Shown: positions 1-64,000 of the stretch, piece by piece
Position numbering within the stretch: the first letter of the stretch is position 1
Layout of the letters: each line of letters starts with the position of its first letter
Origin: Nitrospiraceae bacterium
GTDB lineage: Bacteria; Nitrospirota; Nitrospiria; Nitrospirales; Nitrospiraceae
DNA: 64,000 nt
NCBI GenBank assembly: GCA_050246315.1
Contig: JBFWWG010000001.1
Location: forward strand, 480,001-544,000
Direction: 5' to 3'
Notes under the pieces: generated by a model
Told to the model about the DNA's origin: nothing
Database searches by the model: none
What the model saw: only the letters and a program-made list of their open reading frames with translations
Program-made: the position numbers and the translations under genes

Positions 1-1
1 C

Positions 2-253
2 CTGATCGACGCCCGCGGCAGCGAGCCGACGGACGTCGCAACCTTCGAATGGCTGCGAAGCGTGAACCTTCCCGTGATCGTCGTCCTGACGAAAATCGAC
101 AAGCTGAAGCGAGGGGAGCGACGGGCCTGCGAGGAGGCTGTCCGCGAAACTTTTGCATTGACCGGCGCCGATCCGGTGATCCTGTGGTCATCTGTCACGG
201 GGGAAGGGCGGATCGGTCTCTGGCAGGCGATCTGCGAGAAGGTCAGAACTTGA
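2..253 (+). CDS. engB: GTP-binding protein EngB/YihA, C-terminal part (runs off window start)
   Basis: LIDARG...PVIVVLTKIDKLK (G4 TKxD) and WSSVTGEG (G5) motifs. Confidence 0.85.
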   Translation: MIDARGSEPTDVATFEWLRSVNLPVIVVLTKIDKLKRGERRACEEAVRETFALTGADPVILWSSVTGEGRIGLWQAICEKVRT

Positions 254-1268
254 TTTCGATATAGGCCTTATTCTTCAGATCGGCCATCCAGGATTGAAAC
301 AAATCCTCGTTCTTTTGCGCGTAGACGAGGTTTTGGATCTCGGCCTTGACCGCATCGAATGGACGAAACTGTCGGGGCTTCCGTTCTTCCACGCGGATAA
401 TATGGAAGCCTTCCGGTGTTTCGATTGCGTCGGTCGTTTCTCCCGGATTCATGGCGGCGAGGGCTCGCTCGATCGGGGGCTGCAGTTCTCCTTGGCGGAC
501 GAGCCCTAGGAGCCCGCCACGGGTGGAGTTCTCGCCGTCCGAATATTGAAGCGCCAGTTCTTCGAATTTTCCGCCACCCTTCAGCACAGCCAGGACCTTC
601 TCCGCCCTGGCGCGAGTCTCGACGGGAGTTTCGAAGCTGCGCGGACGGATCAAGATCTGGCTCAGGGTGTACTCCTCGGGAAGCGCAAATCGGCTTTCGT
701 GTTCCTTGAAATAGCGGTGCATCTCCGTCGCGCCGACCGTAATGCCGCTCCGGACTTCGCGATCAACCACTCGCATGAGGATCAACTGCTCCTTGACGGC
801 TTGAAGATAGCGGGGATCGCTTTCCTTGACCTTCTCACCTTGCTTTTTCAACTCGGCGAGGGAGAGCCGCACCTCGGCGTCTGCGACCTCGACACCCTTG
901 GATTTGGCCTGCTGAAGTTGCAGCTTGCGTTCGATCATGCGGGTCAGGCCAATGTGGTGTGCCAATTGAAGCCGGCGCTCGCGCTCCTCGCCGTGAAATT
1001 GCTGCGAGATCCGATCAAGATCCGGCTGAATTTCGTCCAGCACCTCGCTCAAGGTGATGACCTCCGAGTTGACGATTGCGACGATTCGGTCTTGCATCCG
1101 CGCGCCGAGTCCCGGAAGCGCCGTGCACATTAACGAGAGCAGGAGCCAGGTGGCCAGCGCGGACGAATACCTGAGGCACAGCAATGAAGCTCGGCCGGAT
1201 GAGGGAAGCTGCTCAGCGGGCCGGTACAGATGTCTCAATCGCATGGCAGAATCACAGGGAACAATCAC
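243..1268 (-). CDS. surA: SurA-like peptidyl-prolyl isomerase/chaperone (true start may be downstream of 1268)
   Basis: DRIVAIVNSEVITLSEV SurA N-domain; parvulin motif FEELALQYS...GGLLG...TPEGFHII. Confidence 0.85.
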   Translation of the reverse strand: MIVPCDSAMRLRHLYRPAEQLPSSGRASLLCLRYSSALATWLLLSLMCTALPGLGARMQDRIVAIVNSEVITLSEVLDEIQPDLDRISQQFHGEERERRLQLAHHIGLTRMIERKLQLQQAKSKGVEVADAEVRLSLAELKKQGEKVKESDPRYLQAVKEQLILMRVVDREVRSGITVGATEMHRYFKEHESRFALPEEYTLSQILIRPRSFETPVETRARAEKVLAVLKGGGKFEELALQYSDGENSTRGGLLGLVRQGELQPPIERALAAMNPGETTDAIETPEGFHIIRVEERKPRQFRPFDAVKAEIQNLVYAQKNEDLFQSWMADLKNKAYIEIKF

Positions 1269-1356
1269 CCGACCTCATTCAAATAGGAGATGATACCGGA
1301 TTGGAATGGCGTAGAAAACCGGGAATGCCGAAACGGGGGTGGAAGGCGGCTAGGGG

Positions 1357-2319
1357 TCAGCGTCTGACCGCGGCGGTGGATTCACGCGGCGGCTCAGTCA
1401 GATGGTGGGCGGCCGTCGAATACCGGATCGTTGCGGTTTTCTTCAATTCCGCGACGAGATCGTCGAGACGCTGCCGGCGCTTTTCGTTCAAGAGTTCTTG
1501 CCGGAGCCGTTCCCGAATGGCCAGATCCGCCTGGATTGTCTCCTGGTCGAGTGTCTCGACTTTCACCACATAGTAGAGGTCGTCGATCTTCACAGGGTCG
1601 CTGATCATCCCTGGCCTGAGCGACAAGATGAGCGACTCGAGTTCGGGCCGGGCCGTCCCCTTGCGAAGGGGGCCCAAGTCGCCCCCCTTCGTGCGCGTCG
1701 CCTGATCCACCGAAAAGCGGACGGCCAGCTTTCCAAAATCCGCCCCCTCGGCCAGCATGCGCCGAATGTCCTTCGAGGCGAAGATGTTGGCCGAGACGAT
1801 CACGCCCGCCCGCACTTTGGCGGGCAAGAGCAGTTCATGGGCGTGGGAGGCCAGGTACGCGTCCACTTCACTCTTGGACACTTCCACCGAGGTCTTGACC
1901 CGCTGCCGGACCAACTCGTCGAGAATGAGTTTTTCGCGGTACTGGTGGGTCCGATCGCGGATCGATTGGCTTTGATCGAGCCCCAGTTTCTTCGCTTCCT
2001 GCATGAAGAGTTCGTGGGTGATTAATTCCTCCAGAAACTGCCGTTTACCGCCCGCTCTTTCGTAGCGGGCGCGCGTTGCCTGTGCCAGTTCCTGCCAGCG
2101 GTAGTCAAATTCTTCTTGTGTGATCATCCGCCCATTGACGATCGCGACGACCGGTGGGTCGCTTGAAGCCGGCTGGCACCCGGTGACACCGAGGCCGATC
2201 AGCCCAAGCAGACAGGCGTATATGAGCGGCCGGCCCGTGAGCGACCATCTCGTGACGGACGCCACACACCAGACCGCCTTCGCCGCCTTCGTCGAGTTCC
2301 CCGACAATGCTCTGTTCAT
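1357..2319 (-). CDS. PpiC/parvulin-type peptidyl-prolyl isomerase, lipoprotein
   Basis: VTGC lipobox, VVAIVNGRMIT, FGKLAVRFSVD...KGGDLG; sits between mfd and surA. Confidence 0.85.
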   Translation of the reverse strand: MNRALSGNSTKAAKAVWCVASVTRWSLTGRPLIYACLLGLIGLGVTGCQPASSDPPVVAIVNGRMITQEEFDYRWQELAQATRARYERAGGKRQFLEELITHELFMQEAKKLGLDQSQSIRDRTHQYREKLILDELVRQRVKTSVEVSKSEVDAYLASHAHELLLPAKVRAGVIVSANIFASKDIRRMLAEGADFGKLAVRFSVDQATRTKGGDLGPLRKGTARPELESLILSLRPGMISDPVKIDDLYYVVKVETLDQETIQADLAIRERLRQELLNEKRRQRLDDLVAELKKTATIRYSTAAHHLTEPPRESTAAVRR

Positions 2320-2350
2320 GGAAGATTAGTCGTCCAAGCGGGAGAGGACT

Positions 2351-5300
2351 TCACCTGCGAGGTACTGGTTCACTGGTATCACAGCCCTGGAGGGTTTGCA
2401 AGGAGAGGTTCAATTCCGGAAACAGGGAAGCCCACTCGTCGGTCGGCATCTGAATCTCCACCGAGGTGGGAGTGAGGAACCGAAGCCGCCGGTCGTATCG
2501 GTCCATCAAGGCCTGGACGCCGCGCTCCGGAGGCGAGGCTTTGGGGAGGAAGGACAGGACGACCGCTTGGTGGATGATCTCAACCGACGCAAGCCGGAGG
2601 ACCTTGGCCAGGGTGCGAATCTGCATCACCTCAAACAGGCGTTCGACGGCGTCCGGCAGTGCGCCGTAACGATCCTGCACCTCGCTGTGGATCAAGGCCA
2701 GCTCTCCGACCTTGGAGCAGGAGGCAAGCCGCTTGTACAGCGCCAACCGCTGATGGGCATCGGTCACGTACTCTTCGGGAATGTAAGCCGAGACGTTGAG
2801 GTGCAAGGTCGGGTCCGGCTCCTCCTCGATGAAGTCCCCCTTCAATTGATGCACCGCCTGTTCCACCATGCGCAGATACAGATCAAGTCCGATGGCCGCG
2901 ATATGGCCTGACTGCTGGCGCCCCAGGAGGTTGCCCGCTCCCCGGATCTCCAGGTCAGCCGCGGCGATCCGGAACCCGGACCCCAACTCGGTGAACTGCT
3001 GAATGGCGATGAGCCGTTTCTGGGCATCCGACGTCAATGCGCCTTCGTCGGGAACGAGGAAGTAGGCATAGGCTTGCTGTCCTCCTCGTCCGACGCGCCC
3101 GCGCAGTTGATAGAGCTGGGCCAGACCGAACGTGTCGGCCCGGTTGACGATAATGGTATTGGCGTTCGGAATATCCAGACCCGATTGGATAATGGCGGTT
3201 GCCAGCAGCACATCCGCCTCGCGGTGCAGGAATTTCAGCATCACGGATTCGAGCAACCGACCATCCATCTGTCCGTGCGCCATGACCATGCGGGCCTGAG
3301 GGACGAGCTGCTGAAGCCAACTCCCGGTCTTCTGCAGTGTTTCGACGCGATTGTGGACGAAGTAGACCTGGCCGCCGCGGCCGAGTTCGCGGACGATGGC
3401 GTCGCGTACCGCGGTCTCATTCACGCGCACGACCTCCGTCCGGATCGCCAACCGTCCGGCAGGAGGAGTTTCGATGATCGAAAGATCGCGGACTCCCGAC
3501 ATGCCCATCTGCAATGTGCGCGGGATCGGCGTCGCGGTCAGAGTAAGGATATCGACCTGTGTGCGAAGCTGCTTCATCCGCTCCTTATGGCGGACGCCGA
3601 ACCACTGTTCTTCGTCGATGATCACGAGCCCCAGGTTGCGGAAGGTTACGTCCTTTTGAAGCAGGCGATGGGTGCCGATGATGACGTCGATGGCGCCCGT
3701 GGCGAGGTCGCGAAGAATCGCCTTCGCCTCCTTCGGGCTTTGGAAACGCGAGAGCAGGCCCACCCGCGCCGGGAAGGGGGCGAATCGTTGCACGAAGTTG
3801 TCGTAGTGCTGGTGCGCCAACAGCGTGGTCGGCACGAGGACGGCGACTTGTCGATTGTGTTCCACCGCCATGAATGCCGCCCGCATGGCGACTTCGGTCT
3901 TGCCGTATCCCACGTCGCCGCAGACCAGTCGATCCATCGGTTTTGTGGACGCAAGGTCCCGTTTAATGTCGTCGATCGCCCGCAATTGATCGGGTGTCTC
4001 CTCGAATTCGAAGGCGGCCTCAAACTCGTGCAGCAGCGTCGTCTCCCCGTCGTAGGCCCCGCGTTGCACCACCTCCCGGCTGGCATAGAGCTCCACCAAC
4101 TCGTGCGCCATCTCTTCGATGTCCTTCTTGACGCGCGCCTTGGTTTTCTCCCAGGCCGTTCCTCCTAGGCGGTCAAGTCGTGGGGCGCTGCCCTCCGAGG
4201 CAATATACCGTTGGACCTGGTTGAGTCGGTCGAGCGGGACGTAGAGCGTGTCGTTGCGGGCGTATTCCAGGACGAGATAGTCGCTCTCGAAATCCTGGAC
4301 GGCCAAACGCTTGAGGCCTCGATAGCGGCCGATCCCGTATTGGACATGGACGACATGGTCGCCCTCGTGAAGCTCCTCCAGTGAGGATAGGAATGCCGCG
4401 GTCTTGCTCTTGGGAGGCGGTTTGTGACGAGCGCCCTTGGCGAAGACTTCTTCCTCAGTGATCAGGGACAGACCCTCATCCCCTCCGATGAATCCTGCCG
4501 ACACACCTCCGTCGAGAATGTAGAAAGGGAGTTTCTGTCCTGTGAGGGACCAAGCTGTCGGCGTCCAGCGTGCGGCTGGGAGATCGTGTTCGGCAAACAG
4601 GGCAATGAGACGGTCGACTTGTGCGCGCGACCGAGCCACCAAGATGACGAAGCCGGCATCGCGCAGGCGGTCCAGGAGGGTCAGGGTTTCGATGAAGGGC
4701 GTGCCCCGGAGCCCCAGGCCGGTACTGGCTGGGCTTTGCGCGGGGAACTCCACGACCGGCTCGCATGCCGGCCCGGGTGCGACGACAGACTCCAGCATGA
4801 GCTTGGGCCAGTCTTGCGCCTGTTCCAGGAGGTGTTCCCATAGGCAGTACTGACGATCAGGGGTCGGATAGGATTCCTGTTGCCCCGACTCACTATGGCG
4901 AAGATACTCATCCTCGATCGTCTTCCAAAAAGACCCTGCGGCGTGTGCGAGAGCCGCCGGCTGATCCTGGATCAGAATGGGGGGGCTGTCGAAATAGTCG
5001 AGGAGCGTGTCCATCCGGGGATACCACGAAGCCGCTCGCCATTCGGCATCCGGGTCCAAGGGATGTAGGGAGTCGGGGTCGTCTCCGGGCAAGATGGCTT
5101 CGCGGGCGGGAAGAATCCAGGCCTCGCGGCGCTTGGCCGAGGAGGTTTGCGATTCGATCTCGAAGCAGCGAATGGAATCGATCGTGTCTCCCAGGAACTC
5201 GATCCGTAGGGGGTCGTCATAGGCGGTGGAATAGATGTCGACAATACCGCCACGAATGCTGAACTCTCCGGGAATCTCCACAACCGAGGCTTGGCGATAA

Positions 5301-5815
5301 CCCAGTCGAAGGAGGCGGCCGACCAGATCCTCTCGCCCGAGCGTCTGGTTGAGGGCCAACGACAGGATACTGGTACGGAAGAGCTCGCTCGGCAGCAACC
5401 GCTGGAGAATCGCTTGGCTGGAGGTGACCAGTAACGTAGGGTTGCCTTGTGACAGATGGAGGAGGGCGCGCATCCGTTTCGCGATGACCTGCACATGCGG
5501 AGTCGAGGCCTGATAGGGAAGCAGTTCCCAAGCGGGAAACAACGTCAACTGTTCGGAAGGCAGGCCGAGAAGGTCGTGAAAGAATGACAGGTCATCGAAC
5601 AACTGTTCCGCCGCTTCCTGACTGGCGGTCACCAAGACCCAGGAGCGAGGCAGATGTTCTTGCCGAGGCTCGGGGTTCGTGAGAAGCGTGAGGAGAAAGG
5701 GCGCTCCTGACCCGATGAGGCCCGTGAGGCAGGGGGTCCGAGTTCCGTCCGCCAGTGCTTCTCGGATGGGTCGGAGCAGGTCGTTCCAATACCGGATGTG
5801 AAATGATTCAGACAC
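2351..5815 (-). CDS. mfd: Transcription-repair coupling factor
   Basis: UvrB-like N-terminus, CarD-like RID (GDHVVHVQYGIG), GDVGYGKT, DEEQ, QLRGRVGR, TRCF C-domain. Confidence 0.98.
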   Translation of the reverse strand: MSESFHIRYWNDLLRPIREALADGTRTPCLTGLIGSGAPFLLTLLTNPEPRQEHLPRSWVLVTASQEAAEQLFDDLSFFHDLLGLPSEQLTLFPAWELLPYQASTPHVQVIAKRMRALLHLSQGNPTLLVTSSQAILQRLLPSELFRTSILSLALNQTLGREDLVGRLLRLGYRQASVVEIPGEFSIRGGIVDIYSTAYDDPLRIEFLGDTIDSIRCFEIESQTSSAKRREAWILPAREAILPGDDPDSLHPLDPDAEWRAASWYPRMDTLLDYFDSPPILIQDQPAALAHAAGSFWKTIEDEYLRHSESGQQESYPTPDRQYCLWEHLLEQAQDWPKLMLESVVAPGPACEPVVEFPAQSPASTGLGLRGTPFIETLTLLDRLRDAGFVILVARSRAQVDRLIALFAEHDLPAARWTPTAWSLTGQKLPFYILDGGVSAGFIGGDEGLSLITEEEVFAKGARHKPPPKSKTAAFLSSLEELHEGDHVVHVQYGIGRYRGLKRLAVQDFESDYLVLEYARNDTLYVPLDRLNQVQRYIASEGSAPRLDRLGGTAWEKTKARVKKDIEEMAHELVELYASREVVQRGAYDGETTLLHEFEAAFEFEETPDQLRAIDDIKRDLASTKPMDRLVCGDVGYGKTEVAMRAAFMAVEHNRQVAVLVPTTLLAHQHYDNFVQRFAPFPARVGLLSRFQSPKEAKAILRDLATGAIDVIIGTHRLLQKDVTFRNLGLVIIDEEQWFGVRHKERMKQLRTQVDILTLTATPIPRTLQMGMSGVRDLSIIETPPAGRLAIRTEVVRVNETAVRDAIVRELGRGGQVYFVHNRVETLQKTGSWLQQLVPQARMVMAHGQMDGRLLESVMLKFLHREADVLLATAIIQSGLDIPNANTIIVNRADTFGLAQLYQLRGRVGRGGQQAYAYFLVPDEGALTSDAQKRLIAIQQFTELGSGFRIAAADLEIRGAGNLLGRQQSGHIAAIGLDLYLRMVEQAVHQLKGDFIEEEPDPTLHLNVSAYIPEEYVTDAHQRLALYKRLASCSKVGELALIHSEVQDRYGALPDAVERLFEVMQIRTLAKVLRLASVEIIHQAVVLSFLPKASPPERGVQALMDRYDRRLRFLTPTSVEIQMPTDEWASLFPELNLSLQTLQGCDTSEPVPRR

Positions 5816-5829
5816 GGGATCCGGAAAAC

Positions 5830-6321
5830 CTAGGATGGTTGTGAGCGTATTTTCTCTACTAGCGCGGTGGTCGAAACGCCGGGGACGAGCGGGATTGCGA
5901 GGACGCGCCCACCGCGATCCTCCACGATTTCTCGTCCGACGATCTGTTCTGGCTTCCAGTCCCCCCCCTTCACCAGCACGTCGGGTTGGACCGCCCGAAT
6001 CAATCCATAGGGGTCCGGCTCGTCAAACAGCACGACATAATCGACGCACTCGAGGGCGGCTATCACCTCCGCCCGTTGGGACTCGGGCACAATCGGGCGC
6101 GCCGATCCCTTCTGGAGGCCTCGGACGGAACGATCGGTGTTCACTCCGACTACCAACACGTCCCCCAATCCACGTGCGGCCTGTAGGTATCGTGTGTGCC
6201 CCACGTGCAGAAGGTCGAAACAACCGTTCGTAAATACGATATGCGCGCCGGCCCGCCGCTTGAGATCGAGTTCCCGCACCAGCTCCGCTTCTGAGAAGAC
6301 CTTTGCGTTCATGGACGGCAT
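5830..6321 (-). CDS. rfaE2: D-glycero-beta-D-manno-heptose 1-phosphate adenylyltransferase
   Basis: VFTNGCFDLLHVGH, KGGDW, STT motifs. Confidence 0.93.
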   Translation of the reverse strand: MPSMNAKVFSEAELVRELDLKRRAGAHIVFTNGCFDLLHVGHTRYLQAARGLGDVLVVGVNTDRSVRGLQKGSARPIVPESQRAEVIAALECVDYVVLFDEPDPYGLIRAVQPDVLVKGGDWKPEQIVGREIVEDRGGRVLAIPLVPGVSTTALVEKIRSQPS

Positions 6322-6349
6322 CTTACCGAGAGTCGGTCTGGAATCCTAG

Positions 6350-6448
6350 CCCACCATATTCCTGACCGTTTCTGCTGCAACCGCCCTGCAATCCGTGTGA
6401 GCAAAGAGCAACGGGTGAATCGTCACGAACCGTCATGAACAATACGAG
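6350..6448. mobile_element. Short degenerate MITE copy (CCCACATTATTCATGA-type termini)
   Basis: CCCACCATATTCCTGACCGTTTCTGCTGCAACCGCC ... CGTCACGAACCGTCATGAACAATACGAG, flanked by CTAG on both sides; matches the ends of the copies at 37108 and 48887. Confidence 0.6.
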
Positions 6449-6521
6449 CTAGAGGTTTTCCGACTTGTCGTAACTTGTAGCGGAGGGAACCCCGCGTCCT
6501 CTGTCGAGACGATGTCGTTGG

Positions 6522-7244
6522 TTACTCGACGTCGGCCAAGATTTCGAAGGGGAGCCGCAATTGGCCGAGCGGGTCCGCATGTGATGAGACAAGGTCGGGC
6601 TCTTGTTGCCAAGGAGGATTGGGATCAGTCTTTTCTCGGTGCTCGGCCGAGCCGGTGTGGATGCCGATCTGTTCAGGAGCTTCTTTCAAGGGCCCATGGC
6701 ATAAACCGCAAACGTGGCGGCGGGGGTGGATGGTTCGTTTTCGGCGACAATAGATCTCCCCGCATCGCTGGCATCGCCAGGCATATCGTGCTAGGCTCCG
6801 TACCCCATTTGACAGGGAGTGGTAAATGGTAATGCCGAGGAGCCCCTGTCGGTTGATCTCCTTCATCTTTGTTCTAAAGTCGGGGCCGTGGTCGGCCCGG
6901 CGCATGAGAATGTCGTATTGCCATTGATGGATCATCTCGTGGGCCAATGTATTAAGGACGACCCGTTCCCGACTCACTGGTCCGCGCGGAAGCTCCAGGA
7001 GCAAGGGCAGCGACAGTCGGATGCAACGTCGAGCAAGGTCCGGCATCGATTGTGTCGATGCCTCGGTCCGGGGGCCCATCCAATTCATAAAGAGGCCCAA
7101 GGAAGAAGTCAGCCGTCTGCTCCACTGGATAGGGATCGGCGGGAGGCATCCGTCAAAATAGAGGCGATTCAACCGGTTCCAGCAGTCGAGGACATCAAAT
7201 GTTTCAACGAGGACCCGAGGTGTTTCCCGACGTAGGCTGGACAT
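6522..7244 (-). CDS. SprT-like zinc metalloprotease
   Basis: LAHEMIH (HExxH), HGPDF, C-terminal CxxC...CxxC. Confidence 0.85.
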   Translation of the reverse strand: MSSLRRETPRVLVETFDVLDCWNRLNRLYFDGCLPPIPIQWSRRLTSSLGLFMNWMGPRTEASTQSMPDLARRCIRLSLPLLLELPRGPVSRERVVLNTLAHEMIHQWQYDILMRRADHGPDFRTKMKEINRQGLLGITIYHSLSNGVRSLARYAWRCQRCGEIYCRRKRTIHPRRHVCGLCHGPLKEAPEQIGIHTGSAEHREKTDPNPPWQQEPDLVSSHADPLGQLRLPFEILADVE

Positions 7245-7511
7245 TTACGCAAACACCGAATGTGAGAGTGTAGGATACATCCTTCAAATTTACACTGGTG
7301 AGAGCCCAAGGATCATTTTTTTCTGACCCTTTCGAGTGAAACTAGCATTTCCAGGGGGTTGATCCCTTTCTCGAGATATCGGTAGAGTAGGTGCCTATCG
7401 AGAGTGATTGAACCCGACGCCTCGACCTGGTTGGGGACCTTCAGGAACACCGCCCTGGGACCGGAGTTGACGAATAGCACATATGGTACCGACAGAGGAG
7501 GACAGAAACAG

Positions 7512-9206
7512 ATGAGCAGACAATCAACGGTACTGCGAATTATCCACACAGTGGCCGCCCTGAGTGTCATTGGATTGTTGACAGCATGCGGAGGAGGCGA
7601 CGACGGGGCTCCTCCTGTCCCACCGACGATCCAGACAACCCTCTTGCAGCCTGCCGATGTAGGGTTGGGCTATTCTGCGACACTGAGCGCCGCCGGCACC
7701 GGGCCATTCACCTGGACGAGAACGAGCGGAGCACTGCCGGCGGGACTGAATTTGGCTACAGATGGTACGGTCTCCGGAACGCCCACGAGTCCCGGCCCAT
7801 CTTCATTTCAGGTTGAGGTGACCGGACCCGGCGGCAAGGACGGTCCTACAAACGTACAGCTCTTAGTCCGTGACAAGGTGTATCCGGCCTCTGTGAACAG
7901 TTCCGGGGCTCAAGGAAACGGAGACAGCGGGTTCAGCCTTCCGCCATCCCGGATCGGCGGTACTCCAAGTTTTAGCCGGGACGGTGGTTACGTCGCCTTT
8001 GAATCACTCGCCTCTAACCTCGTTCCCAACGACACCAATGCTCTGAGAGATATCTTTGTTCATGACCGTCAGACCGGGCTGACAGCAAGGGTCTCGGTGG
8101 CAACAGGGGGGGCTGAATCATTGGGAGGGGCCAGTCAGAATGCCCGCATCACTCCGGATGGCCGGTTCGTGGTTTTCGATTCATTTGCGACCAATCTCGT
8201 TCCCGGCGATACCAATGCAAGCAGCCAAGGCGGGGGAGGACGGGACATATTTGTCCACGATCGAAACAGCAGCACCACCGAGCGGGTCACACTGAACAGT
8301 GCAGGGGATCAAGGGGTCTGCAACGCGCTCCCTGCAGGGGGAGTCGAGTGTAATAGTTTCAGCGGAACGATCAGCGCAGACGGACGGTACGTCGCGTTTT
8401 CTTCCTATGCTCAGAATTTGGCCAGCGGAGTCAATACCTTCTCGAACGTCTATGTTCGTGACCGTCAGAGCCGAACGACGACACGCATCTCACTCGGTGC
8501 GCAACCCAACAACAATACGAACGGCGATAGCCTCGGTGTGATGATCAGCGCCGATGGGAATTATGTGGTCTTTCAATCGGAGGCAAGCGACCTCGTCACG
8601 GACAACCTCGTCGCAGACACGAACGGGGTGTCCGACATTTTCGTCTGGTCCCGGGCGACAGGAAAAATTACGAGGGTATCAACCGGTCCAACCGGAAGTC
8701 TTGCTAATTTGGCCAGCTCTCAACCTTCGATTAGCGCCAACGGCCAGTTGGTCGCCTTTTCGTCTTTGGCTAGCGACCTCGCGACCAACGACAACAACGG
8801 CCAACAGGACATCTTTGTGAAAGCCTGGCAGCCGACGGGTACGGGAACCATCCAACGGGTCTCTGTTGATGTCAGCGGTGTCGAAGGAAACGGAGAGAGC
8901 GCCAATCCGTTCCTGAGCCCGGATGGGATTTTAGTGGTGTTCGATTCGCTCGCATCCAATCTCGTGCAGGGAGCCGCCACAAACGGCAACCGACAAGTGT
9001 TCGTCGCCAACCGAGCCTTCAACACCACCGGGGGGGCCTGGATGAAGCTCATGTCGGCGAGCAGTGCCGGTCTCGATGGCGATCAAGACAGCCGATTCGG
9101 CGCAATCAGTGATGACGGCCGGTTTGTCGGCTTCAGCTCCTTTGCGACGAATCTTTTTGCCGGCGATACGAATGGTTTTGGTGACGTGTTCGTCGCACAA
9201 CGATAG
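7512..9206 (+). CDS. Lipoprotein with putative Ig (He_PIG) domain and TolB/PD40-like beta-propeller repeats
   Basis: AGGAGG RBS, LTAC lipobox, GALPAGLNL..GTVSGTP, repeated ISADGRYVAF/NLVxxDTN/DIFVHDR units. Confidence 0.85.
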   Translation: MSRQSTVLRIIHTVAALSVIGLLTACGGGDDGAPPVPPTIQTTLLQPADVGLGYSATLSAAGTGPFTWTRTSGALPAGLNLATDGTVSGTPTSPGPSSFQVEVTGPGGKDGPTNVQLLVRDKVYPASVNSSGAQGNGDSGFSLPPSRIGGTPSFSRDGGYVAFESLASNLVPNDTNALRDIFVHDRQTGLTARVSVATGGAESLGGASQNARITPDGRFVVFDSFATNLVPGDTNASSQGGGGRDIFVHDRNSSTTERVTLNSAGDQGVCNALPAGGVECNSFSGTISADGRYVAFSSYAQNLASGVNTFSNVYVRDRQSRTTTRISLGAQPNNNTNGDSLGVMISADGNYVVFQSEASDLVTDNLVADTNGVSDIFVWSRATGKITRVSTGPTGSLANLASSQPSISANGQLVAFSSLASDLATNDNNGQQDIFVKAWQPTGTGTIQRVSVDVSGVEGNGESANPFLSPDGILVVFDSLASNLVQGAATNGNRQVFVANRAFNTTGGAWMKLMSASSAGLDGDQDSRFGAISDDGRFVGFSSFATNLFAGDTNGFGDVFVAQR

Positions 9207-9232
9207 GTAACGATGTAGGCTAGTGTGTTTTG

Positions 9233-9269
9233 GCCGGTGGCCTCCAAGGGGGCCACCGGCTTTTTTATT
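9233..9269 (+). terminator. Rho-independent terminator
   Basis: GCCGGTGGCCTCC/GGGGCCACCGGC stem followed by TTTTTTATT. Confidence 0.85.
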
Positions 9270-10001
9270 GGGTTCTTCAGGCTTTCGTGTGGGTAGCGAG
9301 GATAGCCCTTGTCGCCTCGGCTGACGAAGGCCGGGCGTCTCCGGGCCTTGCCCTGATGCGATGGTGTCGCCGCCCTCTTCTCATGTCGTCCTGGTGGTCG
9401 CCGCGCCTCTGAGGCCGCGTCGGAGCGCGAAGCCGGCGCGGCGACACCCGAGCCCGGCACCTGACTGGCTTGCGCCCGCCCGGGCCGCGGCCCTCCGCGC
9501 GCCGCCCTTCCAGCCTCGCCTCACGCCTGTCCCGGGGAGCAGAGCGAGGGAGGCCCGCTCGCATTGCCGGAGGATCGGGGCCCCACCGAGGGCACGGCAG
9601 GAAGGAAAGCTGGACCTGGCCGATGCCCCACGGTCGCCAGACCGTGGCGGAGCGAATTCCAGAAGGGTTCCGCCTGCGGAGCCCCGGACGGGTCGATCCG
9701 GGAGGCGCGAGAGCGGGCGTCCCCTCGCCCGCGCCGAGGGTGTGGGTTTTACAAGCAACCCACCCGATTTCCGGAAGATCCTTTTATTGGCGGTGAACGT
9801 CTGTCATCGAGCTGGCCGACTGCGGTCAGTCCAACCCCATCGTCGTGCCTCCTGTCCTGCAGGGATTCAGGTCATCCTCCCGAGGGAATGCTGACACCTC
9901 CACGGTATAGACGGTTCGGCGGCTTCATAGGACAGTAGCCGCATGCATTGTGAAAGAGACCCGAAACTGTGCATGTCGTACCAACGGGATGGAGGAAACA
10001 C

Positions 10002-11684
10002 ATGGGACAGAGCCGTCGGAATTGGGAAATGATCCACGGGGTGGTCATGCTTGCGGTAATCGCGGTCTTGGCCGGTTGTAGCGATGGGGGAGGTGGCGGT
10101 GGAGGGACGATACAAGGGAAAGGGGTTGCGATCCCGCCAAGTATCGTCACGACAGCGGTGCCAGTGGCTGATATCTCACTCCCCTATGACTCAACCCTAA
10201 GCGCCACGGGGAGTCCCGATATCGACTGGTCCATATCCGGCGGGGCGTTGCCGGCAGGGATCAGTCTGTCGGGAACAGGTACACTTTCTGGGACACCAAC
10301 CGAGGAGGGACAGTTTCCTGTGAGCATTAGCGCTGTGGGGCCGGGGGGCACCGATACGAAGCTCTTGGTCCTTACGGTCCGGCCACGGACGAGTTTGATC
10401 TCCGTGAGTCGCACGGGAGAGCAGGGCAATGCTGAGAGCGGGGCCCCTCCGGCCTATGGGGGAGAGGCCGAACTCAGCGGTGATGGGCGGTTTGTGGTAT
10501 TCAATTCGACCGCTGGGAATCTCGTACCCGCCGACACAAATGGGAAGCGAGACATATTCGTTCATGATCGAGCGACCCGAGAGGTCAGCCTTGTGTCGGT
10601 TGGAGTCGGTGGAGTGCCAGCCGACGGAGAAAGTCCACTCGGGGCGATCAGTGAGGATGGCAATATTATCGCCTACCATTCCTTTGCGGGGAATCTGGTC
10701 AACGGTGACCAGAATGGCCAAGGCGATGTGTTTGTACTGGACCGTCGGACCCAACTCACGACTCGGGCTTCTGTGAGGACGGTGACGGGCGAGGAAGGAA
10801 CCTGCGCCCTACCTCCCGCCGGCGGCTTCGATTGCACGAGCTTTGATCCGCATCTGAATGACGATGGTAATCTCGTGGTATTCGGTTCTACTTTTTCGAA
10901 CTTGGTCTCGAATGATACCAACGGTCAAGCCGATATATTTGTCCACGATCGATCGAGCAAAGTGACGGAGCGAGTCTCGGTAGGACCAGCCGGCTTCGAA
11001 TCCGACGGATTCAGCGGCAATCCCGGCATCAGCGCGGATGGTCGGTACGTGGTATTTGAGTCCAAGGGAACCACTTTGGTCGGGGCCGGACAGGACACCA
11101 ACGGGTTCTCGGACATCTTCGTGCACGATCGCACCACGAGACAGACGACGCGCGTGTCGGTCGGAGCGGGCGGGGTTCAGGGAAATGATCACAGCTTTAC
11201 CCCCTCCATCAGTCGCGATGGGCGGATCGTGGCGTTTTGGTCCTTGGCCAACAATCTCGTGGCGAACGATACCAACGGTGTGGCAGACGTATTCGTAGTG
11301 GACTGGCAGTCTGCGTCCCCCTTGATGCGTCGGGTCTCGGTGGATCAGAACGGTGTCGAAGGCAACGGTGAAAGCCGCGTGCCGATGTTGAGCCGAGACG
11401 GGAGATTCGTGGTCTACGAATCCGATGCAAGCAATCTCATAGGCGCTGGGCAGGATACCAACGGTCAAACCGACATCTTCGTCGTGGATACCCAGCCGGG
11501 AGCGAACAATGCGGTCCGTCGCGTATCCGTGGATGGGGCGGGAGTTGAGGCGGTGGGAGGAGCGAGTTTCTTTGCCGCGATCAGCGCCGACGCCCGGTTT
11601 GTCTCGTACACCTCGTCCGCGACCAATCTTGTGCCGAACGACCTCAATGGCGTTGCCGACGTTTTCGTAACGCAACGCCCGTAG
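10002..11684 (+). CDS. Second He_PIG + beta-propeller lipoprotein, paralog of 7512-9206
   Basis: GGAGG RBS, LAGC lipobox, same domain order; both share CxLP.xGG..CxSF and a DVFV.QR C-terminus. Confidence 0.85.
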   Translation: MGQSRRNWEMIHGVVMLAVIAVLAGCSDGGGGGGGTIQGKGVAIPPSIVTTAVPVADISLPYDSTLSATGSPDIDWSISGGALPAGISLSGTGTLSGTPTEEGQFPVSISAVGPGGTDTKLLVLTVRPRTSLISVSRTGEQGNAESGAPPAYGGEAELSGDGRFVVFNSTAGNLVPADTNGKRDIFVHDRATREVSLVSVGVGGVPADGESPLGAISEDGNIIAYHSFAGNLVNGDQNGQGDVFVLDRRTQLTTRASVRTVTGEEGTCALPPAGGFDCTSFDPHLNDDGNLVVFGSTFSNLVSNDTNGQADIFVHDRSSKVTERVSVGPAGFESDGFSGNPGISADGRYVVFESKGTTLVGAGQDTNGFSDIFVHDRTTRQTTRVSVGAGGVQGNDHSFTPSISRDGRIVAFWSLANNLVANDTNGVADVFVVDWQSASPLMRRVSVDQNGVEGNGESRVPMLSRDGRFVVYESDASNLIGAGQDTNGQTDIFVVDTQPGANNAVRRVSVDGAGVEAVGGASFFAAISADARFVSYTSSATNLVPNDLNGVADVFVTQRP

Positions 11685-11700
11685 CGGGCTGAGGGCACCC

Positions 11701-11737
11701 GCCCGCCAAGGCTCCTGTCTCAGGAGTCTTGGCGGGC
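11701..11737. terminator. Hairpin between convergent genes (probable bidirectional terminator)
   Basis: GCCCGCCAAGGCTCCTG / CAGGAGTCTTGGCGGGC inverted repeat. Confidence 0.6.
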
Positions 11738-11752
11738 TTCTCGCGTGAAGAC

Positions 11753-12760
11753 CTATCGGAGTTGTTCGAGGACAGACGCCATGAGGAGAGGGAACAAGAT
11801 CTCATGGTGGCCGATGAGCGAGTAGCCCGTTCCACCTTTCTGAGTCGGCCGTTTCACGACGTTGGTTAACGGACGGTAGTGAGGAATAAAGTCCATATTG
11901 ACGGTCGTGATGTTCGTGAGCGGGTGCCCAAGATTCCGGCCCAATGTGACGGTCTTGAGAAAGACCTCCGGCAGGATCACGGCTGACCCCAGATTGATGT
12001 AAACTCCGCCTTCCATCCCCGCCACTACTGCCGCCAGTTTCCTGAAATCCACCAACGAGGCGGCGCCGATCGCTGCTCCGTCTGCAGAGGGATGCATGTG
12101 GATGATGTCCGTGCCGATCGCCACGTGAACCGTAACGGGGATGCCTAGGCGAGCAGCGGTTGCCAGCACGCTCAGCGAGCGGTGCGGGAACGTACGATTC
12201 CGCGAAGCGATATAGTCGCCGACGGCGGCGCCCAACCCCCTGTCCTTCTCGACTCCCAGCACGATCGCCTCGTTGAGCAGGCGTCCGGTTTCCTCGGCCA
12301 TACCGAACCGGCCCGAGTCGATCTCGGTCTCCACGTCCTCCGATGTTTGGCCGAGAAGCGCGATTTCAAAATCATGGATAATTCCGGCGCCGTTGAGCGC
12401 AATCGTCGTGAGAATGCCGCGTTCCATGAGATCGATGACCAAGGGGCTCAGCCCCACTTTGATCGGATGGGCGCCCATTCCGAGAATGACCGGGCGTCGC
12501 CGGCGATGAGCACGGGCGATCGCCAGCGCCACGGCTCGGAGGGTTTTGACCGCCAGAATGTTGGGTAGCCACTCCAAGAACTGACCGAAGCGGCTTCCGG
12601 GTTTCCATGGCGTGGCAAAATCGGCAATGCGCACCTTGCTGTGCCGCCGCTGAAGCGGATAGGTCTTCAGCCGGCTCACATCGATCGGCATGACGGGCGG
12701 ACGAGGGCGGGTGGATCGGGGAATCTTACCCGGGCGTCGTGGCAAAGAGGTCTTCCTCAA
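11753..12760 (-). CDS. Conserved deoxyhypusine-synthase-like (DHS-like NAD-binding fold) protein; alternative ATG start at 12691
   Basis: GAHPIKVG, IHDFEIA, GSAVILPEVFLK, GHHEI motifs; directly downstream of gmhA. Confidence 0.7.
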   Translation of the reverse strand: MRKTSLPRRPGKIPRSTRPRPPVMPIDVSRLKTYPLQRRHSKVRIADFATPWKPGSRFGQFLEWLPNILAVKTLRAVALAIARAHRRRRPVILGMGAHPIKVGLSPLVIDLMERGILTTIALNGAGIIHDFEIALLGQTSEDVETEIDSGRFGMAEETGRLLNEAIVLGVEKDRGLGAAVGDYIASRNRTFPHRSLSVLATAARLGIPVTVHVAIGTDIIHMHPSADGAAIGAASLVDFRKLAAVVAGMEGGVYINLGSAVILPEVFLKTVTLGRNLGHPLTNITTVNMDFIPHYRPLTNVVKRPTQKGGTGYSLIGHHEILFPLLMASVLEQLR

Positions 12761-13307
12761 TCAACTCGCAGAGGACATGCCCCAGCGTGATATGGCACTC
12801 CTGGATGCGGGCGGTCACCGTGGAGGGCACGATGAAGCTGTACTCCACGAGCGAGGCCAGTTTTCCGCCTTGGTGACCGGTCCAACCGATGGTGATGAGG
12901 CCGCATTCGCGCGCAGTCTCGACACCCTTCAAGACATTCGGTGAATTGCCGCTGGTGCTGATGGCGATGGCGATGTCCCCCTTGTGGCCGTGGGCGCGAA
13001 CTTGGCGGGCAAAGATGTCGTCGAATGTGTAATCGTTGGCGATGCAGGTCAACGCGGCGATGTCTGAACCCAGAGCCAACGCGGGCAGCGGGCGGCGATC
13101 TTTGTGGTACCGTCCCACGAATTCCGCCGCGAGGTGCGAGGCGTCGGTGGCGCTGCCTCCATTGCCGAAAAGCAGCACCTTCCGGCCTTCTCGCAATGCG
13201 TGGGCCATGACGCCGGCAACGTCCGCAATACGATCGATATAGGTGCGCACGAAGCGGCGTTTGACCTCCGCGCTGTCGTCGAACCGTTCGATGATACGAG
13301 TTTTCAT
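12726..13307 (-). CDS. gmhA: Phosphoheptose isomerase
   Basis: GNGGSATDASH, NDY, STSGNSPN, IQECH motifs. Confidence 0.95.
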   Translation of the reverse strand: MKTRIIERFDDSAEVKRRFVRTYIDRIADVAGVMAHALREGRKVLLFGNGGSATDASHLAAEFVGRYHKDRRPLPALALGSDIAALTCIANDYTFDDIFARQVRAHGHKGDIAIAISTSGNSPNVLKGVETARECGLITIGWTGHQGGKLASLVEYSFIVPSTVTARIQECHITLGHVLCELIEEDLFATTPG

Positions 13308-13341
13308 TCGGGCGCCATTCTAGGAAAGGCGTTCCAGCCTG

Positions 13342-14310
13342 TCAAACTCCAGGGGTCGTCGTAGGCGAGGCCGTCGACGCGGGTCGCTTGGCGATGACGT
13401 TCATCGCGAGCGCGATCATGGAGCCGACATCGGAGACTGTGGCCGGGAGTACCAAGGTGTTGCTGGACTTCGCCAGTTCGCCGAATTTGGCGATGTATTG
13501 TTCGGCGACGCGAAGCTGGAGCGCTTCGAAGCCGCCCGGAATCTGAGTGGATTCGGCCACCTTCCGTATGCCTTCCGCCGTGGCCGTGGCAATCGCGAGG
13601 ATCGCCTGGGCGGCACCCTCCGCCTCGTTGATTTGCTGCTGTCGCTTGGCCTCCGATGCCTTGATGACCTGTTGTTTCTCGCCCTCGGCTTCATTGATCG
13701 CTGCATCCCGCTGTCCTTCGGAGGTCAGCACCACGGCCCGCTTCTCCCGCTCGGCCCGCATCTGCTTCTCCATGGCGTTGAGGACATCCTTGGGTGGCGT
13801 GATGTTCTTGATTTCGTATCGCAGCACCTTCACCCCCCAGGGCTCGGAGGCCTTGTCGAGTTCATTCACGACTTGCACATTGATATTCGTCCGTTCCTCA
13901 AAGGTGCGGTCGAGGTCGATCTTGCCGATCTCGCTGCGCAAGGTGGTCTGCGCGAGTTGCGTGAGCGCGAACTGATAATCGGAAATGCCGTACGACGCAC
14001 GTTCCGCATTCAGCACCTTGAGGTAGAGCACTCCATCGACGCCGACCTGCACATTGTCCCGAGTGATGCAGATCTGCTCCGGAATATCGATGGCGGTCTC
14101 CTTGAGGGAATGTTTGTAGCGCACGGTATCGATGAACGGCACTAGAATATGAAAGCCCGCGTTCAGGGTCGAATGGTATTTCCCCAATCGTTCGACCACA
14201 AACGCGCTCTGTTGCGGTACGACGCGCGCGGTCTTGGCGATCGTGACGACCACCAGGATCGCGAGGATGAACATGACGAACAATCCACCGGACATGGTCG
14301 ATTCCTCCAT
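13342..14310 (-). CDS. SPFH/band 7 (QmcA/paraslipin-like) protein
   Basis: VVERLGKY, ITRDNV, QTTLRSEIG, QMRAEREKRA. Confidence 0.93.
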   Translation of the reverse strand: MEESTMSGGLFVMFILAILVVVTIAKTARVVPQQSAFVVERLGKYHSTLNAGFHILVPFIDTVRYKHSLKETAIDIPEQICITRDNVQVGVDGVLYLKVLNAERASYGISDYQFALTQLAQTTLRSEIGKIDLDRTFEERTNINVQVVNELDKASEPWGVKVLRYEIKNITPPKDVLNAMEKQMRAEREKRAVVLTSEGQRDAAINEAEGEKQQVIKASEAKRQQQINEAEGAAQAILAIATATAEGIRKVAESTQIPGGFEALQLRVAEQYIAKFGELAKSSNTLVLPATVSDVGSMIALAMNVIAKRPASTASPTTTPGV

Positions 14311-14332
14311 AAGAGTGGCGATGCCTTGCGAT

Positions 14333-14764
14333 TCAGCCGGACGTGACCCAGAGGGTCAGGCCGTCCACTCGTTCGACTCGACTCCGCTCGCCCTTCGTGA
14401 TCTCTCTCGGTCCGATGTTGGTTGCCGACCATGCAGAACCGCGCAGCTCTACCTTCCCGATCCCTCCGGTTGCAATTGTTTCCAAGGCGATCGCTTCCTC
14501 GCCGATGAGCGTATCGACCTCGCCGGAAGGGGCCGCACGTTTCATCATCATAAGCAGCCGGCTTCGGAACAGGACCAGCGAGAGCACCGCCAGGGCTGAG
14601 AAGAGCAGCCACTGTGTCCAGTCTGGGAGAGCCAGTCCCAGGCCAAGCGCAGACCCCACGATGAGGGCCGAAAGTCCAAAGAACAGGATGTAGAATCCGC
14701 CCGGCGTGACCAATTCGGCTCCCAGGAGCACAAGTCCCACGAACATCCAGTGCCACCACAACAT
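14333..14764 (-). CDS. NfeD-like membrane protein (YbbJ)
   Basis: Hydrophobic N-terminus plus OB-fold GKVELRGSAW...VDGLTL; partner of the SPFH gene. Confidence 0.88.
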   Translation of the reverse strand: MLWWHWMFVGLVLLGAELVTPGGFYILFFGLSALIVGSALGLGLALPDWTQWLLFSALAVLSLVLFRSRLLMMMKRAAPSGEVDTLIGEEAIALETIATGGIGKVELRGSAWSATNIGPREITKGERSRVERVDGLTLWVTSG

Positions 14765-15009
14765 TGATCTGCCTCACCGAATCATGGTCTGCCGGGAGAA
14801 CAGTAGGGCCGTCTGGAGTGACGACCTGTGGACGGGTGCGGCGCGTTCAACGCAATCAGTCTAGTCACGCCTCGCACCACGGTCAAGGAGCGACAGTTAA
14901 TCGGTATCAGGAGGCGGCCGATCACGACAAGAGATAGCATAGTAAGATAAGCAGCGGCCGAGCCGCAGTCGTTGATCGATGGCGGGGGCGGTGCTATAGT
15001 CCGCGCTCC

Positions 15010-16275
15010 ATGGCCGTCGAGTCTCCCGTCAAAGCGCTCCTGTGCGGTTTCTCCAGCAACGTCGAGGCTGCCGCATATGTGATCAACCGGCTGAAGCCGG
15101 ACCTCCTCTGTTTTTTTGCTCCCGAATCCAGCAAGCCCCTTATCGAACAGCAGGTTCAGCCAAAGCTCGCGCAGATGCCCCGCCGGTGGGACATCATTGC
15201 GACCCCCGATTCGCTGGAGTTTGTCGCCTCCTACCATGCGCTCATTCGCGCCCTTCCGCCGCTGCTCCAGACCTGGGACGTCCTCCGCGGGGAATTGGTC
15301 ATTGCTTGGGCTGATGCCTCGCCGGCCATGGTCGGGGCGCTGATCCTGGCCGGGCTCGATAAAGCGTCGCGCGTCGTCCAACTGTTGGAACCGCCTGCGG
15401 CCACGGGACCGGCCGCTGACTCGCCGATTGGAACATCGGAGGAGCGATGGAAGTGGATGCAGGGAAATCCCTGGGATGAGGGCTCGGCCTGGCTGCGCAA
15501 GGAGGCGAGTGATCTGTTCAATAAAGGTTCGTACGAAGCGGCGACCTCCCTGTTCAAGCAACTCGAGCAGCGGGTGAGCGGGGGGCAGAAGCCCCTCTAT
15601 CGCGCGTTCGCCGATCTGGCCGAAGGATATGGATTGTGGCACCGGTTCCAGTACCGTCCGGCATGGGATAAATTGAAGACCTCGCACAGAGCGCTCGAGA
15701 TGGCGTCGGTTTGGGGCGGGCCCCCGGGGCTCAAGGAGCTGATCCCGGCCCTCAAGGCCAATGCGGGATTTCTCGAACGGCTGGTCCTTGATCCGCAAGA
15801 GGTGAAGGAGCAGGCGGCGCTGGATCTGCTGGCACAGGCTCGGCGTCGGGCCGAGCACCAGAGGGACATCGAGGGAGCCATGGTCGCACTAGTGCGGGCT
15901 CTGGAAGCGTTTGCACAGCGGCAACTGTTCAAGCAGTACAAGATCAAGACCTGGGATGTGCAGGCGGAACAATTGCCGGACGCGCTGCGAGAAACCTGCC
16001 GCGCCTGCTATCTTGATGACGTGGACGGCAAGTACAAGCTGCCGCTTCAAGCGCAATTCCGTGCGCTGGCCGGGTTGGGCGATCAAATGGGGCAGGCATT
16101 CCTCGCGCAGTGGCCCAAGATGAAGCCGCTGCTGGATGCGGCGAACCATGGGGTGCTGGGGCATGGATTCGAGCCGGTGAAGCCGGAGCGGTTCCACCAA
16201 CTGTACGAGATTGTCATCAAACTGGTCGATGTCCCGGACACCTCGCTGCCGAAATTTCCCGTGCTGAACGTGTGA
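15010..16275 (+). CDS. CARF-HEPN-like protein (TIGR02710/Csm6-like), no cas genes nearby
   Basis: N-terminal Rossmann-like CARF pattern, NPW, LDLLAQARRRAE...ALVRALEAFAQ, C-terminal ANHGVLGHGF at the HEPN RxxxxH position. Confidence 0.7.
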   Translation: MAVESPVKALLCGFSSNVEAAAYVINRLKPDLLCFFAPESSKPLIEQQVQPKLAQMPRRWDIIATPDSLEFVASYHALIRALPPLLQTWDVLRGELVIAWADASPAMVGALILAGLDKASRVVQLLEPPAATGPAADSPIGTSEERWKWMQGNPWDEGSAWLRKEASDLFNKGSYEAATSLFKQLEQRVSGGQKPLYRAFADLAEGYGLWHRFQYRPAWDKLKTSHRALEMASVWGGPPGLKELIPALKANAGFLERLVLDPQEVKEQAALDLLAQARRRAEHQRDIEGAMVALVRALEAFAQRQLFKQYKIKTWDVQAEQLPDALRETCRACYLDDVDGKYKLPLQAQFRALAGLGDQMGQAFLAQWPKMKPLLDAANHGVLGHGFEPVKPERFHQLYEIVIKLVDVPDTSLPKFPVLNV

Positions 16276-16278
16276 CGC

Positions 16279-16683
16279 GTGGCAGGCACCCACACGATCG
16301 ACATTCGCATCTATTATGAGGATACCGATTGCGGCGGAGTAGTGTATTATGCGAACTACCTCAAATATTTCGAACGCGCGCGGACACACTATCTTGAATC
16401 GAGAGGGATCTCCGTTACCGAACTATTGCAGCAGGGCACCCAGTTCGTGGTGGTCCATGCCGAGCTGGATTGTCGAGCGCCGGCTCGGTATGGGGAGACC
16501 TTGACGATCGAAACGCGCCTTGCTGAGGTGACGAGGGCCTCACTGACCTTTGCACACGTGATCCGGGAGCGAACGAGCCAACGGGTGGTAGTCGAGGGAT
16601 CGGCGAAGCTGGCGGCGACCGATCTGGCCGGCAAGGTCAAACGGATCGACCAGTCGCTTGTCGACCAACTTCACGACGCATAG
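16279..16683 (+). CDS. ybgC: YbgC/FadM-family acyl-CoA thioesterase
   Basis: IYYEDTDCGGVVYYANYLKYFERART signature. Confidence 0.9.
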   Translation: MAGTHTIDIRIYYEDTDCGGVVYYANYLKYFERARTHYLESRGISVTELLQQGTQFVVVHAELDCRAPARYGETLTIETRLAEVTRASLTFAHVIRERTSQRVVVEGSAKLAATDLAGKVKRIDQSLVDQLHDA

Positions 16684-16696
16684 AAAGCATGCCCCA

Positions 16697-16810
16697 ATGG
16701 AAAAACTAGGAACGTGGTTGGCCATCGGAGGCGTCGCGATCGGATTTGTCGTGCTGGCTTGGTTGTTGTTTTCCGAGGGACCGAAAGACAAGAAGGACAA
16801 AAAGCCGTAG
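16697..16810 (+). CDS. 37-aa single-pass membrane protein (absent from ORF track)
   Basis: MEKLGTWLAIGGVAIGFVVLAWLLFSEGPKDKKDKKP*; starts 13 nt after the ybgC stop. Confidence 0.55.
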   Translation: MEKLGTWLAIGGVAIGFVVLAWLLFSEGPKDKKDKKP

Positions 16811-17016
16811 TGCTCGACCCTCGGTGTGGTCCTCTTCCGCCTTGTGTATCCTAAGTACCACCTCGAAGGGTAGAGACCTCCTCTCAAGTCCCCGTTGCAT
16901 GCACCGCTCGTTCTACATCTCGACTCCGGCGGGTCCGGTTGGGATCATCTTCATCGCTGATGGTTCCGGCCTGCCGTTCCTGTTATGAACGATCAAAGTC
17001 TTCAACTGGAGAAACA

Positions 17017-18579
17017 GTGGTCGTGAGACTGTCTCCCTGGAACGCCAAGCTGCGCGATTGGCAGGCCCGTGCCGTGGCGGCGGTCTTGACCCATCCCAGC
17101 CCGGACTTTCTTGCGACCGCGACTCCCGCGGCGGGAAAAACGCGGTTCGCGTTGCGGATCGCCCATCAATATCTGGCCGACCGAGTGGCCGGCCGCGTGC
17201 TGGTCATCTGTCCCACAAATCACCTTCGCGGACAATGGGCGGCCGCGGCCGGCTCGGTGGGGATTCAACTGGACCCGGCGCTGACGAACGAGCAGTCCTG
17301 TGAAGCCCGCGATTACCATGGGGCAGTCGTCACCTATCAACAGGTCTGCCTTGCGCCGGCTGTATTTCAGCGGGCCTGCCGGAACCGGCGCACGCTGCTC
17401 ATCTTCGACGAGTTGCACCATGCGGGCGACGGCAAGGACTGGGGCAGGGCGTTGCGGGAGGCGTTCAGCGAGGCGGCGTTTCGCCTTGCGCTCTCGGGGA
17501 CGCCCTTTCGCTCTGATAACAATCCAATCCCTTATGTCCGGTACGATCACGGAGAAAGCCAGGCCGATTTCACCTATGGCTATGCCGAAGCCATTCGCGA
17601 GGGCGTCTGCCGGCCCATTCTGTTTCCGAGCTATGAGGGGGAACTGAGCTGGTTGTCGGACGGGCGCGAACATCGGGCCACGTTTGAAGACGGATTGACG
17701 GCCGAACGGCGGAGGGAGCGGCTCAAAACGGCGCTGCTACAGGAGACCTGGCTGGGGCCGGTGATTGCCGACGCCCATACCGAATTGACCCGACTCCGCA
17801 AACAGGAGCAGCCGGACGCGGGCGGCCTGATCGTCGCCATGAACCAGGAGCATGCCAGGCAGGTGGCCGAATTGGTCGGCCGCGTCACAGGAAGCCGTGC
17901 CCATGTGGCCGTCTCCGACGATCCGGCCGCCTCCAAGACGATCGAGACGTTCGCGCAACATCCCAAACAGCAGTGGTTGGTCGCCGTGAACATGGTGAGC
18001 GAAGGCGTGGACATTCCACGACTGCGTGTCGGCGTCTACGCGTCGAACGTGTTGACGGAGATGTATTTCCGCCAAGTCGTCGGGCGGTTCGTCCGGATGC
18101 AGGAGGGCTTTCCCCGACCGCAACGGGCTTGGCTCTACCTCCCGAAGGACGCGACGCTCGTGCACTATGCCAAACGGATCAAGGCCGAGCGGGACCATGT
18201 CTTGGAAGAGGTGATGCCGTCCGTGCAGCGGACGTTGTTCGGCACCGCCGGCACCTCGCTGAAGGAATATGTGCCGTTGAACGCCGTAGCCCGAATGGAT
18301 GCCTTGATCGGTGAGGACGAGGCCGACCAGGAGGGAGGCAAGGGCGCACCGGCACCGGCCGTTTCATTGCATGACCGAAAGGCCGAGCTGCGGGAGGTGC
18401 ACCGAACCTTGGTCGGAACGGTTGCGAGGAAGACCGGTCTCGATCATCGCCGGCTCAATGCGGAGCTCATCAAACGCACCGGCGGACGTGTCGATCAGGC
18501 GACGATTCGACAACTGGAGCGTCGGATCGCCTTGCTGGAACGGTGGCGAGAATCCGGATTTGACGGAACGCGGACGTGA
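17017..18579 (+). CDS. SF2 DEAD/DEAH (ResIII-like) helicase
   Basis: LRDWQ Q-motif, TPAAGKT, DELHH, LSGTP, MVSEGVDIP, QVVGRFVR; GGAG RBS before GTG at 17017. Confidence 0.88.
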   Translation: MVVRLSPWNAKLRDWQARAVAAVLTHPSPDFLATATPAAGKTRFALRIAHQYLADRVAGRVLVICPTNHLRGQWAAAAGSVGIQLDPALTNEQSCEARDYHGAVVTYQQVCLAPAVFQRACRNRRTLLIFDELHHAGDGKDWGRALREAFSEAAFRLALSGTPFRSDNNPIPYVRYDHGESQADFTYGYAEAIREGVCRPILFPSYEGELSWLSDGREHRATFEDGLTAERRRERLKTALLQETWLGPVIADAHTELTRLRKQEQPDAGGLIVAMNQEHARQVAELVGRVTGSRAHVAVSDDPAASKTIETFAQHPKQQWLVAVNMVSEGVDIPRLRVGVYASNVLTEMYFRQVVGRFVRMQEGFPRPQRAWLYLPKDATLVHYAKRIKAERDHVLEEVMPSVQRTLFGTAGTSLKEYVPLNAVARMDALIGEDEADQEGGKGAPAPAVSLHDRKAELREVHRTLVGTVARKTGLDHRRLNAELIKRTGGRVDQATIRQLERRIALLERWRESGFDGTRT

Positions 18580-18636
18580 CACCCCTCGCCGGACGCGGCG
18601 GGCGACCCCGCTCGGCGTCCGGCGGTATCCCCTTCC

Positions 18637-19077
18637 TCATGACCGCTCGAGGGGACGGCGATAAAACTCCAGCGGCGGGGCCGTTCCACTCTCGAGCAAG
18701 AGACGGTCCCCCTCCAGACGATAGTGTGTTGAAGTTTCGAATGCGCGGATAAACGCCGCCTCGAACTCCATCCGCCCAGGTTCGCAAGCCATGCGCGTGG
18801 TCATGCCGGGAGACACGGTCACGTGACCGTCACGCGGTCCGAACGTGACGCGGCTGTTGTACCGGTTGCAGCCGGCATGGCCGGAGGCTCTGCCCTCCTG
18901 GAATTCGAGGATCACGGGCTCGCCATTGTCGCCATGCGGGACCGTGCGATCGCCCCAGCGAACTAACTCCCACCGATTGGACTCGATGAGTCGAGGCGCG
19001 TTCTCCGTCGAAGGAGCGGAGACACACCCCAGCAACATGACCGTGACAGCGATCGGGAAGAGATTGGCGAGGCGCAT
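18637..19077 (-). CDS. META domain (HslJ-like) lipoprotein
   Basis: LLGC lipobox, SGHAGCNRY, TTRMAC. Confidence 0.85.
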   Translation of the reverse strand: MRLANLFPIAVTVMLLGCVSAPSTENAPRLIESNRWELVRWGDRTVPHGDNGEPVILEFQEGRASGHAGCNRYNSRVTFGPRDGHVTVSPGMTTRMACEPGRMEFEAAFIRAFETSTHYRLEGDRLLLESGTAPPLEFYRRPLERS

Positions 19078-19604
19078 CTACAATGGTTGAGCGAGTGGCG
19101 ATTGTTGACTGATGCTTTCGGCTGAATCGGGCATGGAGTCATCCGCACGAGACGACAGGCTGTGTCGGTATCCTGCCAAGATTGGCAGGCTATGCCAAGC
19201 GATTTCTTGGCGGCATTGCAATGGGACCGATTCCGGACCTGAGCATGGGTGTCGCCTGCCAACCGCGTACATCGCGCAAACGCAAGTCGCCCCCTTTGCA
19301 TGGCGGGTCTGAAAAGGTATACTCATCGCGGCCGAGGCAAATGCAGCGCTTCGCCTTCCTCTGATCAATAGCTATATAGAGGATGAGCGGACCTCCGAAT
19401 CTTCGGTGGAACCATTTTCGGGTTGCTGCGCGGATTCGCTCCCGCGAGGTGAGCCTGAGTCTCGACCAGATTCTTGGATACGTTCCCACCCTGAGCCGCT
19501 AGACGGCCCTCCGATCGTTGTGTTCTCCCGAATGAGTATCCTCACGCTGCGTCTGTCGGCGTGAGGGCGATCCGCACGTGGAGTCTCCAGCGTGATAAAG
19601 CTGC

Positions 19605-20960
19605 GTGTGTCCCGTGGCGTCTCCCATATGGATCAGGACATGGTCTGGGCCGGAATGGGGAATGGCGAGTTGTGATCCTTGCGCAGGGAACCACGAGCGT
19701 CTGGTTCGTGTCCGGAGGGGAGCGGTGACCTGCCGATTTCCCATCTCGGCTCGGTTTCTGATTCGTTCGGCCGTTCTCGGCGTAACGGTCCTGGCCGCCT
19801 GGCTATCTCTTCAGGCGGCGACGCTTCCATTTGCCTGGTTCTGGCTCAGCTGCGGGATGGCCATGCTTCTGTTCGGATTCACCGCCCGGCGGACGGCCGC
19901 CAAGGCGGTCTGGGTCAACCTCTGTGCGGCCATGGTGTCCCTCGCATTGGCCGAGGTGTATTTTTGGAACACGAAGGTGGTGAAGACCAACACCTATTGC
20001 TGCGACGACCGCTATTTCGTCCGCGACGATCTCTTAGGAGTGGTGCCTCGGAAGAGCTTCGCCGCGACCCATGTGAAGACCGCGAATGCGCTTCCCCTTT
20101 ACAAGGTCACCTACACCATTGACGCCAATAGATTGCGCATTCCGCCCCCCTACGATGAACGAAACAGCCGCGGGTCCATCCTCTTTTTCGGCTGCTCCTA
20201 CACCATGGGCGATGGAGTGGAAGATACCGAGACTCTGCCCTATCTGACCGGCCTTCTGACACAGGGCCGCTACGCCGTTTACAATTTCGGGTTTCATGGC
20301 TATAGCGCGCAACAGATGTTGGCCAACCTGGAGTCAGGGCGAGTCCAGAATATCGTGACCGTGGCGCCTCAGCACATCATCTACCAGACCATCCCGTATC
20401 ACATGGAACGGGTAGCAGGCCTCATGACCTGGTTCCCGCATGCGCCGCGATACCGTCACTCGGACGGCGGCCGCGTCGTCCCCGACGGGCACCTCGACAC
20501 GGTGGAGGACGAAACCCGCTATTCACGGATCGAGCGGTTCTGGCGGAGTCAGGGATCCATCGGGCAGGCCATCTCCACGACCATGCGAAAGTCCTACATC
20601 TACGACAAATTGGTGCCTCCATTACGAAGCCTGACCGGCGAGGACGTCCGTCTCTATCTGGACGTGGTCTCGCAGGCGCGAGCGGCGGCGGCGAGGCAAT
20701 ATCCCCAGAGCGAGTTCCATATTATTCTGTGGGACAACATGTTCGTTAAACACGATTATCTCCAATTCCTTCCTCAAGTGCTGGAAGGGTTCCGGAAGGA
20801 GCGCGTGCGGGTCCACCTCGTGTCCGAGATCATTCCGGACTATGACGCCAGTGCGCCGAATACGAAGTATGAAATCCATGCGCACGATAGCCATCCGAAT
20901 CCCTTCACGTATCGTCTCTTGGCGACCTATATCGCCAAGAACATTCTTCACGCGGATTGA
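19605..20960 (+). CDS. Membrane-anchored SGNH/GDSL hydrolase-like protein (start uncertain)
   Basis: Transmembrane segments, FGCSYTMG, NFGFHGY, DSHPN. Confidence 0.75.
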   Translation: MCPVASPIWIRTWSGPEWGMASCDPCAGNHERLVRVRRGAVTCRFPISARFLIRSAVLGVTVLAAWLSLQAATLPFAWFWLSCGMAMLLFGFTARRTAAKAVWVNLCAAMVSLALAEVYFWNTKVVKTNTYCCDDRYFVRDDLLGVVPRKSFAATHVKTANALPLYKVTYTIDANRLRIPPPYDERNSRGSILFFGCSYTMGDGVEDTETLPYLTGLLTQGRYAVYNFGFHGYSAQQMLANLESGRVQNIVTVAPQHIIYQTIPYHMERVAGLMTWFPHAPRYRHSDGGRVVPDGHLDTVEDETRYSRIERFWRSQGSIGQAISTTMRKSYIYDKLVPPLRSLTGEDVRLYLDVVSQARAAAARQYPQSEFHIILWDNMFVKHDYLQFLPQVLEGFRKERVRVHLVSEIIPDYDASAPNTKYEIHAHDSHPNPFTYRLLATYIAKNILHAD

Positions 20961-21003
20961 GGCAAGGGGTGGGTCTTCAGCACCACAAAGGGGTCACACA
21001 AAG

Positions 21004-21471
21004 GGGTCAGGTCTTGCAATCATGCACGAGCTTGCTCGATCTGCTTCAGCCGGCGTGGGTCGCTAGCTTTGCGCCGACGGGGTTGAGCACCACAGATCGG
21101 CACAACTCCGACAGGTGCGCATCCTTTTCCACAAGAATGGCTCTGAATCGATCTTCAAACAGATGGCCAACCCGACCATGCCGGCGATTGAAGGCCTGAA
21201 CGTATACGCCGTTCAACTGGCGCATGCCCTGCGAGAGCGTCGGTCGTGGTATATCGACGAGCAGATGGTCGCGATTGTCCATCAGGCAGTAGGCCTGATA
21301 CAGCCGGCCATACCGGTCGATCATCTGGGCGAGGGTGGCGAGAAACCGCGCATGATCTTTGTCATCGCGCACGATCGGCTGGTGGGAGTTTCCGCGTCCA
21401 GTCAGTTGGTAGACGGCGTGGGGAAACTCCAGACGAGCGGGTGAGCAATGTATGATTGCAAGACCTGACCC
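21004..21471 (-). mobile_element. Non-autonomous RAYT (IS200-like Y1)-derived element, type A, copy 1
   Basis: Perfect 20-bp inverted repeats GGGTCAGGTCTTGCAATCAT (21004-21023 / 21452-21471); internal remnant AYCLMDNRDHLL...FNRRHGRVGHLFEDRF...VVLNPV. Confidence 0.85.
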
Positions 21472-21493
21472 TCCATTTGCGCTCCATTTGATT

Positions 21494-21543
21494 TGACGAA
21501 GGAGCGTCGCTTTTTGCTGTCCGAGTTGATGCTGTTGTTCGGG
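21494..21543 (-). other. Truncated attC of the last cassette (R''-L'' half only)
   Basis: Minus strand CCCGAAC-AACAG-CATCAACT-CGGACAGCAAAAAGCGACGCTCCTTCGTC, then cut by the flank of the RAYT-derived element. Confidence 0.7.
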
Positions 21544-21550
21544 TTCTGAT

Positions 21551-22567
21551 TCAAACCAGCACCGACTCTACCGGACGCCGTAGTGATCTCGGCATTTCCT
21601 TTCCTCTGCCGAAGCGCACGACGAGATCGAGCCTCCGGTCACCCAACCTCAGGGCTTTGGCGAATTCGAGGCGAAGGCGGGATTCCTCGACAGGTTGGTT
21701 CACAAAAGCATTCCGGATTCCCAACGCCGTGGCTTGCAGCGCGAAGCGCTCATAACAGCGGCCTGCTTCGACCCAGTGAACCTTGTCGTTGACGTTCGAT
21801 ACGAACACGGCGATTCCCGCCGAACTGCGGATTTGGCGGGCATACTTGGCATTTTCAGGTTTCACGCGAAAAAGCGAACGGAACAGTAGCCTCCCCAGCC
21901 AGCGTGGAGTCGGAGGGCTTCCGGTCGATCGAGCCGTCAACCCATCACCGGTTCGGATCGCCTCGCCATCGCTGAAGCGAATCCAACTCTCTAACTCGCT
22001 CACAAAAGCCGGGTTGTCGATCTGCATGGTGTTGCCCTGAACCACATATTCGAGAACCTTCTCCATTGCTTCCCGCTCAGTCAGCAGGATGACCACAACG
22101 CCGTTCCCGGTTCCGGCTGTTTCGAGCAGCCGCAGTTCTTCCGTGGCCAGTGGTCTACCGTCAAAGCTGGTTCGTGTGCATTGTCGATAGGGAATTGCTT
22201 TGAACAGAGGCGATTCTTCCGCTTTCCATCGTTCCAGCATGACCGTGATTACTCCGCCGGAAGCAGGACTGAAATCCACATTCCCCATGAAGCCGGATGC
22301 CCTTGCCGCCTGGACAAGATTCTCGGCGGCGCATCCCAGCGACACGAAGAGATGATGGTCATCCGGATCGACCACCGGGGTACGTCGGGACAGATCCGGC
22401 AGGATTGCAATGGAACGATTCTCCAGCCGAAACCGCCAACATTGTGTGTTGTGCCCGGACGGGGCCAACGTGGCGTAGCGGACGATCTCTTTCATCTGCG
22501 CCGCCTCATCGGACGGCACGCCTTCCGAGTGGCGCCAGATGCTTTTCACCGCCTCAGCGTAATTCAT
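21551..22567 (-). CDS. Acg-family FMN-binding nitroreductase-like protein (cassette)
   Basis: LAPSGHNTQCW, SLGCAAENL, R.C.R..F, FVNQPVE, RSLRRP. Confidence 0.85.
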   Translation of the reverse strand: MNYAEAVKSIWRHSEGVPSDEAAQMKEIVRYATLAPSGHNTQCWRFRLENRSIAILPDLSRRTPVVDPDDHHLFVSLGCAAENLVQAARASGFMGNVDFSPASGGVITVMLERWKAEESPLFKAIPYRQCTRTSFDGRPLATEELRLLETAGTGNGVVVILLTEREAMEKVLEYVVQGNTMQIDNPAFVSELESWIRFSDGEAIRTGDGLTARSTGSPPTPRWLGRLLFRSLFRVKPENAKYARQIRSSAGIAVFVSNVNDKVHWVEAGRCYERFALQATALGIRNAFVNQPVEESRLRLEFAKALRLGDRRLDLVVRFGRGKEMPRSLRRPVESVLV

Positions 22568-22586
22568 CTCGCCGATTGCCTCGCAA

Positions 22587-22652
22587 CCCTAGCGCTCGAG
22601 ATCAGCCGACCCAGAACCGCGCAGGGCCGTCCGCTGCCCGCTCCTGTTGGAC
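22587..22652 (-). other. attC of the mrr cassette with non-canonical R' (GCTAGGG)
   Basis: Minus strand GTCCAAC-AGGAG-CGGGCAGC...GCTGATC-TCGAGC-GCTAGGG. Confidence 0.65.
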
Positions 22653-22661
22653 GGCCCGCGG

Positions 22662-23573
22662 CTACTCCTCGCTGAAGTAGTCGGAATCAATCTTCTTCAC
22701 CTCATAGGAGCGAGCTAGGGACACGCCGACGTTGTGGTCAATCATGTGCTTTGCGAGCGCCGCGCCATCGATGAGCACGATCGTGCTGTCGATTCGAGAG
22801 GCGAACTCAATGGCGTCGGCGGAAAAGGACGACGTCGTAATGAATACTCCCTTGCGGGCCCGATGCCCCTGAAGCGCTCCAGCGAACTTCTGGATCTCGG
22901 GGCGTCCCACCGTAGAGTCCCAGCGCTTCGCCTGGATGTAAATCACATCGAGCCCCAGGCGATCCTCCTTGATGATCCCGTCGATCCCTCCGTCGCCACT
23001 CTTGCCGACAGCCTGCCCGGCGTCGCGAAGCGTTCCTCCGTAACCCATCCGAACAAGAAGCTCGACAACGAGGCGCTCGAAGAATGATGGGGATGCGCCT
23101 TTCACTTGGTCGAGGAGTTCACCTTCGAGATCGAGTCGGAGGCGGCCGTATGCCGCATCCAAGGCTTCCTCAGGTGTGGCGTCGCTAGAGACGATGATCG
23201 GTGTTGGCGCTTCATCCGGACGCTCATGTCGCAGCTCTCGGAAAGCCACGAACTCCGGAAACTGCTCCAGATACTTGACATCGACGCGCTCGGGCTTCGA
23301 CGCGAGCACGGATTGCCCGCGATCGGTGATACGGAAGTAGCCCCGGCGAACAGACTCAATCAGACCAGCCTTCTTGAGGTAAGTCCGCGCCCAACCCGCT
23401 CGGTTCCGAATCACGGTCTGCTGACCGCTGCCGAGCAACTGCTGGCGCTCCTCGGACGACAGACTGAACTCGTCGGCTAACGAGTCCACAACTTCCCCGA
23501 TGTTGTGCTCCTTGCCATCCCTGAGGAATCGAAGGAGAGGCAGCATCACCGTTTGGTAGTCGGGTATCGCCAT
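22662..23573 (-). CDS. mrr: Mrr type IV restriction endonuclease (cassette)
   Basis: MAIPDYQ Mrr_N domain, FERLVVELL, DGGIDG, IQAKRW, LIDG. Confidence 0.95.
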   Translation of the reverse strand: MAIPDYQTVMLPLLRFLRDGKEHNIGEVVDSLADEFSLSSEERQQLLGSGQQTVIRNRAGWARTYLKKAGLIESVRRGYFRITDRGQSVLASKPERVDVKYLEQFPEFVAFRELRHERPDEAPTPIIVSSDATPEEALDAAYGRLRLDLEGELLDQVKGASPSFFERLVVELLVRMGYGGTLRDAGQAVGKSGDGGIDGIIKEDRLGLDVIYIQAKRWDSTVGRPEIQKFAGALQGHRARKGVFITTSSFSADAIEFASRIDSTIVLIDGAALAKHMIDHNVGVSLARSYEVKKIDSDYFSEE

Positions 23574-23602
23574 TCAAGACTCTCAGCCATCCGTCTTTCG
23601 GT

Positions 23603-23649
23603 CCGTCCGCTCCCGTTCAGCGGCGCGCCGCTGAACGGGATGGTTGGGC
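23603..23649 (-). other. Defective attC, GTT of R' missing
   Basis: Minus strand GCCCAAC-CATCC-CGTTCAGCGGCGCGCCGCTGAAC-GGGAGC-[GTT]-GGACGG; R'' GACGCCCAAC complements the cassette start at 24419-24428. Confidence 0.7.
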
Positions 23650-24405
23650 GTCTGGCTTCTGAAGCACCCAGATCATCACCGGACTTCGGCCTGCATCGAA
23701 CGGAGAGCGATCGTAGTTTCCATAGAGATCGAGGACATGGAATCCCGCGTCTCGCGCCATGGTCTCGAAATGATCTCTTTCGACGAACTCGAACTCCATT
23801 GGCATCAGGTGCTTCGAGCGCAGCCGCCCGTCACTATCGAAAAACTCAAAAACTTGAAGGCGCGTCACCAGAGGCCGTCCGCCCTGTTCGAAGCCGGAGA
23901 CGACGAGGCTCCCGTCCGGTGTCGCAAAGCGTCCGACGAGGCGCAGCGTTCCATCCACTTGGGCTCGGCGCACGGCGGGATTGTGCATCGTGCAGATGAA
24001 GCGGCCGCCTGGCGCCAAACATGCGAACACGGCCGAAAGTGCCTGGCGCTGACGCGGCTCGCCTATGATTTCCATGAACGATTGGAATGGCAGCAGCGCG
24101 AGCTGATAGCGTGTGTGAAGCTCGAGTTGGCAGACATCGGCACACAGTACTTCTGCGCTGAGACCACGATCCCTCAGTTTACGAGACAGAACGTCGAGCA
24201 TTCCGCGGGATCCATCGATGCAGGTCAATTGCGCTCCCGCCTGGATCAGCGCGAGTGAGAGCCGACCTGTGCCTGCGGTCAATTCCAAGATCGGCCCCTC
24301 GACCTTCGCCGTTTCCTCCAGAAAGAACGGGATGTCGTAGTCCGCGGCCACGTACAGGTCATAGATCTCCGCGACGCTGTCGTAGTCGACCGGAGTACGG
24401 CTCAT
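23617..24405 (-). CDS. Class I SAM-dependent methyltransferase (cassette)
   Basis: ILELTAGTGR, LAPGGRF; stop codon falls inside its attC. Confidence 0.88.
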   Translation of the reverse strand: MSRTPVDYDSVAEIYDLYVAADYDIPFFLEETAKVEGPILELTAGTGRLSLALIQAGAQLTCIDGSRGMLDVLSRKLRDRGLSAEVLCADVCQLELHTRYQLALLPFQSFMEIIGEPRQRQALSAVFACLAPGGRFICTMHNPAVRRAQVDGTLRLVGRFATPDGSLVVSGFEQGGRPLVTRLQVFEFFDSDGRLRSKHLMPMEFEFVERDHFETMARDAGFHVLDLYGNYDRSPFDAGRSPVMIWVLQKPDAQPSRSAARR

Positions 24406-24510
24406 AGCTGCCTCATAAGACGCCCAACGCCTGAATGAAGCCGCGCCGCGTAGCGGCGTCGGGTTGAATGAATGAACCAGAATAGTGAACCAGTACGGGT
24501 CACAGAATTA

Positions 24511-25158
24511 GGGGGCAGAGTACTCTTGCCTGGTGGGATGTAGCTCGTTTGGTCGACCCCCTGTTTCCCCTATCAAGCTCCTTCCGACTTTCCTGCCGAT
24601 GGCCTCCCTGATACGTCTTACCTCCCACCACTCGCCCTGCTGCGTCGCTGTCCGGATGCGATCCCATTCATGGTCAGGCAATGAGTCCTCAAGCCGGCTG
24701 GCATAGGCGCTCGCTCGGGCTTGTGGGTTGTCTCCCAACGTCACGTACCAGGAGTCCTCATCAAGAAGAGGATCTGGTCGTCCCAGGGCCCGTCCGGTCA
24801 TGGTCGGCATTGAAATACCGGACATAGCGTTGCCCAACGCTCTGCATGAAACGACTCAGATCGCCTTCGTGTCCCGGTTCCATCAAGAGATGAACATGGT
24901 TGGTCATGAGCACGGATGCATGGAGCCGTACCCCGCATTGCTGTTTGGCCACGAGCAGACACTCGCCAAAGACCTGATAGGCCTTCGGAGCATGAAAGAC
25001 AGGTTGCCGATTATTGCCGCGCTGGATGACGTGATGTGGGGACGCCGGTAGGCTAAGTCGAGGCGGACGCGCCATGATTGGCAAACCCCGCACACCAGTG
25101 AGGTCGGGACCCTACGTCACGGCTGGCGGGACTGTCAATGCAATAGTTCTCTGACCCC
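24511..25158 (-). mobile_element. RAYT-derived element type B containing a disrupted Y1 transposase pseudogene (about 24508-25075)
   Basis: MARPPRL..PHHVIQRGNNRQPVF..VLMTNHVHLL..RYFN then frameshift/deletion; imperfect inverted repeats GGGGGCAGAGTACTCTTG / CAATAGTTCTCTGACCCC. Confidence 0.8.
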
Positions 25159-25171
25159 TATTCCGGTTCCA

Positions 25172-25312
25172 ATCTTTGTCATCGCGCACGATCCACTGGT
25201 GGGAGTCTCCGCGTCCAGTCAGATGGTGGACGGCGTGGGGAAACTCCAGACGAGTGGGCGAGCCATGCTGGAACTCGACTCCAACGCGATGTGTGACTGC
25301 AAGACCTGACCC
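25172..25312 (-). mobile_element. Partial type A RAYT-derived element (one terminus plus transposase 5' end)
   Basis: Closely matches 27841-27982; ends in TGACTGCAAGACCTGACCC. Confidence 0.8.
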
Positions 25313-25375
25313 TCAATTCCCACCATTCCTCAATTCGGTGGACCCTCCATTCGGTGAATGAATTGTTAGCCGAAC

Positions 25376-25828
25376 CTACGCTTTGACAGGGTAACGGCTG
25401 GAAATGGCGATACGGTTCCAAGTATTGATGACCACCGCAAGCCATTCGATGGCCGCGATTTCCTCTTTGGAAAGATGTGCGGAAGCTTGCTCGTAAACCG
25501 TATCTGGCAATTGACCATCTGAGATCAGCGTGATCGCCTCCACCAACTTCAGAGCGGCACGTTCTTTTTGCGTGAAGTAATCGGTCTCTCGCCATGCTGC
25601 GAGAACAGAGATGCGATCACTGCTCTCTCCACTGGCCAATGCATTCCGTGTATGCAGCCTGACGCAGAATGCACATTGGTTGATCTGAGAAGCCCGCAAG
25701 CGTAAGAGGTGAGAGAGGCCATCTGAGATACCTGCTTGGGTCGTTGCGTCAGACGCAAGCCGATCGAGTGCAACAACTGCCTGATATAGCGCAGGCGAGA
25801 ATGTTCCAAGATTGATTCTTTCAGTCAT
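25376..25828 (-). CDS. Carboxymuconolactone decarboxylase/AhpD-family protein (cassette)
   Basis: LRLRASQINQCAFCVRLH, INTWNRI. Confidence 0.9.
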   Translation of the reverse strand: MTERINLGTFSPALYQAVVALDRLASDATTQAGISDGLSHLLRLRASQINQCAFCVRLHTRNALASGESSDRISVLAAWRETDYFTQKERAALKLVEAITLISDGQLPDTVYEQASAHLSKEEIAAIEWLAVVINTWNRIAISSRYPVKA

Positions 25829-25847
25829 GCAGATTCCTCTGCTTGGA

Positions 25848-25915
25848 GGCTAACGCCGCCGTTCACCTGCGGCGGAGCGAGTGATCGCAGGGAGCGAGGC
25901 CGGCGTCAGGTGAAC
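25848..25915 (-). other. Half attC (L''-L'-R', no R'') fused to the next attC
   Basis: Minus strand GTTCACC...GGTGAAC-GGCGGC-GTTAGCC. Confidence 0.7.
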
Positions 25916-25980
25916 GCTAGAGCTCAGCGGCGGCAATGGAGCGCTGCGGAACTGCCGTCCGCTGCAGTGCCTTGTTCGGC
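25909..25980 (-). other. attC of the 256-aa methyltransferase cassette
   Basis: Minus strand GCCGAAC-AAGGC-ACTGCAGC...GCTGAGC-TCTAGC-GTTCACC; begins right after the stop codon. Confidence 0.85.
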
Positions 25981-26751
25981 TTATTTGTTTCCAACATAGA
26001 TTGATATTGGATAGGAAAAATGGATTTCGTTGCCAACCAAGTGAGCATCCATGCCCAATGAATTAGCATTGATATCGTTTTTGAATATGTCCCTTATCTT
26101 GTCATCATCCCCAGGTTTGGGAAACGATGCCTTGAGTTGCTTTTCAAGCTCCATCGGAACGGTATAGCGTCCACGCCGAAGATTGCTCAACCCGGATTGT
26201 CCAAGAAGTTGTTCCCATGACTCGTATGACAACGCTCGGGTATGAGATGGATCACGGAGCTTTTCCATGTGGTTGTAGGCCTCAGCTTTGTCGGCAGGCA
26301 ATGCTGCGTCTGCTATCAAAACAACGCCTTTCGGCTTACAGACTCTGATCATCTCCGTCAAGACCGCCTTCGGGTCGAGAAAGTGATGGAAGCTGTATCT
26401 GGTAACGACGATGGAGAATGAATCGGATGCGTAAGGCAATGGGGATGCGGTTCCGATGTCCCATGAGAGATTGGTCAAACCAAGTTCCTTTTGGCGATTC
26501 ATTGCCTGCTGGATCATCGTTTCGGTGAGATCAACTCCCGTAACATGCTGAGCCACCTTGGCAAACTCGCAAGCCACCAGCCCAGGTCCACATGCAACAT
26601 CGAGGACGAGGTCATCACCAGAAACGTTGCACATCTCGATGAGCATGTGGATTGAGTCCAAGTGCCCAGGCAACTTGGCGAAGGGAATTGCCTGCTGGGT
26701 AAATTGTTTCACAATCTCCGCGTCATGTTCCTGTTGACTTCTTGCGGTCAT
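25981..26751 (-). CDS. UbiE-like class I SAM methyltransferase (cassette)
   Basis: VLDVACGPG, LPYASDSFSIV, FHHF, RDPSH; AAGGAG RBS just after GTTAGGC. Confidence 0.9.
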   Translation of the reverse strand: MTARSQQEHDAEIVKQFTQQAIPFAKLPGHLDSIHMLIEMCNVSGDDLVLDVACGPGLVACEFAKVAQHVTGVDLTETMIQQAMNRQKELGLTNLSWDIGTASPLPYASDSFSIVVTRYSFHHFLDPKAVLTEMIRVCKPKGVVLIADAALPADKAEAYNHMEKLRDPSHTRALSYESWEQLLGQSGLSNLRRGRYTVPMELEKQLKASFPKPGDDDKIRDIFKNDINANSLGMDAHLVGNEIHFSYPISIYVGNK

Positions 26752-26766
26752 TCTTTATCTCCTTCT

Positions 26767-26868
26767 GCCTAACGCGGGGCCTGAGCCGCGCCTGGAAGCG
26801 GGCCGACCGAGGAGGAGTCTCAGAAACGGTCATTGTTCAGAGGTTCCTTTGGCGGCGTTGTGTTACAA
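26767..26868 (-). other. Degenerate attC of the GNAT cassette (R' clear, left arm poorly paired)
   Basis: R' GTTAGGC with GCTCAGG-CCCCGC upstream; candidate R'' TTGTAAC overlaps the GNAT stop. Confidence 0.45.
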
Positions 26869-27399
26869 GGACTTCTTCATGCGCAAAAGCGGAACCGCGG
26901 TACCTCCGCGACCATCAATCATGTTTTCGTCAGCCACATACCCGCAAGCGCGATAGAGGGGTTCTCCGGCCAAGGTGGCGACTAATTCCATCCTGGTAAA
27001 ACCTTCTGCTTGCGCCGCCGCTTCGCAGAGCGCAATGATCAGCCGCCCCACGCCTTTGCGGGTGTGGTGGGGATGGGTATACATCGCGCGGATGCGTGCC
27101 GCGTCTTTCGTCGGGTCGAGGAGGGCCGCACTGCGTCCGAGGGTCTGATCTCCACCATACAGGGTGGCACGGCGGCTCCATCCGCCACAGCCGGCAAGTT
27201 GACCATCTACATCTACAATGAAATAGGTCTTATCATCAATCAGCTGAGTGTCCAAGCCCATAATGGCTCGACTCGAGGCAATCTGGCGTTCATCGAGAAA
27301 TGGCTTCTGCAATTCTGCGATTGCCGCGTTCATTAACAGTCTTAACGCGTTGAGGTCGTGGCGGCCGGCCAGCCTGTGGATCAATGTCGCTTGCGTCAT
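26863..27399 (-). CDS. GNAT-family N-acetyltransferase (cassette; 5' cassette boundary lost)
   Basis: GCGGWSRRATLYGGD, AMYTHP..RKGVG, LYRACGY; AGGAGGAG RBS. Confidence 0.9.
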   Translation of the reverse strand: MTQATLIHRLAGRHDLNALRLLMNAAIAELQKPFLDERQIASSRAIMGLDTQLIDDKTYFIVDVDGQLAGCGGWSRRATLYGGDQTLGRSAALLDPTKDAARIRAMYTHPHHTRKGVGRLIIALCEAAAQAEGFTRMELVATLAGEPLYRACGYVADENMIDGRGGTAVPLLRMKKSL

Positions 27400-27489
27400 C
27401 ACTCCTCCTTGGGCCTGATTGAATTCAATCCTCGATGTCGGGGTCACGATTTCAGGGGTCAGATGTCAGGGTCACAGGGGTCAGATGTC

Positions 27490-27983
27490 AGGGTCAGGTC
27501 TTGCAATCATGCACGAGCTTGCTCGATCTGCTTCAGCCGGCGTGGGTCGCTAGCTTTGCACCGACGGGGTTGAGCACCACAGATCGGCACAACTCCGACA
27601 GGTGCGCATCTTTTTCCACGAGAATGGCTCTGAATCGATCTTCAAACAGATGGCCAACCCGACCATGCCGGCGATTGAAGGCCTGAACGTATACGCCGTT
27701 CAACTGGCGCATGCCCTGCGAGAGCGTCGGTCGTGGTATATCGACGAGCAGATGGTCGCGATTGTCCATCAGGCAGTAGGCCTGATACAGTCGGCCATAC
27801 CGGTCGATCATCTGAACGAGGGTGGTGAGAAACCGCGCACAATCGTTGTCATCGCGCACGAGCCACTGGTGGGCGTCTCCGCGTCCAGTCAGATGATGGA
27901 CGGCGTGGGGAAACTCCAGACGAGCGGGCGAGCCATGCCGGGACGCTACTTCAGCGCAATGTGTGATTGCAAGACCTGACCCT
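27490..27983 (-). mobile_element. Type A RAYT-derived element, copy 2
   Basis: Perfect 20-bp inverted repeats AGGGTCAGGTCTTGCAATCA; near-identical to 21004-21471, including the NRDH motif and the truncation point. Confidence 0.88.
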
Positions 27984-28494
27984 TTGTCTGCTTTTCGAAC
28001 GACTCGGAAGCTGCTCGGAAGTCCAGCGCTTCCGAGTCGAGTCCGGGCATCGGCTGCTCGTCGAAGGTCTCGCTCCGCCCGAAACGGCGAAGCTCCTCGA
28101 CGAGCTCGCGATCCGCGCGGCGGTTGGTCGACCCCACGCGGACGTACACCCCGGCCTCGCGCCCCTCGCGCTTCAGGTGGTGCGGGCGCGCCGGACTCGG
28201 GTGTACCTGCACGGCGACGACCTGCGTACGCCGCCACGGGAGAATCTCGATCTCCGGCACGAGCCGCGGGGCCACGTGGTCGCTGACGAGGTTCGCCAGT
28301 CGCTCCTCCAGATCGAGCGGCTCGCGGATACCCCGCACATGGCCGGTTCTGTCTTCCACGCCCAGCAGCACGATCCCGCCGGCGGTGTTCGCTAAGGCGA
28401 CGACGGTCTTGAGCAGCCCGTCGGGGCCGGAGAGCTCGCGCTTGAACTCCAGCGTCTTGCCTTCCGGGCGCTTGAGCAGGTCGACCAAGTTCAT
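27984..28494 (-). pseudogene. Schlafen/AlbA_2-domain (RecG-like/HATPase fusion type) gene truncated by the RAYT-derived element (cassette)
   Basis: EGKTLEFKRE, VALANTAGGIVLLGVED, YVRVGSTNR; reading frame runs into the element's inverted repeat. Confidence 0.8.
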
Positions 28495-28631
28495 CGCGCT
28501 AGGAAGCCTACTCGGAAGCTCCTGGGCACGTCAAGCTTCCGAGCTCAGAACCCCTCCGAGGCCGGCCGGCAAAGTACAGACGGGCGACGCGGTAACGTCC
28601 GTCCGCCCGGCACGGACCGTGGACGTGGGGC

Positions 28632-28704
28632 GTCTAACGGCTAGGTTTCAGCCACGGAGGCTCATGACCGGACCGGCCGCCGACGGCTGCAAACCCTGTT
28701 AGGC
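28632..28704 (-). other. attC site
   Basis: Minus strand GCCTAAC-AGGGT-TTGCAGCC...GGCTGAAA-CCTAGCC-GTTAGAC; GGTGCCTAAC complements the cassette start at 29321-29330. Confidence 0.85.
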
Positions 28705-28736
28705 ACCGCGCGAATCAGTCGGTGCGCAAAGCCCAA

Positions 28737-29228
28737 CTACTTTCGGGCGCTGATGCCGTCCGCCGCGTCCATCTTTGGTTTGAGCTCGTTCAGATTCGCT
28801 CTCGCGAACGTGACATTAGCCGACGAGGCAATGATGTTTGGACCCGTCGGGGCCCCCTGCGCCACCATCAGCGCCATTCGCAGCGCCGGTACACCGACGA
28901 GGTAATCCTGTGCCGTCAGACCGTTCTCCTTGAGGATGGCCATTGCCTTTGGATCCTTCTCTACTTGCGCGCGACGTTCAGCGGGGGTCATCTTCATCGA
29001 CTTGGCCACCCGATCCTGAAAGTCCGGTAGGGACACCAGATATTTCGTCATCGCCTCCAGCGCTGAGATGAGCTGGTTGGCGCGCGGCAGCGTGAGCTTG
29101 TAGTTGAGGATTTCCTGGCGGCCGTCGGACGAATCTTTGGAGCCCTGCCCTCCAGCCACGTCGGTCGCGAGCCCAAGGGACATGACGACAAGGGACATGA
29201 CGACGAGAAGAACTACCGTGCGGAGCAT
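28737..29228 (-). CDS. Secreted hypothetical protein (cassette)
   Basis: Signal peptide, GAGGAGG RBS, bounded by attC sites. Confidence 0.75.
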   Translation of the reverse strand: MLRTVVLLVVMSLVVMSLGLATDVAGGQGSKDSSDGRQEILNYKLTLPRANQLISALEAMTKYLVSLPDFQDRVAKSMKMTPAERRAQVEKDPKAMAILKENGLTAQDYLVGVPALRMALMVAQGAPTGPNIIASSANVTFARANLNELKPKMDAADGISARK

Positions 29229-29323
29229 GAATCCCTCCTCTGCTTCTGGTCCTGCAATATACCGTCAACGCCGGGCGCCCGACTTCGAAGATCCGTAGCG
29301 ACGTTCCGGTTGCTCGTTCAGGT

Positions 29324-29382
29324 GCCTAACGTTGGAGCTAACCGGCCTGCCGCTGCGGGTCCGGTTGAGCGACTGGTTAGGC
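29324..29382 (-). other. attC site (59 bp)
   Basis: Minus strand GCCTAAC-CAGTC-GCTCAACC...GGTTAGC-TCCAAC-GTTAGGC; GGTCGCCTAAC complements the cassette start at 32687-32697. Confidence 0.92.
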
Positions 29383-29466
29383 GACCTCGTGTCACTCAGC
29401 GTTGTCTATTTCGTGACAACGCGTGCGCTCGCTGGCTGCAGGGTTGGCGAAGTTGCACAACCCATC

Positions 29467-32400
29467 TCAACCGCAACACTCGTCATCCCCCTTCATCTCG
29501 ACATCAATCGCGACTCGGCGAACACGAACACTCTTGACCTTGTCGCCGGGCAGGTCCAGACACTCGAGAAGCCGGCTGGCTCTGTCGCGGCACTGCGCCT
29601 TCTTGTCTTCAGGCGTCCGGTCGTTGAACGGCATCTCGAGGTCCGGATCGATTCGGTACGTCATGCCACCGATGACCGCGGTATCGGCGGTCGCGGTGAC
29701 GACGATGTCGCGCTCGGCTGCGGCCGCGACGTCAGCCTTCGTGAATGGCGCGCCCGCGTGGACATCAAAGGTGACGAGTCGTTGCTCGCGGGCCTTCAGG
29801 CGGGCGCCGCCTTCAGGCAAGGTCTGCAGACCGATCCGCCATCCTCGCCGCGCCAACATTGCAGGAAGAACGATAGACACCTCAATCTTCGCGGCTGTCC
29901 GACCAGGATTGCCCACCCAGAAGCCCTTGCCGTGGAGTCCCGCCATGAGACCCGCCAGTCCGCCGCCACCCGGAACGAGCGTGACATTCCGCTGACCGAC
30001 GTTGTTGTCGTTCGGCACGAGGCGCCAGTCCTCGACGACTTCGCCCGCCGTGAAGTTGTCGACGTTGCTTGGATCGCCTGTCGCCGACACGATCATCAGC
30101 ATGCAGTCATGCCCCCAGGCGTTCGTGACGGGGGTCCACTCGAACGGGCCGACGGTCTTCTCTTCGCCGTCGTTGGGCTGCAGCGTTCCGGCTGAGAGTT
30201 GGGCGGTCGTCATGGGTTGCAGGTCGTTGGGCCAGAGCACCCCTGCGGAAGGCTTGCAGTGGTAGCCCTTCACGACCACGTTGTTGGCGACGGACGTGCC
30301 ACGATTCTTGATCTTCACGTAGGCGTAGTTGGTGGCGGGGTCCCCTCCCGCATCGAGCAGCGCCGGTTCTTCGTGGCCCGCCAAGCCGTCGGGGTTACGG
30401 CGGTTCCAGATCGTCGTCGTTGCCCAATGGACCGGCAGATACTGGTACTCGCCCGCCCGGCTATCGTCGATGTAGACATCGACGCTGGGCGGTGCGCCGC
30501 CGTTGAGATTCTGTTTTTCAAATGCCCACGTGAGCACCTTGCCGTAGGCGCCTCCAAAAACCCCTTCCGAGGTCCAGTTGCCGGCGTCCGCGGTAATGAG
30601 CGCACTGAGAAAACCAGCGGCCGTCTTGGCGGTGCCGCCGACGCCCAAGCTGGCCGGGGTCATGCTGCCGACGGCTCGCAACAGCAGATAGGCCATGCAG
30701 CGCGCGGCGAATTCGCGCCGGACGACACTGTTCGAGTCGCCACCGATGGATCGGTAGGCACGGAACATCGTCGTGGAGAGAATTTGCTCGCTGAGGTAGC
30801 TGCCGAGATCGGCCGTGCCACCCCACGCCCACTTGCCGATGGTTGCCGTCCCGGAAGCGCCAGTCCCTCCGCCGCCCGTAATCGTCACCGTCGGCGCTCC
30901 GGTAAAGCCTGTGCCGTGGTAAGTGACCATCAGGAAGGTAACTGCCCCTCCGGAGACAAATGCGAGCGCTTTCGCACCCGAGCCGCCGCCTCCGCTGATG
31001 GTGACCGTGGGTGCACTTGCGTAGCCGGAGCCTCCACTCGTCAGAGTCAGGGCAATCACTCCGGAATCCGAAGGCGCCCGGTCTGATCGTCTTTCGAAGT
31101 AGGTGACGAAGGGCGCAAGGACAAAGCGGTCAATCGTGGCCGCATCGTGCCACTTGGACACGTAGTCATTGAGAATCATGGCGAAGCTGTCACCGGCGCT
31201 GTGCGCGAAACCGAAATTGGGGCCTCCGACATGGTCGTAGAGGATCCCGTGGCCGCCCAGTTCGTGAAGGACCACGCGCCAGTCTGTTGAAATGCCGATC
31301 GGGTTGGCGGTGTCGCCCTCGTCCGCAAGCGCATAGCACGTGTGATCGATGCCGTCGCCGTCGCCGATACAATGGCCATTGACGACGTTTCCAAGGGCGC
31401 GATGATCGACTTCAACCGGGAACGCCGTACCGTTGAAGTACCCCCCAGCGCCGGTCAGCGAAAACCCGAGGTCGGCCACCAGCCGAAAGAATCGGTCGGT
31501 GTGGTAATAGGCGTTGACTGCCGAAAACTGGTTGGTCCGCACATCCCAGATGTCGAAATCACTACCCGCAGGCCGTGTGGGGGCACCGACGGTCGGGGTC
31601 TCGATCTCGGTCAGGGTCGCCCAGGTGCCCTGAAGTGATTGGGTGGAGGGCGTTCCCGTGGGCGGATTCAGGTTGGCAAGCGGCTCGTTATCTCGATGCG
31701 GGTTCAGCACGGCGTTGCTTTTGTCCGCCGTATTGGTTGCCGTGCCACTGCTCGTGATCGGATCGTAGGTGAAGACCAGCCCGTTGATGCCCGAAGTGAG
31801 GGCCCGCAGATAGAGGATCGTGTTGGTCTCGACCTCAACGAGCACTCGCCAGTTCATCCGATGGCCGTTATATGGCAGGCGGAAAATGAGCTCGGCGACG
31901 AGGTACCAGCCTCCGTCGCGGATTGACTTGGGTACAGGCGGGAGCGGCAGCGTCGGCGGCGTGCCGCAGAGTGGCTGATCGACCGAATGCGGGTGGTCCT
32001 GCGTCCGTGTCGCCGGATCGTACCGGTAGATGAAGAAGCGGCCGCGGATCAATCGGGCTGCGGCCTCTGGATCTTTCACCGCTTTTGACGCCTTGGCTGC
32101 CTTGCCGACAATCTCGGGCAACAGGTCCGAACTCGGAACGGCGGGCGCTTCAACTCGCCTCGGTCTCGGCTGTGAAGGCGAAGCGTCGATCTTCTCGGCG
32201 GTCGCAAACAGCCGGCGGTAGCGCTCCAGCGCTTCGGCTGAAGGCATTCTTGCGTCAATGCCTTGCTCGCTGGTGTCGGTCGCGGCAACGACACGAGTTG
32301 GGGCCTGTTTGATGGTGGCGCTAACGCCGGCCACCCAGACTGGAGTATTGAGATAGGTCTGGCAATAGGCAAAGGTGGCTGAGTCAAACAAGACTTTTTC

Positions 32401-32649
32401 CTCGCTGAAGCGATACTCGACACCCTTTTCCTGAGGGTCGAGGTATGAGACCGATTGTTCGAGGCTCTGCAGCTGCTCGCGCGCTATGTTGAGCTTTCCG
32501 GCCATCTCGCGCACATAGGCCGCCGCAGCCTCCCGGCCGCGAAGGCGCTCGATCTCGCGATATTCGTCGAGGTGATTGATTCCTCGAATGCGGCCAGCAT
32601 CGTCGAGCGTGAGAGTGGCCTTTATGGAAGGGTCGTAGGTTGTTTTCAT
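29467..32649 (-). CDS. 1060-aa M4/M36-like zinc metallopeptidase with propeptide-like N-terminus, Gly/Thr-rich repeats and Ig-like C-domain (cassette)
   Basis: [22 protein letters not shown]; two xGGSGY/GTGFxxAPTVTIxGGGG repeats; AAAGGAG RBS. Confidence 0.7.
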
Positions 32650-32690
32650 GGCTTATCTCCTTTCGTTTCAAATAATGGGTGTTCCCGGTC

Positions 32691-32754
32691 GCCTAACGTT
32701 TGAGCTCAGGCCGCGGCCCGTCAGGGCCGTCGCGCCTGCAGCGAATTGTTGGGC
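32691..32754 (-). other. attC site (64 bp)
   Basis: Minus strand GCCCAAC-AATTC-GCTGCAGG...CCTGAGC-TCAAAC-GTTAGGC; GTCGCCCAAC complements the cassette start at 33819-33828. Confidence 0.93.
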
Positions 32755-32765
32755 GACAACTTCGC

Positions 32766-33773
32766 TTAATAGTTTCCTGGGCCGGACTTTTCCAGATCAC
32801 CATCAAAGCAATACACGATGCCATCAAGATATGGGCGCACCTCCTTCTCCCAGCTTGCCTTACGATGGGAAAAGGAAATGAGTCTTGCAGCCGTCAATTC
32901 TGGCGATGAGCCGTCTGAGTATTTTACGGCCTTATAACCAGAAAAAGTATCCGCTTTACTATGAAGCGAAGGGCTTTGCTTAGTGTAGGATTGGAAACTC
33001 AGGATGCGGCCAGACTTGCACTTTTCAGTTGAAGAATAACTTCTCGTCACATGAGCTTCTGAGTATGAGTCCTCGACCATATGAAGAAGGGTACCAAGCG
33101 CGTGCTCTTGGAAGTCATTTTTCGTGTCAGTCAACAAATACCTGGGCTGCAAGATCCAATTAATTTCCCATTCGGCGTGCCTGCCACCAAAGTAATTCTT
33201 AATACGATCTATTTTAACTTCTGAAAACTTGTCTCTACGCGCAATTTCTCCAATAGATATTTTGTAAGCAAACTCTGCCCACATAAATATATTTTCTTTA
33301 GTCTTATGCGGATCCTCTCCGTCTTTTGATGCCATTGAATGCAGAAACTGCAAGTCTCCGTAGTGGCTTCGGTAATGCATCATGTATCTGCCATCAATGC
33401 GAACGCCTTTCTTTGCCCTGTGCTCTGCGTCTTTCATATGGCCAAGCCAAATGGCTTGCCGAGCCTTATATAAATCCTGATTAGGGTCGTCGTTCCACCA
33501 GATCCCCCTAAGCAAGGAATCTTGTATAACCTTCCCATTCATCAGGTTGCGCTCATATTCGCATCCACTTTTGTTCTCTGAGGCTTCACATTCAGTCAGA
33601 AATATTTTTCGCCCCTTATTCGTAATGATTTCGTGAACATTTTCGCTGATAAAATCCATGAGCCCACTTTTGCTGTCTATGCTCTCTGATTTTCTGCTAA
33701 GCGGATTTATATGGAATGCACTCGCCATTGACGGCAGCATTGCGATTAATATGATTGAAACGATTTTCATCAT
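32766..33773 (-). CDS. AT-rich secreted protein with phospholipase C/P1-nuclease-like zinc motifs (first cassette)
   Basis: Signal peptide; VHEIIT, WNDDP, SHYGDLQFLH, LHMVEDSYSEAH; visibly AT-richer than its flanks. Confidence 0.6.
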   Translation of the reverse strand: MMKIVSIILIAMLPSMASAFHINPLSRKSESIDSKSGLMDFISENVHEIITNKGRKIFLTECEASENKSGCEYERNLMNGKVIQDSLLRGIWWNDDPNQDLYKARQAIWLGHMKDAEHRAKKGVRIDGRYMMHYRSHYGDLQFLHSMASKDGEDPHKTKENIFMWAEFAYKISIGEIARRDKFSEVKIDRIKNYFGGRHAEWEINWILQPRYLLTDTKNDFQEHALGTLLHMVEDSYSEAHVTRSYSSTEKCKSGRILSFQSYTKQSPSLHSKADTFSGYKAVKYSDGSSPELTAARLISFSHRKASWEKEVRPYLDGIVYCFDGDLEKSGPGNY

Positions 33774-33914
33774 ACCTGCCCTCCATAGGCACATGATTTG
33801 ATTTCTGAATGCTTCCTTGTCGCCCAACTATTAAGTGAGTATACTGCTCCCCTCTAGGACAACGGCCAGCTGAACTGAGTACACTGTGGCTGATCCACCA
33901 AGGAGGGATCAGTC

Positions 33915-34193
33915 ATGAAGCGACGGAAGTGGGACGCCAAGACGAAGGCGATCATCGTGCTTGAAGGGCTCAAGGGCAAACCGGTGACCGCCATCTGTCA
34001 GGACTACCAGCTCAGTCAAGCGCAGTATTATCAGTGGCGAGATCATTTTCTCTCGAACGCGGCCAAACCGTTTGAGGTCGCCCAGCAGACCGAACGCGAA
34101 GCCCGGCTCCAGCACGAGAACGCTCGGCTGAAGAAGCTGGTCGGCGAGCTCACCTTGGAGCTCAAAAAAAGCGACGAGGAGGTGTGGCCATGA
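33915..34193 (+). CDS. IS3 transposase OrfA (HTH)
   Basis: KAIIVLEGLKG..QYYQWR..ENARLKKLVGEL; A7G slippery site at 34164-34171. Confidence 0.9.
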   Translation: MKRRKWDAKTKAIIVLEGLKGKPVTAICQDYQLSQAQYYQWRDHFLSNAAKPFEVAQQTEREARLQHENARLKKLVGELTLELKKSDEEVWP

Positions 34194-34969
34194 GCCGCCG
34201 TCCCTCGCCGACCATCGGCCAGCGCAACGCGGCGGTGCTGGCCCGGATTCAGGCGCTGAAAGCCGAGCATCCATTCTGGGGCTATCGCCGGATCTGGGCG
34301 CAGCTTCGCTTCGGAGAGAGCCTGGTCGTCAATAAGAAGCGCGTGCTGCGGCTGATGCGGACGCACGGCTTGCTGGTCATGGGGAATCCCCGGTTGAAGG
34401 CAACTCGGACGCCGATGCGGAGCAAGCCCCGGCCGACGGCGCCCAATCAGTGGTGGGGGATCGACATGACCAAGGTCATGGTCGAGCCCATCGGCTGGGT
34501 GTATGTCGTCCTCGTGCTGGACTGGTACACGAAAAAGATCGTTGGCCACTACGCGGGCCTCCAGGCAAAAACGGGACACTGGCTGGCCGCACTGGACTCA
34601 GCCGTGCAGCGCCAGTGTCCCCACGGAAGCCGCGATCACGGGCTGCATCTGATGAGTGATACCGGGTGTCAGCCCACGGCCGTTGCGTTCATGAAGGCGG
34701 CGGCGACGCTGGGCATTACCCAGGCGTTTACCAGTTACAACAATCCGAAAGGAAACGCAGATACGGAACGCCTGATGCGAACGTTGAAGGAAGAACTGCT
34801 CTGGCTCCGCGAGTGGACCAGTTCCCTGGAGTTGGAACGGGCCATCGGTGCCTGGATCGAATGGTACAACACGCGGTACTTGCACTCAGCACTGGGATAT
34901 CGGACACCGTGCCAGATCGAACAACAACATCTGCTCAGCCACAGCAACACTCAGTTCGTGGCCGCTTGA
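34184..34969 (+). CDS. IS3 transposase OrfB (rve DDE domain)
   Basis: WGYRRI, NKKRVLRLMR, WGIDMT, MSDTG, ERLMRTLKEE, HSALGYRTP. Confidence 0.92.
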   Translation: MAMSRRPSPTIGQRNAAVLARIQALKAEHPFWGYRRIWAQLRFGESLVVNKKRVLRLMRTHGLLVMGNPRLKATRTPMRSKPRPTAPNQWWGIDMTKVMVEPIGWVYVVLVLDWYTKKIVGHYAGLQAKTGHWLAALDSAVQRQCPHGSRDHGLHLMSDTGCQPTAVAFMKAAATLGITQAFTSYNNPKGNADTERLMRTLKEELLWLREWTSSLELERAIGAWIEWYNTRYLHSALGYRTPCQIEQQHLLSHSNTQFVAA

Positions 34970-35064
34970 CAAATGGGGAGCAGTACATGAGCCGCCAGGG
35001 ACCTGCGCGTGCTGGCAGCCTATCACGTGTAGTTCTTCATCCCGAACCGCGCAAAATCTGACGG

Positions 35065-35093
35065 ATTCTCCGTGAAATACATAAGCGTGTCAA
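35065..35093 (-). promoter_or_regulatory. Putative cassette promoter (Pc)
   Basis: Minus strand TTGACA - 17 bp - GAGAAT, pointing into the cassette array. Confidence 0.65.
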
Positions 35094-35184
35094 ATTGATC
35101 CGTTCCAGAGAACCCCGCCCACCCGGCGGCCTATCACCCTATTGGCCCGCAGCCTATTTCGCCTCGCGTGCTGGTTAGAGTGGC

Positions 35185-36420
35185 TCACCCGAGCCGGTCT
35201 GCCGGGCTGCACACGCCTCGTCCGCCTCGATTCAGGACGTGCGTATAGATCATGGTGGTGCTCACATCCCTATGCCCCAGTAACTCTTGGACGGTCCGAA
35301 TGTCGTACCCATCTTCAAGGAGGTGCGTCGCAAATGAATGGCGGAACGTGTGGCAACTGGCTGGCTTGGCGATACCAGCTTTACGAGCGGCTTCTTTGAC
35401 GGCCTTCTGAATGACGGATTCATGCAGGTGATGTCTGTATGGCGTCCGGGTCGCTTGATCGATGTAATATTTTGAGGCGGGGAATACCCACTGCCAACTC
35501 CACTCTTCGCCTGCCTTGGGATATTTGCGATCCAATGCGTTCGGGAGGACAACACGGCCTAATCCCTGTTCGAGGTCATGCTGATGTTTCTGATTGATTT
35601 CCTCCAGGTGTCGGGCAAGGGGTTCTTTCACTGTGAGAGGGAGCATCGTGTAGCGGTCTTTATTCCCCTTGCCAGCTCGAACCACGATCTGGTTTCGGGT
35701 GAAGTCGAGGTCCTTCACTCTGAGACGGCAACACTCCATGAGTCGAAGGCCAGCGCCGTAGAGCAATGTCGCCATCAGCCATGCCGTTCCATCGAGCTGG
35801 CGGAGCAGTTCCTTCACTTCTTCGCGTGTTAAGACCACCGGGAGCCGGTGCGGCCTTTTGGCACGCACCACGCCATTCACGTAGCCGATCTTCTTCCCAA
35901 GGACCTCATGATAGAGGAACAGCACCGCGTTTAAGGCTTGATTCTGTGTGGAGGCGCTCACGCGGGAGTGTGTAGCCAACGTGGATAGGTACTGGCCGAT
36001 TTCTTGTTCGGCGATCTCTATCGGGTGACGCTGCTGATGAAAGACGAGAAAACGTTTGATCCAGCCGACATAGGCCTCTTCGGTCTTGTGACTATAGTGC
36101 CTCCTTCGAATGGCTTGGCGGACTTGGTCGACGACTGCAAGATTCCATGAGATTTCTTTAGGGACCACCGGCTCGTGCCTCGGAGTTTGTTCAGTAGTTG
36201 AACGGAGCGAGGCCTCGACCTCGACCGGTTCTCCGGCAAAGAGGTCCAGCAAATGACGGACCATGTGATCGGTGTGAGGGACCGTCCAACACCGTTCACC
36301 TTGGTGCCAGCGTCGATCGACCACGGTTTTGATCTTCGCCACACGATTCGGGGAATACGGCACTCTCACGATGAGCCGTCCCGTTGGGCCTCGCTCGATC
36401 TTGATAACATCCTGTTCCAT
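35185..36420 (-). CDS. intI: Integron integrase with N-terminal HARP-like extension
   Basis: YGAGLR, KGNKDR, HTFRHSF, LGH...IYTH catalytic residues; IntI-specific ALDRKYP...WQWVFP...RHH insertion. Confidence 0.96.
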
Positions 36421-36509
36421 AGGAGCCGGCTACGTTCCCTCAAGAAGGTGCAACCGCCTTCTTGAACGAATGACGATTGACGAATGTTGATGGACGATTA
36501 ACCCGGCCG

Positions 36510-37088
36510 CTACCCCCTCTTCGCATATCCTTCCGCGATCAGCACGTCGGCAACATTCTGGCCATTCAAAAACACATCGGCCACGGTGCGCCCGTAGACA
36601 TCCTGCGAGACGGGAACGATCGTGATCGCTCCCTCGCGCAGGAGTGCGGCGAGCCGCTGCGCGGCTTCGAATCCGCCGGGCGTGCCGGTTTCCGGCGCAT
36701 CGATCCCGCGCAGCCGGACTTTGGTGCCGTTGTAGGCGAACGTGTCGCCATCGATCGGACGGAGGAATCGCCCATCGACCTCTACCGGCCCGCGAAGGTT
36801 CGAGAGCACGTTCGAGCGCGGGAGAGTCCGGAGCCCCGGTATGCGGCCGGATCGGAGAGAGGAGGAAGCCCCGTGCTTCCGCCAGCGGTAGGGTCTCTTC
36901 GCCGAGTGCGGTCGCTTGCGGGGCTTGTGGGTCAGCTTCGGGTCGGATGGCGCGGGCGTCCAACAGGTGGGGCAGATCTGCGGCTGTGGGATCTGCCCGT
37001 TGGGGGCGGTGCCGGCCATGAGCAGCGACACCGGAAAGAGGGTAGAGGCCAGCATCATAGTGAGGATCAACCGTCGCTGCGTGATCAT
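36510..37088 (-). CDS. Secreted thermonuclease (SNase-like)
   Basis: IDGDTF, VRLRGIDAPE, DVYGRTVA; signal peptide. Confidence 0.85.
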   Translation of the reverse strand: MITQRRLILTMMLASTLFPVSLLMAGTAPNGQIPQPQICPTCWTPAPSDPKLTHKPRKRPHSAKRPYRWRKHGASSSLRSGRIPGLRTLPRSNVLSNLRGPVEVDGRFLRPIDGDTFAYNGTKVRLRGIDAPETGTPGGFEAAQRLAALLREGAITIVPVSQDVYGRTVADVFLNGQNVADVLIAEGYAKRG

Positions 37089-37107
37089 GGGTGACCTTTG
37101 TGTCTGG

Positions 37108-37470
37108 CCCACCTTATTCATGAACGCCTCTACTGCAACCGTGCATTCGCCGCTACGACAAGCCCGGCCGGCCGAAGGGACTTCTCCGGCGGCGTATCAA
37201 ACACTGAGGAAGGGACATGCCCGTAGGGTGCTTCTCCGTCGGCGCAGCTACGAAAATACGATGAATAGCCGACGGTCCAAACGAAGCTTCGTATAGAGGG
37301 ACTCTGCCCGATGAGCCGCCGGCTCACACGAAGTAGGGAAGGGCGGGCGGGCTCGCTGCTCGGTCGGTCAACATACTGTTTCAAGTATGCCTCCCTCCCT
37401 CGCATCTCCACGCGCCCGTCTCGCGTGGCGACTTCGCGGTTTCGTGACGAACCATCATGAATAATGTGGG
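37108..37470. mobile_element. MITE copy carrying an internal repeat-array insert
   Basis: Termini CCCACCTTATTCATGA / TCATGAATAATGTGGG flanked by CTGG on both sides; arms align with the reverse complement of 48887-49095. Confidence 0.8.
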
Positions 37471-37623
37471 CTGGGCTGAATCCTGACAAATCGGCTCTGC
37501 AAGCCAGTTTGCAAGACACGTGCACGGTCAGCGAAAGCGAGTGGGGCTGAGTGTCTCTCGCCGTTGACAATTCAGAAAACCGCGTGCTGAAATGCCCGGT
37601 AACGAGTAATCGGGTCGTCTCCT

Positions 37624-37679
37624 GTGCTCCCGCGCCCCGCACGTTTGGAAAGTGCTCGGCGCACGGCCGCAGTTGGAGA
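37624..37679 (+). repeat. Intergenic repeat GTGCTC..CCCGCACG ... ACGGCCGCAGTTGGAGA
   Basis: Same blocks at 55154-55302 and 55887-55997. Confidence 0.6.
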
Positions 37680-37735
37680 CAACCCGGTTACACGTTGGAG
37701 TAAAGAGGGTCTAAGAAAAAGAGGGGGCAAAACCA

Positions 37736-37963
37736 ATGGATATGTTTGGCAAAGTGGGGCTGGTGGAGATTCCGATCCTGATCGCGCCGGATCAAAAGGC
37801 CTGGATGGATAAGATGATCAAAGAGGGCCGAATTGCCGTGCCGCCGGGAGGCACCCTGGAGAAGGGGTCGCTCTATTCGATGTTCATCCGCATGCTGCTC
37901 CACAACGCGATGGAGGAGCAGAAGCGCCAGGAGGCGCTCGAAGTCGAGGACGAAGACGAATAA
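37736..37963 (+). CDS. Small hypothetical protein (possibly ribbon-helix-helix-like)
   Basis: GAGGGGG RBS, protein-like composition, acidic tail. Confidence 0.65.
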   Translation: MDMFGKVGLVEIPILIAPDQKAWMDKMIKEGRIAVPPGGTLEKGSLYSMFIRMLLHNAMEEQKRQEALEVEDEDE

Positions 37964-38949
37964 CCCACCGAAAGGGCTGTATCGAATTCGTAAGACCGGT
38001 ATCTTTATCGATACAGTCCGCCACGGCATCTGGCTCGCTTGCCGAGCGTCTCGTTCCCCGAGTCATATAAAGGGCGAACGATCTCCGATTCATATCTGCC
38101 TCCAGTGGAAGCGAGACGCGGCACATGGCGGCGGCGAAAAGCTGCTGTGCGGCAGGTGGTCGGTGACAGGATCGACAGAACGAATTGTATCGTACAGTAG
38201 TAGCGAGTAGAGAGCTTCCTGCCGATCCAGTCGCCTTATAAACAGCCCGCTACGATCGGTCCGTTCCTCATCGGTCCGCGTTCTTCTTTGTGGCGCCTCG
38301 TCGCCCGGGCTCCGTCACCACGCCTCTCCCATTCAGAATGATCCGGCGAATGATCCTGAGCCGTCTCTTCAGTGTGAGCGGTTACTCGACCCAGCCGCGT
38401 TCGAGAGACTCATTCTCGTTAAGTAAAACGGTGATGGCGTCTTCGCACGTCCTGCGATGAAGGCGACGTATCGTCGACCATGCAGGTTGGCGTAGCTTTT
38501 CGCCTACAGTTTATCCAGTTCGGCATGCCGACTCACCTCGTTGTGCGGCGCTATCACCTTGTAAATCTTAGAGAAGGTGAGAGTTGCTCACTGGTGTGGA
38601 TATTGCGTCCGAGCTATGTCCACTGCCACGACACCCGTTTGGATGAAAAGACCCGCGCGATTTGTAACGCCGCGGGCGCGATCAACGATCGGTTTTCGAC
38701 TGATGCGGTGAGGCGAGAGAGCAAGGACCTCTCGCATCGGTCAATTCGACGCCGGCTCGGAGACACATTCCGGGACCGCGGGGTCGCGTGTTACCTGTGG
38801 TATCTGGTCCGAATGGCTGTCTGTGAGAAAGCGGGCTGTTGACGGGAGCTCGTGTGTAACGCAGCGCGAATCACCGACCGGGTCAAGCGGCGCGGACCAT
38901 CAGCACATACGACCGGTCCTCCTCAATCTCGATCAGATGACTCAAGCAG

Positions 38950-40389
38950 ATGACGCAAGGAATGGAACAGGCCGTCGGTCGCTCGGGTGAGGCGGTTACA
39001 GAATCGGCAAAGAGTTGGGCTGCGGTACCCGATGGTCTGCTGCCTCCGCGACGGGTGACATCGCGGGCCCCGGCGATCCATGTCGATCGGCTGTCCAAGA
39101 GATATGTCATTCGAACCAGGCCGACAGGCGGCGACAGCCTCGCTGCGCGGATCCAGGAGAGCTTTTACGGGTTCCTCCCGCGAAACCGGCGGACCCGCCA
39201 TGCGGGATCGACCGACGTGTGGTCGTTGCAGGACGTCTCCTTTGATGTGCAGCAAGGAGAGGTCGTCGGTATTGTGGGAAGAAACGGGGCCGGGAAAAGC
39301 ACCTTGCTCAAGATCCTCTCCCGGATTGTCGATCCGACATCCGGTCGTGCGGAGCTTCGCGGGCGAGTCGGGACCCTCCTCGAGGTCGGCACGGGCTTCC
39401 ATCCCGAGCTGACGGGCCGTGACAACATCTATCTCAGCGGCATTATCCTCGGTTTGACCAAACGGGAAATCGATGCCTGTTTCGATGAGATCGTGGCCTT
39501 CGCCGGCATCGGCGCGTATGTCGAGACACCGGTCAAGCGATATTCCAGCGGGATGTTCGTCCGGCTGGCGTTCGCGGTCGGCGCGCATCTGGAGCCGGAG
39601 ATCCTGATCGTGGACGAAGTCCTCGCGGTGGGCGATTTTGAGTTCCAGAGCAAGTGCCTGAGAAAGATGCAGGAGATCGGCACTCACGGCCGCACCGTGC
39701 TCTTTGTGTCGCACGATATGTCGGCGGTGTCGCGCCTGTGTCCTCGGTCGATTCTCCTCGACCGGGGGCGGATCGTCGTCGATGGACCGACCACAGACGT
39801 ACTGGCGGCCTATCTTCACGCCGGCCACCATCCGTCGGGTGGGAGAGAGTGGCGAGACCGCAACTCCGCGCCCGGCAATGAGTACGTGCGCGTGCGCGCC
39901 ATCCGTGTGCGCGATCGCGAGGGCGCCGTGACCAGCCTCATTGAGATCCGTGAGGCCTTCACGATCGAACTGGAATATGAAGTCCTGCAACCAGGGCTCA
40001 AGCTGGCTCCGCACATCGGTGTGAATACCGACCGAGGCGAGCGGCTGTTCCTGTCCTATGAGGTCAATCAACCGTGGGACGGCCAGCCGCGCAAGACCGG
40101 CCGATATCTCAGCCGGGCGTTGGTTCCGGGCAATCTCCTGACGGAGGGGATCTATTTCGTGGGAGCCTTTTGTTACGCCTACGAGACCAAAGAAGTGAAC
40201 ATCGAAGTGCCCGAAGCGATCGTCTTTCAAATCCTCGACAGTCAGCAACCAGGAGGGGCGCGAGGATATATGTCCGGTCGTATTCCGGGCGCGATTCGCC
40301 CGTTGCTCCAGTGGAATTCACAGGTCGATCCGTTGACGACCGATTCCGGCGAGCTGCTGAGCGAAGGAGAGGCGAATTCACGGCGATGA
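38950..40389 (+). CDS. wzt: Polysaccharide ABC transporter ATP-binding subunit with Wzt C-terminal domain
   Basis: GRNGAGKST, GFHPELTGRDN, YSSGM, VDEVLAVGD. Confidence 0.92.
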   Translation: MTQGMEQAVGRSGEAVTESAKSWAAVPDGLLPPRRVTSRAPAIHVDRLSKRYVIRTRPTGGDSLAARIQESFYGFLPRNRRTRHAGSTDVWSLQDVSFDVQQGEVVGIVGRNGAGKSTLLKILSRIVDPTSGRAELRGRVGTLLEVGTGFHPELTGRDNIYLSGIILGLTKREIDACFDEIVAFAGIGAYVETPVKRYSSGMFVRLAFAVGAHLEPEILIVDEVLAVGDFEFQSKCLRKMQEIGTHGRTVLFVSHDMSAVSRLCPRSILLDRGRIVVDGPTTDVLAAYLHAGHHPSGGREWRDRNSAPGNEYVRVRAIRVRDREGAVTSLIEIREAFTIELEYEVLQPGLKLAPHIGVNTDRGERLFLSYEVNQPWDGQPRKTGRYLSRALVPGNLLTEGIYFVGAFCYAYETKEVNIEVPEAIVFQILDSQQPGGARGYMSGRIPGAIRPLLQWNSQVDPLTTDSGELLSEGEANSRR

Positions 40390-41168
40390 AGCACTTCCTC
40401 CAGCAAGCCGCCAGGTCACCGTGGTTGGCGCCGGTGCGCGCCCTTGTCCACGGGCGACGGCAGGAAGCGTCCGTGCCGTCCGTCGGATCCGTTCGATTCG
40501 GGGACCTCCGCCGGTTGACGCCGATCAGTTCTGCGTGGGGGTTTGATCGAGGACTTCCGATCGATCGCCACTACATCGAACGATTTTTGACGCGCGAAGC
40601 ACCATCGATCGCCGGATGTGTTCTGGAGATCGGCGACAATAGCTACACCCGCCGCTTCGGGGGCGCCTCCGTAACCGTCAGCGACGTGCTGCACGTCACG
40701 CCGGGCACGCCGCAGGCGACCATCATCGGAGATTTGACGCACGCGGATCACATCCCGACGAATCGGTTCGACTGCATCATTCTGACTCAAACCTTGCAGC
40801 TCATCTACGACGTCCACGCGGCGATCCGAACGCTGTTCCGGATACTGAAACCGGGCGGCGTCGTCCTGGCCACTGTGCCGGGGATCACCCCGATCAGCGA
40901 CAGCCAGTGGTCGAGCCAGTGGTGTTGGAATTTCACGCGCCTGTCGGCAGCTCGGCTGTTTCAGGAACAGTTTCCCCCCTCGTGTGTCAGGGTGGACACG
41001 CAGGGCAATCTTCTCAGCGCCCTGGCATTCTTGCAGGGCCTGGCCGCTCAAGAGTTATCGCCGGAAGAGTTGGCGCATACCGATGAGCGGTACGACGTCA
41101 CGATCACCGTCAAGGCGGTCAAGCCGATTGCGACCGAGGCCGAGTCGCTGGAAAGTCTCCGATCATAA
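40386..41168 (+). CDS. SAM-dependent methyltransferase (polysaccharide cluster)
   Basis: RGLPIDRHYIE, VLEIGD, FDCIILTQ, LKPGG; ATGA overlap with wzt. Confidence 0.85.
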   Translation: MKHFLQQAARSPWLAPVRALVHGRRQEASVPSVGSVRFGDLRRLTPISSAWGFDRGLPIDRHYIERFLTREAPSIAGCVLEIGDNSYTRRFGGASVTVSDVLHVTPGTPQATIIGDLTHADHIPTNRFDCIILTQTLQLIYDVHAAIRTLFRILKPGGVVLATVPGITPISDSQWSSQWCWNFTRLSAARLFQEQFPPSCVRVDTQGNLLSALAFLQGLAAQELSPEELAHTDERYDVTITVKAVKPIATEAESLESLRS

Positions 41169-41179
41169 CATCCACGCCG

Positions 41180-42253
41180 ATGGCCATGATGACGCCGACG
41201 ACGAACATGCGACGAAGCCTTTCGGCGACTTCGCGCGTCATCGACCGGATTCGCCGACGGCGTGCGCGACCCGGCATGATCCTGCTGTACCATCGTATCG
41301 CCGCAGGGGGGCCGGACCCGTGGGGGTTGGCCGTTTCGCCGGCCCAATTCAATGAACATTTGAGCGTGCTGCGTCAATTCGGTGTGCCGATGGGACTCCA
41401 GGAGTTCCTGTCGCGCCGAGCGGAGCGTCATCAGCGGGCCCCGGCCATCGTCGTAACATTCGACGACGGGTTTGCCGACAACCTGACGCAGGCCAAGCCG
41501 CTGCTTCATCGGCACAAGGTGCCGGCCACCGTGTTCGTGACGGCCGGAATGGTCGGGCGAAATCGGGCGTTCTGGTGGGATGAGTTGGAGCAGCGGCTGT
41601 TGCACCCCGGGACGCTTCCTTCGGAGTTGAGGTTGACGATCAACGGAAATGTCCATCGATGGACGTTGGGGCAGACGGCCTGCTATGGGGCGAGCGACGT
41701 GTCCCCCCACCTCTCGTGGCGGGCCTGGGATGCCGCCTGTCCGACCGAACGTCACGTCCTCTATCAGGCTCTGTACGCTCTGTTGTTTCCGCTGGAAGAG
41801 ACGGCGCGCGAGGATATCCTGGATGAGTTGGCCGCTTGGGCCGGCGACTCCTCGTGCGTCGCGCGCGAGACGCATCGCGTCTGTACGCACCAGGAACTAG
41901 TCGAACTCGCCGCCGACGGCGCCATCGAGATCGGCGCGCATGCCTTGACGCACGTGTCGCTCGGCGCACTCAGCCCTCGGCAACAGTGGAGAGAAATCTG
42001 GGAAGGAAAGGCCTTGTTGGAAGGGATCGTGGGACGACCGGTGAGGAGTTTTGCCTTTCCCTTCGGCCGACCGAGCGACTACAGCCGTGAAACCATCGCG
42101 CTGGTACGGGCCGCCGGATTTACCTGCGCTTGCACGACCGCCGGGACAGTGGTGTCGCCGCAGGACGATGCGCTGGAGCTTCCGCGATTCACGGTTCACG
42201 CCAGGGATGGAAAGAGCTTTGCGGCATGGATGCGCGATATTCTCCGGTCCTAG
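41180..42253 (+). CDS. Polysaccharide deacetylase (CE4)
   Basis: LLYHRI, TFDDG, GAHALTH, FAFPFG. Confidence 0.9.
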   Translation: MAMMTPTTNMRRSLSATSRVIDRIRRRRARPGMILLYHRIAAGGPDPWGLAVSPAQFNEHLSVLRQFGVPMGLQEFLSRRAERHQRAPAIVVTFDDGFADNLTQAKPLLHRHKVPATVFVTAGMVGRNRAFWWDELEQRLLHPGTLPSELRLTINGNVHRWTLGQTACYGASDVSPHLSWRAWDAACPTERHVLYQALYALLFPLEETAREDILDELAAWAGDSSCVARETHRVCTHQELVELAADGAIEIGAHALTHVSLGALSPRQQWREIWEGKALLEGIVGRPVRSFAFPFGRPSDYSRETIALVRAAGFTCACTTAGTVVSPQDDALELPRFTVHARDGKSFAAWMRDILRS

Positions 42254-43680
42254 ATTCGAACCCGCTTCCCCCGCCTCGGGGCGAGGCCTCGCGGAAGCCC
42301 GTGATCCCCAACGGAACGGCCGCCGGCAGTCGGTGCGCCATTCCGCCGGCGGAGGTGAGCTTCCAACCCCACTCGTTCGCCGATCCGAGCGGCCGAGTCT
42401 TCCTGTGGAACGGGCACCTGTATCGGGGACTGCGGGGGAACGCCGCGACCCATCTCGGTCGGTTGGTGAGGGAGGGGACCCTCACTCCTTTGGTTGAGCG
42501 TGGACTGTTGATCGAAACGACCATCAAGCCTATGACGCTGGCGGAATATGATCTGATCGTTCAACACAGGCGAGTGCGGGTGGTCTCCTATCCGCAGGAA
42601 TGGTGTCCGGCGATGTTCAAGCGGGCGGTGCGGCACATCGTTGACCTGGCTCTCGAGTTGGCCGGGCACGGGTTGATGCTCAAGGATGCCCATCCGTGGA
42701 ATGTCCTCTATGAGGGAACCGCGCCCGTCTTTATTGATTGGGGATCGATCGTCTCCATCGAGGAATCCGAACCCTGGTCGGGACTCGACGAATTCCATCG
42801 GTTTTGTCTCAACCCGCTCAAATTGATGAGTCGTAATCTGGATCATCTGGCACGCGCCATGCTGCCGACCGATCGAGGCGTCACCGACTCGGATGTGGCG
42901 GCGTTGTGCGGCAACCTTCCGTCTCGCAGGCCGGCGGGTATCCGCGCGCGCCAGCGGCTGGCCCGTCTCACGGAGTCGATCCGAGGCCGGCTGAATCATT
43001 CCGCCGAGCCGCGGCGATGCCTCACCGAGGAGTTGCGGCGGCTGCGAGAGGAAGTGGAACGGGTGCCGGTGCCGGAAGGAGCGGCCTCGACGCACGTTGC
43101 GACACGACAGGATCGGCGGACGGCGAGTGAGGCTCAAGACGAGCGCACGGCGACGTTGCGGCGCGTCATTCGCTCGATCGGTCCTGCCACCATGCTGGCG
43201 ATCGGCGGGCGCGATCTGATGGAGGTGATCACCCCTCCTCCGTGCGAGGCCACCCTGGTCGCATTTGACGCAGACCCCTCTTGGATCACGGATCTCTATC
43301 GACAGGTCGATGAGACGCAGGGAGCAATCCTGCCACTGATCATGGATCTGACCAAGCCGACTCCGTCGATCGGGTGGGGCAGCCATTGGGCGATCGATGC
43401 GCGGGAGCGATTCCGCTCTCAGTTGGTCGTGGCCGCTGACGTCGCCCACTTGGCCAAGGATAGACATTTTGCGATGCCGCTCATTGTGGAGGGGCTTGCG
43501 GCCTTCGCTTCCAGGTGGTTGATCGTGGAATGGACGAACCCGGCCGAGCGTTCGGGCTCGTCGGGAGGGAGGCCGGAGGTCCGTTGCGAAGAATTTGCGG
43601 CGGCGCTGGAAACAGCGTTTAGAGACGTGCGCTGTATCTCCGTTTCTCAGACGACGAGGGTGATCGTATGCGAACGATGA
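42226..43680 (+). CDS. NoeA-like kinase-fold/methyltransferase-like protein (start uncertain)
   Basis: SFADPSG, VSYPQEW, LKDAHPWNV, FIDWGS, LPLIMDL. Confidence 0.7.
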   Translation: MDARYSPVLDSNPLPPPRGEASRKPVIPNGTAAGSRCAIPPAEVSFQPHSFADPSGRVFLWNGHLYRGLRGNAATHLGRLVREGTLTPLVERGLLIETTIKPMTLAEYDLIVQHRRVRVVSYPQEWCPAMFKRAVRHIVDLALELAGHGLMLKDAHPWNVLYEGTAPVFIDWGSIVSIEESEPWSGLDEFHRFCLNPLKLMSRNLDHLARAMLPTDRGVTDSDVAALCGNLPSRRPAGIRARQRLARLTESIRGRLNHSAEPRRCLTEELRRLREEVERVPVPEGAASTHVATRQDRRTASEAQDERTATLRRVIRSIGPATMLAIGGRDLMEVITPPPCEATLVAFDADPSWITDLYRQVDETQGAILPLIMDLTKPTPSIGWGSHWAIDARERFRSQLVVAADVAHLAKDRHFAMPLIVEGLAAFASRWLIVEWTNPAERSGSSGGRPEVRCEEFAAALETAFRDVRCISVSQTTRVIVCER

Positions 43681-44768
43681 CTGTGCCCGAGAGTGCGCTT
43701 CAACCCAGGCTCAGCCTGGTGCGAGGTCGTGTGTCGATCGTCAGCATCTTTTTGAATGAGGTGAGATTTCTCGCCGAAGCGATTGACAGCGTGCTGGCCC
43801 AGACGTACGGCGATTGGGAACTCCTGCTTGTTGACGACGGGTCGACGGATGCGAGCACGGAGATTGCCAAGTGGTATGCGGCCTTGTATCCGGAGAATAT
43901 TCGATATCTTGAGCATCCGGGCCACGCGAATCGCGGGATGAGCGCGTCCCGGAATCTGGGACTGGTGCATGCGCGGGGCGAGTTCATGCTGTTCCTGGAC
44001 GGAGATGATGTGGTGGCTCCCACCGCGCTGGAGGATCAGGTGACCTTCATGGAAGCGTACCCGCACGTGGGAACCGTCTACGGCCCCATGCGGTTGTGGC
44101 GCAGTTGGGACGAGTCGTCTCAGGAGACGAGCGAAGCCGTGGACAGAACGAGCGATTTGTACTTGGAGCCCGACCGTGTTCATGACCAAGTCACCGTGCT
44201 GACGACATTCCTCTGTAATGAGGATGCCGTGCCTTCCGGTAACCTGATGCGAACCGAGCTGATTAGGAAACTCGGCGGATTCGAGGAGGAATTTACCGGG
44301 ATGTACGAGGATCAGGTCTTTCGAGTCAAGCTGTGCCATGTGGCGCCGGCGTATGTCTCCAGTCGAAGTTGGTATTACTATCGCAAGCACGCGCATTCCT
44401 GTTGCGCCGTGATGATCGGCGAGGGACGGGTCGCGGCGGCGCGCGCGCGCTTCTTGCGCTGGGTCAGGACCTATTGCCACCGCTCCAATGTGGCGGATCC
44501 ACGGATCCGTCGTGTGCTCAATCGGGCCCTTCGTCCGTATCACTATCCGCGACTCACCGGGTGGCAGTCGAGCTGGGAGTCTCTCACTCGACGGTGGGCG
44601 TGGCGTTTCTCGGACGGCGCCTGGCGCCTGGTACAGGCGCTGACGCCGAGGCCGCTGTGGGCGTTCGGGAGGGATATCGTGCGAACGATGTATCCTCGGC
44701 GTGAGAGCGTGTCCCCGAATGCCGGGCGGGCGGGGTTCGCCTCCGTGAGCGCAGTCAAGATGCGTTGA
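43668..44768 (+). CDS. GT2 family glycosyltransferase
   Basis: SVLAQT, VDDGSTD, SRNLG, FLDGDD, YED. Confidence 0.92.
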   Translation: MRTMTVPESALQPRLSLVRGRVSIVSIFLNEVRFLAEAIDSVLAQTYGDWELLLVDDGSTDASTEIAKWYAALYPENIRYLEHPGHANRGMSASRNLGLVHARGEFMLFLDGDDVVAPTALEDQVTFMEAYPHVGTVYGPMRLWRSWDESSQETSEAVDRTSDLYLEPDRVHDQVTVLTTFLCNEDAVPSGNLMRTELIRKLGGFEEEFTGMYEDQVFRVKLCHVAPAYVSSRSWYYYRKHAHSCCAVMIGEGRVAAARARFLRWVRTYCHRSNVADPRIRRVLNRALRPYHYPRLTGWQSSWESLTRRWAWRFSDGAWRLVQALTPRPLWAFGRDIVRTMYPRRESVSPNAGRAGFASVSAVKMR

Positions 44769-44813
44769 GCGAATGACGAGGGCTGTGGAGTGGAGGTTGG
44801 TCGATTGCGCCGG

Positions 44814-46112
44814 TCAACTCGCGGTCGATGAGAGGGTGTGGAAGGCTTGCCGAGCGGCTTTGACGGTCTTCGCGATGTCCGCCGGAGTATGAGCGGTCGA
44901 GAGGAAGGCGGCCTCGAACTGGGATGGGGCCAAATACACGCCCTGTTCCAGCATGGCTTGGAAGAACTTCGCGTAGCGGCCCGTATCCGACAGTTTGGCC
45001 GTCGCCCAATCCACGACCGGTCCTTTGGTGAAGAACGCGCCCATCATCGACCCGACCCGCGTTTGGTAGAGATCCACCCCGGCCTTCTTCGCTTCCGCGC
45101 CTAAGGCGGCTGTCAGCGCGGCGGACTGCTTCTCCAGTTTGCTGTAGATTCCGCGGGTCTTGAGTTGTTTCAACGTTTCGATTCCCGCTGTCACCGCCAA
45201 CGGATTGCCCGATAACGTGCCGGCCTGATAGACCGGCCCGGCCGGTGCGATCAGGTTCATGATGTCGGCCCGCCCTCCATAGGCGCCGACCGGCAACCCT
45301 CCGCCGATGATCTTGCCGAGAATCGTCAAGTCCGGCTTGATGCCATAGAGGGTCTGCGCCCCGCCGTACTGCACGCGAAACCCCGAGATCACTTCATCGA
45401 AGATCAGCAGGATCTCGTGCCTCCTGGTTAGCTCGCGCAGCGTAGGTAGAAAATCCGGCGCCGGCGGCACGACTCCCATGTTGCCGGCAATCGGTTCGAT
45501 GATCACACAGGCCAACTGTTTCCCATGTTGCTTGATCAATTCCGCGGTGGCGCGGAGATCGTTGTACGGCGCCGTGAGCGTGTGCTTGGTGAAATCAGCC
45601 GGCACGCCGGGGCTGTCCGGGATGCCGAGCGTCGCGAGCCCGGAGCCGGCCTTCGCCAGCAGCGAGTCGCTGTGGCCGTGGTAGCAGCCTTCGAATTTCA
45701 GGACGCCGTCTCGTTTGGTGAAGGCGCGGGCGACGCGGATCGCGCTCATCACCGCTTCCGTGCCCGAACTCACGAGCCGCACCTTTTCCATCGATGGAAG
45801 CGCATCGTGAATCATTCGGGCCAGCCGGACTTCCAATTCGGTCGGCGCGCCATAGCTGGTGCCTTGTTTGGCGGCGCGGCTGAGGGCGGAGACGATCGGA
45901 TTCGGCGCATGGCCGAGAATCATCGGCCCCCAGGAGAGCACATAGTCGATGTAGCGGTTTCCGTCCGCGTCGTAGAGATAGGCGCCCTTGGCGCGAGCGA
46001 TGAACCGCGGTTGTCCGCCAACGGAGCGGAAGGCGCGTACGGGGCTGTTCACTCCGCCGGGAATGAGCTGTTGCGCGGCCTCGAAGAGGGCTTGTGATTT
46101 GGTCGTCTTCAT
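44814..46112 (-). CDS. hemL: Glutamate-1-semialdehyde 2,1-aminomutase
   Basis: PGGVNSPVRAF, SGTEA, FEGCYHGH, FDEVISGFR, GKIIGGG. Confidence 0.97.
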   Translation of the reverse strand: MKTTKSQALFEAAQQLIPGGVNSPVRAFRSVGGQPRFIARAKGAYLYDADGNRYIDYVLSWGPMILGHAPNPIVSALSRAAKQGTSYGAPTELEVRLARMIHDALPSMEKVRLVSSGTEAVMSAIRVARAFTKRDGVLKFEGCYHGHSDSLLAKAGSGLATLGIPDSPGVPADFTKHTLTAPYNDLRATAELIKQHGKQLACVIIEPIAGNMGVVPPAPDFLPTLRELTRRHEILLIFDEVISGFRVQYGGAQTLYGIKPDLTILGKIIGGGLPVGAYGGRADIMNLIAPAGPVYQAGTLSGNPLAVTAGIETLKQLKTRGIYSKLEKQSAALTAALGAEAKKAGVDLYQTRVGSMMGAFFTKGPVVDWATAKLSDTGRYAKFFQAMLEQGVYLAPSQFEAAFLSTAHTPADIAKTVKAARQAFHTLSSTAS

Positions 46113-46232
46113 CTCAAAATTCCGGCACCGTAGCATGGGCGGTTTCAGGGAATCAAGCAGGACGACTGCGTGTCCGAATCGGACGATGCGTCGGGAGTGG
46201 TGGAAATTCAGCTTCCAAAAGGGTTGAGCGAC

Positions 46233-46284
46233 GACCGGCCGGCAAGACCGGCCGGCAAGACCGTCCGGCAAGACCGTCCGGATG
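46233..46284 (+). repeat. 13-bp tandem repeat, 4 units, GACCG(G/T)CCGGCAA
   Basis: Read directly from the sequence upstream of hemL. Confidence 0.8.
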
Positions 46285-46585
46285 TCCGTCACCAGGAGAA
46301 GTCGGACGTGGCGGTGGCCTGGGTGCAGCAGTATGTCAGTCGAGCTGCACCGACCCCGTCATCCTGGGCAGGAAGGCCTAGGTAAGAGACCCTGGGATCC
46401 GAGCGAAATCGTGCGATTTCGCTCGGCGGAACCATACATTCCTTCACCCGTCTATCAGAGTAATTCAGGCTGTTCAATGCGACCCAGCCCAAAACTCCGC
46501 GAAAACAACTGTAAATGACAGCCCAGGCTCTCCAGGCCCGAGATTTGCTGAATACTGCTGCCAATACCGGAAGGGAGCACCGATC

Positions 46586-46831
46586 ATGTTGCTTGTGTGT
46601 GCCTGGTGTGAGCGGGAGGGGCGGATGGCGTTGATCGGCGAGACCAGTCCGTTCAACGACCCGCGAACCACTCACGGAATTTGCTGGATGCACGTCAGGA
46701 CCTACCTGCAGAACTGCGACCACGACACCGACCAGAGGTGTCCGTTGGTCCCCGTTGGAGTAAGTGAAAGGCTGACCGAACAGGAAATCGAAACGAGCAC
46801 AGGACGCGAGGACCGCTGGCCTCGGTCGTAG
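46586..46831 (+). CDS. Small CAWC...HGICxxH putative zinc-binding protein
   Basis: GGGAG RBS; paralog of 47042-47242. Confidence 0.65.
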   Translation: MLLVCAWCEREGRMALIGETSPFNDPRTTHGICWMHVRTYLQNCDHDTDQRCPLVPVGVSERLTEQEIETSTGREDRWPRS

Positions 46832-47041
46832 ACAGTTTGTCCAACCGGAAAGATACAGTCGTCCGTCAGATCGGATACAGGTCTCTGGTCCGTCCTGGGT
46901 TCAGACAGACAAGACATTGATAACTCATGGAGTTTTCAACGGACAGAAGGCGGTCTGTAACTTGCACAAGCTTACGAGCCTAAGACGGCATGATGAGATT
47001 GCACACGAAAGAATCGTGACGACAGAATCTAGGACCCATTC

Positions 47042-47242
47042 ATGAAAGTCGTTTGTGCCTGGTGTCAACGAGAAGGGAAACCGGGGTTGATTCGTGAGAT
47101 CTATCCGTGGGTCGATCAGCGTGTCAGCCATGGGATTTGTCTGCCACACTTTGAGGTCTATTCCGCCAGGCTCCGAGCTGGGTTGAAGCGTGTGTATTTG
47201 GTCGAGGGACAGCTCCGCTCCGATCCCTCCGCGGTCGGGTGA
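47042..47242 (+). CDS. Small CAWC...HGICxxH putative zinc-binding protein
   Basis: VCAWCQREG...SHGICLPH versus VCAWCEREG...THGICWMH, same spacing. Confidence 0.7.
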   Translation: MKVVCAWCQREGKPGLIREIYPWVDQRVSHGICLPHFEVYSARLRAGLKRVYLVEGQLRSDPSAVG

Positions 47243-47368
47243 GGCGCCTCGACGGGTCACGAGCGCGACAGATCCACGTGAGGAGGAATCCCAACGGCCT
47301 CGTCGGAGTCCCCGGCGAGGCCGTTGTCTGTCAGCTCAGAGTTCCTGCCCGCTCAATCCACGACTCCA

Positions 47369-47779
47369 TTATCCGAGCTTTCCGCGCAGGAGACTCAGAC
47401 CCTGTTCCAGGAAATTGGATTCGGGCACCGTTCCTTCCGGCGTCAACTTGTCCACGAGTGTGGGAAGCAGGCTCGACAACTGGCTGCTGCAGGCCTCCTG
47501 GGAAAGTCCGGTACCGGCGGACAATTGTTGCAGGAATTGGCTCCCCAACCCCTGCTTGATCTGCTCGGCACTGATGGGAAGGTTGGCACCGGTGCTCACC
47601 CAGGAGTTGACGATCTCCGAGAGCCCGCTCTTTTGAAAAGCCTGGATCAGCCCGCTCAAGCCGCCGATGTTGCTGTCCTTCCCCAGGAGTTGTGTCATGG
47701 CTTGGAGTAACTGATCGTTTTTCTCACCGCCTTGGCTGAACAACGATGCCGCCTGTGCCAGTTGATCAAATAGTCCCAT
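47369..47779 (-). CDS. yidB: YidB (DUF937) family protein
   Basis: MGLFD, GGLSGL, VNSWVSTGANLPIS, LLPTLVDKLTPEG. Confidence 0.88.
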   Translation of the reverse strand: MGLFDQLAQAASLFSQGGEKNDQLLQAMTQLLGKDSNIGGLSGLIQAFQKSGLSEIVNSWVSTGANLPISAEQIKQGLGSQFLQQLSAGTGLSQEACSSQLSSLLPTLVDKLTPEGTVPESNFLEQGLSLLRGKLG

Positions 47780-47854
47780 GGGAACCCCCTTTCCGCCGGT
47801 CGGTTTTTCTCGTGCCACGTGGGGCCCGACTCTACCAAGCCGGGCCATGCTCTG

Positions 47855-48328
47855 TCATCGCCCCTTCCAGAGTGGCAGGCTCCAGCGTCGGCGGGCTGAT
47901 TTGCCCTCTTCCGTCGCGACGCAGACGGTGTGGAACGGTTTGGAGACGCGGCCGGCTTCTTCCGCGGCCCAGTAGACGCTGGCCGAGCGCAGGATGCTGA
48001 TGAAGGTGCGATAGTCCTTGTCCGCCCCTGCAAGCAGCGCCTCCGCCCGCTCAATCACTAACAGATGGCCCGTACCGGCCACCCATGAGAGGTCGCAAAG
48101 GCATTCTTCCAATGCATCCCAGTTTTCGCCGAAGTAGTCGGGGAAGGCCAGCGTGCGGGCGATTTCCCGGAGCAACCCGTCCTTCGTCCGACAGGCTTGG
48201 CCGTCGAGAGTTTTCATCGTGAGATCGCTTGGTGGCCTGAGCCGCGCCATCGCCGTCTGGTCCGGCTTGAGCACGAGCAGGTAGACCCACGGAGGCGTAA
48301 GAGATTGCAAGCGATGACGCGTCGGCAT
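47855..48328 (-). CDS. Barstar-family ribonuclease inhibitor
   Basis: LAFPDYFGENWDALEECLCDLSW. Confidence 0.88.
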   Translation of the reverse strand: MPTRHRLQSLTPPWVYLLVLKPDQTAMARLRPPSDLTMKTLDGQACRTKDGLLREIARTLAFPDYFGENWDALEECLCDLSWVAGTGHLLVIERAEALLAGADKDYRTFISILRSASVYWAAEEAGRVSKPFHTVCVATEEGKSARRRWSLPLWKGR

Positions 48329-48335
48329 CAGGACC

Positions 48336-48740
48336 TCAATGCATCGGAATAAAGGTTCGATAATGGTCGCCGGTGTAGTAGGCCTTGCCGCTGCGTTGAT
48401 CCACCACGATGCGCTCGGCTCCACGATTTCTGCCCGGCACGAACGGATGAACATCGTATTCGCGGTACCGGCCCGAAGGTAATCGCCGCTCGCGGTTCAT
48501 GAACGTCCTTCCTCCGACATAGCCGGGAGGCGGTTTGCCACGGTTCTGTTGGATGACGGCCAGCACCTCGTAAGCCGTCTCCGGCACACCCTCCACCCGC
48601 CGGTCGTGCGATGAAGCAGCGGCTTCAATCGATGTCGGCGGTTCCGGAAGAACCGGCCCCGCGCCCGCTAGATCGCCGTACCATCCGACGATCAACAGGA
48701 TTACCGCTAGGACCGATCGGAACAGAGAAGTCGATGTCAT
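48336..48740 (-). CDS. Secreted guanyl-specific ribonuclease (barnase/RNase Sa type)
   Basis: FMNRERRLP, YREYDV, RGAERIV, YYTGDHYRTF. Confidence 0.9.
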   Translation of the reverse strand: MTSTSLFRSVLAVILLIVGWYGDLAGAGPVLPEPPTSIEAAASSHDRRVEGVPETAYEVLAVIQQNRGKPPPGYVGGRTFMNRERRLPSGRYREYDVHPFVPGRNRGAERIVVDQRSGKAYYTGDHYRTFIPMH

Positions 48741-48886
48741 GGACTAGCTGTCGGTTACAATCGTGTTCATGCCAGAAGCACCGTAGCACTTCGCCACGAA
48801 TTGACACAATGAGTCGGGGCACTCAGCGGATCGCATTCATTGCGACCCCCGGACCCCTCTGTTAGAATCTCCTCGAACGTCATTAG

Positions 48887-49095
48887 CCCACATTATTCAT
48901 GACGGTTCGTGACGAAACTGCCTGGACGCCACGCGAGACGGGCACGCGGAGCTGTGAGGAAGGGAGGCATACTTGAAACAGTATGTCGACCGACCGAGCG
49001 GCGAGCCTGCCCGCTTGGGTGCGGGAAACCAGCAGCCACGCTTGTCGCAGCGGCGTATCGGCGGTTGCAGTAGAAGCGTTCATGAATAATGTGGG
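48887..49095. mobile_element. MITE copy (209 bp) immediately upstream of pyk
   Basis: Perfect 16-bp terminal inverted repeats CCCACATTATTCATGA. Confidence 0.85.
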
Positions 49096-49136
49096 TGAAC
49101 TCCCGCCCGCACCTTCGTGCCGGCCTATTCAATCAC

Positions 49137-50588
49137 ATGCGCAAAGCGAAGATCGTCTGCACAATCGGACCGGCGAGCCGCTCGGTTGCAACCCTGGAAC
49201 AATTAATCGACCACGGGATGGACGTGGCGCGGTTGAATTTCTCTCACGGCACATCGGAGCAGCATGCCGCTACGATCGCTCTCATCCGTCAAGCGGCTGC
49301 TCATCGGGGGCGAGCCATCGCCATTCTCCAGGATCTACAGGGACCGCGCATCCGGCTGGGTCTGCTGCCGCCGGAAGGCGTCGAGCTGCGGCCTGACCAG
49401 CGGGTGCGATTGGTCGGCTTGGCCCTGCGTTCCGGTGGACAGCATGGCTACCAGGCGAGCAGGACCGTGCCCGAAATCCAGATTCCGGTCACGTATCCGA
49501 ATCTGAGCCGTGATGTGAAGCCGGGCGCGAGGATTCTCATCGACGACGGCTTGATCGAATTGCGCGCGCTGACGGTCGAGTCATCGGATGTGCTCTGCAC
49601 CGTCGTTACGCCGGGCCTGGTGCACTCCAATAAAGGGATGAATCTGCCGGGCACCGCAATCAGCGCGGCGACATTGACCGACCGAGATCGGGAGCACATT
49701 CGATTCGGGGTCCAACAGGGCCTGGATTATCTCGCGCTGTCGTTTGTGCGGGGGCCCGCCGATATTGTGGAAGCGCGCTCTCTCCTGAAGGAGTGTGGCG
49801 GCGATCAGCCGATCATCGCCAAGATCGAACGGGCCGATGCCGTCGAGAAGCTGGACGCGATTCTTGAGCAGGCGGACGGCGTCATGATTGCGCGTGGCGA
49901 CCTGGGGGTCGAGATGGGGCCCGAGGTTGTGCCTATTCTGCAGAAGCGCATCATCAGCCAAGCCAACCGACGCCGCCGGCTCGTCATCACGGCCACGCAG
50001 ATGCTGGAATCAATGACACGGAGTCCCAGGCCAACAAGGGCGGAGGCCTCGGACGTAGCGAATGCGGTGTTTGACGGCACGGACGCGGTGATGCTCTCGG
50101 CCGAAACCGCAATCGGGCAGTATCCGGTCGAAGCGGTACGGGTGATGGACCGCATCGTACGGACGGCGGAGGTGGAGACCGGGCCGAGGTTCGTACGCCG
50201 CGCGCAGCCGGATCAGGGTCGGGTGTCCGTTCCAGAGGCCATTTCGACCTCGGCCTTCACGGCGGCCGCGGCCATCGGCGCCAGTGCGATCGTCGTCTTC
50301 AGCGAGAAGGGGATGACGGCCCGGCTCGTGTCGAAGCAGCGTCCGGCCGCCCCGATCATCGCATTCACGCCCTTCGAGGTGGTCCGGCAGCGGATGGCGC
50401 TCTATTGGGGTGTCGTGCCTCACACGATGGTCCAAATTGAGCATACCGACGAGCGCATCTCCGAGGCCGAGCGCCGCTTGAAAGAGGAAGGATTGGCAAA
50501 GTCCGGCCAACGCATCGTGATCCTGTCCGGGACAAGAATCGGATGGCCGGGCGGAACGAATTTGATGAAGTTGCACGAGGTGGGATGA
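49137..50588 (+). CDS. pyk: Pyruvate kinase
   Basis: KIVCTIGPAS, RLNFSHG, AKIE, MIARGDLG, ATQMLESM. Confidence 0.97.
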   Translation: MRKAKIVCTIGPASRSVATLEQLIDHGMDVARLNFSHGTSEQHAATIALIRQAAAHRGRAIAILQDLQGPRIRLGLLPPEGVELRPDQRVRLVGLALRSGGQHGYQASRTVPEIQIPVTYPNLSRDVKPGARILIDDGLIELRALTVESSDVLCTVVTPGLVHSNKGMNLPGTAISAATLTDRDREHIRFGVQQGLDYLALSFVRGPADIVEARSLLKECGGDQPIIAKIERADAVEKLDAILEQADGVMIARGDLGVEMGPEVVPILQKRIISQANRRRRLVITATQMLESMTRSPRPTRAEASDVANAVFDGTDAVMLSAETAIGQYPVEAVRVMDRIVRTAEVETGPRFVRRAQPDQGRVSVPEAISTSAFTAAAAIGASAIVVFSEKGMTARLVSKQRPAAPIIAFTPFEVVRQRMALYWGVVPHTMVQIEHTDERISEAERRLKEEGLAKSGQRIVILSGTRIGWPGGTNLMKLHEVG

Positions 50589-51334
50589 GGAGCCGCGCCT
50601 GTAGCAGGACCGAGGCTCCAGCGCCGCCGAGGGACGCGTCATTCTTATCCGCCGGGGGGAAGCCTTCGGAAATTCCCTCGCAGACTCGGTCAGTTCCCGC
50701 TTTCCTCCCCGGCAGGAGGATCGTCTCGGCGGCAAGGTCGCCCCACGTCCCGTCACAGGCCCGACACGAGGAGGACAGGGAGAGACGAATCCACAGGCTG
50801 TGGTTTCTGCTGATAGCTCTTTCGATCTCTTGGTTAACGGTCGGGAAGGCGGGGGCTCAGTCGGGCGGGCTCACGCACGATCCGACGGAGATCCTCAATC
50901 GCTACTTCACGCTCGATTCGAAGGGCGCCCGGTTGGAATCCCTTTCGTACGAAACGGTTGCGCCCTATGTCGCCTGGAAGGACGAGCCGGTGTGGGGTCA
51001 TGCGGTCGTCATCGAGGGCTTCAAGGTGATCAACGAGACGAGCCAGTGGGAGATCGTGAACAACCTGGAGGTCGTGATCCCGGTCGAGTTCAAGGTGCTC
51101 GGCTTGGTGTACTATGAGAAGGCCATCTTCATCCCGGAGCCGGGACCGGAGGTGGTCCGAGTACGGGTCAAGGCGGTGAGGAATCGCTGGCGCATCGTCG
51201 AGCCCGTGCTGCCGCCCCACATCGGGCATAAGCGAATGATCAACCACGTCCGGCAGGCCTGGCTCGACGAAACGGACCAGGCCAAACGAGAGCAGTTGGA
51301 GGCGCTTCGAGAGGCGATCCGGAAGGCAAAATGA
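50543..51334 (+). CDS. Exported hypothetical protein (true start probably near 50750-50800)
   Basis: Hydrophobic segment followed by a globular domain; ATGA overlap with the HAD gene. Confidence 0.6.
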   Translation: MAGRNEFDEVARGGMRSRACSRTEAPAPPRDASFLSAGGKPSEIPSQTRSVPAFLPGRRIVSAARSPHVPSQARHEEDRERRIHRLWFLLIALSISWLTVGKAGAQSGGLTHDPTEILNRYFTLDSKGARLESLSYETVAPYVAWKDEPVWGHAVVIEGFKVINETSQWEIVNNLEVVIPVEFKVLGLVYYEKAIFIPEPGPEVVRVRVKAVRNRWRIVEPVLPPHIGHKRMINHVRQAWLDETDQAKREQLEALREAIRKAK

Positions 51335-51981
51335 CCATGCGTGTTCCCGTGAAGTTGTTGATTTTTGACCTCGACGGTACGTTGATTGAGTCCAGATGGG
51401 ATATCGCGAACGCCGTCAACCTGACGCTGCGGGATCTGGGATTGCCGGAACGGCCGCAGGAGGAGATCTTCGGATTCGTCGGCGATGGAGTGAAGCGCCT
51501 ATTGAGACTTGCGGTCGGCGAAATGGACGAGACTCGCTATGCCGAGGCCCTGCGCGTCTTTCGCGCCCATTATCTGGAGCATTGTCTGGATCGGACGAGA
51601 TTCTATCCCGGCGTCGAGCCCGTGCTGGCGCATTTCGCGCAGAAATCGAAGGCGGTCGCCACGAACAAGGCGTTGGAGTACACCAAGGTGATACTCAAGG
51701 GGCTGGGCGACCACCACTTCGACTACATCGTCGGCGGCGACAACGGTTTCGGGCTCAAACCCGAGCCGGGCATGCTGCTGCACATCCTCGATCAGTTGGG
51801 CGTGGACAAGGAACAGGCGGTGTTGATCGGGGACAGCACCAACGACATCAACGGCGGACACAATGCGGGGATTCGCGTGTGCGCGGTCGGGTACGGCATG
51901 GGCAATCGAGAACGGATGCAGGCCTGCCAACCGGACTGGTTTATCGAACGGCCGGAAGAACTCATGGAGATCTTTATATGA
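51331..51981 (+). CDS. HAD-IA hydrolase (phosphoglycolate phosphatase-like)
   Basis: FDLDGTL, ATNK, KPEP, IGDS. Confidence 0.9.
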   Translation: MTMRVPVKLLIFDLDGTLIESRWDIANAVNLTLRDLGLPERPQEEIFGFVGDGVKRLLRLAVGEMDETRYAEALRVFRAHYLEHCLDRTRFYPGVEPVLAHFAQKSKAVATNKALEYTKVILKGLGDHHFDYIVGGDNGFGLKPEPGMLLHILDQLGVDKEQAVLIGDSTNDINGGHNAGIRVCAVGYGMGNRERMQACQPDWFIERPEELMEIFI

Positions 51982-53642
51982 AACACAAGTTCAGGTCGAG
52001 GCTCAGGACAAGATTGAGGTTCGGATCGGGTGGGAGTCGAGATGTGAATCGGAGGACCTACTTGATGGTTGTCCCGGCATGCCTCATTCTCAGCCTGAGT
52101 CTCCACCTCGGCCTTGGGCTTGGCCTCGCGATGGCGGCCCCCGGCCTGATCGACCGCGTCATCGAACATCGGCTGGCGAACGGCCTCACCTTGCTTATGG
52201 TGGAGCGCCATCATGCGCCGGTTGTGTCCATCAACGTGACGTTCGGCGTGGGCGGCGTCAACGAACTGACCGGCCAGACCGGCGTGGCGCATCTGTATGA
52301 ACATATGGCCTTCAAGGGGACGCGTCGCCTCGGGACGACGAACTACGAGCAGGAGCGCCCGCTGCTGGAGGAGTTGGACCGGGTCAATGCCGAACTGGAA
52401 CAAGCGCGCCGGGAAGCCGCGGAATTGAAAAGCAAGGCACGGCCTGAGGACCAGGCGCTGCAAGCGAAGGTGGCCGAACTGGAAGCGCGCTTCATCCACC
52501 TTCAAGAGAAGGCCGGGGCCTATGTCGTCGAGAATGAAATCCCGCTGCTGTACCAACGGCACGGAGGCGTCGGGATGAATGCCTCGACCGGCAAGGATGT
52601 CACGCGCTATGTGGTCAGTCTGCCGTCGAACCGCCTGCCGCTCTGGGCCGCCATCGAGGCCGATCGCATGGGCCATCCCGTGATGCGGGAGTTTTATAAG
52701 GAACGGGCGGTGGTCATGGAAGAGCGGCGACTCAGAACCGACGACAGTCCGGCCGGGCTTCTGTACGAGGCGTTCTCGGCGGTGGCCTTTCATGCGCACC
52801 CCTACCACGCGCCGACCATCGGCTGGGGATCGGACATCCAAACTCTCACGCCGGCTGTGACGGAGGACTTTTTCAAGAGGTACTACGCGCCGAACAATGC
52901 GGTGATCGCGATCGTGGGCGACATCAACCCGACCGAGGTCGTCGAACTCGTGGAGCGGACGTTCGGCAAAATTCCAAGAGGCCCGATGCCGCCGCCGATT
53001 GTCACGGTGGAACCGGTTCAGCGGGGCGAACGTCGGGTGGAGGTGGAGTTCGATGCGGAGCCGGTCGTCCTGATCGGGTATCACAAGCCGGCCATCGGCC
53101 ATCCCGACGACTATGTGTTCGACGTGATCGAGGCGGTGCTCTCCGACGGCGTCACCTCCCGGCTCTATGAGCGGTTGGTGCGGGAGAAGAAGCTCGCGGT
53201 GTCGGTGGACAGCGATACGACGTTTCCCGGCGCGCAGTTTCCGAACCTGTTTGCGATCAGCGCGGCGCCGCGTGCGCCCCATACGACGGCTGAGGTTGAG
53301 ACAGCGATCTATGTCGAATTGGAGCGGTTGAAAACAGAGCCGGTCTCAAAGAGCGAGTTGGAGAAGGTGATCAATAATATCGATGCGTATCTCCTGCGGT
53401 CCCTGCGGTCCAGCAGCGGACTGGCCGGGTCGTTGGCCTATTACCAGACGGTCACGGGCGATTGGCGGTACCTCGTGACAGGGCGCGCTCGAATTGCATC
53501 GGTGACCCCGGAGGACATTCAACGAGTGGCGCGAGCCTACTTCACCAAGAGCAACCGAACGGTCGTGACCCTGGTGAAGGTCCCGGCCTCGAACAAGGTG
53601 GCCCACACGGAGCCGGCGACGCAGACGGAGGTCAGACCATGA
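51978..53642 (+). CDS. M16 (pitrilysin) zinc peptidase, catalytic subunit
   Basis: AHLYEHMAFKG (HxxEH), NAST, ERAVVMEERR. Confidence 0.93.
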   Translation: MKHKFRSRLRTRLRFGSGGSRDVNRRTYLMVVPACLILSLSLHLGLGLGLAMAAPGLIDRVIEHRLANGLTLLMVERHHAPVVSINVTFGVGGVNELTGQTGVAHLYEHMAFKGTRRLGTTNYEQERPLLEELDRVNAELEQARREAAELKSKARPEDQALQAKVAELEARFIHLQEKAGAYVVENEIPLLYQRHGGVGMNASTGKDVTRYVVSLPSNRLPLWAAIEADRMGHPVMREFYKERAVVMEERRLRTDDSPAGLLYEAFSAVAFHAHPYHAPTIGWGSDIQTLTPAVTEDFFKRYYAPNNAVIAIVGDINPTEVVELVERTFGKIPRGPMPPPIVTVEPVQRGERRVEVEFDAEPVVLIGYHKPAIGHPDDYVFDVIEAVLSDGVTSRLYERLVREKKLAVSVDSDTTFPGAQFPNLFAISAAPRAPHTTAEVETAIYVELERLKTEPVSKSELEKVINNIDAYLLRSLRSSSGLAGSLAYYQTVTGDWRYLVTGRARIASVTPEDIQRVARAYFTKSNRTVVTLVKVPASNKVAHTEPATQTEVRP

Positions 53643-55123
53643 GCCGCAGGATCGGAATACAGAGTGGCCCAAGCGCGCGACTGCACGTGTGGATCGTCCT
53701 CCTCGTCGGCCTGATGGCCGTGCTGCCGCTGAATCGCGCGAGGGCGGAGACGGCCTCGTTGCCCGACCCGCGCCAGATGAAATTCGACCCGGTGACGTTC
53801 ACGCCGCCCCATGTCGAACGGCTGGTGTTGGACAACGGCCTGGTGGTGTTTCTGCTGGAGGACCATGAGCTGCCGCTGGTGACGGTCTCGGCCATGATGC
53901 GGACCGGATCGTGGCTCGATCCCGAGGAGAAGACCGGGTTGGCCGGGCTCACCGGCCACCTGATGCGGACCGGCGGGTCCGGCAGGATGTCCGCCAACCA
54001 GGTAGACGAGGAATTGGAACGGATTGCCGCCGGCATCTCGTTCAGCATCGGGGAGGAGTCCGGATCGGCCACGCTCGATGTCCTGAAAAAGGACCTGCAT
54101 ACCGGCTTACGGATCTTCGCGGACCTGTTGCGTACGCCGGCGTTCGAGCAAGAGCGGGTGGAGCTGGCGAAGCTGCAAGCGATCGAGGGCATTCGCCGCC
54201 GGCAAGACCAGCCCGGCTCCATCGCTGCGCGCGAGTTCGCCAAGCTCATGTACGGTCCGACCCACCCCTATGCGCGCGAGAGCACGGTGGAGTCGATCAC
54301 CAAGATCACGCGCGACGATCTTGCCGAGTTTCATCGACGGACGATCCATCCCAACGGGTTGATCGTCGGCGTCAGCGGGGATTTCGAAAAGGCGGCGATG
54401 CTGGCGCTGCTGCGCGAGACCTTCGGCGACTGGGCCGGCGGCGACGTCCCGAAACTGACCATGCCGCCGATCGCTCCAGCCGCGGCGGAGCAATCGAAGA
54501 TGCTGGTGCACTATGTCGGGAAAGAGACCGCGCAGGCCCACTTGCGGGCCGGCAGCTTGACGATCAAGGAGACTCATCCGGACTATCCGGCGCTGGCCAT
54601 TGTGAACGATATTCTAGGGGGAGCCGGATTCCGCAGCCGATTATTCAAAGATGTGCGGACCAATCGCGGGCTCGCCTATTCCGTCGGCAGCCGGTTGCAG
54701 GCCAATGTCTACGAACAGGGGCTCTGGTACATGCGTGCGGAAACCAAGCTGGCCTCCGCGCAGGAGGTGATCGGCCGGTTTGTGGACAACGTGGAACGGA
54801 TGCGCAAGGAGCCGGTGACGGCCGAGGAGTTGGAGGAGGCCAAGGAGTCCTTCGTCAACTCGTTCGTCTTTTCGTTCGCCAGCAGCGCCAGCATCGTGGC
54901 CCGGCAGGTAGATCTGGAATACGACGGACTTCCCAAGGACTGGCTCCAACAGCTCCGCGACAAGGTGGTGAAGCTGACTAAGGAAGATTTGCTTCGCGTC
55001 GCGCAGACCCACCTGCATCCCGAGCGGCTGAAAGTCTTGGCCGTAGGGTCTCCGGCGGCGCTTTCCAAAGCGCTGGCGGGGTTCGGGGATGTGAGGGAGA
55101 TTAAGCTGCCGCCGGAGGGGTGA
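53639..55123 (+). CDS. M16 peptidase, non-catalytic subunit
   Basis: EDHELPLV, SRLFKDVRTNRGLAYSV, no HxxEH. Confidence 0.9.
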   Translation: MSRRIGIQSGPSARLHVWIVLLVGLMAVLPLNRARAETASLPDPRQMKFDPVTFTPPHVERLVLDNGLVVFLLEDHELPLVTVSAMMRTGSWLDPEEKTGLAGLTGHLMRTGGSGRMSANQVDEELERIAAGISFSIGEESGSATLDVLKKDLHTGLRIFADLLRTPAFEQERVELAKLQAIEGIRRRQDQPGSIAAREFAKLMYGPTHPYARESTVESITKITRDDLAEFHRRTIHPNGLIVGVSGDFEKAAMLALLRETFGDWAGGDVPKLTMPPIAPAAAEQSKMLVHYVGKETAQAHLRAGSLTIKETHPDYPALAIVNDILGGAGFRSRLFKDVRTNRGLAYSVGSRLQANVYEQGLWYMRAETKLASAQEVIGRFVDNVERMRKEPVTAEELEEAKESFVNSFVFSFASSASIVARQVDLEYDGLPKDWLQQLRDKVVKLTKEDLLRVAQTHLHPERLKVLAVGSPAALSKALAGFGDVREIKLPPEG

Positions 55124-55430
55124 GGGGAGGAGCCGGTGGGACGGATGGGTCTCGTGCTCGCGCGCCCCGCACGCAAGATCAATCTGATTGTTCAAGTCGC
55201 GGGCGGTGCTCGGCGAACGCGCGCAATAAGCTCCATCCGTCCCGCCGTCTCGGCGAGTGAAGGTCAGAAAAAAGTGGACTCCTCGACGGCCGCAGTTGGA
55301 GAGTATCCACCGGCACACCGCCTTGGGAGACTGATGAAAGGGTGGATGCGCGCAGTGGGAAGAACCGCCCGCGTGTTCCGGAGGAGAATAACGCGAGGAG
55401 GAGCCAGCACAGCAAACAAGAGGATAGACA

Positions 55431-55643
55431 ATGGGACAGAATTACACTGCCGTGATTAAGCAAGATGCGGGTTGGTGGATCGGCTGGATTGAGGAAGTTC
55501 CTGGTGTGAACTGTCAGGAACAGACGCGAGAAGCGTTGATCGAGAGCTTGCGCGTGACTCTCAAGGAAGCACTGGAGCTGAATCGCCAGGATGCCTTAGG
55601 AGCGGCCGGTGAGAATTTTGAAGAAACTCCCATCGCGATATGA
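55431..55643 (+). CDS. hicB: HicB-family antitoxin (short form)
   Basis: YTAVIKQDAGWWIGWIEEVPGVNCQEQTREALIESL. Confidence 0.88.
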   Translation: MGQNYTAVIKQDAGWWIGWIEEVPGVNCQEQTREALIESLRVTLKEALELNRQDALGAAGENFEETPIAI

Positions 55644-55828
55644 AGCGCGAAGCCTTTCTGCGTCATCTTCGGCAATATGGTTGTGAGCTGCTCCGTGAAG
55701 GGGCGAGACATTCCTGGTGGCACAACCCTTCGCTGAATACGCGCTCAGCCGTTCCACGCCACACCGAGATCAACGACCATCTTGCCAGAAAAATCTGCAA
55801 GGACCTGAAGATCCCAATTCTGCCGTGA
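55640..55828 (+). CDS. hicA: HicA-family toxin
   Basis: LREGARHSWW, VPRHTEI; ATGA overlap with hicB. Confidence 0.9.
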   Translation: MKREAFLRHLRQYGCELLREGARHSWWHNPSLNTRSAVPRHTEINDHLARKICKDLKIPILP

Positions 55829-56176
55829 GCAGAAACACCGTCAATCGGCTGGAAGTGAATGGGCGAGCCAGCGGGTAGTTCTTCCGGTGCTCGCAGAGCC
55901 CGCACGATCGGAAGTGATGGAAGGGCGACTCGTGCCGATCCCTTGCTCCCAGAGCCCGCGTGCTCAGAAGCACGCGGGCTCGATGGCCGCAGTGGGACCA
56001 ACACGAGCGCCCTTCCGGGAAAAGAAGCAACGAGCAAGCTTTGAGGGATTAATTTGATGGTTGTTCGATGCGCGCAATTGAAGGCAAACCGAACAGCCGT
56101 TCGGAGGGGAGAAACGATATGGCCCGGCGGTGCCAGTGGACCTGTTGCTCTTCACATCGCAACGGGTCGCACGGTG

Positions 56177-56210
56177 ATTGCAGTAGAATCGTTCATGAAT
56201 AATGCGGGCT
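56177..56210. repeat. Solo MITE terminus
   Basis: GATTGCAGTAGAATCGTTCATGAATAATGCGGGCT matches the end at 49062-49095. Confidence 0.65.
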
Positions 56211-56224
56211 GAGGCGCTTGATAA

Positions 56225-56539
56225 CTACGATGCCATATTCAAGGCCCTCGACCCCGCCCACGGTTTGATCTTCGCGAGCTTGGCGCGCAATGCCCGCTCC
56301 GCCACTTCCATGTCATAGGCCGCTTGCGCTCGAAGCCAGTAGCCGTTCGACAGGCAAAAAAATCGGCACAAGCGCAAGTCGGTGTCGGCAGTCACAGCCC
56401 GTTTCCCCGCGACAATGTCGCCGATACGTTGCGCCGGCACACCGGTCTCCTTCGCCAGCCGATATTGACTGATCGCCATAGGTTTCAGGAATTCTTCCAA
56501 CAAGAGATCGCCGGGCGTCACAGGTTTGAGCTTGCGCAT
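56225..56539 (-). CDS. higA: HigA/VapI antitoxin
   Basis: PGDLLLEEFLKPMAISQYRLAK..TADTDLRL..WLRAQ. Confidence 0.9.
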   Translation of the reverse strand: MRKLKPVTPGDLLLEEFLKPMAISQYRLAKETGVPAQRIGDIVAGKRAVTADTDLRLCRFFCLSNGYWLRAQAAYDMEVAERALRAKLAKIKPWAGSRALNMAS

Positions 56540-56551
56540 CGCTATCTCCGC

Positions 56552-56623
56552 TCAATGATAATCCACAATCTCGACATCTTCAGCGCCAGTATCCGTCCAA
56601 CGGAAACAGAGACGGAACTGATC
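56552..56623 (-). pseudogene. higB: C-terminal remnant of HigB toxin
   Basis: Minus strand translation DQFRLCFRWTDTGAEDVEIVDYH*, directly upstream of higA. Confidence 0.85.
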
Positions 56624-56721
56624 GTGTCGAAACGGAGTCGAGAGTCGTTTTCAGACGGTACCGCGCGGTCATTAGGTCACGACGCTGGCCGAGTTCAGGG
56701 AATCTCGAAAATAATCTCCAC

Positions 56722-57096
56722 TCACACGGCGATCTCGAGCTGAATTCGTTCATAGGGCACGGTCGGCGTGACGGAGTCGCGGAGATGCGCACCCGATTTC
56801 AGATGTACAAGTCCGAGATCGGTGAGGAGCTCCACATCGGCATGCACGTTCTTGAAGTTCCGGCGGGCCAGTTTGGCCAGGGCGGCAATGGAACGGGGGT
56901 GACGAAACCGGATCAGGTGAAGCAAGATTGAGCGAGACGGTGTGAGCACCTATCTCATGGCTTCCACGCTGACAAAGTAGACCCCCGCTCGTTTGGGTAC
57001 GACCTGACCTGCCTGAGGAGCATTGAGCGTCCCACCGAACTCCTCTAGCCTCTCCGATAAGGGACGCACTCCCACTTTCAGCCGTTTGATCTTCAT
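56722..57096 (-). pseudogene. HVO_A0114-like winged-helix antitoxin/regulator with in-frame TAG at 56950-56952
   Basis: ...FVSVEAMR*VLTPSR..PRSIAALAKLARRNFKNVHADV in a single frame. Confidence 0.75.
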
Positions 57097-57228
57097 GGCT
57101 CGAACTCCTTCCCCCATCTTAAACATATCCTGGTGAAAGGTCTTGTCCTTGTAGGCTGCCATGGACTCTCCCGCCTCTGTTGTGTGAGACTGATTGCCCT
57201 AGAAGTCATTTCATAACCCAATGACCGT

Positions 57229-57253
57229 GCTTCGACAAGCTCAGCACGAACGG
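57229..57253. repeat. REP-like sequence GCTTCGACAAGCTCAGCACGAACGG
   Basis: Matches the widespread TTCGACAAGCTCAG extragenic repeat core. Confidence 0.55.
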
Positions 57254-57273
57254 AGAAGAAATGAATGTTGGTG

Positions 57274-57523
57274 CTTCTCCGCCGGCGCTGTGAGAAAAAG
57301 GCGATGAATAGCCGCCGGCTCTAGCAAAGCTTGGTATGGAAAAGCAGGAGAAGAATCACTGAAGGGGTCTCTCCGGCGGCGTCAATGAAGAGGGGCGTCG
57401 CCCGATGAGCCGCCGGCTCAAGCAAAGCTTGGTATTAGAGTAAAGGACACTGGAGGATTTCTCCGCTCGCCTCAAATACGATAAAGCGATAAATAGGCTC
57501 GCGGCTCAAGCAAAGCTTGGTAT
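57274..57523 (+). repeat. Three-unit degenerate tandem array (periods 98 and 88 bp)
   Basis: GGCTC(T/A)AGCAAAGCTTGGTAT ends at 57337, 57435 and 57523; each unit has a TCTCCG block upstream. Confidence 0.8.
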
Positions 57524-57530
57524 GGAGGGG

Positions 57531-57830
57531 ATGGCCATGGTGACCTATGTCTTGCTCCTCAACTGGACGGATCAAGGCATCAAGAACGTCAAGGATTCGC
57601 CGAAGCGGCTGGACGCGGTAAAAAAGCTCGCGAAAGACATGGGCGGCGAGGTCAAATCCTTCTTCATGACGTTGGGGGCTTACGACCTGGTCCTCATCGT
57701 CGAGATGTCGAACAACGACAAGCTGGCGAGTTTCGTGCTGAAGTTGGGCTCGCTCGGCAATGTCCGCTCGACGACGTTGAAGGCCTACTCCGAAGACGAA
57801 TACCGGCGGATCATTGGGAGCCTCAGTTAG
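57531..57830 (+). CDS. GYD domain protein
   Basis: NWTDQGIKNV..TLGAYD..GNVRSTTLKA. Confidence 0.88.
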   Translation: MAMVTYVLLLNWTDQGIKNVKDSPKRLDAVKKLAKDMGGEVKSFFMTLGAYDLVLIVEMSNNDKLASFVLKLGSLGNVRSTTLKAYSEDEYRRIIGSLS

Positions 57831-57875
57831 GTCCTGCCTGTTCGGACTGCACCCGGAGCGAAGGATCATTATATT

Positions 57876-58376
57876 ATGTATCCGGATATCACCGTCATCC
57901 AGGGCAGCATCCTGGACGCGAAGAAGGCCGATGTGATCGTCAACGCCGCCAACAGCCACGGTATCATGGGTGGCGGGGTCGCGGGGGTGATCAAACGGGC
58001 GGCTGGCATTGAGGTGGAGCAGGAGGCCAGAAAACAAGCCCCGATTCCGGTCGGCCATGCCGTGCTCACGTCCGGTGGCAAGACTCTCTTCAAGGGGATC
58101 ATTCACGCGCCGACCATGCCGGAGCCGGGCATGCGCATCCCGGCCGAGAACGTGGCGTGCGCGACCAAAGCGGCGCTGGCACTCGCTGACGAGAAGGGCT
58201 TCACTTCGATCGCGATTCCAGGCATGGGTACGGGTGTGGGCGGTGTCGATCCGAGCGATGCGGCCCGGCACATGATCACAACGATCCGGTCGATTACTAC
58301 GCGATCGGTTCAGCAGGTGATTTTGGTCGATATCGATCCCGCGATGGTGGCGGCGTGGCGCAACGAACTCACATAA
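57876..58376 (+). CDS. Macro domain (ADP-ribose-binding) protein
   Basis: IVNAAN, MGGGVAG, IIHAP, PGMGTGVGG. Confidence 0.92.
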   Translation: MYPDITVIQGSILDAKKADVIVNAANSHGIMGGGVAGVIKRAAGIEVEQEARKQAPIPVGHAVLTSGGKTLFKGIIHAPTMPEPGMRIPAENVACATKAALALADEKGFTSIAIPGMGTGVGGVDPSDAARHMITTIRSITTRSVQQVILVDIDPAMVAAWRNELT

Positions 58377-58395
58377 CGGAATAAGAGGCCGGCGC

Positions 58396-59238
58396 ATGAC
58401 ACTTGAAGATGAGTGGTGGGATATCGTCGGCAAAGCCCGAGTCGGTCAGGGGCTGAGCGATGTTCAGCTTGCGCATCAGAGCGATATCTCTTTGGCTGAA
58501 TTGCATGCTCTGAAAAACGGCAAGCCCCAGCAGCACGTGGAGGAGGTCGGGGCGATTGCACGGGCCTTGAAGCTACGCCCGGATCAACTCAGGCAGATCG
58601 CCCTGCAGCAATGGCAGCCGTTGCCTACCCCCCCGATGAGGCAGGTGGAAACCATCCGCGGCGACATCGGTGGCTATGAAGTGAAGGGCTACATCGTGCA
58701 TTCCGGCGGTGAGGCGGTTTTGATCGATACCGGATACAACGCGCCGGCGATGTCGGCGTTTCTGGAACGACGTCGATTAAAACTGATCGGTATTTGTCTG
58801 ACCCATGGCCATGTAGACCATGCGGGCGGGATCGATCAAATCCTGGCGAAGTGGCCGGTGCCGGTCTACCTCGGGACCGGGGATGAGCCGCTGCTGGAAT
58901 GGTCTCCGCCCCGCGAGTTGTTGGTGACGCCGGCCGACGGCCGGACCATCCGCGTCGGCGAGCTGACGATCGAATGTCTGACGACACCGGGCCATACGCC
59001 CGGCGGCATCTGCTACAAACTAACCCATCATGGTCAGCCCATTTGTTTCGTGGGTGACACGCTGTTTGCCGGCTCCATCGGCCGATCCAATCCTGCCACC
59101 CTGTATGACACCCACCTGGAATCGGTGCGTGGGCGCGTGCTAACGTTAGCGACAGAGACGGTGCTGTTTCCCGGACACGGGCCGGCGACGACGGTTCGGG
59201 AGGAGTGTGCGCAGAATCCCTTCGCCGGAGGGGCGTGA
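58396..59238 (+). CDS. MBL-fold metallo-hydrolase with N-terminal HTH
   Basis: THGHVDHAGG, PGHTPG, GDTLF, PGHG; Xre-like N-terminus. Confidence 0.88.
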   Translation: MTLEDEWWDIVGKARVGQGLSDVQLAHQSDISLAELHALKNGKPQQHVEEVGAIARALKLRPDQLRQIALQQWQPLPTPPMRQVETIRGDIGGYEVKGYIVHSGGEAVLIDTGYNAPAMSAFLERRRLKLIGICLTHGHVDHAGGIDQILAKWPVPVYLGTGDEPLLEWSPPRELLVTPADGRTIRVGELTIECLTTPGHTPGGICYKLTHHGQPICFVGDTLFAGSIGRSNPATLYDTHLESVRGRVLTLATETVLFPGHGPATTVREECAQNPFAGGA

Positions 59239-59247
59239 TGCGTCGCC

Positions 59248-60240
59248 ATGGAGCCGGAGTCGGAACCTGAGTTTCGTGGTCATCTCTTGAATGGGTCGCT
59301 GCTCCGTGACTCCGACGGTCGGCAAACGGGCGTGCCTGCCGTAGCGAACGCCGCGATCGAAGAGGAGGAAGCGGAAGAGCAGCCTTCGCGAACGAGATTT
59401 CTGCTGCCCCTCGGGCTCTTTCTCTTGACCGGGTTCACGACCCTTTGGGCCGGCGCCTACCAAACCAATAGCAATCCCTTTCAAGGGCCATGGCAATTTC
59501 TTCGACAGGACCCAAGCGTCTTGTGGAAAGGCGTGCCCTTTGCCGCGACCTTGCTCGGCATCCTTGTGACCCACGAATTCGGGCACTATCTACTTTCCAG
59601 GATTCATCGGGTTCCCGCGACCCTGCCGTTCTTTATTCCCGGTCCGCCGCATTTCATCGGCACCTTCGGCGCCATCATCCGCATGAAGCCGATTCTGAAC
59701 CGTAAAGCCCTCTTCGACATCGGGGTGGCCGGTCCGATCGCCGGGTTTCTCGTCGCGCTGGTGATGTTGGCGATCGGGCTCAAATGGTCGAAGGTGGTGA
59801 CGGCCGATGAGAGTTTCGGCCTGCACCTCGGGGAGCCGCTGCTCCTACAATTCATGTCGTCGCTGATCATCGGCGACATCCCGCCGCGGGCCGATGTGAT
59901 TCTGCACCCGGTTGGATTCGCCGCCTGGTTTGGTCTCTTCGTGACCTCACTCAATTTGATCCCGATCGGGCAACTCGACGGAGGGCATGTCGCCTATGCG
60001 CTGTGGGGGCAGAAACAGCGAGCGATCGCGATGATTGCTGTGCCGATTCTGATCGTGCTGGGGTTCCAGGGCTGGCCCGGTTGGTTCCTGTGGGTCGGGA
60101 TGGCGGGGATGTTGGGGTTGTCCCATCCTCCCGTGCTTGATCCGTCGGATGAACTCGGTGTGACGAGAACCGTCATCGGGTGGTTCGCGCTGGCGATTTT
60201 CATCCTCACCTTTGCGCCGGTTCCATTCTCAGTGCATTGA
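59248..60240 (+). CDS. Site-2 protease (M50)
   Basis: HEFGH, AGP, NLIPIGQLDGGH. Confidence 0.92.
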   Translation: MEPESEPEFRGHLLNGSLLRDSDGRQTGVPAVANAAIEEEEAEEQPSRTRFLLPLGLFLLTGFTTLWAGAYQTNSNPFQGPWQFLRQDPSVLWKGVPFAATLLGILVTHEFGHYLLSRIHRVPATLPFFIPGPPHFIGTFGAIIRMKPILNRKALFDIGVAGPIAGFLVALVMLAIGLKWSKVVTADESFGLHLGEPLLLQFMSSLIIGDIPPRADVILHPVGFAAWFGLFVTSLNLIPIGQLDGGHVAYALWGQKQRAIAMIAVPILIVLGFQGWPGWFLWVGMAGMLGLSHPPVLDPSDELGVTRTVIGWFALAIFILTFAPVPFSVH

Positions 60241-60260
60241 TTGAAGTAGGAGGTCGCATC

Positions 60261-60731
60261 ATGAGGAGGTCCGGACCGAAAGTTGCCGCAGTGATGTCGG
60301 TCGTCCTGCTCGCCGCTGGTCTGTTGAGTGGGACCGAATCCGCCCGGGGCGCCGAGCGCTTCGTGCTGGAGTTCAACGGCGAGGCGGTCCGCGATACGAA
60401 GACCGGACTGATCTGGGAACGAGAACCGGACCGGGAACATGATGTGTGGAGCCGCTCCCTCGCGCGTTGTGGCACGAAATCAGTCGGCGGCCAGAAAGGC
60501 TGGCGGCCTCCGACGATCGAGGAAATCAAGACGCTGGTCGATCTCGATCAAAACGATCCGTCGCTTCCACCCGACCATCCCTTCATCGGCATTCGTTCAG
60601 AGATCTACTGGACTTCCACGCCCCATCCCACCGACGACATCGTCGCTTGGCAACAGAGCTTTCTCACCGGCCAGGCCGTGACCGATCAGAAGTCCGGCAT
60701 GCGGCGGCTCTGGTGTGTGTTGGATCATTGA
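60261..60731 (+). CDS. Secreted DUF1566 (Lcl C-terminal) protein
   Basis: VRDTKTGLIWE, WRPPTIEE, YWTST, WCV. Confidence 0.85.
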   Translation: MRRSGPKVAAVMSVVLLAAGLLSGTESARGAERFVLEFNGEAVRDTKTGLIWEREPDREHDVWSRSLARCGTKSVGGQKGWRPPTIEEIKTLVDLDQNDPSLPPDHPFIGIRSEIYWTSTPHPTDDIVAWQQSFLTGQAVTDQKSGMRRLWCVLDH

Positions 60732-61314
60732 CAGACATCAGTCTGTGGTCATCCTCCGCGAGTCGATTGCCCGCCTCCTCCGAATCAGTCGCGCGCCATG
60801 GAAGCCTGTCACAGGGTGGCAGATCGCGACAGGCTCGATCGCCCTAGCCTGGTTCTTCTTCTTGCTCAAGACTGATGAGGACGGATTCATCTTTCTTGAC
60901 CACGTCAATCTTGTCTTCCATGAAGCGGGGCATGTGATCTTCGGACTGCTCGGTTCGACGTTCGGGCTGTACGGCGGCACCGTGAGTCAGCTTGCCATGC
61001 CGGCGATCGTGTGGACGGCTTTTTGGCGGCAGCGGGACACGGTGGCCTGCGCGATCGCGGGCATCTGGTTCTTTGAGAACTTCTTGAACATTGCCTGGTA
61101 CATGGCCGACGCTCGTCTGCAGGCCCTCCCTCTTGTCGGTGGTGGGGAACATGATTGGGCCGAGATTCTTGCGCGCTGGGACGTGCTCATGTCCGACCAA
61201 CTGATGGCTCAACGATTGGCTCTGCTGGGCTGGATCGGGATGGTTGCGTCTTGGGGCTGGCTCGGATGGTGCTGGTGGTCTCGAAGCAGAACCGACAACT
61301 CTTTTCTTTCCTGA
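60715..61314 (+). CDS. Membrane protein, M50B-like (start uncertain)
   Basis: FHEAGH, GGT, YMADA, HDW. Confidence 0.7.
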   Translation: MCWIIDRHQSVVILRESIARLLRISRAPWKPVTGWQIATGSIALAWFFFLLKTDEDGFIFLDHVNLVFHEAGHVIFGLLGSTFGLYGGTVSQLAMPAIVWTAFWRQRDTVACAIAGIWFFENFLNIAWYMADARLQALPLVGGGEHDWAEILARWDVLMSDQLMAQRLALLGWIGMVASWGWLGWCWWSRSRTDNSFLS

Positions 61315-61740
61315 TCGCGATACTCCATCCGACGACGACCTCTCCTGTTCCATTGCTCGTGCCTCCTGTCCTCTCCGCCCCGTCGCAATCTACGGCGGCT
61401 GGTGTGACACATTCTTATGCCGTTCTTACGCTGACGGTGCCCGGATTCACACCATTCTGACATCGCGATTGGTAGAGTCAGAAGCGAACGGTGTGAGGGA
61501 CCCACAGCGCACTCCACCAACGGGCGTTCCTTCAGTTGGGTACGATGGGGCTGATCGTGTGAAGCCCGGTGTCGAGCTCGAGGTGTGAGGGTGGATGCTG
61601 CGCCTGATCTTGATGATGCAGGGGAGAGTCGTCAGGGTGAAGAGGATTCACGGCGCATCTGAAACAGGTGGCGTACAAGCAGAAATCGTCGTCGCGAGCG
61701 GTGGGATTAGGAGTCCCAAGGGAAACCGACCGCCTCGGTT

Positions 61741-61757
61741 TTTACACCGTTCTTACA
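61741..61757 (+). promoter_or_regulatory. Putative KdpE binding site
   Basis: TTTACA-N5-CTTACA direct repeat upstream of the kdp genes. Confidence 0.6.
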
Positions 61758-61798
61758 GCGAGTCTGATAGGGTGCCTGCTGATGAAAGGAACTGACTC

Positions 61799-61879
61799 AT
61801 GGACGTCGTCATCGTCGCACTGACACTCGGGTTTTTTCTTCTCTGCGGCTGGCTGATTGTCGGGTTGGATCGGCTGTAA
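61799..61879 (+). CDS. 26-aa hydrophobic peptide upstream of kdpF
   Basis: AAAGGA RBS; MDVVIVALTLGFFLLCGWLIVGLDRL*. Confidence 0.65.
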   Translation: MDVVIVALTLGFFLLCGWLIVGLDRL

Positions 61880-61891
61880 GGAGGAATACCC

Positions 61892-61981
61892 ATGAGCGCG
61901 ATGTACGTGCTTGCTGGAGTGGCATCAGTCGGACTGCTGATATTTCTTCTGATCGCGTTGCTCAAGGCGGAGTGGTTCTGA
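61892..61981 (+). CDS. kdpF: K+-transporting ATPase subunit F
   Basis: AAGGAGG RBS; ...LLIALLKAEWF*; TGATG overlap with kdpA. Confidence 0.88.
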   Translation: MSAMYVLAGVASVGLLIFLLIALLKAEWF

Positions 61982-63789
61982 TGACCGCCAATGGCTGGCT
62001 GCAGATCGCAGTCTTCTTCGCAGTGCTGGTGGCCCTGGTCAAGCCGCTCGGCTGGTACATGGCCCGAGTCTATGACGGCCAACCTTGTGGCTTGGACTAT
62101 CTCGTCGGCCCTGTGGAACGGGTCGTGTATCGACTCTGCGGCGTTCGACCGAACGATGAGATGGACTGGAAGCACTATGGGGTAGCCATGCTGCTCTTCA
62201 ATGCCTCCGGGTTCGTGTTTCTCTACAGCTTGCAGCGGCTCCAGATTTTCATGCCCCTCAACCCGGCCGATCTTGGTGGAGTCGCACCCGATCTGGCATT
62301 TAACACGGCCGCGAGCTTTGTGACCAATACGAACTGGCAGGCGTATGGCGGAGAAACCGCCATGAGCTATTGGACTCAAATGCTCGGCATGACCGTGCAG
62401 AATTTCGTCTCAGCCGCCACCGGGATGTCGGTACTCGTTGCCTTGATCCGGGGCTTGGCCCGCAGCACGTCGGCGACAGTGGGAAATTTCTGGAGCGACC
62501 TGGTTCGCAGCACCCTCTATATCCTCTTGCCGTTGGCGCTCGTGCTGGCCACCATCCTGGTCTCGCAAGGAGCCGTTCAGACGTTACGCGCCTACCAGGA
62601 GGTGTCGCTCCTGCAGCCGGTGACCTATGAGCAACCGGTGACAGGTGCGAACGGCCAACCGGTGCTCGACGAGAACGGGAACGGCGGAAAGACCGAAACG
62701 GCCACCGCACGCGAGGCAATCTTGGCGGTCGGGCCGGCCGCCTCGCAAGTCGCCATCAAACATCTGGGAACCAACGGTGGCGGCTTCTTCAATGCCAACG
62801 CGGCTCATCCTTTCGAGAGTCCTTCACCGCTCACCGATTGGCTCCTCATCTTGGCAGAGGCCGTGCTTGCAGCCTCGTTGACCTACACATTCGGGAAAAT
62901 GGTGGGCGATACGAGGCAGGGGTGGGTGATGCTCTCGGCGATGATGATCGTGCTGTTGGTCTTGGTGGCCGGTGCCTATCTGGCAGAATCATCAGGCAAT
63001 CCTCGCCTTGAGGTGCTGGGGATTGATCAACGCGTCGGCCCTCAACAGTCGGGGGGCAACATGGAAGGGAAGGAAGTCCGGTTCGGGATCGCCCGGAGCG
63101 CATTGTTCGCTTCCGTGACGACGGCCACGTCGACAGGTGCCGTCGACTCCATGCACGATTCGTTCACCCCGCTGGGAGGATCGGTTCCGCTGTTCCTGAT
63201 GCAATTCGGCGAGGTCATCCTCGGCGGCGTCGGCTCAGGCCTGTACGGCATGATCGTCTTCGCCATCATCGCCGTGTTCATCGCAGGACTGATGGTCGGG
63301 CGGACACCGGAATATCTGGGCAAGAAGATCGAGCCCTATGAGATGAAGATGGCCGCGCTGCTCATTCTGATCATGCCGTTGACCGTCTTGGGCTTCACCG
63401 CTATTGCCATCAGCACTGAGGCAGGACGATCGTCTATCTTGAATCCCGGCCCTCATGGCTTCAGCGAAATCCTCTATGCCTATACGTCACAGGCCAATAA
63501 CAACGGGAGCGCGTTCGCGGGCCTGAATGCGAACACTCCCTTCTACAACCTCACCGGCGGCTTCGCGATGCTGATATCTCGGTTCTGGTTGGCGATTCCG
63601 ACCCTCGCGCTCGCGGGCGCACTGGCCCGCAAGAAACCGGTGCCGACCGGTCCCGGAACCTTGCCGACCCACACCGCGTTGTTCGTGGTGCTCTTGATCG
63701 GCGTGGTGGTGATGGTCGGGGTCCTCACGTTTCTACCGGCTCTGGCTTTGGGGCCGGTCGTCGAAGCGCTGATGCTGAAGGGACGGTAA
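61981..63789 (+). CDS. kdpA: K+-transporting ATPase subunit A
   Basis: FNTAASFVTNTNWQAYGGE, LGTNGGGFF, MEGKEVRFG, NNGSAF. Confidence 0.98.
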   Translation: MTANGWLQIAVFFAVLVALVKPLGWYMARVYDGQPCGLDYLVGPVERVVYRLCGVRPNDEMDWKHYGVAMLLFNASGFVFLYSLQRLQIFMPLNPADLGGVAPDLAFNTAASFVTNTNWQAYGGETAMSYWTQMLGMTVQNFVSAATGMSVLVALIRGLARSTSATVGNFWSDLVRSTLYILLPLALVLATILVSQGAVQTLRAYQEVSLLQPVTYEQPVTGANGQPVLDENGNGGKTETATAREAILAVGPAASQVAIKHLGTNGGGFFNANAAHPFESPSPLTDWLLILAEAVLAASLTYTFGKMVGDTRQGWVMLSAMMIVLLVLVAGAYLAESSGNPRLEVLGIDQRVGPQQSGGNMEGKEVRFGIARSALFASVTTATSTGAVDSMHDSFTPLGGSVPLFLMQFGEVILGGVGSGLYGMIVFAIIAVFIAGLMVGRTPEYLGKKIEPYEMKMAALLILIMPLTVLGFTAIAISTEAGRSSILNPGPHGFSEILYAYTSQANNNGSAFAGLNANTPFYNLTGGFAMLISRFWLAIPTLALAGALARKKPVPTGPGTLPTHTALFVVLLIGVVVMVGVLTFLPALALGPVVEALMLKGR

Positions 63790-63802
63790 GGAGTCACCGA
63801 CG

Positions 63803-64000
63803 ATGAGTCTGCCGACGACCGCACACAAGTCTCAGTCGCTGTTCGACGCCACCGTGATGCGCCTTGCGTGGCGGGCGGCCGTCATCAAACTCGACCCTCG
63901 CCATCAAGTCAAGAATCCGGTCATGTTCGTGGTGTGGGTCGGAAGCGTCTTGACGACGCTGCTGCTGCTCCAGGCGATGACCGGAGCAGGAGAAGCGCCG
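63803..64000 (+). CDS. kdpB: K+-transporting ATPase subunit B, N-terminal part
   Basis: KLDPRHQVKNPVMFVV. Confidence 0.92.
   Translation, partial: MSLPTTAHKSQSLFDATVMRLAWRAAVIKLDPRHQVKNPVMFVVWVGSVLTTLLLLQAMTGAGEAP

Follow-up and report, generated by a model that had tools for sequence, protein, structure and literature searches.

Y1 transposase remnants and three broken attC sites in an integron cassette array of Nitrospiraceae

Three recombination sites (attCs) in the cassette array of a Nitrospiraceae integron appear to have been broken by worn-out TIRtrons. The three loci concerned, at the places in the array where the original prediction had put Y1 remnants with GGGGTC-type inverted repeats, hold what is left of Y1/HUH transposase genes, enclosed by inverted repeats of the GGGGTCAG type, and the erosion that it expected of such elements is real in that together they disabled three attCs. 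Judged from their sequences, the elements are decayed TIRtrons, an already named kind of mobile DNA and no new class, and we lean somewhat towards reading the three loci as dead remnants that piled up in the array without a dedicated attC-recognition mechanism. Throughout the text the window is the whole stretch of DNA that was analysed (64,000 nucleotides), positions without a contig name refer to it, and its features lie on the minus strand unless another strand is given.

The integron and the elements in its array

The cassettes of the array do belong to a true integron. The integrase gene intI (35185..36420) scores 462 bits with NCBIfam TIGR02249 (cut-off 265), contains the Pfam domains Phage_integrase and Phage_int_SAM_4 and is 82% identical in DNA to its orthologue in a genome of the same genus (G001); cassettes and intI share a strand, and the array is located downstream of the intI 3' end. 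The attI region holds an IS3-family insertion sequence (33840..34987, plus strand; HTH_Tnp_1 and rve/rve_3 domains) flanked by a 4-bp TGAG repeat (33836-33839 and 34988-34991), its ends and repeat being read from the sequence against the uninterrupted attI of G001. The attCs were scored with a covariance model built in this analysis (model R1), for which three window sites served as seeds: 32691..32754 (54.5 bits; R'' GCCCAAC, R' GTTAGGC), 29324..29382 (62.3 bits) and 28632..28704, upstream of the AlbA cassette (39.6 bits). The non-seed site between the second methyltransferase and CMD cassettes (25910..25980; 30.4 bits) belongs to a longer folded structure (25849-25978).

The elements fall into two subfamilies: A, a 470-490-bp, MITE-like internal-deletion form present as two copies and one fragment, and B, a 650-bp remnant. 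A1 (21004..21471), which lies at the array's distal end, is a TIRtron copy with an internal deletion; the 18-mer GGGTCAGGTCTTGCAATC matches exactly at 21004-21021, and 21454-21471 carries the complement. A3 (27491..27982), likewise internally deleted and lying between 18-bp inverted repeats, aligns with A1 across 447 nt at 95.5% identity and still has ~125 codons of the N-terminal part as well as the final ~12; the third, partial copy A2 (25170-25313) shows 91% identity over 144 nt. Pfam Y1_Tnp (cut-off 23 bits) matches the A1 ORF with 25.1 bits, the B ORF (24761-25093) with 37.7 bits and the A3 region with 20.9 bits, which is under the cut-off. B (24511..25158), a remnant of a second TIRtron type, keeps the HUH motif (as HVH) in translation, loses its reading frame after ~105 aa and scores 37 bits with NCBIfam REP_Tyr_transpos, below the cut-off of that model. 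Both the HUH motif and the catalytic Tyr are gone from the A copies; in A3, which is also without a start codon, HUH has become RDH and the Tyr of the ELCRY motif S. The enzymes encoded by the A and B copies are dead. Outside the left end of A3 lie tandem GGGGTCA and GATGTCA units (stutter repeats, 27431..27490, no strand assigned, read from the sequence), of which a metagenome relative has 44 nt less (joint 27439>27484); repeats of this type are present at most ends of the family.

Damage to three recombination sites

The attC of the CMD cassette is split by an 881-bp composite insertion (24474..25354), which consists, from left to right, of a stutter (24474-24510), B, a spacer, A2 and a further stutter (25314-25354) and has TGAATGAAT duplicated around it as a 9-bp repeat (24465-24473 and 25355-25363). 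In cassette sense, the 5' piece of the site (25355..25371) holds the R'' core, which is GGCTAAC at 25366-25372 on the plus strand and reads GTTAGCC, together with one 9-bp copy; the 3' piece (24422..24473) holds R' GTTGGGC and the other 9-bp copy, scores 28.0 bits with model R1 over 24422-24477 and is 90% identical to the G001 attC. Taking out the 881 bp together with one 9-mer leaves a 60-mer that is identical at 54 of 60 positions to this G001 site (C1:2946496-2946555). The halves had been said to rejoin into a clean 60-bp attC, and the length and the homology bear this out, but "clean" was an overstatement, the rejoined site folding more weakly (-12.6 kcal/mol, z -2) than the intact G001 site (-19.4, z -6). 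Uninterrupted homologous attCs exist in G001 and in G059, where an attC resembles the rejoined site. The composite of B and an A fragment inserted into the CMD cassette's attC, leaving a 9-bp duplication. We know of no 9-bp target duplication made by IS200/IS605-type Y1 enzymes, and two near-identical TIRtrons in G001 lack a target duplication.

At A1, the last attC had been described as cut off within its hairpin, and what is left of it is indeed an R''-type core (CCCGAAC at 21537-21543, read from the sequence) and ~45 nt before the element (remaining 5' part, 21494..21543), a remnant to which model R1 gives no match. A metagenome contig (run X17) matches 21494-21526 and then runs into a GTTAGGC core, which supports a cut in mid-site. 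At A3, the AlbA_2 cassette gene (27984..28494; Pfam SLFN_AlbA_2, E 4.8e-25) is truncated at ~aa 168, where its ORF enters the A3 repeat and the G011 homologue reads past the break; model R1 detects no attC between AlbA and GNAT, and no attC core lies upstream of GNAT. The truncation and the missing attC agree with what had been proposed for this locus, whereas the GNAT acetyltransferase cassette (26863..27402; Pfam Acetyltransf_1), supposed to have lost its 5' end, has an intact ORF.

That these junctions are assembly artefacts, a concern voiced from the outset, has a negligible probability. Short-read contigs do break within the repeated A1 and A3 copies, but contigs of other sequencing runs bridge the junctions: a single 6247-nt contig (run X9) spans 21274-27520 with 0 differences, and a 2153-nt contig (run X1) bridging the composite spans 23707-25859. 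At least 98% of sampled words of 24300-25500, composite junction words included, occur in 16 runs from 6 studies, some of which may include the source sample.

TIRtrons and their known relatives

In the available portion of the original description, TIRtrons consist of a gene (TIRYT) for a Y1 domain with an HTH tail between GGGGWSAS inverted repeats (Di Nocera, De Gregorio & Rocco 2013, PMC3733652), and they largely correspond to subclass 2.1 of TnpA-Y1 (TnpA-REP) in the part available of Quentin et al. 2018 (PMC6006769). We identify the window elements as TIRtrons because their ends match the GGGGWSAS motif, Y1_Tnp matches lie between them and intact paralogues have HTH-type tails; the "undescribed class" of the original prediction therefore gives way to a published one, as far as that portion of the description goes. 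A search for intact RAYT-like genes was rewarded with four paralogous TIRYT genes elsewhere in this genome, outside the window, which match Y1_Tnp and, weakly, HTH_23/28/38 or Bac_DnaA_C, the one at C1:569 reaching 86.9 bits with NCBIfam REP_Tyr_transpos (cut-off 80). With TIRtrons as described there the elements share the Y1/HUH gene, the GGGGWSAS terminal inverted repeats (here GGGGTCAG), an HTH/Bac_DnaA_C-like tail in intact copies, several paralogues per genome and ends scattered as singles, dimers and clusters; they differ in that the copies in the window are dead and derived by internal deletion. More than 135 loci, from many phyla, carry the 18-mer end seen in A1, which stands alone, forms doublets or precedes a TIRYT start codon by ~30 nt. 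The accessible parts of the literature that we searched contain no description of a TIRtron in an integron array, or of one that entered an attC and has a 9-bp duplication around it.

REPIN-RAYT systems (Bertels & Rainey; Nunvar et al.) have a related Y1 enzyme and, as here, short non-coding doublets of the flanking repeat dispersed between genes, but the flanking repeat of the window elements is no GTAG-tagged palindrome, their ends are plain inverted repeats, and several gene paralogues stand against a single copy. The A copies are like MITEs in their small size, their lack of autonomy, their inverted-repeat ends and their origin by internal deletion, as is one insertion here in having a direct target duplication; unlike in MITEs, the parent enzyme is Y1/HUH and not a DDE transposase. 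The IS200/IS605 elements (IS608, ISDra2) share the Y1/HUH catalytic domain and presumably its single-strand chemistry; their hairpins are subterminal, they are not known to have inverted repeats or to duplicate the target, and the NCBIfam IS200 model gives only 21 bits here against a cut-off of 55. IS1111-attC elements, with a DEDD transposase, and group IIC-attC introns, with an intron reverse transcriptase, are, like the elements here, mobile DNA inside integron attCs that can disable cassettes; they always enter the attC at one position and in one orientation, and are found for the most part in attCs. On this general comparison TIRtrons are different, with varying positions, most copies elsewhere and a Y1/HUH enzyme.

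Target choice and competing explanations

Targeting of attCs, the central proposal of the original prediction, is not supported as a family-wide habit. Among 135 loci in other genomes that carry the identical 18-mer end (28 with Nitrospir* titles), model R1 matches an attC at three with E<=0.05 and at L113 with E 0.12, and a strict heuristic attC search likewise gives 3 of 135; overall about five are inside an attC, next to one or no more than 1 kb from one, at least 130 have none nearby, and by model R1 none of the 28 Nitrospirota loci is near one. Core 7-mers of attC number 0.41/kb near ends and 0.25/kb further off, the calculated random expectation being 0.49/kb. In 60 relatives, this genome apart, no Pfam-detectable Y1 gene lies within 100 kb of an intI match on the same contig; Y1_Tnp matches near intI come to 0 of 8 in G001 and 0 of 2 in G004, and of the A-type ends (<=2 mismatches) of G001 (16) and G002 (9) none falls in the regions fetched around the attCs of these genomes. 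Most intact TIRtron copies sit outside arrays. The junctions within arrays are found inside an attC, inside the AlbA ORF and inside another cassette ORF (G001), and their places relative to attC vary (10 nt within R'', 28 nt past R', within ORFs); with such a spread a fixed insertion site is not supported.

Arrays are nevertheless rich in these elements in this genome, where all three intI-linked arrays (the window, C5 and C8) hold TIRtron scraps, that on C5 being an A-like copy in a second integron, which is decayed and has a piece of intI at 132243-132359. The orthologous G001 array (4.64 Mb) has scraps that belong to two further subfamilies, and none occur in the second G001 integron, the G004 and G010 arrays or the C2 cluster; with the window and G002 excluded, scraps occur in three of seven arrays examined (C5, C8 and G001 at 4.64 Mb). 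In this genome four of nine A-type loci (<=1 mismatch) and 5 of 44 end loci (seven end types, <=3 mismatches) are in integron arrays, which make up 20.9 kb or 0.48% of the genome, the five comprising four found by script and the C8 cluster, added by hand (it starts 147 nt outside the set bound). By our own arithmetic a uniform null gives P ~3e-6, or ~1e-3 with the window counted once, and P reaches ~0.24 only if insertions survive in just ~4% of the DNA, an assumed "permissive" share.

A real preference of TIRYT-mobilised elements, or at least of the A/B lineages of the genus, for folded attCs or cassette boundaries has this enrichment in its favour, although we consider it unlikely; the reason proposed is that hairpins of single-stranded DNA are what a Y1/HUH enzyme works on. 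One clean insertion within an attC, confirmed by intact homologues, speaks for it, as do A1 abutting an attC half, a B copy in G002 with both ends within ~30 nt of complete attCs and, outside this phylum, solo ends that have an attC 10-11 nt away (L113, L068) or, as judged by eye, stand amid an attC-like hairpin (L038). These near-attC cases were chosen by eye and post hoc, and the survey, the shifting positions, the intact copies outside arrays and the arrays free of scraps tell against it. On the accumulation reading that we favour, each element would have begun as one TIRYT gene (RAYT-like Y1/HUH, HTH tail) between inverted repeats starting with GGGGTCAG; copies would be moved in trans by the intact paralogous TIRYTs and would pile up and persist because cassette DNA is dispensable, hops are local and TIRtron ends nest side by side. 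The A and B elements moved as units bounded by their own inverted repeats, and nested ends are found where B abuts A2 in the window, where two different ends abut in G001 and where an A-type end cuts a TIRYT gene in L026. Deletions beside the A3 and A1 ends may then have taken out two further attCs, leaving an array that would now be partly frozen, with the IS3 element in attI. Dispensable DNA, local hops and nesting would explain the accumulation, for which no dedicated attC-recognition mechanism would be needed, and the presence of the unrelated IS3 element points to the array as a sink. Accumulation in dispensable DNA and a real preference fit the scraps in the arrays of this genome and of G001 about equally well.

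It is rather doubtful that IntI carried TIRtron fragments as cassette content, or recombined cassettes in beside TIRtron ends. The G002 B copy, 97% identical, does lie between its two attCs in a block of two cassettes (1.8 kb) that has an 8-bp direct repeat around it and is absent from the syntenic site of this genome (C6:109655-109671), the attCs of L113 and L068 start 10-11 nt inside the solo end, where the TIRYT leader is expected, as if a cassette site had taken the place of the gene, and the C5 copy is again in an integron. However, the window composite has the halves of a single attC on its two sides and a 9-bp duplication around it, a pattern that to our knowledge IntI recombination at G|TT does not yield, attCs do not bound A1 or A3, and a B copy at 97% needs no transfer, this genome and G002 being ~95% identical genome-wide. 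We give very little chance to segmental duplication or recombination inside the array, instead of transposition, as the origin of the A copies, despite the occurrence of all three within 7 kb in the same orientation and an AATGGAG beside the repeat in the right flanks of both A1 and A2: the outer edge of the inverted repeats is the exact limit of homology for A1, A2 and A3 and every flank differs, which largely refutes duplication, and a different contig carries a diverged copy (76% identical) of the same deletion architecture (C5:134177-134668).

Integron locus and TIRtron remnants in its array

The genome that holds the window (G000, an assembly of 4.39 Mb in 30 contigs) encodes an integron integrase at 35185-36420 on the minus strand, which scores 462 bits against TIGR02249 (cut-off 265) and carries the Pfam domains Phage_integrase and Phage_int_SAM_4. 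The cassettes occupy the minus strand from ~33.8 kb down to 21.5 kb, and the locus is an integron in the defined sense, with an IntI-type integrase beside an attC-bounded cassette array. An attC covariance model (R1), trained on eight sites from this and related Nitrospiraceae genomes, finds five sites of at least 28 bits on the cassette strand (minus), three of which are its own seeds (29324-29382, 62.3 bits; 32691-32754, 54.5 bits; 28632-28704, 39.6 bits) and two of which are non-seed sites (25910-25980, 30.4 bits; 24422-24477, 28.0 bits). Scores are low between the nitroreductase-like, Mrr and first methyltransferase cassettes (top 12.7 bits at 22587-22652), where the attC cores are degenerate as judged by eye. 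R1 is specific in this genome and weak in other phyla, where the true attC of one locus (L113) reaches only 16.8 bits; a constrained-fold attC scan, used as a strict heuristic, recovers ~3 of the roughly 9 attCs of the array. A relative of the same genus, G001, holds the orthologous locus, in which the integrase gene (intI) and both flanks are 76-91% identical and the cassettes between them differ.

The original prediction of Y1 transposase remnants with inverted repeats at three loci of this array is confirmed by their ends, their Y1_Tnp matches, the split attC and the contigs that bridge them. Two A-type copies, A1 (21004-21471) and A3 (27491-27982), are each bounded by perfect, inverted copies of the 18-mer GGGTCAGGTCTTGCAATC; as read from its sequence, this end is not self-complementary. 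A1 and A3 are 95.5% identical over 447 nt, a partial third copy, A2 (25170-25313), shows 91% identity over 144 nt, and in alignments that include the flanks the similarity between A copies extends exactly to the outer edge of the repeats and not beyond. A remnant of a second type, B (24511-25158), has ends of its own; the left one reads GGGGGCAGAGTACTC, and the right one is the complement of GGGGTCAGAGAACTATT. Against Y1_Tnp (PF01797; cut-off 23 bits), A1 scores 25.1 bits and B 37.7 bits, and A3, at 20.9 bits, falls just under the cut-off.

B and A2 together form an 881-bp composite (24474-25354) inserted into the attC of the CMD cassette, 10 nt after the R'' core in the cassette sense and with a 9-bp duplication, the 9-mer TGAATGAAT being present at both 24465-24473 and 25355-25363. 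An unbroken attC of the same family lies beside a second intI of G001 (C1:2946496-2946555) and another occurs in the relative G059; once the 881 bp and one 9-mer are removed, the split attC is identical to the G001 site at 54 of 60 positions, and the rejoined site folds less well (-12.6 vs -19.4 kcal/mol for the G001 site). At the other two loci the reading frame of AlbA_2 enters the A3 repeat near residue 168, where a homologue in the relative G011 reads on, and the last attC, right of A1, is reduced to its 5' part, where a metagenome contig of the low-share run X17, matching 21494-21526, continues into a GTTAGGC core. In sum, the damage comprises a truncated AlbA gene and three attCs that are either split or lost.

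Contigs from other sequencing runs cover the junctions with 0 differences, one of 6247 nt corresponding to 21274-27520 and one of 2153 nt to 23707-25859. Words spanning the composite junctions occur in 16 runs of 6 studies, some of which may be the source sample; as these runs show, engineered water systems commonly hold this lineage. Joints of 21021 to 27960 were considered as deletion alleles and rejected, as they are end-doublets from elsewhere in metagenomes. Among 60 relatives there were no empty-site alleles of the A1 or A3 cassettes, which are not shared. In G002, a relative 95% identical to this genome, the contig stops at the equivalent of window position ~20141 and its other flank holds dispersed repeats only. 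A search with an A-specific 22-mer gave zero matches, and one with the B-type end gave six matching loci; only one of these, on a G002 contig, is real, so there is no wider sample of B.

Several other features of the locus were recorded. An IS3-family element lies in the attI region (33840-34987), with a TGAG repeat at both sides (33836-34991 overall), and the same attI is uninterrupted in G001; this element is unrelated to the remnants, so the array tolerates other insertions too. Its HTH_Tnp_1 and rve ORFs overlap with a frameshift, and it sits a few bases from the conserved crossover point between CTTAATA and GTT. Pfam gives no match at E≤0.01 for two long cassette ORFs, at 29467-32649 (1060 aa) and at 32766-33827 (353 aa); the DNA of the second is visibly AT-rich. 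Just past the distal end of the array, at 15010-18579, lie a Csm6-type HEPN gene (Cas_Cas02710, Csm6_6H) and a ResIII/DEAD helicase gene, both also conserved beside the G001 integron, and a dispersed repeat of ~130 bp at ~37100-37490 has more than 40 copies in G002 (74-96% identity).

Class of the elements and state of their transposases

The suggestion that these elements form an undescribed class does not hold against the arrangement published for TIRtrons, in which, according to Di Nocera et al. (2013; PMC3733652), inverted repeats with a common GGGGWSAS motif replace the REP palindromes around TIRYT genes. Judged by sequence, the window elements are TIRtron/TIRYT remnants, a kind already known. 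As in that arrangement, a RAYT-like Y1/HUH (PF01797) protein is coded, of which the window retains remnants only; terminal inverted repeats without REP palindromes surround the gene; the GGGGWSAS motif lies in the repeat at a roughly fixed distance upstream of the gene, the start codon of full copies in other genomes being ~30 nt inside the end; and ends are also scattered as singles, dimers and clusters, both in G000 and at more than 135 loci elsewhere. Canonical REPIN-RAYT systems differ in having GTAG-tagged palindromic REPs, which are absent from the ends here, and a single-copy gene, where this genome has four intact paralogues as well as remnants. IS200/IS605 elements have subterminal hairpins and lack inverted repeats, which are present here, and the score on the IS200 transposase model NF033573 is only 21.2 bits (cut-off 55). 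IS1111-attC elements and group IIC-attC introns are unlike the TIRtrons in that most of their copies lie in attC, at one fixed position and orientation.

None of the array copies can, from its reading frame, encode an active enzyme. The A copies are internal-deletion derivatives, in which ~125 N-terminal codons are followed by the last ~12 codons and then the end; a start codon is missing, HUH is replaced by RDH, and the ELCRY motif has Ser in place of its Tyr. B has kept HVH and loses its frame after ~105 residues. The genome has 8 Y1_Tnp matches in all, among them four intact paralogues of 302-313 aa (on C20, two on C4, and at C1:569 kb), and all four have GGGGTCA-type inverted ends on both sides. 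The three paralogues that were measured and scanned (C1:569, C4:264 and C20) have an N-terminal Y1_Tnp domain. The C-terminal HTH or Bac_DnaA_C-like domain of TIRYT subclass 2.1.2 is matched in them only weakly (HTH_23/28/38 or Bac_DnaA_C, all under the Pfam cut-offs, e.g., 28.8 vs 31.5 bits), and the window copies have lost this region. The C1:569 paralogue also reaches 86.9 bits on the NCBIfam model for REP-associated tyrosine transposases (cut-off 80). The sequence GGGGTCAG is found at the tips of A, of B and of the four intact paralogue ends; the A or B end type itself was found on no intact TIRYT of this genome.

TIRtron debris in integron arrays and the question of attC targeting

The association of TIRtrons with integron arrays in this genus is real. 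TIRtron debris lies in every integrase-linked array of G000. R1 revealed a second, decayed integron (C5:132243-134700), with a 39-residue C-terminal fragment of intI (132243-132359; 61.5% identity, E 1.4e-9), one cassette with its attC (132981-133040, 56.8 bits), an end-like GAGTCAGGTCTTG that interrupts the following ORF, and, at C5:134177-134668, a TIRtron copy of A-like type with 76% identity; a PIN/antitoxin-like pair is also present. The third intI (C8:84849-85865) has four C20-type end units within its attC cluster at 81.35-82.5 kb. These units (C8:81350-82540) share one orientation, are ~70-110 nt long, each end in a C20-type end followed by GTTAC, and are interleaved with small ORFs. 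Remnants point the same way as the cassettes in the window, in C5, in G001 and in G002; the C8 units point the opposite way, and the argument from co-orientation was therefore dropped.

Relatives add two cases. At 4638965 and 4639061 the orthologous array of G001 has scraps that belong to two further subfamilies, and these cut a cassette ORF and not an attC; 0 of 16 A-type ends of G001 lie in the array regions examined. G002 has a B copy of 97% identity between two complete attCs, in a 1.8-kb block (C3:167873-169697, L149) of two cassettes, one of which is the B remnant; the block has an 8-bp direct repeat, GTGCGCAT, on both sides and lies at a non-integron chromosomal site that is empty in G000 (C6:109655-109671). 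Another difference from G002, at G000:C6:90210-90423, was rejected as an indel without clean boundaries. The search for TIRtron scraps was negative in the G004 and G010 arrays, the C2 attC cluster and the second G001 integron.

Whether this association reflects targeting of attC or the tolerance of junk in cassette arrays was weighed first by numbers. A census of seven end words with up to 3 mismatches gave 44 loci in G000, five of them in arrays (four by script and the C8 cluster, which starts 147 nt outside the bound, by hand) with a combined length of 20.9 kb (0.48% of the genome); of the A-type ends with at most 1 mismatch, 4/9 loci are in arrays. Our own calculation rejects a uniform null (P ~3e-6, or ~1e-3 with the window counted once) but not one in which copies survive only in an assumed permissive fraction of ~4% (P ~0.24). 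Family-wide, the attC-targeting elements of the original prediction fail to appear. TIRtrons are widespread, with the same exact 18-base tip at at least 135 loci in many phyla; some are solo ends, some are doublets able to form hairpins, and others precede the start codon of a TIRYT by ~30 nt. The strict attC heuristic, which gives ~27 distinct sites in the 4.39 Mb of G000, places a site at 3/135 of these loci. At E≤0.05 R1 also marks three (L069 at 41 bits, L049 and L068), with L113 at E 0.12 and none among the 28 loci with Nitrospir* titles. Core 7-mers of attC occur at 0.41/kb near ends vs 0.25/kb further off, the calculated random expectation being 0.49/kb. Across 60 relatives, no Y1_Tnp match lies within 100 kb of an intI match on the same contig outside G000 (0/8 in G001 and 0/2 in G004, most other assemblies being too fragmented).

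By eye, the solo end is separated from an attC by 10-11 nt at L113 and L068, which come from two purple sulfur bacteria; at L038 a solo end lies midway along a hairpin that resembles an attC, and at L069 and L049 an attC is 0.25-0.85 kb away. The total of attC-associated loci is thus ~5/135, a lower bound since R1 is less sensitive outside Nitrospiraceae. In L113 (197-318) and L068 (1397-1518) a solo A-type end is followed by 10-11 nt (ACGCAT...) and an attC beginning with the R'' core, an arrangement that looks as if a TIRYT gene had been replaced by a cassette site. Junction positions in arrays also vary between copies, and at the level of the family there is no attC targeting. We consider it improbable that TIRtrons, or some of their lineages, prefer folded attC sites and cassette boundaries and enter them with a staggered 9-bp duplication; a weak or lineage-specific preference and the odd duplication remain testable. 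The original observation is confirmed and its interpretation partly supported, the remnants and the erosion of the array having stood and the new class and the targeting having not.

In the main texts searched we found neither TIRtron debris in integron arrays nor an insertion inside attC; the one link found there between RAYTs, TIRYTs or TIRtrons and attC or integrons is an analogy in PMC8266576. If the association is targeting, it would tie single-strand HUH transposition to single-strand attC biology and help explain the decay of chromosomal integrons. An attC preference would add TIRtrons as a third kind to the mobile elements associated with attC; sedentary chromosomal integrons would be eroded and frozen by them, and they could travel with cassettes or give rise to them. 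If the association is mere tolerance of junk, the array is an ordinary example of erosion. The locus documents one insertion event well, with a filled site, intact sister sites and the 9-bp duplication.

Insertion, nesting and stutter repeats

The units are bounded by their own inverted repeats, and the copies may have been mobilised in trans by an intact TIRYT and have persisted in the array as dispensable DNA. TIRtron ends would nest beside each other, with deletions probably adjoining A3 and A1; B adjoins A2, G001 has a pair of different ends next to each other, and a TIRYT gene at L026 is interrupted by an A end. The 9-bp duplication is at odds with the known behaviour of IS200/IS605 Y1 enzymes. 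To our knowledge, no Y1/HUH element makes a staggered 9-bp duplication, and we know of no biochemical tests of TIRtrons.

Short tandem repeats, here called stutter repeats, are a hallmark of the family and lie outside most TIRtron ends, each unit consisting of a locus-specific flank word and the first 6-13 bases of the end. In the window they occupy 27431-27490, 25314-25354, 24474-24510 and 20975-21003. Their copy number differs at the same locus between G000 and the 95%-identical G002, as it does at A3 in a metagenome relative, and they may be the footprint of enzyme activity. Two intact TIRtrons of G001 (C1:1369400-1370450 and 3619800-3621400; L164 and L165) are 98.6% identical, a sign of recent movement. 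When checked for target-site duplications they showed none, only tandem copies of end and flank: one adjoins its own truncated tandem copy and abuts a cut IS transposase gene, and in the other the last 48 nt and the flank are duplicated in tandem.
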